This document shows positions 1 to 37,535 of a stretch of DNA of 37,535 nucleotides, piece by piece. Under the pieces are notes generated by a model, which saw only the letters and a list, made by a program, of their open reading frames with translations, did no database searches and was not told where the DNA came from. Origin of the DNA: Chlorokybus atmophyticus (lineage: Eukaryota; Plantae; Mesostigma and Chlorokybus algae); contig RHPI01000671.1 of the NCBI GenBank assembly GCA_009103225.1, forward strand, positions 470,825-508,359, read 5' to 3'. Position numbers and translations under genes: made by a program. The number at the start of each line of letters is the position of its first letter. Position 1 is the stretch's first letter.

Positions 1-220
1 GGGGGTACGCGTATACGTGTGCGTGTGGGCGCTTGCACCTCGAGTCACCCGTGCGTAGGTAGGTGTAGCGGTAGTTAGGTATGCAATTACTAGAACATGT
101 GCTGACGCCCTGACACACATTTTTTGGTCGGTGCATATGTGCCTCACCTTCATCAGCAGTGACATACTTCCAGACTCGATGTCACCCACGCACATGCCAG
201 GCCTGGAAGCCCACACGCAG

Positions 221-934
221 GTGCTGTGCGGGCACGCCTTCTCCTGCTCCTTCTACAACAAGCTGAACCCGCCACTGATGCTGCAGATCGCTCAGTTGTT
301 CCAAGCGCTATGGCTGCGGTGCTGTCTGTCATTCACGGCTAAAACCACTAAACCAATAACTGCCTCTTCCAACAACCTTGCCCCGGAGCGCACATCGCAC
401 ATGCTTGTGAATTACCAGCGATAGAATACTACCCAATACATGCTCAGTACACGTGACACATGCCAGCAGCAGCGAGGTGGCAGCACCCTCACGGACACCA
501 TTGCCAACACCCTCAGCGCTCACTGCCCCCGCCTGCGCAGACTTGGCGTGTCCAACGGCATGCACACGCTCCCGGACCCATGACTCCGAGCCCTTGCGGC
601 CGGCTGCAAACAGGTAGCAAGTTATGCACATTCAATGCACTTCAACTCTTGCATGTCTGCAGCTGAACATGCATCTGCTTATGTGTGGTTGTGCACGTGC
701 GTGTGCGTGCGTGTCTCCGCCTGTGTGCGCGTGCGCGCGTGCCCATATGTGGGCGTATGTGTGTATGCGCACCTGAATGTTGAATGCAAGCAGGTCGATT
801 GCAAGCAAGTGCGAGCACATCACGGAGGCGGGCGTGACCGGCGTGCTGGCCAGCTGCAAGGAGCCAATGAGTCTGGTCATGTGCAGTGCAGCGTGGAGTG
901 GATTTGCATGTTCGACAAAGCTGACAACACGACG
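221..934 (+). pseudogene. Fragments of a cysteine-containing LRR (FBXL-type) gene, 2-3 exons
   Basis: ~472-613 translates STLTDTIANTLSAHCPRLRRLGVSNGMHTLPDP*LRALAAGCKQ and ends CAG|GTAGC. ~775-934 translates LNAS..SKCEHITEAGVTGVLASCKEPMSLVM and ends ACG|GTGAGT. Both fit the LRR_CC repeat pattern. In-frame TGA at 581-583. The putative exon from 221 is weaker. Confidence 0.6.
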
Positions 935-3183
935 GTGAGTGCAAGCAAGGGAAGATTCGCATGGACACATGACTGCGCACGCATGCGCACCAATGCAGCC
1001 AGTGCACGCGGTCTGCGTCTGTGTCTTGCGTGCGCACGCGCAGCCAACTACTCGCACATGTGATTCACTTTGTACTTGCATGTGCATGCGGTAGGGTGAT
1101 GGTCATCGGTGGTAGCAGTCATTCCCACCACCTGCACATGCATACATGTGTGTAGCATGCGACACATCATGTCTGCTTTGTGTATGTCATCGCGTCTATG
1201 CAGCGTGCTGGTGACCGACTGGGACTGTGCTCTGCTGGGTGCTATGCTGCTGGCTCAAATGATAGCTATGCATTGGAGGGTATGTGTGTGGTACTGACAT
1301 GTCATGAAATGATTGCCCGACAACGCGATACTAACTCATGTGGGGTGAACTCACAACGGCTAGTAACGAATGTTAGTGTCTGCCTATGACGCCCTAATTC
1401 AGATCTTAGCAGAAAACCAAGACCCGTAGTAGGTATAATTCCAGGCGCCTCGATTCTTAGGGTGGCGCGGGCCAAGCATTCCAAGAGATAGCGTTATCAC
1501 CCCCCCTATCATGCATGGCGCTTGCTGGGCGGCCTGATCATGCCTGCAAATAGCGAGGCGATGCAACTGGGGGCGGAGGGGGAGGCGTGGTGTGATATGT
1601 GGGTGATGCTGCATGCTGTATGGTGTGTACAAGATTTCCTCTTAGACACACATGCACACAACAACAAGTACACATGTCAGTATGAGCACCATTGATGGTA
1701 AGCTACTTGCTCGACGCCAGATCATGTCAACCTTACATATATGCACAAGAATAGGCGGCAATAGTCACAAGCAATTCTATACAAGTGATAATGCAAGCGA
1801 CAATGCATAGTGCTAAGGGCTGGTTGACGCCATACATTTACTCATGGCGTAGCATGCAACGTGTGCAGTGAAAGGAATGAAAATGGGTGGCATACGACGC
1901 TGGATTGCACACACTTGTGTTTAGCACCACCGCCCCGCAAGGCTGAGCGCCAGGCACATGGCCTGTTTGTCTCATTGGTTAAATTGAAGGTGGGTGAGAG
2001 TATGAACTTTGCATGTAGCGTTGTGCGTATGTGCCTGGTTATATACAATCATATTATGGTTCAAGCGCCATGTCTAAGTCATGCTCGCATTTAACCTTTC
2101 TCATTATAAGAGGGCGCACCTAACGTGCACTGCAACATCCCCTTGTATGCACATTTTGTCTCCATGCTCTGAGCTGGCATCTGCATTCTTACTTCAAGTT
2201 GTTTTGCGCATCCAATTGTGTTTTTCAGGTGCCAAATACGCTTAAGCATTTCGCGTTTGCTATTGGCATTAACCGTACATACATTTCAACCTCTTAGGGT
2301 ACGAATGGCTTTAAACAAATAAATCACATTTATTGCCTTGTCGCATTCGATGATGCAGCGCTTCTCGTAATTAACATCCAAAAAATAATTGCAATTATAT
2401 TTATAATTGCGACCAAGTTGCATCACCTGCAGTTATCACACAAACCCACACACAAACCCAAAGGCGGCACTTGGTTAAAACCTTATACCATGGCGTGATG
2501 ACGATAGTGAAAATCTTTGTCACAAAGCTTTCAACTAGTCTCTTATATATTACACTGACATTGGCAACAACATCAGTGCGCAGCGTTCACTGTGCACCGT
2601 AAACTTGTACAAAGCACTGCTCTCCATAAATTACCGGTTTATGCTACAGATTATTGCACTATCTAACACATCATTACTTGCCAAGATGCTTGCCACACAC
2701 TATTAGCATAAGCAATCGATACCGCTTTATCAACCAGCGATTTTTATAAAATGTGTTAATTCGATATGGTTGTTCTTAATGGCAAGCAACTTGTAACACC
2801 TCAACTTATAAGCACTTTATCTCGTTTCAATGAATGGATTTAAACATCGTAACGTGACCCAATATATGGTACATGTTTGGAACGCACGGCGAAAATTGCA
2901 GCAGAGTTTGAACGACTCGAGTTTTGTATAGTCCTACATCACATGTGCCTACATCACATGTACTGACAGGTACTGCAATGCCGACCGCTTGCGACTATGC
3001 ATGTGGGATTCCTGTTTATTTGTGAAAGAAAGCTTCGCATTTCAACTCGCTCGGCGAGATTGCTGGTTTGCCGCCCGGCGGCGGCGGCAGTTGTGGTGGG
3101 GCCCTGAGAGGAGGCAGGCCTTAAGAGGAAAGAGCAGCAGAAGGACAAGCCTTAGAGCTCCTCTCTGCTGCTGCTTTGTCCGG

Positions 3184-3261
3184 ATGGCCGACTCAAAGCT
3201 GTGGGAGTCCATCCTGACGCTATGCGTGGTGGTAAACATGCTCGTGGTCATGGCCCTTGAG
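3184..3261 (+). pseudogene. First exon of an SLC13/DASS (SLT-like) sulfate/anion transporter
   Basis: ATG at 3184 gives MADSKLWESILTLCVVVNMLVVMALE followed by GAG|GTGAGC donor. It resembles the N-terminal TM helix (W..I....V..+VVMA.E) of algal SLT-type permeases, and the matching C-terminus is at 29.3-29.7 kb. Confidence 0.55.
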
Positions 3262-3609
3262 GTGAGCTAGCACGTGGGTGTCGTGATCATATAGTCTGTA
3301 GTGTCGTGCCTGCCATGGTCGAGGGTCACGCCGTCTCGGGCACACTGCAGATGAGCGCCCATGCCGCGGGGCATGCTGGTGCTAAGCGCACTATTGGAGC
3401 AACACAAACAAAGACAACCCCCCAGACATAGGCATAGGCTCGGGGATGAACCTATGTGAGGATCTGATATGTAGTAGAGCTGGTGACGCTCTCCTCCTTA
3501 TTGTACCTATTGTGCTGTAGTACACACAGTCAACAAGCCACCCCCCCTAAGGTCCTGGGGTAGCCTCCTGCTCCAGGACTCAGCTTCAACCGACTGTGTG
3601 GGGGACCGT

Positions 3610-4690
3610 CGATGCGGCAGTCATCGCACCAATACTCTCATAGCGGCACCTTGTCCAATGGAGGGTCAAGGCAGTAACAGTGCATGCCTTGGTTGCAGCC
3701 TTCGCATAACAGCATCACCGGTTCGCGGTCGGCACTGCCACATTTCTCGCAGCGGTTGCTTCGCAGCGGTTGCGGGTGCTGGATCTTGCCGACGCCAGCA
3801 ACACGGGGAAGATGACAGGGCACGCAGTTCACCATGTTGTCCTTCATGTATTCGCCTTGTTGTCTCAGAAGGTCCAGTACCCCTGTGGGATACACTTTTA
3901 ATACCTTATAGACAGCATGCCCGAGGGAGGTGTCGAGGGTGTCGTGTGTGGTTGCCATGCGGTAGACGAAGTCTCCTAGCTGGAAGCGGCGTCCTCGCTT
4001 CTTTAAAAAATTGCTGCGCACACGCTCGTAGCGAAGCGTGTCGTGGTATTAAGCGATGCGCAAGTTGTGGAAGGCCATGAGGACAGTGTGCTCGAACAGC
4101 GCGCTGCGCGCTGTCAGATCATACAGCATCTCGTTGGGGTTGTTAAGATTGTCCACCACGCTGTCGACCTCTTGCTGTGCGTGGGAAGGGAGCAATGGCT
4201 GCCTTCCAAACAGCAAATAGTATGGGCTGTACTCCCACAGTGCTGCCTGCTTGGACAGCCGGTACCCCAGTGCCACCCATGGGAGGTGGTCAACCCATGT
4301 GCTCTTGTCGTAGTCGAGGACAAACATGCGCAAAGCCTTCTTCATACTCTGCACGGTACGCTCAGCGAGACCATTGGCTTGTGGATGGTTGCGTGAAATA
4401 CGGCGATGGTCAATGAAGCATCTGTCCAAGAGCTTGTCAAAGGCTCCTCTGAACTCCGTACGTTGGTCGGTGATGACATCAGCACAGCTGCCGATGCGTC
4501 CGAGTACATGGGAGAGGAAAGCCTGGGCTACTCCCTTGCTGCTCTTGTCGGGCAGGGACACCAGCTCCACCCACTTGAAGAAGTGCTCGATCATGACGAG
4601 GATGTAGCGGCCTCGTGCTGAGGGCAATAAGTGCCCGAGGATGTCCAGTTCCCAGCGGTAGAACAGTCCCAAATGTTGGCAGAACTGCTG
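3610..4690 (-). pseudogene. Element A integrase core plus C-terminal PHD finger
   Basis: FYRWELD...ITDQRTEF...HPQANGLAERTVQ (DDE core), then RCEKCGSADREPVMLLCEGCNQGMHCYCLDPPLDKVPL*EYWCDDC (C4HC3 PHD). Confidence 0.92.
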
Positions 4691-5006
4691 CCAATCAGTC
4701 ACCAGAGAGAGGCTGTGCATACACACTCAATATGCACATAGCACACATCTCTACACATGCATATGCAAGCACACAGCATGCTAGCATGTAACGTGCAAGC
4801 ACACAGCAAGCACAAGCTACAAGTCGCACACAGCAACTGGGAGACCTCAACCCTCGTAAGTGCAAGTCTAGCAGGGCTCAAACTGAGAGTCTAACTCAAT
4901 GGCAGCAATGCCCGTGGCCAATATACCCTAGGCAGCCCCATAGGAGAATACTCCTATCCTACTGTAGATATCTACCCCAAGTATCAAGTCCAGGCTGATA
5001 TCTACA
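4686..5006. mobile_element. ~320-bp non-coding insertion (LTR-like, TG...CA) splitting the element A integrase
   Basis: The integrase zinc-finger region (..VREFVSNCQQCDMVRTSLNTRNTT) stops at 5007 and resumes as ..GLFYRWELD below ~4685. The insert has TG/CA ends and a TGTAGATATC..GATATCTACA inverted repeat at 4963-5006. No TSD found. Confidence 0.5.
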
Positions 5007-6650
5007 GGTGGTGTTGCGCGTGTTGAGGCTCGTGCGGACCATGTCACACTGCTGGCAGTTGCTGACGAACTCGCGCACTTGTTTATGCACCCCATACCAT
5101 CAGTACTAGTACTAGTCCTAATTAGACTGACCGTGCGCTTGACACCGAGGTGTCCGAGCTCGGTGTGAAGGGCAGCGATGATGCCTTCTCGCGCAGCTGG
5201 TGCTGGGACCTCCTTGTCCTCATATTGTATCCGTCGATACAGCTTGTTGTCGCCTCAGCGCTGAGTGCGCTGACCGACGCGGTCCTTCTCGCACGCGCTC
5301 ATGCCTGCTGAAAATTGTCTAGTCTGGAGCAGCGCGAGGGATGGCTTGTTAAGCCAAATGTCCTGTCATGTGTCGGTGGGTGCCAACTCCTTATCGTCCA
5401 CCTCAAGGTCGGCGGCGAGCGCTCCTCTAAGGGGTCAGTGACGGTGACGGTGAGCCCGAAAGAAGGCACGTTCTCGCCTGCTGCTGCCTCAGTGGCCCAG
5501 GTCTTGCGTCCTAAATGTAGCGCAGCGACGGAGAACATGGCCGCTACACCTGGAGGTGCGGCTGCAGAACGCAACTCGTGTCGGGCTCCTGTCGCATCAT
5601 TGGTGCTAAGGTAAGGCCATCTGCGTCCTGGTTGGACAGGCCTACCCGATGCTCCACCTCAAAGTTATACTCCTGCAGCAGCAGTGCCCACCGTGCCAGC
5701 TTGCCTATTAGGTGCTGGTTGGTCATCAGCCACTTCAGTGGTTGGTGGTCAGTAGTCAGCTGAAACTGCCATCGACCAGAAAGGGCGGAAGAAAGAGATG
5801 GCCCATACTGTGGCGAGACACTCCCCCTCGTAGCTGCTGCAATTGGCCTTAGCGCTGTTGTTGCTGCGGTTGGCATACGACACTACGCGCTCCTTCTTGT
5901 TGTCATCGTGCTGCACGAGCACTGCTCCCATGCCGAGCTTGCTCCAATCTGTGTGCAGGATGAATGACCTGTTGTAGTTAGGTCGCTGAAGAGTGGGAGC
6001 TGTGATGAGTCGGAGTTTCAGCTCCTCGAAGGCCTCTTGTCGTGCCTCCTTCCACAGGAACTCCGTGTCCTTCCTTAGCAGCTCGTTGAGTGGCCGCGCG
6101 AGCTTTGCGAAGACCTTGACGAACCGTCTGTAGTAGTTGGCAAGGCCGAGGAAAGCACGCAGTCGCGTGAGATCTGTGGGGGTAGGGATGGCCACCAGTG
6201 CCTCCACCTTGGCTACTGTACATACACACCGTATGGCACAATTATGTGCCCTAGGTAAGGTACCTTGTGGGTAAAGAAGGCACACTTGTCGGGGTGCACC
6301 GTCATCCCTACTTCCTTCAGTCTCTGTAGCACCTCCTCGATGTGCCTGCGATGCTCCTCATTGCTGCGACTGAAGATGAGGATGTCGTCGATATAGCAGC
6401 GTACGAAGTCCAATCCCCTGTGGGCTTTGTCCATGACGCGCTGGAACTTGGCAGGAGCAATCTTCAGTCCGAAGGGCATGACCTTCCACTGGTACAGCTG
6501 CCGGTTGCCCCAGAAGGAGGTCTTGTGCTTGTCCTCCTCCTTGATGGCGATCTGATTGTACCCTTGGCGCATGTCCAGGATGCTGAAGACTGTACAGTCT
6601 CCTACATCATCTAGGATACCTTCTGTAGTAGGCATTTGATACATGTCTTG
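5007..6650 (-). pseudogene. Element A RT (C-terminal part), RNase H and integrase N-terminal HHCC region
   Basis: SILDMRQGYNQI..MPFGL..CYIDDILIFS; LHTDWSKLGMGAVL; LTTDHQPLKWL; LHTELGHLGVKRT..WYGVHKQVREFVSNCQQC, with frameshifts. Confidence 0.93.
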
Positions 6651-6783
6651 TGTCGTGCCTTCCCTCATCGTGGCTCGAACTTGTCGTAAACCACCTTGTC
6701 ATGCATGTCCGTGTGCTATTGTACATGAGACCATGTCATGGTATCTCATGCACTGCCTCTCATCACATGGTAGACACACATAG
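6651..6783. repeat. 133-bp block X extending beyond the 3' LTR of element B (copy 1)
   Basis: Starts TGTCGTGCC directly after the CTTG TSD. Absent next to the 5' LTR. A second, diverged copy lies at 7574-7709. Confidence 0.8.
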
Positions 6784-7571
6784 TGAAAGATGCGTGTCCC
6801 CTTGCAAAAGGTAGGCAAGATGACCACAACTTGACTTGCAATCAGCCGTTCACTCGTGTAGAGCAGTCCAAACTCAATCCTCACTCAATGTACATGCTAG
6901 GGCAGCCCATACGGTGCATGAAAGTCGCAACAGTGACACACACCCCTTCATGCACAGCAACGAACACGTGCACACACACCATACATGCAAGCATGTGCAC
7001 AAGCATCCGCTCAGCCAAGAACCTCTCCCAAAGGTGTTGCTTGCACTCCAGTAGGCCAACTTGCATCCAACCAAACTAGGAAACAAGCTAGCAAAGCCTT
7101 ATATACCACCGTTGAGCCCAAGCCCAACCTACTCTCCAACTACCCTAACTGTCAGTCTGCACCAGCATAGTAACAGTCATGATGGCGTTGATAAGTAACG
7201 GTAGACGGTTAGGAAAGGCTATGCTTATCTAAGCCTATCCTCTTCAAGTACACTTCAAGATGCATCTTGTGACGCCAACCCACGGCCAAACCGCCACTCC
7301 AACTGTAAGTTATGGCTTCTCAAAGTCACAACTCCAAAACAGCTGCGCGGGATACTATAATGACTCAAATATGCTGTCAGCTCGGTATCTGACTGTAGAT
7401 ACGCCTCGAACACACCTCCCTCACGTCCATGAGGACCCAAACATGAGTTCCCAACAAAAACCCAACACATAAACCGTGTAAAATGGCTACGAGAGCCGAA
7501 ATCTCAAGGTCCATCCATGCCGCCAGCCCCGAGGGCACCATGCACATGACACTACATGCTCGCGCATGACA
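6784..7571 (-). repeat. 3' LTR of element B (788 bp)
   Basis: Sense strand TGTCATG...TCTTTCA. Matches 14872-15659 with 9 substitutions counted by eye (7 transitions). Confidence 0.95.
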
Positions 7572-7573
7572 GC

Positions 7574-7724
7574 TGTCGTGCCTTCCCTCATCGTGGCTCG
7601 AACTCGTCGTAAACCACCTTGTTATGCATGTCCGTATGCTATGAGACACCATGAGACCATGTCATGCTATCTCATGCACTGCCTCTCATCACATGGTAGA
7701 CACACATAGTGAAAGATGCGTGTC
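7574..7724. repeat. Second copy of block X plus the terminal 15 bp of the LTR, lying between the PPT and the 3' LTR
   Basis: Similar to 6651-6798 with several substitutions and a small indel. Ends in AGTGAAAGATGCGTGTC (7708-7724), also present at 14870-14886. Confidence 0.85.
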
Positions 7725-7735
7725 GCTACCCCCTG
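7725..7735 (-). other. Polypurine tract candidate of element B
   Basis: Sense CAGGGGGTAGC just after the PHD coding region, analogous to AGGGGGGGTGGCT in element A. Confidence 0.6.
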
Positions 7736-7784
7736 CAGCTGAGCGCCAACGCCCTCGTGCGCCTTCAGCTGACTCACACGCTCA

Positions 7785-8297
7785 TCGCGTAGTCCTCGTA
7801 CACTCTCAACAGTACCATGCTCCATCAGGGATCTCCTCAAGTGGACGAAGGCACTCCATGTGCCAACCGGCAACACATTTGTTGCATAGAAGCATGGTGT
7901 TCCAGCCCTCTGCTCGGCCACACCGTTCACAACGGTGACCCACATCTGGTATTGCCAGAGCCGGATCCACACTGTCATCCACGTTTGGCAGATGGCAAGG
8001 AGCGCAGCTCTTCATGTGCTCCTTGATGGTCCTGGCATCAGCTCCCTCCAACAACAACACACCGTTGTTGAGGTGCTTCTTCACATGACGGATGGTGCGA
8101 CTCGCACTCGTATCCAGCGTGTCCTTGGTCTTTCTCTGCAGATACACAAAGGCACCTGGCTGAAACTTCTGCAGTCTTGGCTTGTAGAAGCCACTCCTCA
8201 CCCTGGCATAGCGCAACGTGTCGCGGTGTTGCGCCACTTGCAAGTTGCCAAGTGCGATTGGCATCACACGCCGAAACAGCTCCGCACACTTTGCCAT
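7785..8297 (-). pseudogene. Element B integrase C-terminal region plus PHD finger
   Basis: RCERCGRAEGWNTMLLCNKCVAGWHMECLRPLEEIPDGAWYC*EC is a C4HC3 PHD with one TGA stop. Confidence 0.92.
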
Positions 8298-8336
8298 CTC
8301 CTTCTCTCACACAGTGGGATCCTCCAAGGCAAGCTC

Positions 8337-10145
8337 CTACTCAACCTGTCTCCGGATTGATGTTGGCAGTATAGGCTCTCTCCCATACAATAAAAAGTAG
8401 GGGCTGTATGAGCTCAACGCAGCCTGCCGCGTTATGCGATAGCCCATCCCCAGCCATGGCAACGCCAAGTCCCAGTCTCTCTTGTTGTGGTTGAGACAGT
8501 ACTTGCGAAGCCCCTTCTTCACCACCTGTACCATTCTCTCAGCAAGCCCATCGGCTTGAGGATGGTCACGGGAAGTCCTTTGATGGTCGATGAAGGCTTG
8601 CGCCAACAAGTCATCGAACTGGCCACGAAACTCGGTGCCTTGGTCAGTGAGAACCTCAGCACAAGCACCGAATCTGCTCAGTACTTGGTCAAGGAAAGCT
8701 TCCGCTACAAGCTTGCTCTCCTTCGATGGCAGCGCCACGACCTCGACCCACTTTGAAAAGTGCTCTATCACCACGAGCACATAGCGGTTGCCTCTCTTGC
8801 TGACTGGTAGATCTCCGGCCAGATCTAGGCTCCACCGATAGAATAGTCCTTGGATAGGCAGAGGGTGCAGCTGTGGGTGCTTGGTATTGAAGCTTGCTCT
8901 CACCCTGTCGCACTCCACACAACTTGCAACAACTCCCGCCACGGTAGACTGCATGCCAGCCCACCAATATGCTGATTGCACGAGTTCAAGTGTCCTCTTG
9001 ACACCAAAGTGGCCCATCTTCTCATGGAGCAGCTCCACAAGTGGCTTCCTCTCATGTGGTTGGGGCACAGTCCTCACACCACCATCCGGCATCAAGCGCA
9101 CAAGGTGGTCTCCCTCCCACCGATAGCGTTGCGCGCGTTGCCACACGCGATCTCGCGTCGCCGTGCTGCAACCAGCTTGGAACAGCCCGGTCTTAAGATG
9201 AGCAAGCACCTGCTCATCCCTCCAAATGTCCTTTGAAGCCTCGGATTCCTCCCCTTCAATGTCATTGACCGTTGGGGCTGGTGCAGCCACCAAAGGCGGC
9301 ATCGCACCATCGTTGTTGCTCTCTCCAGCTGCGTTTACGCGCGTGGATGCGCATGCTTCCACCGAACCCGCCAACACTAGCAAAGAGGCCACACGGTAGG
9401 CCAAAAACCCAGCCATGGGCATGCCATAGTCATGCCTCGCCTCACTCTCATCCAACGATGAAGGGTTCCTACTCAGCCCATCCGCGTCCATGTTGTCAAC
9501 ACCAGCTCGGTGTTCAATCTCAAACTCATACTTCTGCAGTATGAGCGCCCACCTGGCATGCTTCCCTGTGAGCTTGTCATTGGTCATCAACCACCTCAAG
9601 GGCTGATGGTCGGTGATAAGTGTGAAGGGACGGCCATAGAGGAACGGTCTGAAGTGAACAATGGCCCAAACTACTGCCAAACACTCCCCCTCGTAGGAGC
9701 TGTAGTTCGCCTCAGCGTTGTTGTTGCTTCGGCTGCCGTATGCGACTACGTATTCCTTCCCGTTGTCGTCATGTTGACACAACACGGCCCCCATGCCCAA
9801 CCGGCTCCAATTCGTGTGTAGGATGAAGGGACGGTTGTAGTCCGCCCGTCTCAACACCGGCGCGGTGCATAGCTTCTCCTTGAGAAGCTCAAAGGCACGT
9901 TGGCACTCCTCCGACCAGCACCAGGCCTTGTCCTTCTTCAACAAATCATTCAAGGGCTTTGCAATCTTGCTATACCCCTCCACGAACCTCCGATAGTAGT
10001 TCGCCAAGCCAAGAAACGCCCGTAGTCGGCTAATGTCTGTCGGTGCAGGCACTTGCACCAAGGCATCCACCTTTGCTTGCTGCACACGGACGCCATCCGG
10101 CACTATCTCATAGCCGAGATAAGGGATGTGATTAGCTCCGAACAA
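8337..10145 (-). CDS. Element B RT thumb/RNase H/integrase (HHCC + DDE), 602-aa open stretch of the polyprotein
   Basis: FLGLANYYRRF; LITDHQPLRWL; HEKMGHFG..CVEC; RWSLDLAG, TDQGTEF, GLAERMV. Confidence 0.95.
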   Translation of the reverse strand: MFGANHIPYLGYEIVPDGVRVQQAKVDALVQVPAPTDISRLRAFLGLANYYRRFVEGYSKIAKPLNDLLKKDKAWCWSEECQRAFELLKEKLCTAPVLRRADYNRPFILHTNWSRLGMGAVLCQHDDNGKEYVVAYGSRSNNNAEANYSSYEGECLAVVWAIVHFRPFLYGRPFTLITDHQPLRWLMTNDKLTGKHARWALILQKYEFEIEHRAGVDNMDADGLSRNPSSLDESEARHDYGMPMAGFLAYRVASLLVLAGSVEACASTRVNAAGESNNDGAMPPLVAAPAPTVNDIEGEESEASKDIWRDEQVLAHLKTGLFQAGCSTATRDRVWQRAQRYRWEGDHLVRLMPDGGVRTVPQPHERKPLVELLHEKMGHFGVKRTLELVQSAYWWAGMQSTVAGVVASCVECDRVRASFNTKHPQLHPLPIQGLFYRWSLDLAGDLPVSKRGNRYVLVVIEHFSKWVEVVALPSKESKLVAEAFLDQVLSRFGACAEVLTDQGTEFRGQFDDLLAQAFIDHQRTSRDHPQADGLAERMVQVVKKGLRKYCLNHNKRDWDLALPWLGMGYRITRQAALSSYSPYFLLYGREPILPTSIRRQVE

Positions 10146-11061
10146 GCACTTCTCTTGGTGACATCATGCCGCTCTCGCGCACGCGCTCGAACACGAGCTC
10201 CAAGTGTACAAGATGCTCCTCCATCGTGTGGCTAAACACCAATATGTCATCGATGTAGCACCGTGCAAAGGGTAGACCACGAAGCACACGGTCCATCACA
10301 CGCTGGAACTTCACAGGTGCATTCTTCAAGCCGAACGGCATGACCTTCCATTGGTAGAGCTGATCCACTCCCCAAAACGCTGTCTTGCCACGATCCTATG
10401 GCTTGATGGCTAGCTGGTTGAAACCCTGCCTCAAGTCCACGATGGAGAACACCTTTGCACCACCGATGTCATCAAAGATGGCCTCAGGGATAGGCATAGG
10501 GTACCGATCAGCCTTGGTCTTCTCATTCAATGGCCTATAGTCACCACACATCCTCCTTGAGGTCCAGTTTCCCTGTGCATCCTTCTTCAACGGCAACACT
10601 AACGCCGCTGCGAAGTCCGAGGTTGACTCCTCGATGAGTCCAGCCTCCAACAAGTCCGCACACTTCTCTGCCACAAACTCCTTCTCCACCTTGCTCAGCC
10701 GATACTGCCGACGAAAGATGGGCTCAGGAGAGGTCAACTCAATGTCCATTGTGTAGAAGTTGCAGACTCCCAACTCCTTGGTAGAGTAGGCGAAGCAGTC
10801 ACGCTTGCGCGCCAGCAATGCCTCAAGCCACTCACGCTCATGTGGTGTCACATGCTCGCCTATACACCACTCCATGGTCTGGTCGGTGGCCTTCTCCTGC
10901 TTCAAGGCACCATCCACAGCCGCTTTCTTGCCACTTGCAGCTGTCACAGGCGAAAAAGACACCCCCTTACTCTCCTCATGCTGTACATCATGCTCCCACC
11001 CCCTCGACAGAGGCGCAGGCTCCCAACGCGCTTGCTGTCGCATCGGCATAATGCTTGCCAC
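10132..11061 (-). pseudogene. Element B reverse transcriptase (one stop, one frameshift)
   Basis: RMCGDYRPLN..YPMP..VDLRQGFNQL..MPFGLKNAP..CYIDDILVFS. Confidence 0.95.
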
Positions 11062-12010
11062 ACCATGCTATTCTGGTCCATGGCTTGTCCTAGCAGCACT
11101 TGGCGCTGTGGTTTACTTGGTCATGGCGCCGCTGTTGCACGGATAGGAACCCAATCGCACGCTCGCGCTCACCAGCTGTGGGCTCTTCCAACCTGCTGTT
11201 TCGTGAGTCCCACACCAGCCCTGGCCCTCCCTTGCGGAATGCATAAGAGCCTGGGTATGTTACCAATGTCGGCAACGCCGCCATGTCGTGCCCAACCTGG
11301 TTCACCACCTCCTGAGGCGGCCGATCAGCCTTGCTGACCTGTTGTGCTGTGCGCCCATGCTCCAGCACTTGGTTGACTGTCAAACCTTGCGGTCTAGAGT
11401 ACTCTTGCTGCACTGTGCAAAGCAACTCAACCGGCGCAAGGTTTTTCCACTTCACACGCAGCCGATGCGCGCGCGAACCATGCCGTGCGGCATCCATGAC
11501 CAGCTCATGACCTTGCACATGTCTCACCAGCTGATAGTCCTCTCGCACGCGCTTGCGCTTGTCGTCTTCAGCTGGTACGTTCTCAATGATGTACGCCATG
11601 GGCTGCTCTTGGCCTTGCTGAATCATGTTTTGATGACACGCACCAACTCCCAAAACAATGACGAGCGCGTATCCATCAATCCTTTGCCATGACCAGCCTA
11701 TGAATGCCCTTGGCATTCCCACCCCGCTACAAGCAAATCCACATGGCCGATTGCCGCGAGATGATGTGGCCCCACCAAGCAAATGTCTTGCGGCCATGTG
11801 CTTGGAAAGCCCTTCACCGCAGCCTCATGTAGCAGATCTGGATACTTCTTCAACAACATCCTCACATGATGTTGTGCACCTTGTTGTGACGTTGGCAAAG
11901 GGTCCACATAGACGTAGCGCCGCACCTTGATGCCGGCATTCAACGCGGCCGCAAGCCCACTTGCAATGCCACCAAACAGCTCCACCATCACGACACCATC
12001 CTCGGGCACC
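11060..12010 (-). pseudogene. C5 DNA cytosine methyltransferase domain within the element B polyprotein
   Basis: Motif I VELFGGIASG (ELFGGI at 11965-11982); motif IV LLVAGWECQGHS (Cys 11713-11715); motif VI YIIENV (11576-11584); motif VIII GSRAHRLRVKW; IX/X-like EPTAGERERAIGF..LLGQAMDQN. One TAG and 2-3 frameshifts. Confidence 0.9.
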
Positions 12011-12291
12011 TTCCACTCGATGGTGTTGTAGTTGATAGGCGGATGAACAGCTCTCACACCCTTGGGCAGCAACGGCGGCTCCAATGCCATCACATCCTTC
12101 ATCCATGCTTGGCTAACCTTGTCTCGAGCCTCTTGTTGCCGCTGAGCACGGTGTTGTGCAGCCATTTCCAGCTCTTGCGACTGGATTTGAGCCATATAGA
12201 CCAGCTCCGGAGGTCTCCCCTCCTCCATGTGCGTGGAGACACTCTCCCCCTCCTCCACATGGTCATAGTACATGTCGGTGCTGTCACCAAG

Positions 12292-13671
12292 TCATCCCTT
12301 GACTGAACGGCGACTCAAGCACGCCCAAACAGCAGATGCGGATGTTGGAGACCTCTTAACACCCCCTTGCGTGATGCTCAACGGAAAGTAGGCCTTCTCA
12401 CCTCCTCCCACACGCCAACGCGGCCGAAAGAACCCTTGTTCGATCCAATTGTCAACGCCGCCGCCGACGGGGAACAAGAAGTCTTGTCTGAGCAGCACAT
12501 CATACCCCTTCGCATCCGTGATGAGGCATCGAACCTTGAAGGTCGTGGTAGCACCTCCCAACGCAGTCAAGCATATGTCCACCGGCTGCACCGTTATGCC
12601 GCACATGGCCTCTACGGTTCCCGCCGAGGTATTGATCATGACCGGGCATGGCTCCCACTCCTTGGGGCTGAGTCCCATCCCTTTGACAGCTCTAGCACCC
12701 AAAATGACAGGTTGGGCACCTGTATCCACCAAGACAACATCCGGCACGAAGCCATCTAGGCTGATGTGCTCCCCTCGGTTGTCCACCATCACCACATTTG
12801 GCGATATCTTCTCTCTCAAGGCCGGCCGAGTGGCGGGAAGCTGTGCCAACATCCCTCCTACACTCCCCACACCTTCCTCTAGCTTGTCTCCAAGCTGAGT
12901 GAGAGAACTCGATGCCGACGCCGACCCCTCCGACGCCGCCAGCTCCTTGCGCGCAGCCATATGGCCTGTTTGCGCCACCATATCTTCATGAGACTTGCTC
13001 ACATGATCATGAGACGTTGTCGAGGCAGTCCTTGTAGTGTCTAGAGCACTTTGCAACAGCTCCACCACATGTTCCTTGCTGACTCCAAGGCCCTTCAAGC
13101 GAACAAGCGGCTGCCCGACCAGCTCCGCCGCAATGCTCTCCAACGGCGCCGTCAACCCCAAGTTTTCTTCATTGGCTTGAGTTGCGGGCTGTTGGGAAAA
13201 CATCTTGGCACCCTCAAGAAGCTTTACACACATTTGTAGCAGCTCCTCCACTCTCTTGTGCTCACCACCGCCACCGACGCCGACATCATGTTGCGCCGTT
13301 GCCGTAGTGGTCGGCTGCACTTTCGCACCCTCCGAGCGCGAACTCTCTTGCTCCAACGAGGTTGTTGGCAGCAACGTGAATGACATAGGCATGCGTGCAG
13401 CTGGTGCCCGCATCTTATCATGATCCACGCCCTCCTCGCGGACGGGCGCGGCCCTTTCCTCGACCATCCTAGTCGGGGGAGCTGGTGCAGCGTTTTGGCG
13501 TGCCGACGCTCTCGTCGTCGCAACCGCTGCCACCTTAGTGCCTTTGTGAAGCGCACTATACGCGAGGTAGCCTCCGGAGCTGCTTGGCTTATCCTCCGCT
13601 CCTCTCTCGGGCCATTTCCCTCGCTCGAGCATGCTCTTCAACGATGCATACTCCGATTGCATTGCCGCCAA
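12292..13671 (-). CDS. Element B Gag-Pol linker and aspartic protease
   Basis: VVLVDTGAQPVILG..GYDVLLRQDFLFPVG. Same frame as the downstream MTase ORF (11698-12273), separated only by one TGA. Confidence 0.9.
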   Translation of the reverse strand: MAAMQSEYASLKSMLERGKWPERGAEDKPSSSGGYLAYSALHKGTKVAAVATTRASARQNAAPAPPTRMVEERAAPVREEGVDHDKMRAPAARMPMSFTLLPTTSLEQESSRSEGAKVQPTTTATAQHDVGVGGGGEHKRVEELLQMCVKLLEGAKMFSQQPATQANEENLGLTAPLESIAAELVGQPLVRLKGLGVSKEHVVELLQSALDTTRTASTTSHDHVSKSHEDMVAQTGHMAARKELAASEGSASASSSLTQLGDKLEEGVGSVGGMLAQLPATRPALREKISPNVVMVDNRGEHISLDGFVPDVVLVDTGAQPVILGARAVKGMGLSPKEWEPCPVMINTSAGTVEAMCGITVQPVDICLTALGGATTTFKVRCLITDAKGYDVLLRQDFLFPVGGGVDNWIEQGFFRPRWRVGGGEKAYFPLSITQGGVKRSPTSASAVWACLSRRSVKG

Positions 13672-14812
13672 TGCAATTTGTCACTTCCGACATTGATGGC
13701 TCCGCTCTCACACTCGAGTGAGCTCCGACTGCCCCTCCTTGTTGTGGACGCAGCTCCGGATGCTTACTCCAACACTTGGCATCGACATGCCCGCCCTTCT
13801 TGCAATGAGAGCACACCACCTTTTTGCCTTTCCCACAATCCCTTGCAATATGGCCTTGCTCGCCACACGACCAGCATTTGGCACCCGACACACCTTCCAC
13901 AACCGCGTTGTTGGCGTGCTTGAACTCCTTCGGCTTCCCACCAGTTGCCTTGCTTGCCGCCGATGTCGCCGCGGGCTTGGAAGAGCTCTTCTCCTCCGAA
14001 ATCTCAAGCAACTTCAACCCCCGACGCTGCCGGTCAATGTTCTTGAGGTACTCATGCTGAATTTCTGCCGTCTCGGCCATCTTGAAGACATCCGCAAGCG
14101 TGTATGTCCCGAACTCGGACTGAGTGGTCATCATGGTCTCTACCTTCAGCCTCAAGTCCGCCTCTAGTTGTTGAAGGTACACAACCGCCGCGGTCTGATC
14201 CGTCATCACCTTGTAGTCCGTGTCCGTCAAGAGCTTGAGCATGCGCGTATACATCATCCTCGCCGTCTCCCCAACGTTGCGCTTGAAGAAACTCAGCTCA
14301 CGAACCTTGGCGGGTGTTGATTGTGGGTAGGTCTTCCTCAAGAGCGCCTTGAACTCAGTCACGGGCTGCTCCTTCTTCCACTCCGCTTCAAAGGCAGCCG
14401 GTGCGCCGAGCCGCAACGCCCTCTCCCTCACTACCAGCTGCTCCTTGAACTCTCTCCACGTGCCAAGAGCTTCATCCTTGAGGTATAGAGGCAACATCTT
14501 GAAGGCTTTGTGCTCGTCCCACCCCGACTTGTCCCGGTATCCCCATTTGACCATCTCGGAGTCGAAGCAGTCGATGAAGTCCCGTAGGTCCGCCGTGCCA
14601 GGCCTCCCACTGAACTTTGATGTGCTATCCATGCTTGCAGCTGAATCATGCATCTCTCCACCCACGTCCTCGATGTCGGACTCCTCGTCACTTGACAACC
14701 CCACCTCTTCGGCAAGGCCCTCCTCCACTGGAGTGATCCTTCCTTTCGCTCCTCTCTTTGAGGGCGGATTGGGTGGGCGTGACTGCCAGTCCTCTCCAGA
14801 TCTGGTGGGCAT
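13589..14812 (-). CDS. Element B Gag with two CCHC zinc knuckles
   Basis: KFSGRPGTADLRDFIDCFD; CWSCGEQGHIARDC and CSHCKKGGHVDAKC. Confidence 0.92.
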   Translation of the reverse strand: MPTRSGEDWQSRPPNPPSKRGAKGRITPVEEGLAEEVGLSSDEESDIEDVGGEMHDSAASMDSTSKFSGRPGTADLRDFIDCFDSEMVKWGYRDKSGWDEHKAFKMLPLYLKDEALGTWREFKEQLVVRERALRLGAPAAFEAEWKKEQPVTEFKALLRKTYPQSTPAKVRELSFFKRNVGETARMMYTRMLKLLTDTDYKVMTDQTAAVVYLQQLEADLRLKVETMMTTQSEFGTYTLADVFKMAETAEIQHEYLKNIDRQRRGLKLLEISEEKSSSKPAATSAASKATGGKPKEFKHANNAVVEGVSGAKCWSCGEQGHIARDCGKGKKVVCSHCKKGGHVDAKCWSKHPELRPQQGGAVGAHSSVRAEPSMSEVTNCIGGNAIGVCIVEEHARAREMARERSGG

Positions 14813-14858
14813 GAACTCGCCTGCAACTTGCTTCCACCTCGAGCAAACTCAGCTGACG

Positions 14859-14872
14859 GGTTGGATGCAAGT
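14859..14872 (-). promoter_or_regulatory. Primer-binding-site position; candidate self-priming PBS
   Basis: Sense ACTTGCATCCAACC abuts the LTR end (..TTTCA) and is the exact reverse complement of LTR positions 15147-15160. No TGG tRNA-CCA complement is present. Confidence 0.75.
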
Positions 14873-15659
14873 GAAAGATGCGTGTCCCCTTGCAAAAGGT
14901 AGGCAAGATGACCACAACTTGACTTGCAATCAGCCGTTCACTCGTGTAGAGCAGTCCAAACTCAATCCTCACTCAATGTACATGCTAAGGCAGCCCATAC
15001 GGTGCATGAAAGTCGCAACAGTGACACACACCCCTTCATGCACAGCAACGAACACGTGCACACACACTATACATGCAAGCATGTGCACAAGCATCCGCTC
15101 AGCCAAGAACCACTCCCAAAGGTGTTGCTTGCACTCCAGTAGGCCAACTTGCATCCAACCAAACTAGGAAACAAGCTAGCAAAGCCTTATATACCACCGT
15201 TGAGCCCAAGCCCAACCTACTCTCCAACTACCCTAACTGTCAGTCTGCACCAGCATAGTAACAGTCATGATGGCGTTGATAAGTAACGGTAGACGGTTAG
15301 GAAAGGCTATGCTTATCTAAGCCTATCCTCTTCAAGCACACTTCAAGACGCATCTTGTGACGCCAACCCACGGCCAAACCGCCACTCCAACTGTAAGTTA
15401 TGGCTTCTCAAAGTCACAACTCCAAAACAGCTGCGCGGGATACTATAATGACTCAAATATGCTGTCAGCTCGGTATCTGACTGTAGATACGCCTCGAACA
15501 CACCTCCCTCACGTCCATGAGGACCCAAACATGAGTTCCCAACAAAAACCCAACATATAAACCCTGTAAAATGGCTACGAAAGCCGAAATCCCAAGGTCC
15601 ATCCATGCCGCCAGCCCCGAGGGCACCATGCACATGACACTACATGCTCGCGCATGACA
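14872..15659 (-). repeat. 5' LTR of element B (788 bp) with TATA box
   Basis: Near-identical to 6784-7571. Sense TATATAA at 15193-15187. Confidence 0.95.
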
Positions 15660-15990
15660 CTTGCTTGATCTTGTTGTTGAGGGGGCGGTAGTCGACGCAT
15701 ATACGCCGGTCTGTTCAATTGCCTGCTAAATCTTTGTTCAGGGGCATGACGGTCGCGACATAAAGTTCGATGTGGACTCCTCAACCAGGCCTGCATCTAA
15801 CAGAGCCTTGCACTTCTGCTCCACCAAGTCTTCTTCCAACTTGGAGAGTTTGTACTGTCGTCAGAACACCGGTTCGGTGTCCACCAACTTGATGTCCACT
15901 TGGTAGACTGAGCAGCTGCCTAGCTCTTTCACGCTGAAGCTGGACTGGCTCCTCCAGTTGTTAAGGAGAGCCTCGAGTTGTTTTCATGTC
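15660..15990 (-). pseudogene. Element A RT N-terminal part
   Basis: VKELGSCSVYQVDIKLVDTEPVF*RQYKLSKLEEDLVEQKCKALLDAGLVEES..RRICVDYRPLNNKIKQ, which joins DMYQMP at 6650. Confidence 0.9.
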
Positions 15991-16189
15991 TGGCCTATAG
16001 CTAGCGGTCCAATAGCATGGGACCAGGAGGTAGCGTTGGCGACCATTGAAATGTCCTCCATAGTGACTGCTGCCTGCTCCATGTGGGCGATCTCGAGAGC
16101 GGTGTGTGCCGCTTCTCTCGAACGCGATCGGCCCACCCCCTCGCCAAGTGTTCGAGCTGCTGGAAGGCTACGTGGCGGTCCTTGAGAAC

Positions 16190-16960
16190 AAAGCATATAA
16201 ACCTAGGTAAGACACCAGAGTTGGGAGCGCACGGCGCGGTTGACCAGGCTAGTTGCACTGGTAGAAATGCTGATAATCGTGTCGCGTGACCAGTCGTGCT
16301 GTGCGCTCAGGGTCTAGGATAGCGTCGATGGTGAGATCGCGTGGATGATTGCTATGCAAATGCTCAATGTGGTGAAGAGATCCTCCACTGTGGCCAGGTT
16401 GGTCCATTTGGCGCGGACACAATGAGCACGGGATCCATAACGCGCTGCGTTGATTTTGAGAGGATGCCCAAGCAAGGAACACACCTGTCAAATACTGTTG
16501 GCCACGTAAAGACGCTTATCATCCTCGGAGTGCACGTTCTCGATGATGTACCCCAAAGGCCTAGAAATCTGCTTGCTCTGCAGGAGTTTGATGACGCGCT
16601 TCAGCTCCCAGATCAGTTGCGAGCGAGGATCAGAGAGTCCTTAGCCTTTGCCTGCGCTGGAGTGTCCTTCACACTCCCATTCTGCTATCAGCAGGCCGAT
16701 GTTGCCCACGGCCCGGAGGTGATCCGCGTGAATAAACGGATATTATGTGGTAACGCCTTCAGACTGCCTTACAGTGCTAATACTTGCAACTGCTGCGGGG
16801 AGCGCGCGTGTAGGCGGCGCAAGTGGTGGTTGAGGGCAATCTGTACGTGTGAATCAAGGTCACAGTAGAGGTACTTGGTGACCGTCACGCCGGTGTTGAA
16901 GACAGCGGCAAGGCCACTACCTATACCTCCAAACAGCTCCAACACGGTGACGCCTTGTTG
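16190..16960 (-). pseudogene. C5 DNA cytosine methyltransferase domain of element A
   Basis: VTVLELFGGIGSGLAA (ELFGGI at 16922-16939); LLIAEWECEGHSSAGKG*GLSDPRS (Cys 16671-16673); GYIIENV (16533-16541); GSRAHCVRAKWTNL; ALPTLVSY. Confidence 0.88.
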
Positions 16961-17261
16961 GCGGCGAAATACGTGGAACTCCACTACTCCAGTGGCCACC
17001 CAATATTGCTCCTAGACTACAGCTTGGTCCTTGTAAAGAGGGGACCGTGCGGTGAATTGTGGTCTGGTCAGTAGCAGATGTGCGACCACTTGTGCGCGCC
17101 AACGGCGTTCAGATGGTTTTTGTTGGGCCACTTCTTCAGTGGCATCCTCCTGGGGCTCATCATATGGAATATGAGAGTCCTCGTCATGGTTGTGGGGTCT
17201 CTGCCGCTGACTTGACAGTGGTTGTAGAAACTGACTAGTAGGTGACTGTCGCAGCTGACCT

Positions 17262-17720
17262 TTAGTGAGAGCGAGTGCGAGCCACTAGCTCAAGAGGCAG
17301 GTATCCATGAACCTCTCCATCCTCCTCATCCCAATGAGGACGAAACCGTGCCTTCTCTGTCCAGCAGTTCAGCCCCATGCCGACAGGAAAGTTGAAGTCT
17401 TGTCGCAGCAGCAGGTCGCAGGATCCCGCGTCGGTGACCACACACTTCTGTATGATCTCGGTGCTGTGGGAATGGTCCCACCTTGTCAAGTAAATGCAGA
17501 GGGCCTGCTTGGCGATGCCAATCACCTTGTCGCGGTTGCCGGTTGCGGTGTCGAGCACGTATGGGCAGGGCATTAGCTCGGCGCTGGTGATGCCGAGGTC
17601 GCGTGCGAGGTAATGTCTGACAATGACAGACTGGGCTCCAGAGTTCAGCATCACGAGCTTGGGTGGTCGACCATTGATGGTAACATGCTTGCCTGCGTTG
17701 GCGGTGATGGCTGCGTTGGC
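17262..17720 (-). pseudogene. Element A aspartic protease (catalytic D changed to N)
   Basis: LVMLNSGAQSVIV..CPYVLDTATG..SCDLLLRQDFNFPVGMG, collinear with the element B protease. Confidence 0.85.
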
Positions 17721-20131
17721 GTTAATGCGCAGATGCTTGAATCGTCGGTAGCGTCTGCGTGGGGTGACTGCTGCTGCAGTCTCCTCCGGTAGTGTCGAGC
17801 GCAGTGCGGCAAGCGACCCTCGACCGGCTGGGTCTTGAGAACCTCCTTGTCCGCGGCCTGGCCCAAACCGTCTTGGTCTTGGCTGTTGGTGTACTCGCTG
17901 CGGCCTAGGTGCTGGCGGTGCTGCATGTGGTTGCCCGAGTTGTGGCGCAGGGGGATTGCGCATTTGTGTGGCCGGGCAATACCTGGCGGCGTGGCCAGTA
18001 GTTGTGGGGGAAACCCTGGAGGACGGGGTATCTGTAGGCCCGCCTCCCGTGCGGCCTGTTCTTCCACATAAGTCCAGCGTACAGCATGCGCCGCCTCCCG
18101 GACCGGTGTACCTTTTGATGTGGCTGTTGGATTGTTGACCACAATACCCCAGCGATGGTTCTGAGGCATGGGCTGAAGATACACCGCGCGCAAGAGTCGC
18201 GCTCTTATGTCATGGGTGATGGCGGGAACCCTTGGGATCCCTGCCATGTAGGCATCCCATCTGCCATTGACCACCCCCAGTTCTAGCACCGTCGTTGCTC
18301 GTGCACGCACAGTAAGGTAGATCTCTGGCTATTGAACATGCTACTCATAAGCAGCTGCGATGCGTCTGTGTTGTCGCGCCGCTTCCACTCCTGGCAACCT
18401 CAGTATGGCCTCTTAAGCTCCTTCCAAGGTGTTGGTGGCTGCCGAGGCCACCTCGTCATAGGCTTGCCGTAGCGAGCGAAGCAAAGCGTCCAGCCATAAC
18501 AATCGAGTGCCAAATGCGAACAAAGGGACTACGGGGTGATTGGTGACTAGCCAAGTCACTAGTCTCGCTCGCGCTGCATTGCCACCTTCTCGCATCCCCA
18601 TCATCTGACTCAGGCCGATGCCTTCTTGTCGATGTAGCATGGTTGCTTGTCGCAACAGGGCAGTGCGAACTTGCTGTTCATCAACTAGGCCTGCTTCATC
18701 CCGTTGTGTACACCCTTGTGGTGTAAGGTAGCCTCTCCCTAAATCTCGTGGACCGTCAGGCAGATCTTCCACCAAGGTGGGTAGCAACGGGGCGATCACC
18801 CCCTTGGTTTGTTGGGCTTGCGTCCTCACCTGGTCAATGTCGGTCTCGACGGCGAGAGGTGTCGTGCTGGACGATGGGCCAGCGATTATTGGTTGGGCAA
18901 CGGAAGCGCGAGCAGTGGCAAGGGCTTGCGCTCGTGCATTGATAGCTGCAGTTTAATCCTATCTTGAGGTGAACACTTGTTCCACAGCGGCGTAGCGCTC
19001 GTGAAGCCGAGGAGTAGTGAGGGTCCTCAGTACTTCGTCGGTACTCAAAGGCATGTCAGCTGCATCGCTGATGTGCTGCTGTACATTGAGTTGCTGGTCT
19101 CGATACGTGTCCAGCGGACTTGGCTCGAAAGGCTCGTGACGGGCTTGTGTGGGCTGCCGTGGCGCGGTTTGCATGTTGTCATGCAGAGTCCAGCTGCATG
19201 GCCAACTCTAGCACAACAGGTGTTCTTACCACAAAGATGCGGTTTTGCATGGGAGGTGCCGTGCCGGTGAGGATTCTCCAATTGCCGCCGAGTCTGCTCT
19301 GGCAGGGTGTAACATTTAGGCCGGGGGAAAACGCAATCATTGCGTTTAGTACGCGTGGTGCGCTCTCCTCCTCTTCCAAAAGCAATGGTAGTGGGCTGCT
19401 CCACGCATGATGGTTTCCCATGCGCGCTCAGCTTGCTGACCTCGCGGGACAGCCTGAGTGGCGTCGAGGGCGGGCAACGTAGCTGCGCGCGTCGCTGCAG
19501 TGGCAGCGGACTCGACGATGGCACTGGCAGTGGTTGCGATAGTGCCGGTCAGTGGCGCGAGAGTGGTCTCAATGTTCGCTGACATAGGTGCTTCTGCAGC
19601 TGAGCTGGAGCGGGACATGTGCGATGCACTGCTGCAGAGTCGAAAACAGCATTAGCTGTCGCCATCGTGCTCACTAGTGTTGGCGTCAAGGTGCCCACTG
19701 GTGTACCAACTTCTGGTGCACCTGAAGTAGTCGCTGTTGACGCTGACGAAGTGGAAGTCGTAGCCAGTGTGGCTGTTGCTGCTAATGCAACAGCCACACC
19801 ACTAGTGGCTTCGGTAGAGGTAGCTGCTGACCATGTTGCAGCTTCCCCTCGTGCTCGTCGGGATGGTTGAATCCGTGACGGAGTGTTGATGTCTCTCATG
19901 CGCTTCGGAGCCATTAGGGGCCATCGGGCGAGTAGCAGGCGCGGTAGTTCTGCTCCTTGTCTTCCTCCAAGCGCGCCATGAGGGCAGCAATATGGTCATC
20001 AGCTGGCGGGTTGGCTGAAGCCTTGACAGCAACAGCAGCAGCGCGTGGACCCCCCCTCCTCCTTCAAGTCCCTTGCGCTGAGGAGTACGATTCTTCCCCC
20101 TGTAGCCTTGCTCTTCTTTGCAAGCATTGGC

Positions 20132-20299
20132 GTAGTAGTTGTTGTTATTGTTATGGCCTCCGGTGTGGTTGCTATTGTAGCCACCAAAATTGCCGTTGTG
20201 GCCTCTAGTGTTGTTGCTGTTGTAGCCACCAGAGTTGTTGCCGTTGTGGCCTCCAGTGTTATTGCTGTTGTAGCCACCAGAGTTGTTGCTGTAGTTGGC
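20132..20299 (-). repeat. Degenerate 24/48-bp tandem repeat encoding an N/G/Y-rich tract in the element A Gag frame
   Basis: After FPEL* the Gag frame reads SANYSNNSGGYNSNNTGGHNGNNSGGYNSNNTRGHNGNFGGYNSNHTGGHNNNNNYY. Confidence 0.8.
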
Positions 20300-20302
20300 A
20301 GA

Positions 20303-21495
20303 TCATAACTCAGGGAACTTGAGCCAGCAGACTGACTCCAAGTGACCCGCCTTGTGACAGTAGTTGCAGACTAGAGTTGAGTACTCTTCGGTGCACTCCT
20401 TTTGGTAGTGCCCATGCCGTCCACAGCGATAACACAGCACAGGGGCAGACAAAGCAACATGAGCTGACCGCTTCCCTTTGTCGCGTGCTGGTGTCGCGTC
20501 CCGACCACGTTCGCGGCGAGGAGGCGCGGTAGTGGTGCTAGCTACAGACCGTGAGGCGCTGCGGTTGATGTCCAGCACTGCCTTCTTATACATCAAGCGC
20601 TTGTGGATGGCTTGTGCAGTCTCGAAGGCTTCCTTGAGCGTGTAGCCAAGGGGCCTGCTGTAGTTCAGGGTCAAGCGCGTCGACTCGCTCAGGGTGGCAT
20701 CCAACTCGTTGACATGCACCACTGCAGCAGCCTCATCACTAACGATCTTGTAGTCAGTGTCCTTCAACAATCCTTCCAAACAGGAGTACATGCGTCGAGG
20801 GTCCTCGTTGGGCTTGCGCCGAAACTGTCTCAGCTCCTCCACTTTGCTGGTAGTCTGAGGTGGTAAGGTGCGACGAAGTGCAGCGTATAGGTCCTTGAGT
20901 GGAGAGTAAGAGATGGCAGCACCTACGGTTATGGTGCGCGCAGTGCAACCGATCCGAGGGTGAAAGCATTGCCTCGCGCACGAGAGCCAAGTTTTGCCAT
21001 AGGTAGAGGCGTGCCCACCTCAACGGCTGCAGCTCGTTGTTCTTCAAGGATAGCAGCCGCACGGTCCAGGATCCGGGCCCGTCGTGCGACTGTCTTGGTC
21101 TCAATCTCTGCAGGGGTCAGGTTGATGATCACCAAGTCAGGCTCCACCTCCTCTGCTCTCTCGACGGCTGCCGCTATGGACAAGCCGGTAATTGCAATTG
21201 GAGTAGCAGGTGGAGCGACGGCTACTAGACTGTGCAGTGATGCAGATGCTATGGTGCTGGCGAGCTCGCCATAGCTATCAACTCAATGCAGTTCAGCAAC
21301 AGACTTTCAGACATCGTGTGCTTCATGGTCCACATGCTGAGCAGCAATGTGGAAAGAAACTTCATCTGACCAGTCTTTAATCTTTAGAGCTTGCTATCGC
21401 ATCTTGGAATGGAACTTCATTACGAAATCGTATAGCGAGTTGGTGCCAACGCGTCCGAAGAAACGCAGGGATGTGGTTGGGCTGGAAGACTCCAT
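20303..21495 (-). pseudogene. Element A Gag with two CCHC zinc knuckles
   Basis: MESSSPTTSLRFFGRVGTNSLYDFVMKF.. parallels the B Gag start. Also VEELRQFRRKPNEDPRRMY; CYRCGRHGHYQKEC and CNYCHKAGHLESVC. Confidence 0.88.
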
Positions 21496-21697
21496 CTCGT
21501 GGTCGTCGCTGTCGGACGATAGTGTAAAAGCTTGATGACGAGGAGTAGGCCGGAACGGAGTGAAGCCGGAGAGCTTGTGCTGCTGCGATAAGCGAGCCTT
21601 TGCGCCTCTGCTGCTGCGATAAGCGAGCCTCTGCTGCTGCGATCGTTGCTCCTGTCGCTGGTCCGCTCGTAGGTGAGATTGGAGGTTGGGCTCTAAC

Positions 21698-22299
21698 TGT
21701 TAAGGTCACCCTCGTCTATTGGAGAGAACGGGGTGGTCCTGCTCATACAACTAGTCCACAGGTGAAAGTGTATGCTCTACTGTCTGTCTTGATGATGCTA
21801 CCACTCACCACACTAGTGCTTGTGTGCGCACTATGTGATAACAGTGAAAACGAATGCACAGAGATGTATCCCTAGATGTATACAGATCGCACTATTTGAT
21901 GCAGAATGCGCCGCACTCACTTGAGCAAAGAGGGTGACACTGTAAGTAAACAAGCCACTACGGTGACACTGTGAGTAAATAAGCCACTACGGTGCCACTA
22001 TAGGTAGTGCTGTAAACACAGTTCTGTGCATGAGTGGATGATGTGTTACACTGTTAAGTGAGGTGAACGAACAAGCAACTCAGAGATGCTATGTCCTAAT
22101 TGATGCAGCAAACACACCACCGCCAAGCTCACAGCAACGACAAGCACAGCACGCGAGAGCATACACTGTGTCTTACGCAGTAAGGCAGTTCTTGGCAACC
22201 GGGACGGTGTGCTTCCAGTTCAAGTCGCTTCACAAGCTCGTAAGTCAGAGTCTCTACTCTTCGTACTCACTCATAGTGTCACCAGCGAGTCTAGTGACA
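21698..22299 (-). repeat. Candidate 5' LTR of element A
   Basis: Non-coding block upstream of Gag bounded by TGTTA..TGACA. No partner copy in the window. Confidence 0.4.
21933..21999 (+). repeat. 29-bp tandem repeat, ~2.3 copies
   Basis: GGTGACACTGTAAGTAAACAAGCCACTAC / GGTGACACTGTGAGTAAATAAGCCACTAC / GGTGCCACT. Confidence 0.9.
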
Positions 22300-23676
22300 T
22301 GACTTCGTACTTATACATGTCAAATCACGACCGTGCAGTGCCACGCGGGCACTAGGCCAACGGTCACATCGAGGCCGTATGCCACTACGAATATCCCATA
22401 GGACTCGATATAACACATGAGCTATCAGCTATGATAACAGATTCCTGACTGATCAGCTACGCGCGGTTCCTACAGAAAGGTCTATAGAGTAGCCCTAGCT
22501 ACATGCTACATGAAGTACGAAGTAGCTGTAGGCTGAGGCGCGAGCGGTCTTCATGCTGGTAGCCCGGGCTTGTGGCTGAATGTAGGCATGCTCGAGGAGG
22601 ACTGGCATGCGAGGGTATTTGGCATGACATTACGGAGGTGCCTGCGCATCTACATGTAGAGGTGGCGGCAATGTTGCTCGAAGGAGCAACGCTTGTATGG
22701 TAGAGGCATCTGTGTACGCGTGTTGCAAGTGGGTTGGCGACACTATTGTCTATAATGGAAGAGTTGGCAGCAGAGGTCAGGCATCAATTTGTTCCCGTGG
22801 AAAGCGTGAAGGCCGCACGCGATCAACTTGCGACGCTTGTGCAAACCAAGTCGGTGATGGCGTACACAGCTGCGTTTTAGCGTTTGGTGATGTCCATTCC
22901 CAACATGACCGAGGAGGAGCAGCTGGACAGGTACACTCTTAGTTTAAAGCCTCTTGGTTGTAAGGAAGTGGAGCTCCGTAACCCATAAACGCTAGCCTAA
23001 GCGATACGCATTGCGGAGCTCTTGGATGCGTTGTACTTCAAGACAGCGACATAAAACTTTGATTGGCGGCGTGACCGTCAATGCGGGCGAAGCAACCAGG
23101 GATGAGAAGGCTTTGCGCGTGCTTGAAGGGGCAGAGAGTCGGCTTTTACACCCACACATGAGCATGGGGCTAGCTCGGGACCTGCACCAATGGAAGTGGG
23201 TGCAATCGATGCGCGCAAGGGTATGAGAAGGTCTACTGAGCGGCGTCCAGCTGGTGCTGTGCATAAGTGCTACGTGTGTGACTCCACCGAACATCTAGCC
23301 TTCAGCTGTCCAAAGAGAGCGCGAGGAGATGCGCCTGGTTGAGACATGCGTTGCAACAGCGTGAACGCGATGGAGCAAAACGGCGTGCGGCAGGGAAACA
23401 ACTGCCCTCGGTAGGTGCAGAGGCTACTACTGAGGATGGGAAGAAGCCTCAAGCATGCCCGAATTGTCCAACACGTTGCTCAAGCGAGGAGACTCATGAC
23501 CACGGAGGCATGGTAACGGTGTATACTCCAATGGTGGTGAGTTATGCTAGTTGAAAAGCACGAAAATACTAAAGAGTCCGAGCACGCATTCGAGACGATG
23601 GAGGAAGATGGAGAGAGTGCAAGTTGATGATTGAAAGGGGAGCAAATAGCAATTCCATGGCGGAAGTTGTTGCACC

Positions 23677-24099
23677 TGTTGAAGGACTATCATGCACATG
23701 TAGCTGAGGCAAGCATGGACTCACAGAGACAGAGCTACCGCCACCAGAGCATACACAAGTCACATCGCATTCATCTATTACAAGTTGTCCGCTGGTTTCT
23801 ATACCAGCCAGTTACATACACGTCTACATTTGCAAGCACTGCGTAAGCTATACTCAGCCTTTTTACGCGCTCTAAGCTGCGCTGCCTTTCTTACAGCTAG
23901 AGCTTTCAACAAGCTCTCACACGCCCAATATGAGTAAGTATACGCGGAGATACGAAGCAATCGGTAAGGCTCTAGTCTGGAGTCCAGAGTCTGGTCCGAC
24001 GGTGCCGTCTTGCTAAGTCCGAACCTAGTGCTCGTCTTTACGAACTTCTACTCCTATGTGGAGGGTCGATGCTGATCGTATGTAGGAATACTCTCAACA
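23677..24099. mobile_element. Solo LTR (423 bp) inserted in the element C protease
   Basis: TGTTGA...TCAACA termini, flanked by GCACC/GCACG (4/5 TSD match). The protease frame MIERGANSNSMAEVVA|RRFGRLSPLRGGEVRLAD is restored on removal. Confidence 0.8.
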
Positions 24100-25052
24100 G
24101 CACGGCGATTCGGACGGCTCTCACCGTTGCGTGGAGGAGAAGTCAGGCTTGCTGATAAAAGAGAACCTTACGGGGCTGAAGGAGTGTCATTCATGAGCAA
24201 AGAGCTGCAAGTCCGCATTGGTCAAGTGAGTGAGCGTATGCGATTTTGCTGCATCACATTGAAGAACGGGTCTGATGGAGTTGTGGGTCTACTGTGGCTA
24301 TATAAACACAATCCAAGCATCAATTGGAGGCGACACGTGCTCACCGTTCGTGGAGAGATCATACATGGCTTACGCAATTGCCCCATTAAAGCTAAAGACC
24401 ACCCCAGCGACGACGGCGGTTGTGCAGCGGCGTCGGGACAACACAGGGCGATCACGGCAAAGAAAATTGCAAGCATTGCGGGAGTGGACTCCGGAAGAGG
24501 TAAACATCCCGGTGTGTCTGCAATTCCTCAGGTGTCATACGCAAAGTTAAAGACGTCGCTATCCCCACGAAAGGCGAAAGGTGTATGGTTGTGCGTGGTG
24601 CGTGAGAAAGCTATCAAGACAGCACATCAGACCGCAAGTAACGCGGAGGCTAAAACAGACCCCGAAGTGTGTGAACTCTTAAGGGATTCAAGGACATCGT
24701 GATGGACGGGCTACCACCCGGTCTACCACCTCTAAGAGATGTAGACCATGTAATAAAGCTCGTTGAGGGCGTACACAACCCACCGTACCGGCCCGTATAC
24801 AAGTTGTCACCTTTGGAGCTTGAAGAGGCGGAGCGACCAGTAGCGGACTTGCTCAAGCGCGGCTACATTTGCCTAGTAAGTCTCCATATGGTGCGCCCAT
24901 CTTGTTCGTGAGGAAGAAGAACGGTGGATTGCGTATATATGTGGACTACCGCGCTCTCAACGACATTACGAAAAAGCATTGCTTTCCACTACCGCGAATT
25001 GACGAGTTGCTGGAGCAGCTACAAGGTGCACAATACTTTACGACACTTGATC

Positions 25053-25241
25053 GGGGGGGGGGGGGGGGGGGGNNNNNNNNNNNNNNNNNNNNNNNNNNNN
25101 NNNNNNNNNNNNNNNNNNNNNNNNNNNNNNNNNNNNNNNNNNNNNNNNNNNNNNNNNNNNNNNNNNNNNNNNNNNNNNNNNNNNNNNNNNNNNNNNNNNN
25201 NNNNNNNNNNNNNNNNNNNNNNNNNNNNNNNNNNNNNNNNN

Positions 25242-25271
<30 letters not shown>
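25053..25271. other. Poly-G-flanked N gap inside the element C RT (assembly gap/artefact)
   Basis: G run 25053-25072, N 25073-25241, G run 25242-25271, between TTLD and YHQIRI. Confidence 0.9.
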
Positions 25272-25274
<3 letters not shown>

Positions 25275-27516
25275 GTATCACCAAATTCGCATTGCACATG
25301 GAGAAGCCTGCGTTTAATACACGTTACGGTCACTACGAGTGGGTGGTGATGTTTTTTGGCCTTAAAAACGCACCGGCGACTTTTTAAAGCCTAATGAACG
25401 GAGTCTTTGATGACTTGACTGGCAAGGGAGTGCTCGTCTACCATAAAGACATTTTGATGTATTCGAAGACAAAACAGGAGCACATACGACTTGTACGGTG
25501 CGTGTTGCAGCGGTTAGAGGAGCATAAGTTGTATGCTCAGCTACAGAAGTGCAAGTTCTTGCTTGAAGAGGTGGAGTACCTTGGCCATATTGTGTCGCGT
25601 GAGGGAATCAAGCCCGACCCAAGCAACATTCAAGCGGTGCGTGATTGGCCAGCCGCGACCAATGTAAAGGACGTGATGTCATTTTGCCGGCTTTCATCGC
25701 AAGTTCATTAGGGGATTTTCGCATATTGCGGCACCTTCAACCACCCTACTCAAGAAAGGGAAGCCTTGGAGCTGGTCTGCAAGCGAGGAGCGTGGATTGT
25801 AATTTTAAAGCAGGCATTAATTAAGGCACCAATCTTGGTTCACCCTGACATGCAAAAGCCCTTCGTTTTGGCTTGCGACGCGTCCGGCACAGCTATAGGA
25901 GCTGTTTTGCAGCAAGACCATGGCAATGGCCTTCAACCAGTGGCGTTCTTTAGCAAGAAAATGAGTGATGCGAAGTTAAACTACCCCGTGCACGAGAAGG
26001 AGCTCTTGGCGCAAGTAATGGCACTATGATAATGGCATTGTTTTCTAGAAGGCAAGAAGTTCGTGCTTGAGACGGATCATTCTCCACTGAGGAACTTACA
26101 AACACAGCCTCATTTAAGTCGGAGACAAGCACGATGGTTGGAGTTCTTTCAGCTTTTCGACTTTAACGTTAAGTACAAGCCCGGTACGTCCAATAGTGTG
26201 GCCGATGCATTAAGTCGAGTGAATGCGATGGAGGTCCTCGCGCAAGTGCAGCTTGAGTGGGTAGACTAGACATACAAGACGTGTTACATGAAGAGATGGA
26301 AGGAAGAAGCAAGATGCAAGAGTTAACGAAAAGGGTCCGAATGCAAGCGATCACTAGGCATTGAAGGACGGACTTCTTTGGCACCACGGGCGCATGTACA
26401 TCCCTAACATCCAACATATAAGGGTACGTTTGATGAAGAAAGCGCATGATGTCCCCATTGCAGGACACCAAGGGCTAGAGAGGACATTGGCAAGCTTAAA
26501 ACATCGTTTTTATGGCGGGAGATGCATAGAGACGTGCGCGACTACGTAGCCTTGTACGACACTTATTAAAGAGTGAAGGCCATTAACCAAAAGCCAGGTC
26601 GGCTGATTTAATCGCTGCCAATACCATCATCCAAGTGGGAGAAGTTACCATGGACTTCATTGTCGGAATACCAAAAACACGTGACGGGTATGACGCAATA
26701 CTAATGTTCGTGGACAAAACAAGTAAAATGGTGCGCTTAGCTCCATGTCGCAAGGATTGCAGTGCACTGGAGGCAGCACGATTGCTTTTTAAGCATGTCT
26801 TTCGCTTACATGGCTTACCAAGGAGTATCGTGACGGATCGCGACCCAAGTTTAACAAGTAAGTTTTGGGAGGCGCTGCACAGAGCGTAAGGCACTACCGT
26901 AAAGTTCAGCACGTCATTCCATCCGCAAACGGATGGCCAAATGGAGCGCGCAAATTGCGTGTTTGAAGACATGCTGCGATGCTACATGAACGCACGACAA
27001 GATAATTGGGCAGAGTTACTCGAAGTGGCTGAATTCGCAATAAACAATTCTAAGAATGCAAGCATCCGCGTTACCCCCTTCCTGATGAATTACGGTCAGC
27101 ATCCATTGACGCCGTTGACAGCATGAGTACCACAAGGAGATGTGCATGCTGAGGCGGCGGGTGACTTCTTGAAGATATGTGCTGACATCACCAAAGCGGC
27201 TAGAGAACCGTTATTAGTGGCGCAAAACAGGCAGAAGCAGTACGCAAACGCTCATCGCCGGCACATTACATTAAATGAAGGTGACATGGTTTTGCTGTCT
27301 GCCAAGAAATTGCAGGTACGTGCTGGAGTTTGCAAGTTAAGTGAACGCTGGCTTAGACCATTCAAAGTCATCAAGGTAATCTCGAACGTCGCGTACAAGT
27401 TGAAACTACCTGAGACTATGCACATCCACCCTGTCTTTCATATATCCCTACTGAACCCATATTGAGGATAACCAGCATTGCGTCCACCGCCTGAGTTGGC
27501 GACAGACGATCATGTG

Positions 27517-27650
27517 GAATATAAAGTGGAGGACATTGTGGGGGAGAAACTGGTGCGCATCGTGCGCAAATACTTAGTGAAGTGGAAGGGCTACCCTATG
27601 CATCAGGCCACTTGGGAACCGGAGGCGCACCTGGCGAATGCACAACAACT
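27517..27650 (+). pseudogene. Integrase C-terminal chromodomain of element C
   Basis: EYKVEDIVGEKLVRIVRKYLVKWKGYPMHQATWEPEAHL. Confidence 0.92.
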
Positions 27651-27725
27651 TTGCAAGCGTATCCGCAACGACGATCAGGACAACCTTGCGAGCTTCGAGG
27701 ACAAAGCTCACCTACGGGGGAGGAG

Positions 27726-28400
27726 TGCAATAGTCGACGTCAATTTCATGATTTCATGACCTTTTAGGCCTTATCTGTCAAGTTTCATGTTTTCATGACT
27801 TGTGGCGGTTATTGGTGTGTTGTGAGTCTGCCGCAGATATCGACCGGCCCCAGGACCGGTCTAGAAGACGCCAGAAACGGAGGGCCAGTCGAGCAGGCCT
27901 CGACCAGATTTCTGGAAGGGTCTGGCGCCAAATAGTATAACGTTGTCATATGGGCATCTTTTGAGGAGTTCCTTGGTGCGTAGGAAAGGTCTAGAAGTGT
28001 ACTACAAGATTCTTCATTAATATCTTAGCTTATAGTTCCGTCTAGCGCTAGAATTGTCTAGATGGTAGCATGTGCAGATCGATAGGTATAAAAGGGACAT
28101 TTCACTATCCGCAAAACAACCTTTAACTCCCTAGTTTCTTGTGTGCAAGCTTGGAGGTGGTTAGCAGGGGTTGCTAGCCTGTGTTCACTGGTGTGTGCTT
28201 GCTTGTGTGACAATCTAAGGCGCTACACAAGTTGGTGTGTAGCTTCGAGCGCATGCGCGTGCGTACGCGAGTGGCGGGGCGCGCGTGGGTGCTTGGCAAA
28301 GGGGGCAAGGTTCCGGTGTGAATACCGTGTCTTGGTGAGAGGGTTGTCGATTGGACCAACTCACAGGTGTCAAAGCACGAGCACCATCACAGCCGCCGCC
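27726..28400 (+). repeat. 3' LTR of element C (right boundary approximate)
   Basis: Begins right after the PPT. TATAAAA at ~28087. Non-coding. Confidence 0.6.
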
Positions 28401-28439
28401 GCCTCCAGTCATGTGCGCTTTTTTTCGTTTTTGTTCTCC

Positions 28440-29035
28440 GCATTCATAATTCCGTTTTCCCGGAATTATTGTAGGCATCCTGTGACGCCTATGTCTCTAC
28501 AAGTTCAGCCATTGAGCAAAGTGCCTACGGCTAGAGACTTTACAAACCAAATGCACGCTGCATTGTGCCAAAGACTGTCCGAGAGCAGCTCATCGATTGG
28601 CATAAGTGTAAGCTAATCGGCAGCGCAGGCCAGGAGAGGGCTTGCAAGTTGGGGACAAGGTCTTGTTAAGTATTAAGAACATTGGGCTCAAGACCAGTGG
28701 TGTACGTAAGCTCTTGCTCAGTTGGCTTGGGCCGTTCACTGTCTCTGCAACTGTGGGATCACGGGCCTTTTGGCTTGAATTGTCAAAGAGCATGCGTGTC
28801 CACAATGTGTTTCATAAGGCAATGCTCAAGCCATACAAGAGCGATGGCAGAGTATGCCACCTCCACCTCCTGTTGAGATAGAGGGCGACCTTGAGTATGA
28901 GGTCGAGGCCATTGTTGGCAAACAGTAAGGAAGTTCAGGAAGGGCTTCCGATCTGAGTGCCTTGTAAGTGGATGGGTTGTGGTGAAGAGCATAACCTTTC
29001 GGAGCCAATCTTTAAATGGCAAACTGTACTGCTAA
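28440..29035 (+). mobile_element. Element E: integrase C-terminus plus chromodomain remnant of a second chromodomain-type Gypsy
   Basis: PFSRNYCRHPVTP; LQVGDKVLLSIKNI..WLGPFTV..VHNVFHKAMLKPY; DLEYEVEAIVGK..KWMGCGEEHN. Confidence 0.88.
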
Positions 29036-29328
29036 GTTGGAAGAGTTAGAGAGTGAGCTCAAGTCCACAGGTGCCACTTAAAGAAGTTTGCGCTCTTGAG
29101 CTTGTGCTCAATTGTAATATGTGCAACATCCCTTCGTAACATGCCAACACGCGTGCACTGGTTAATCAGTAGCAAAGTTGGTTGTCACTCCAATGAATTG
29201 CACTTGCTTTATGCGTAGTGTGCGGTGGTTTGGAAGGGCTGGCCACCCTTGCTAGCAATCATCGTGCGGCATTGATGTGTCCGAGGATGGACAAATAAGT
29301 CAGCTTGTGCTGACTGGTTAGCGCATAG

Positions 29329-29738
29329 GTGGCGTCTCAGCGAGAACGGCCTCATCGCTGCCGTTTACACTGTCACTGCTCTCATAACTGAAGTTGTCAC
29401 CAACAACGCTGTATGTGTGTGTAAGCTGTTAATGGTGCTAGTGTTACTCGTAATGAGATGTTGGTGATCGCCGTGTGGTTGGCGGGTTGTGACCCCCTGA
29501 TGTTCTCGATTGTGCTTAAGGCTTCAAACTAGGAGGGTTATGCATTTGTAAAGTTTGTATACATGCTGATAAAGATGGCGTCGGCATTTATGACTTATGA
29601 CGCCAATTGGGTACCAATGCAACCTGATAATGTAAGCTCCGGCGGTATAAGTATACGGACTACCCGTGCATTGGTGTTCTGCTCCGGGTTGTTGGCATCC
29701 TTTCCATAATTGTCATCTGCCTCATTGACAAGTGGTGA
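29329..29738 (+). pseudogene. C-terminal exons of an SLC13/DASS (SLT-like) transporter
   Basis: Exon 29329-29410 (AG|..|GTATGT) gives WRLSENGLIAAVYTVTALITEVVTNNA. Then MLVIAVWLAGCDPLMFSIV. Then ASAFM/TPIGYQCNLIM*AP/GGYKYTDYPCIGVLLRVVGILSIIVICLIDKW*, matching the family motif TPIGYQTNLMVYGPGGY.F.DF..IG. Stop, 7-bp duplication and frameshift present. Confidence 0.85.
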
Positions 29739-30564
29739 ATTCTTGTCATTACCCTCCTCGCGCTGACGCCCATTAATTACCAAGTCCCACGCTACGTAAG
29801 CCCTCGCCCTCTCTGCTCATGCACACGCGCGCGCAACCATGCACATACCTATGTATTCCACGCCACCACGCCGGACTCGCTCAGTAGTAATTCATCACTC
29901 TAATGGTGTGTCCTTTTATATCTGCAGAAGCGGCGGATTTGAGAGCGGCTACGGGTTGAGCAGGAGGGTCAAGGGGATGCACCACTCAATGCACGACATG
30001 TCACTCTCTTGCAAGTACTTGTTTGTTGCTCATTACCCTCGTTGCAGTCTTATAGCTATGCTCTCATAGTGATGTTTTCACTTGCGCCAGCATGTGCACG
30101 TATACAAAAACACTCGCATGCACGCTTACACACGTGTGTGCAGGCTCTCGACAATGGTGAATCCAAGGCGGTGCTGTTGTTGCAACACGAATGAGAAAGC
30201 GAGCTGGTCATGGAATCGGCTGTAGACGCTACCGAACTGCGGAAAAGGCGAAACGCAGTGCCACCTGCGCTATAGTTGAAATGAGTATAATCCTTGCATT
30301 GATAGAGTTGCAACACATTGGCAACAAAAGTGGTCCACCTATTGATGAGAAGGACAACTTGCCTCTTCAACCCCGTGTTTGTACATATGCTACGAATTGT
30401 CGTAAAAAGTTTGCCACTTCATGTTACATTTGGCGGACTCGCACAAGTGTTCCATCATTTCCACAAGTTTGTTGGAGTGGATTGCCTACGAATATAAGTG
30501 GTAGTGCACGCCGTTCATGTGCAGCCGAGTGTGTGAACACCTGCCTGCAAGCAGCCTTTAGCAA

Positions 30565-30815
<251 letters not shown>

Positions 30816-31342
30816 CTCAATGTTTATTGGAAAGCAGTTCTTGCCACATCACCAACCCCGTGAACTTGAGTTGCTTCCATTCGCGATTATATTGCTTCGC
30901 ACATGTGATATTCAATCACCGTGTGTCACGCTCACACTACCACATCATTGGCATTGACCTGCTATGTACAGCCACCTGCTACGTGCACTGGCGCATATCT
31001 CCTTGCGCGTGCATCGTCATCAATGCGAACAATGGTTGTCCGCACTAATGCTGGGCTAGTTGCCTCTGCTGCTTTGCGGCCGCCCCCTCACTCATGTGCC
31101 AACACATTGTCAGTCTCCGTCGCAATTGCGGGGAGGGGGACCCATTGACACCCACCTTCGTGATCATCCCCACCATCATCATGGTTCCCATTGCCCGCCT
31201 CTCCCTGAGCGCCAATGCCTGCGCGCGCTGTAGCTTAGCTTAGCTTAGCGCACAGACAGTGCGCTGCCGGTAGGCCCTGAGGCAGAGGAAGGCTCCACAC
31301 AGCGATGCTTCACACATGGCAATGCCGCCGCCGTTTGACTGG

Positions 31343-32516
31343 CGCACCGCAGCAGCTGTTGACGTTTGACGTTGATGTGCGCGACACCTTCGGCACTCTT
31401 ATGAAGCTCACGACATACCCGCCACCGTTGCCATACAGCTAACACTGCCTGTGACGATGAAAGGCATCGGGATTCGCAACTGTATTGCCGCGGCCTCAGC
31501 TGCTTTCATTGATGGTTGGGCAGCGGTTGCATACGTCATTCGCTGAGATTCATTTCTGTAGCAGCGGCATCGTCCGTCCTACCAAGCGCGATTGACGAGG
31601 TGGCCACCGGCAGTTTCAGCACGATCTGCGTCCGGCCTTGCAGCTGCTGCCAGTCAGTATAGTTCTTTTGTGGCGTTTGCTGCTGGCAATAGTCGGCACA
31701 TACATGAGGATCTCACCGGCAAGATAGACTCTGCGGTCAGGGCATTGTTTATAGCAGCCACGGCACCGGATGATGTCACGGCTGCAGATGGCGGCAGGCA
31801 TCGGAGCAGGAGCTTAGCTATTGTGCGTGCATGTGCGCAAAGAGTGACAGATGTCCGAGTCCGAGTTGCGCACTGCCGTTCGCCACCTGCTAGGGCTATC
31901 ACATCCGCTATTGTTGGGCGTGCATGTGCAGACGTGCGCTTGCGGCGAGCTGCACGACGCACTAGGTCTTCATCTTTCGGACTGCATGTGGGAGGGTTAC
32001 CGCACGAGGGTTTACAATGTGGTGCGTGACGCTCTTATTAACATCATGCGCGAGGCAGGCCATGTTATTAGCAGAGTGCAGGTCAGGTATCTGCCAAACA
32101 TCAGCGCGGGCGTTGGTCGACATCGCATGGACATCGTGGCTGCGGAGACGGGTTGTAATGCCCGTCTACTTTTGGATGTTACCATCACACGCGCTCGTGC
32201 TTTGCCGGGTGCTGGTGCGCGGGCAACAGAGCAGGCGAAGCGCGCGAAGTACAGCGATTGTCACCCGATGGACACATTCATACCGCTGGCATTAGAGACA
32301 TACGGTTTGATGGGCGAGCTTTTGGTGTGTATGATATCACATTGTGTTGTTTTGCGAGGAGATCGGGAATCGCACTTTAAAGGCTCGCTACGTGTCTTGG
32401 TTCGTGACACCGTACCCGCAGCGCGTGACCGCTGCGCTGCAGCGCGCGCGCTGGCTTCTGCGTTGTTGGCATCCGCTGCGATCATGCGCGAGGAGTGCCC
32501 GGCCCCACGACATTGA
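31343..32516 (+). mobile_element. Non-LTR retrotransposon fragment of the RLE type (CRE-like): post-RT region, CCHC finger, restriction-like endonuclease
   Basis: LTLPVTMKGIGIRNCIAAASAAFIDGW; CACGELHDALGLHLSDC; RMDIVAA..LLLDVTI..AKRAKY..FIPLALETYG; frameshifted PYPQRVTAALQRA. Confidence 0.85.
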
Positions 32517-35146
32517 CGGCGATGGCGGATGTGGTTGCTTTGTTTTGAGATTTGCTTGTGTGGTTGTGGCTGTTGCTGGCTGCCTAGTGCTGTTAGCATG
32601 CATATGAGTATGACTCGATGGACCATGTTGCCCGTGTAATGAGTTAACCGATGACTCCATCCTTCCCGGGGGGAACATAGTGCTTAATCAATCATAACCC
32701 CTGCACACATGTCCAGACAATGCGTGTTCAAGTACAACCCGCCTGGCGATGGCGGCGCGTGCTGCTAATGCTAACTTAATGTGAGGAGTCAAATGTTGGA
32801 GCAAGTAACGCAGATAAATCCCTGACGGAAGCGGCGTAAGACGGTTGCTTGTGTTTAGCAACTTGCTATCAACTGGTCTGCTGCTGTGGGCCTAGCGTGC
32901 ACCTGCTGCTGCCGCTGTTATGCTGGTTGTTGCGCACTCTTGATACTTACATAACCTGTTTGTGTCGCACATCACACGCCGCCTCAGCCTCAACCATGCC
33001 ATGGTGTTATCAAGCAAGTACACGTCATGGTTGCATCGTTGCATTGTAATGTGTTGTAGATACAGAGTGCGTCAGGCCAATCATGCAAACACATTTTGGC
33101 ATACATGGCTAAGCGCTGCCTTGTTTCAACGCTTGCAAACCCCTTCCATGGACATAACGCACAAGTTGGCGCAGCTGCATGCATACACTCTGGTCGCATA
33201 ACAGTGGATGATTCAAGGGGCAGCAGGTGGCCTTGTGTACATTATACCAGCGCAAGTTTCTCCGAGCGCGCCTAATGTGTATTGCCCAGAAGTCCACACT
33301 TTCTTTGAGGAAAGTGCTGCTAACTTCAATGAACGGTTGTCAATGCTAACACCCTGGGGAACTACAACACTATTAAGCTCTCATGTCACCCTTGCACATT
33401 AATTTTCATGCATACTTATGCAAGCGCTCGAACGGCAAAGTCGGTGCAATACGTGCCGGTGAGTGTCTGCGGCACGCCGTACCCGTGTATACCCACATTT
33501 ACGGTGGCCACCAGCGGGAAAGGTGTAGGCCCAACATATGCCCCTGCCCCTGCCCACCCACTCGCGCTCGCAGTGCGCTACTCCAATGTGATGTTGTTTT
33601 GCGTGGTAAGTCATGTGCAGGGAGCTGGGGAAGGAGATGGTGGAATTAGCGTCGCCGACGTTGCCAAATGTCGGGGAGAGCGTGTGACTGCACGCGAAGC
33701 TCCGCGTAGCTGGTGCGATACATGCACGCGAGGGAGCGCTTCGCGCTGACGCTGGGGTTTGTGATAGCGGAGCTGTGGGAGCTGTCATGCGCGTACGTAC
33801 CGGCGGCGCAATGCAACGGTTATGAAGGCTTTTAGAGTCATACTTAAATAGTTAGAGCGGTCAGCACATCGAGGTGTATCTCAATTATGCTCGTAGGACT
33901 CACATGTGTCTATCAGTAGCTGATTGTGACTGATTTAGGAGTTGTACAGTAGTTGTGGCAGCTACAGTGGTTAAAACGGTTGGAGGTGTGGTTGGAGGGT
34001 GTCTAAGTGATCCTGACTTGTGTTGCAGCTGGCTGAGCGCAAGTCCCATGTTATTAGGAGTATACAATTACTTGGAGAGGCATCAAGACTTGGTTGATCA
34101 TTGCCTTCGTTGTATGCTTGCCTTGAGTGTTCACATGCTTGGATATGCTTGTGTAAAGTGTATGAGCGTGTGTCACACCTTGCGAAAGGACTTAGCCTCA
34201 TCTCCCCGTGCATCACATGCGAATTGCAAGAATAGAAGCACGTGCTTGAGACTAGGTTAGCTAAGACACGCGCTTGTTACTTGCGCTCAACTGCAGCTGG
34301 CATTCTCGAGACGTGAACACCAGTTGAAGGGGGTGTGATGCGCGCTTGTTGTGAGTGTCATATCATGCGTACGAGTATGTACACTAGCGGGGCAGCTTCG
34401 GAAGGATCGCGAGCTAGCATACATGCATGGAGGGAGCTACAACATGCGATAGTGAAGAAGGTGCAGCATGATGAGGCCATGACGAGCCTGTGGACGACAT
34501 CCTCGAGCAATGATAGGAGATGGCACGACAAAGCTAGACTGGCGCACTGCCATGTTGAACGAAGCGCAGCACACAGCGCACTGGTTGTTGTGAATCTCCC
34601 CCCACATCACGAAACCGCTCGCATCAGGCAACTGCCCACCGCAGTCCGCAAAAAGACGAGAAAGCATACCCTTCCATACACTCGACACATGCTCGCATGT
34701 ACACACGCATACACACTCTCTCAACCTTTTATGAAGGAAAGCGTGCTGGTCCACTGTCCCCAGCACACCTATGTCGCCCGCCAACATGTGGAAGCCGCCC
34801 TGGTACGAAGCACAAGTCTGTCACTCATTGTGTAAAATACGGTGGTCTTTAAGCAGCACGCATTTGTGTATAACAAAGAAGAGTGTGTGTGCTTGTGCTT
34901 GTGCATGTGCGGGCATCTCAACCATAACACAAACCTAGCTGTCTCTGAAGGCATCACCCGGCAACATGTTAGAGTATGTGGCGACACCGATATCCTCAAA
35001 CACGAGTCCCGCAGAAAGCTGCAGTATTGTGTTGTGTTCAGGTGTGCATGTGCGCACACATGCATGTGTGCATGCAATTGTACTGCATGTGTAAGATGCA
35101 CTATACGCCGTGCATGTACATGTGCGCGACCACGCCTCTCATATAC

Positions 35147-37344
35147 CGTATTGGCCTGGTGCAGGCATGATGAGTGTGTAGTACGCAAACAGTTTATCCT
35201 CTAGGCTGCCGTCGGCATCCAACATCTGCACCCAGTCGCCGTAGTTGGACCAACCTGCACATGTCCACACACTTTCTGGGACCAAATACATACACAAAAC
35301 ATAAATGCATCCAAGCACACAAACACGTACACTTAAGCATTGTGTGCACACACACGCACATTGACACCACCATCCCTATGCTTGGTAGCGTACGCGTGTA
35401 CATACCTGTGAAGTTGACGGGAATAGCATCTCTGTAGTTGTACACCTGCGGTGCGGATATCGTCATGCTGGAACCCTCCAGCACCTTTACCGTTGCCATG
35501 CCACTTGTACCCGTAACCTGTGCGTGAGCATGCGTGTGCGTGCGTGCGTGCAGCAGCAGCAGCAGCAGCAACAATCAAACCACAGCAAACTCACCGCCCC
35601 ATTGATGCGGAGTCCCGCGGGTCCGCTGACGACCGTCACATCAACGGTGCTTGGGGGCGGTGGTGATGCGGGGTGCCTGATTGTTGTGGCTTCACGCGCG
35701 CCGCCAATGCTTTGTTGTGCCTGTGGGTGGGTGATGTGGGTGGGTGGGGTGGGTGTGCGCGCACGTGAGGGCCGAGCGTGGGCATGCGCATGTATACTTG
35801 CATGTGCACACGCATGTATGCATGAACACGCGACTGTGCATGTACACCACAGTAGCACGACCACCACAAACAACATCTACGGCCACAGCTCTTTTTACCA
35901 TGGAACGGGGTCTGCGTTTCAAGTGAACACGCTGGTGAGGTCCGCGGGTCCTCCGAGCAGCGAGAACCGCAAGTACCGCGTGGCGCGCGCATCGCGGGGA
36001 GTATCTAACTTGACTAACTAAATACGTTATCTCAAATTTGTGGCACTTGGGGAGTCGTAATCGGTATGCCAGTAGTCCCTCCCCCAGTCCGACTGATCAA
36101 CTATGCTCCATTCGGAATTGCCCGTGCTGATTTCCAACTGAGGGAGCTCTTGTAGCCAACACCAGCAAAGGTTAACGAAATAAACAACCGACAGCCCGCC
36201 GGCTATAGAGAACTGAACGCGGTTGCCTGAGTCGACGCGGATCGTATCTGGACGCTGGCGGATTGTTGCCTTGCGCCTCCCTGCGCACACAACACGTCAG
36301 TGGGTGGTGCATTGAGGTTGAGTGTGTGCGTGGGGTTTGGGCGAGGGAGGAGGGGGGATGCGTGCACACAGATGTGCATCTGCCTCTGTGCATACATGTG
36401 TGCTTCTCTAAGTGCATGCCTGTGTATTTGGTGCACTACACAGACACGTGCCTGGGTCCCATGCGCCATGTGTCCTGCCAGCCGGGCCGGCGCAGTGCGG
36501 CGATGAGGTTTGCGTTGGGTCCGTAGTAGTCGGTGGCGTATTGCGGTAGGAGAATCTGCTCTATCTCACAATCAACATAATCTCCAGCTAAAAGGATTGT
36601 TGTGTCGGGAGGCGGGAAAACCTCCATAACGGACACGGCCCCATAGGGTGCGGACATCGCATAGGACCTTATCCCCCTCTCAGCTAAGAAAGGGTTAAGA
36701 GGCCTCCCGTTGAAACTGCGCTCCACTGAGAGAACGAACGCGCGCTTCCGCCTGTGTCGCGCCTCTCCCCTCCACGGCAGGTGTCTGCAGGCACGAGTGC
36801 GTGCAGACACCTGCCGTGAGACTGGTCGTGTGTAAGTGTGTACATGCGTGTTGCTTAAGTGTTGTTGTTACCTGTGTGAACGGGACCCAGTTCGCCTGCC
36901 TTTGAGTTCAGAGAACGGCGAGCTGTACATGTCTCGGCCATTGCTCACCGCGGGAAGTGGGTGCGTGATGATAAGTATACACATGCATATGTGCGTGTAC
37001 GTGGGAATGTGTGAATATGTAAACAGTTGGCACTCACATGGTCCAAGTGTGCCTGCCCAGTCGCGGATGAGCCCGTACTGGTCACCGTATGCGAAGTGCC
37101 TGTTGTACCCAAAGCTGTACGTCTCATCCGCCATCCGCACATACGCAAGTACTATCATTTTGTGCGCGCGCGCACATGCACCGGCACGCACCGCATGCAT
37201 CGCTCGCACCACAGGTACGCACGCACTCACCGCCCCCATATCGATAGAAGCTGATGTCCTTGAAGACGTCGAATCGTATGTGGTACGTAGCCCTTGCCGT
37301 CCTCACTTTCCTGCCGGCGTGCGTCACCTTCGCCAGGAGGGGGC
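35147..37344 (-). pseudogene. Eight-exon gene/pseudogene for an uncharacterised protein; 5' part may run off the window
   Basis: Exons 37344-37231, 37151-37038, 36943-36872, 36784-36452, 36280-35899, 35720-35595, 35517-35406, 35275-35147, with AG acceptors and GT donors (one GC donor). Intron phases join in frame at four junctions (YGG|VLAY, MGPR|EAQGN, INGA|VTG, NFT|ESVW). In-frame TAA, TAG, TGA and frameshifts in exons 3-6. Confidence 0.75.
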
Positions 37345-37482
37345 CTGTAAATTGTGTGTTTGAAGAGAAAGGACAGGAGGGTGCTTGTTTGTGTATGATG
37401 AGGGTGCCTGGCGCGTACGGAGAAAGCAACACAACTGTTTAGCATGCAACAGTGAGCGCACTTGCATATGCAAGCACGCAGC

Positions 37483-37484
<2 letters not shown>

Positions 37485-37535
<51 letters not shown>
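37485..37535 (+). repeat. (GA)n microsatellite, runs to the window end
   Basis: About 25 perfect GA units. Confidence 0.98.

Follow-up and report, generated by a model that had tools for sequence, protein, structure and literature searches.

A decayed retrotransposon nested in an older relative

An earlier note on this DNA had placed a C5 methyltransferase, a PHD-tipped integrase and a primer-binding site complementary to the element's own predicted 5' end within a single element, raising the question of whether these three features truly form one mobile unit and, if so, whether they are traits of a family or accidents of one copy. The window, by which we mean the whole 37,535-nucleotide stretch of Chlorokybus atmophyticus DNA that was analysed, is a pile of nested, decayed elements. 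The element in question lies on its minus strand, as do all the features described below except where stated, and runs from 15659 to 6651, exactly the span given previously. Its termini start with TGTCATG and end with CACGACA (TGTC...GACA), and a 4-bp target-site duplication, CAAG, can be read directly on both flanks, upstream at 15663-15660 and downstream at 6650-6647. The insertion target was the reverse transcriptase (RT) gene of an older related element, whose frame continues across the insertion, reading RICVDYRPLNNKIKQ up to it and DMYQMPTTEG beyond it.

Between these ends, the domain order is gag, protease, DNMT3-like methyltransferase, RT, RNase H, integrase and PHD finger. The gag ORF, which contains a CCHC zinc knuckle (13589-14812), is parted by a one-base frame break from an ORF encoding a linker and the aspartic protease (12292-13671), and the RT, RNase H and integrase, the latter with its zinc-binding region and rve core, occupy 8337-10863, a region in which the frame breaks at 10163 and a premature stop falls at 10398-10396. 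Matches to Pfam RT_RNaseH, Integrase_H2C2 and rve, with the order established by tblastn, reveal the protease, RT, RNase H and integrase arrangement of Ty3/Gypsy pol, and the best solved-structure match for the RT-integrase region of an intact relative is Ty3 (E 1e-105). The window element also shares with the Gypsy-DNMT3 family a DNMT3-type domain inside a Gypsy polyprotein, which is broken in this copy, and DIRS-like split repeats. Taken as a whole, including what we propose below about priming, repeat layout and accessory domains, the best explanation, in which we have good if incomplete confidence, is that a streptophyte Gypsy-DNMT3 retrotransposon, of the Ty3/Gypsy type, left a now decayed copy at 6651-15659.

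The window copy itself is dead; its genes are broken and none of the steps proposed below is possible for it. We found seven premature stops (12294-12292, 11700-11698, 11123-11121, 10398-10396, 8339-8337, 8309-8307 and 7808-7806) and five frame breaks (near 13675, 11628, 11139, 11057-11061 and 10163), on all of which the earlier note was silent. Two public runs yielded contigs that differ in length at four of these frame breaks and have additional letters at the remaining one, which shows the damage to be private to the window copy. On its own this copy is ordinary debris, and its value lies in comparison with its relatives.

A DNMT3-like methyltransferase and a PHD finger recur together in relatives

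The methyltransferase domain (11058-12000) sits between protease and RT, where it is spread over three frames with stops at 11700-11698 and 11123-11121, and is matched by an intact relative in tblastn at E 2e-102. Motifs I, IV, VI and IX are recognisable in the window copy; its fragments fall short of Pfam PF00145 at a threshold of E 0.01, which the intact relative L001 passes at 1.5e-11. A profile of the family's methyltransferases finds DNMT3C/3A/3B as its best matches (E about 1e-21), with DRM2, bacterial enzymes and DNMT2 ranking below them. Motif IV of the window copy reads GWECQGHS, such that in this lineage a glutamate replaces the proline before the catalytic cysteine (GWECQ, against a near-universal PCQ), a substitution also common to uninterrupted relative polyproteins of about 2350 amino acids; the cysteine itself and the ENV of motif VI are present.

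The PHD finger at the integrase C-terminus (7782-7931) matches Pfam PF00628 at 4.9e-6 in the window and at 4.8e-10 in L001. It follows the Cys4-His-Cys3 zinc-binding pattern, of which the window copy loses the last cysteine to a stop two codons before it (7808-7806). The nearest solved PHD fingers are those of CHD4, DPF3, PHF12, KDM5, PHF21A, AIRE and UHRF1, which read unmodified H3. The finger therefore appears most like readers of unmodified histone H3 tails, a specificity predicted by similarity alone, and it may steer integration.

Intact relatives carry PF00145 and PF00628 together, either in a single polyprotein or across two in-frame ORFs. Those with matching order include L001/L002, P0147, P0148, P0153 and P0155, and matches extend to many Marchantia, Calypogeia and Sphagnum models and to 73 metagenome loci. 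The Klebsormidium locus L082 (KFL_000540020/30) has the methyltransferase, RT-integrase, PHD finger, B-A-B repeats and palindrome. Relatives from liverworts and Klebsormidium, and those on many metagenome contigs, thus share the pairing of methyltransferase with PHD finger. All three features are present at 6651-15659 as had been claimed, and with the leader pairing described below also kept in relatives, they constitute one mobile unit and family traits rather than accidents.

Split repeats meet at a shared palindrome

The two identical long terminal repeats that would flank the genes of a Ty3/Gypsy element are absent from the window element, and the label of LTR element originally given to it does not hold in its plain form. 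Its repeats are split in the layout A-genes-B-A-B, such that A begins at the left end and B finishes at the right end. The 5' repeat A1 (14870-15659, 790 bp), which contains the promoter, the predicted RNA start and U5, has 98.9% identity to A2 (6782-7571, 790 bp; nine differences). B1 spans 7574-7707, and B2, the terminal repeat ending in GACA, spans 6651-6781. At the B1/A2 junction lies a palindrome, GACAGCTGTC (7568-7577, no strand assigned), which comprises two integrase-type ends head to tail and is found in identical form in L005, L006, L007, L016 and L049 as well as in Klebsormidium L004, L082 and L083. Directly before B1 lie 17 nt (7708-7724) that duplicate the end of repeat A, and the G-run GCAGGGGG (7729-7736), to which relatives have a counterpart at the matching place, is a likely polypurine tract.

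We propose that reverse transcription would yield a B-A-genes-B-A product, that its ends would be joined with one to four primer-site bases left at the A/B joint, and that integrase would then open the palindromic B/A junction to produce the permuted inserted form. This circle-and-reopen step is a model, one that does not account for the 17 nt of A-end sequence in front of B1.

A covarying leader pairing suggests self-priming

In the leader, GGTTGGATGCAAGT (15160-15147) pairs with ACTTGCATCCAACC (14872-14859) over 14 nt with zero mismatches, bearing out the proposed complementarity between primer-binding site and predicted 5' end, which is perfect and extends to 14 rather than 11 nt. The left arm, the predicted first transcript bases and putative self-primer, begins 33 nt downstream of a TATATAA box (15187-15193), and the right arm, the predicted primer-binding site, overlaps the last 3 nt of A1. 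The minimum-energy fold is closed by the helix of these two arms, and none of 3000 shuffled repeats gave a complement of the observed length to the boundary window in each of the three cases tested, the window included.

Perfect arms of 14 nt in the window are joined by arms of 15 nt in L006, 24 nt in L007, 14 nt in L003, 17 nt in a moss-metagenome family (six loci), 17 nt in L055 and 14 nt in L009. These seven cases all differ in sequence, so that the pairing survives complete sequence change; conservation, on which the earlier note had made its case depend, is seen in sequence-distinct relatives. In three lineages a TATA box precedes the left arm by 26-33 nt. In three cases the boundary of the 5' repeat is known; there the right arm starts 0-3 nt ahead of the repeat's end and overlaps it by 3 nt (window), 4 nt (L007) or at most 1 nt (L049), adjoining the repeat as does the primer-binding site of Tf1-type elements. 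No arm examined starts with TGG, and searching the window and 27 loci turned up no tRNA genes. Of the decayed moss-metagenome loci, about half lack a perfect arm of at least 12 nt. The three Klebsormidium loci are without 5' ends, so that the comparison covers relatives other than the published family. Pairs of at least 12 nt also occur in coding control windows (5 in 83 kb, against 7 in 45 kb of upstream sequence, or about 2.6 times rarer per base), and therefore only long, correctly placed pairs carry weight.

The persistence of the pairing in relatives with entirely different sequences speaks for self-priming of the Tf1 kind as a clade-wide trait, and the clade probably primes from its own RNA end with no tRNA. 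The transcript would start at the left arm, a position predicted solely from TATA spacing; its first bases would fold back onto the primer-binding site, as in fission-yeast Tf1, and RNase H would free a 3' end from which minus-strand DNA could be primed without need for a tRNA.

Alternative readings

In a window full of nested, decayed elements, the methyltransferase or the PHD finger might come from a different inserted sequence, or the stretch might be mis-assembled. Yet a single pair of ends with a single 4-bp duplication encloses all the parts, other loci show the identical domain order within one uninterrupted ORF, and the stretch is also represented in contigs of two public runs, leaving such an artefact with a negligible chance; the intact relatives have effectively refuted it already. 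A weightier alternative accepts the pairing as real but casts it as an RNA structure serving packaging, dimerisation, translation control or strand transfer, with a host tRNA or tRNA fragment priming at or beside the site. The occurrence of 12-13 nt pairs in control regions, a second conserved stem in the leader of the moss-metagenome family, which suggests that leaders of the clade are structured in general, and the reliance of the transcript start on TATA spacing all lend it some plausibility. We nonetheless judge it unlikely, given that the right arm lies at the repeat boundary, the place required of a primer site, in the window, L007 and L049; that its sequence differs in each lineage and always matches that lineage's own repeat, as a conserved tRNA could not explain; that arms beginning with TGG number zero; and that, in three lineages, the position of the TATA box puts the left arm where transcription would be expected to begin.

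Self-priming thus remains our preferred account of the leader, and a separate doubt attaches to the methyltransferase, whose target may be the newly made DNA or the region around it. It could instead leave the element's cDNA unmethylated, either as a catalytically weak or inactive module retained for structural or RNA-directed purposes or by working on host chromatin once the element has integrated, and we give this a minority but substantial chance of being correct. The Klebsormidium Gypsy enzyme yielded no detectable methylation in yeast, a result its authors deemed inconclusive (PMC5890265), and the window's lineage has GWECQ in place of PCQ. Against this, the catalytic cysteine, ENV motif and C-terminal motifs are nearly invariant across the family, and the domain has been retained in long uninterrupted ORFs over deep divergence. 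Three pairs of relatives give the methyltransferase a dN/dS of 0.10-0.12, figures that come from outside the window's own lineage, where synonymous change is saturated; the relaxed selection raised earlier as a potential objection is not apparent in those relatives, and a Ka/Ks below 0.2 was published for the Klebsormidium family (de Mendoza 2018, PMC5890265). The earlier expectation that the enzyme would be made in equal amount to RT and integrase suits the single-ORF lineage but not a sister lineage, in which an in-frame TAG separates the upstream methyltransferase from RT-integrase.

These comparisons recast the published Gypsy-DNMT3 family as a broad clade that unites a methylation writer and a PHD reader with permuted repeats and a covarying self-priming signature. 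A bolder and distinctly tentative proposal, which we think more likely wrong than right, is that Klebsormidium, Chlorokybus, liverworts and mosses harbor a deep streptophyte Gypsy lineage with its own style of replication, wherein reverse transcription would be self-primed, a joined-end intermediate would be reopened by a DDE integrase at an internal palindrome to give the permuted repeats, and DNMT3 with an unmodified-H3-type PHD finger would mimic host ADD-DNMT3 targeting, such that new copies are placed in, or marked as, silent chromatin. If the priming and joined-end intermediate are real, the clade would offer a natural system for a retroviral-type integrase working from an internal site, as well as a test bed for whether a transposon methyltransferase marks its own DNA before or at insertion, a question since 2018.

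Comparison with known systems

A DNMT3 domain inside Gypsy pol, DIRS-like repeats and the idea of self-methylated cDNA were all published in 2018 for Klebsormidium (de Mendoza 2018, PMC5890265), and both PHD fingers and self-priming have been described separately for other retrotransposons. Self-priming is a trait that we did not find in the literature on the Gypsy-DNMT3 family; the text of de Mendoza 2018 (PMC5890265) makes no mention of a PHD finger or primer site. KnitGypsy-Dnmt3 of Klebsormidium nitens (PMC5890265) shares with the window element a DNMT3-type domain in Ty3/Gypsy pol, a DDE integrase and DIRS-type repeats, and the Klebsormidium loci that we fetched also have the PHD finger, B-A-B block and GACAGCTGTC junction. 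The copies are nonetheless distant, with RT-integrase identity of 47-54%, no DNA similarity and FPCQ rather than GWECQ in motif IV.

Tf1 of Schizosaccharomyces pombe, sushi and Tcn1 likewise have a complement of their own first RNA bases beside the 5' repeat and no tRNA-type site, the transcript start being predicted in our case. The likeness is one of priming signature alone: the Tf1 arm is 11 nt, compared with 14-24 nt in this clade, and those elements bear a chromodomain where this clade has a PHD finger, plus a methyltransferase and split repeats. Among plants, self-priming was predicted for the Tcn1 and TAR lineages only (Neumann 2019). REM1 of Chlamydomonas and other PHD retrotransposons carry a PHD reader on the integrase or RT protein as a presumed integration guide (as cited in PMC6673714; Grau-Bove 2022 preprint), and in the citations through which we compare them, rather than their sequences, no methyltransferase is reported for REM1-type elements (Perez-Alegre 2005, Kapitonov and Jurka 2003, in PMC6673714). 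DIRS elements of the PAT/Ngaro type share the A1-genes-B1-A2-B2 order with the window element but use a tyrosine recombinase and leave no target duplication, whereas the window element encodes a DDE integrase, has TG...CA-type ends and is flanked by a 4-bp duplication. Finally, EpiLTRs (2026 preprint, 10.64898/2026.05.21.726589) are LTR retrotransposons that also join DNA methyltransferase domains with a chromatin reader; found in Euglena and other protists, they combine an adenine methyltransferase and a DNMT4-like enzyme with a chromodomain and represent an independent acquisition (10.64898/2026.05.21.726589).

Architecture of the mobile unit

The decayed Ty3/Gypsy-DNMT3 copy lies on the minus strand at 6651-15659, and this span, proposed in the earlier note, corresponds to the exact mobile unit, as indicated by its termini (TGTCATG at the start and CACGACA at the end), a 4-base target duplication (CAAG) and flanks that on both sides belong to a single RT gene from another, related element (RICVDYRPLNNKIKQ followed by DMYQMPTTEG), the frame of which runs across them. 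Self-comparison of the window yielded two repeat pairs on the minus strand, pair A (A1 at 14870-15659 and A2 at 6782-7571; 790 bp, 98.9% identical with 9 differences) and a second, shorter pair (6651-6798 and 7574-7724) that contains B1 and B2. In 5' to 3' order on this strand, the element starts with A1 (15659-14870) and continues with the gene region, 17 nt that copy the A end (7724-7708), B1 (7707-7574), the dinucleotide GC, A2 (7571-6782) and, as its final segment, B2 (6781-6651). B1 and A2 meet in the palindrome GACAGCTGTC (7568-7577). Because B2 is part of the mobile unit, this is a split-repeat element rather than a plain LTR element. A reading of the element as a nesting artefact was considered and rejected.

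The 17 nt before B1, together with the G-run that precedes them, duplicate the end of repeat A (7708-7736 versus 14870-14894; GCAAGGGG...CACT versus GCAGGGGGTAGC...CACT). This extra copy, which is absent from the related loci L007 and L049 and from the Klebsormidium locus L083, may stem from gene conversion between two A|B-type joints. CpG depletion of the element is mild (0.73) and that of its surroundings is alike, making this measure uninformative.

Coding content and decay

Pfam matches in the element comprise a CCHC knuckle in gag, an aspartic protease, RT-RNase H, the zinc and core domains of the integrase and a PHD finger. At E 0.01, Pfam returned nothing on the two methyltransferase fragments, and the methyltransferase was instead shown by tblastn and alignment with relatives; tblastn with an intact relative located it after the protease and ahead of RT (E 2e-102), and also gave the frame path. 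Along this path we found seven premature stops (12294-12292, 11700-11698, 11123-11121, 10398-10396, 8339-8337, 8309-8307 and 7808-7806), the last of which removes the final zinc ligand of the PHD finger, and frame breaks near 13675, 11628, 11139, 11057-11061 and 10163. Copies in the contigs of two public runs, a comparison that covered contigs only, are mostly 90-99% alike. At four of the five frame breaks they differ in length, and at the fifth they carry additional letters, indicating that the damage is private to the window's copy. Judging from these sequences, the family probably possessed one long ORF.

Relatives in algae, land plants and metagenomes

Querying with the window's integrase ORF, whose closest protein is 58% identical, returned hundreds of RT-RNase H-integrase proteins, many of them with PF00628, from Klebsormidium, Closterium, Calypogeia, Riccia and metagenomes; at the DNA level, the element has no similarity to Klebsormidium. 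An intact relative was found on the NCBI contig pair L001/L002, where a 1451-aa ORF encodes gag, protease and PF00145 (E 1.5e-11) and a 1039-aa ORF encodes RT, RNase H, integrase and PHD. Its methyltransferase domain in turn retrieved polyproteins of ~2350 aa that carry protease, PF00145, RT, RNase H and integrase on a single chain, one of which (P0148) possesses PF00628 as well, in addition to many Marchantia gene models. A profile search added Sphagnum, Calypogeia, Closterium and the Klebsormidium protein KFL_000540020, and a metagenome scan with a 7-row alignment as the query found 73 loci. The best solved-structure match of the RT-integrase region is Ty3 (1e-105). The Klebsormidium locus L082 holds a methyltransferase, RT-integrase, a PHD finger, a B-A-B block and the palindrome, and L004 and L083, also from Klebsormidium, share its 3' end; the published Klebsormidium family and the window's element therefore have their whole design in common.

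The metagenome contig L006 (name ending _c) is a head-to-tail array over 1-18357 with an 8262-bp period, in which the units, each comprising the genes plus one B-A, are 99.8% identical; either the assembler collapsed the repeats, or the element exists here in tandem or as a circle. In L007 (8590-19200), an intact 2352-aa copy is bordered on either side by additional incomplete A and B units, and an inverted piece of A is present as well; family members may have inserted into one another here, or the repeat arrays may be longer.

Methyltransferase domain (METHYLTRANSFERASE) and its dosage

Motifs I, IV and VI and the C-terminal ERERAMGF and LGQAMD blocks of the methyltransferase are near-invariant across the family, the profile of which finds DNMT3C, DNMT3A and DNMT3B as its best solved structures (~1e-21). 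Motif IV of the window's element reads GWECQGHS, with Glu replacing the Pro that precedes the catalytic Cys in almost all C5 enzymes, whereas Klebsormidium has FPCQ where the window's element has GWECQ. The same replacement occurs in L003, L006, L007, L012 and L039, uninterrupted 2350-aa ORFs included, and is thus a trait of this ECQ lineage. Three pairs of PCQ-type relatives gave dN/dS values of 0.10-0.12; synonymous change has reached saturation in the ECQ lineage. For the Klebsormidium family, a Ka/Ks below 0.2 has been reported along with the proposal that the retrotranscribed copy gets methylated (de Mendoza 2018, PMC5890265). A yeast assay of the Klebsormidium Gypsy enzyme detected no activity, a result that its authors deem inconclusive (PMC5890265), and methylation by the family consequently stays putative.

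In PCQ-type relatives (L001/L002, L021, L022 and L009), the gag-protease-methyltransferase ORF terminates at a conserved in-frame TAG at the methyltransferase/RT boundary (L001 5408-5410, L002 4837-4839, L021 5083-5085, L022 4661-4663 and L009 4509-4511), which is followed by CAA CCA, CAG TTA or CAA TCA. Beyond the TAG, RT-integrase-PHD resumes in the same frame for ~1045 codons in the four contigs that reach far enough, that is, all but L009. This context matches UAG-CAR-YYA, the leaky-stop motif of plant viruses, and the TAG of the PCQ-type sub-lineage looks like a programmed read-through site. These relatives would produce their methyltransferase alongside Gag and at a higher level than RT and integrase. 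The ECQ lineage (L006 and L007) has a single ORF for everything, as, we infer, does the window's family. Production of methyltransferase in an amount equal to RT and integrase, as proposed in the earlier note, would hold in the ECQ lineage only, with its one ORF, and not in PCQ-type relatives, where the TAG separates methyltransferase from RT-integrase.

PHD finger

The closest matches to the intact relative's PHD finger are the PHD fingers of CHD4, DPF3, PHF12, KDM5A/B, PHF21A, AIRE and UHRF1. These fingers read the unmodified H3 tail, a signal also used by the ADD domain of host DNMT3 enzymes. As a lead from sequence likeness, the PHD finger of the element is a candidate reader of the unmodified H3 tail.

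Leader pairing and putative self-priming

Within the leader, GGTTGGATGCAAGT (15160-15147; left arm) is the perfect complement of ACTTGCATCCAACC (14872-14859; right arm and putative primer-binding site). The complementarity to the element's own predicted 5' end claimed for this site is present, and at 14 nt it is 3 nt longer than had been stated, the additional bases being the last of A1. A TATA box, TATATAA, precedes the left arm by 33 nt. Perfect arms are also found in L006 (15 nt, with the TATA box TATAAATA 31 nt upstream of the left arm) and, with no TATA box seen, in L007 (24 nt), L055 (17 nt), L003 and L009 (14 nt each); a moss-metagenome family (L016, L049, L051, L052, L056 and L057) has arms of 17 nt, or 24 nt with G-U pairs, and TATAAAG ~26 nt upstream. 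Arm sequences are unrelated from lineage to lineage, each pairing with its own repeat, and between L003 and L006 the outer bases are common while the middle differs on both sides. In these relatives the pairing at the primer site persists although its sequence does not. Scoring covered loci outside Klebsormidium, whose three loci are without a 5' end.

Where boundaries are known (the window, L007 and L049), the right arm starts 0-3 nt ahead of the point where the 5' repeat ends. In each of three cases, none of 3000 repeat shuffles gave a complement to the boundary window as long as that observed. Pairs of 12-13 nt are present in coding controls too, and roughly one in two decayed moss-metagenome loci has no perfect arm. 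In the predicted leader, the minimum-energy structure is closed by the arm helix, which is its only informative part, as the stability of the whole-leader fold is not above that of shuffles (z -0.98). No tRNA genes were found in the window or in 27 loci. With the transcript start predicted, the leader pairing is a sequence signature of putative Tf1-type self-priming. Downstream of the primer-site pairing, leaders of the moss-metagenome family (L016, L025, L026, L056 and L057) also conserve another stem, in which GCTCTCTGGTTGTGT pairs with GTGTAGCTAGAGAGC over a distance of 216 nt.

A proposed route to the inserted form

A G-run directly precedes B in L007, L049 and Klebsormidium L083, and the primer site follows A, so ordinary reverse transcription should yield B-A-genes-B-A. 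The inserted form is A-genes-B-A-B, the ends of which, TGTC and GACA, lie head to tail inside the internal palindrome, and the A|B joint retains 1-4 primer-site bases (ACT in the window, ACTT in L007 and A in L049). We propose that the reverse transcription product would form a joined-end intermediate, which integrase would reopen at the B|A palindrome. Both the permuted ends and the retained primer-site bases are consistent with such an intermediate; the 17-nt A-end copy before B1 of the window's element is left unexplained by it.

Interrupted host element and remainder of the window

Element A, the one interrupted by the insertion (minus strand, 3614-6650 and 15660-20929), has decayed as well. 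It too is of the Gypsy type and carries gag, protease, a methyltransferase (16954-16365) whose motif IV reads EWECEG, RT, integrase and a PHD finger. Neither a repeat pair nor a palindrome was found in it, and its complements reach just 11-12 nt, which is chance level. An RT fragment of a more distant Gypsy-type element, with 32-40% identity to the relative's RT, lies at 24932-26218 on the plus strand. The window is mostly nested transposon debris, in which no host gene was recognised.

Comparison with described elements

The central observation of the earlier note, a methyltransferase, a PHD-bearing integrase and a self-complementary primer site in a single element, is confirmed, and the interpretation built on it is partly supported. 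Our literature search found no paper stating this three-part combination or self-priming of the Gypsy-DNMT3 family. PHD fingers in retrotransposons were reported by Kapitonov and Jurka 2003 and Perez-Alegre 2005, as cited in later work, and their commonness is documented by Grau-Bove et al. A 2026 preprint (10.64898/2026.05.21.726589) names the streptophyte 'Gypsy-DNMT3' and, in other LTR elements, describes two methyltransferases united with a chromodomain. The Dnmt3-carrying Gypsy element of Klebsormidium has repeats arranged like those of DIRS elements, in a text that mentions neither PHD finger nor primer site (de Mendoza 2018, PMC5890265). The window's element is a dead new member of this published kind, to which the useful addition is covariation evidence that the clade may prime itself.
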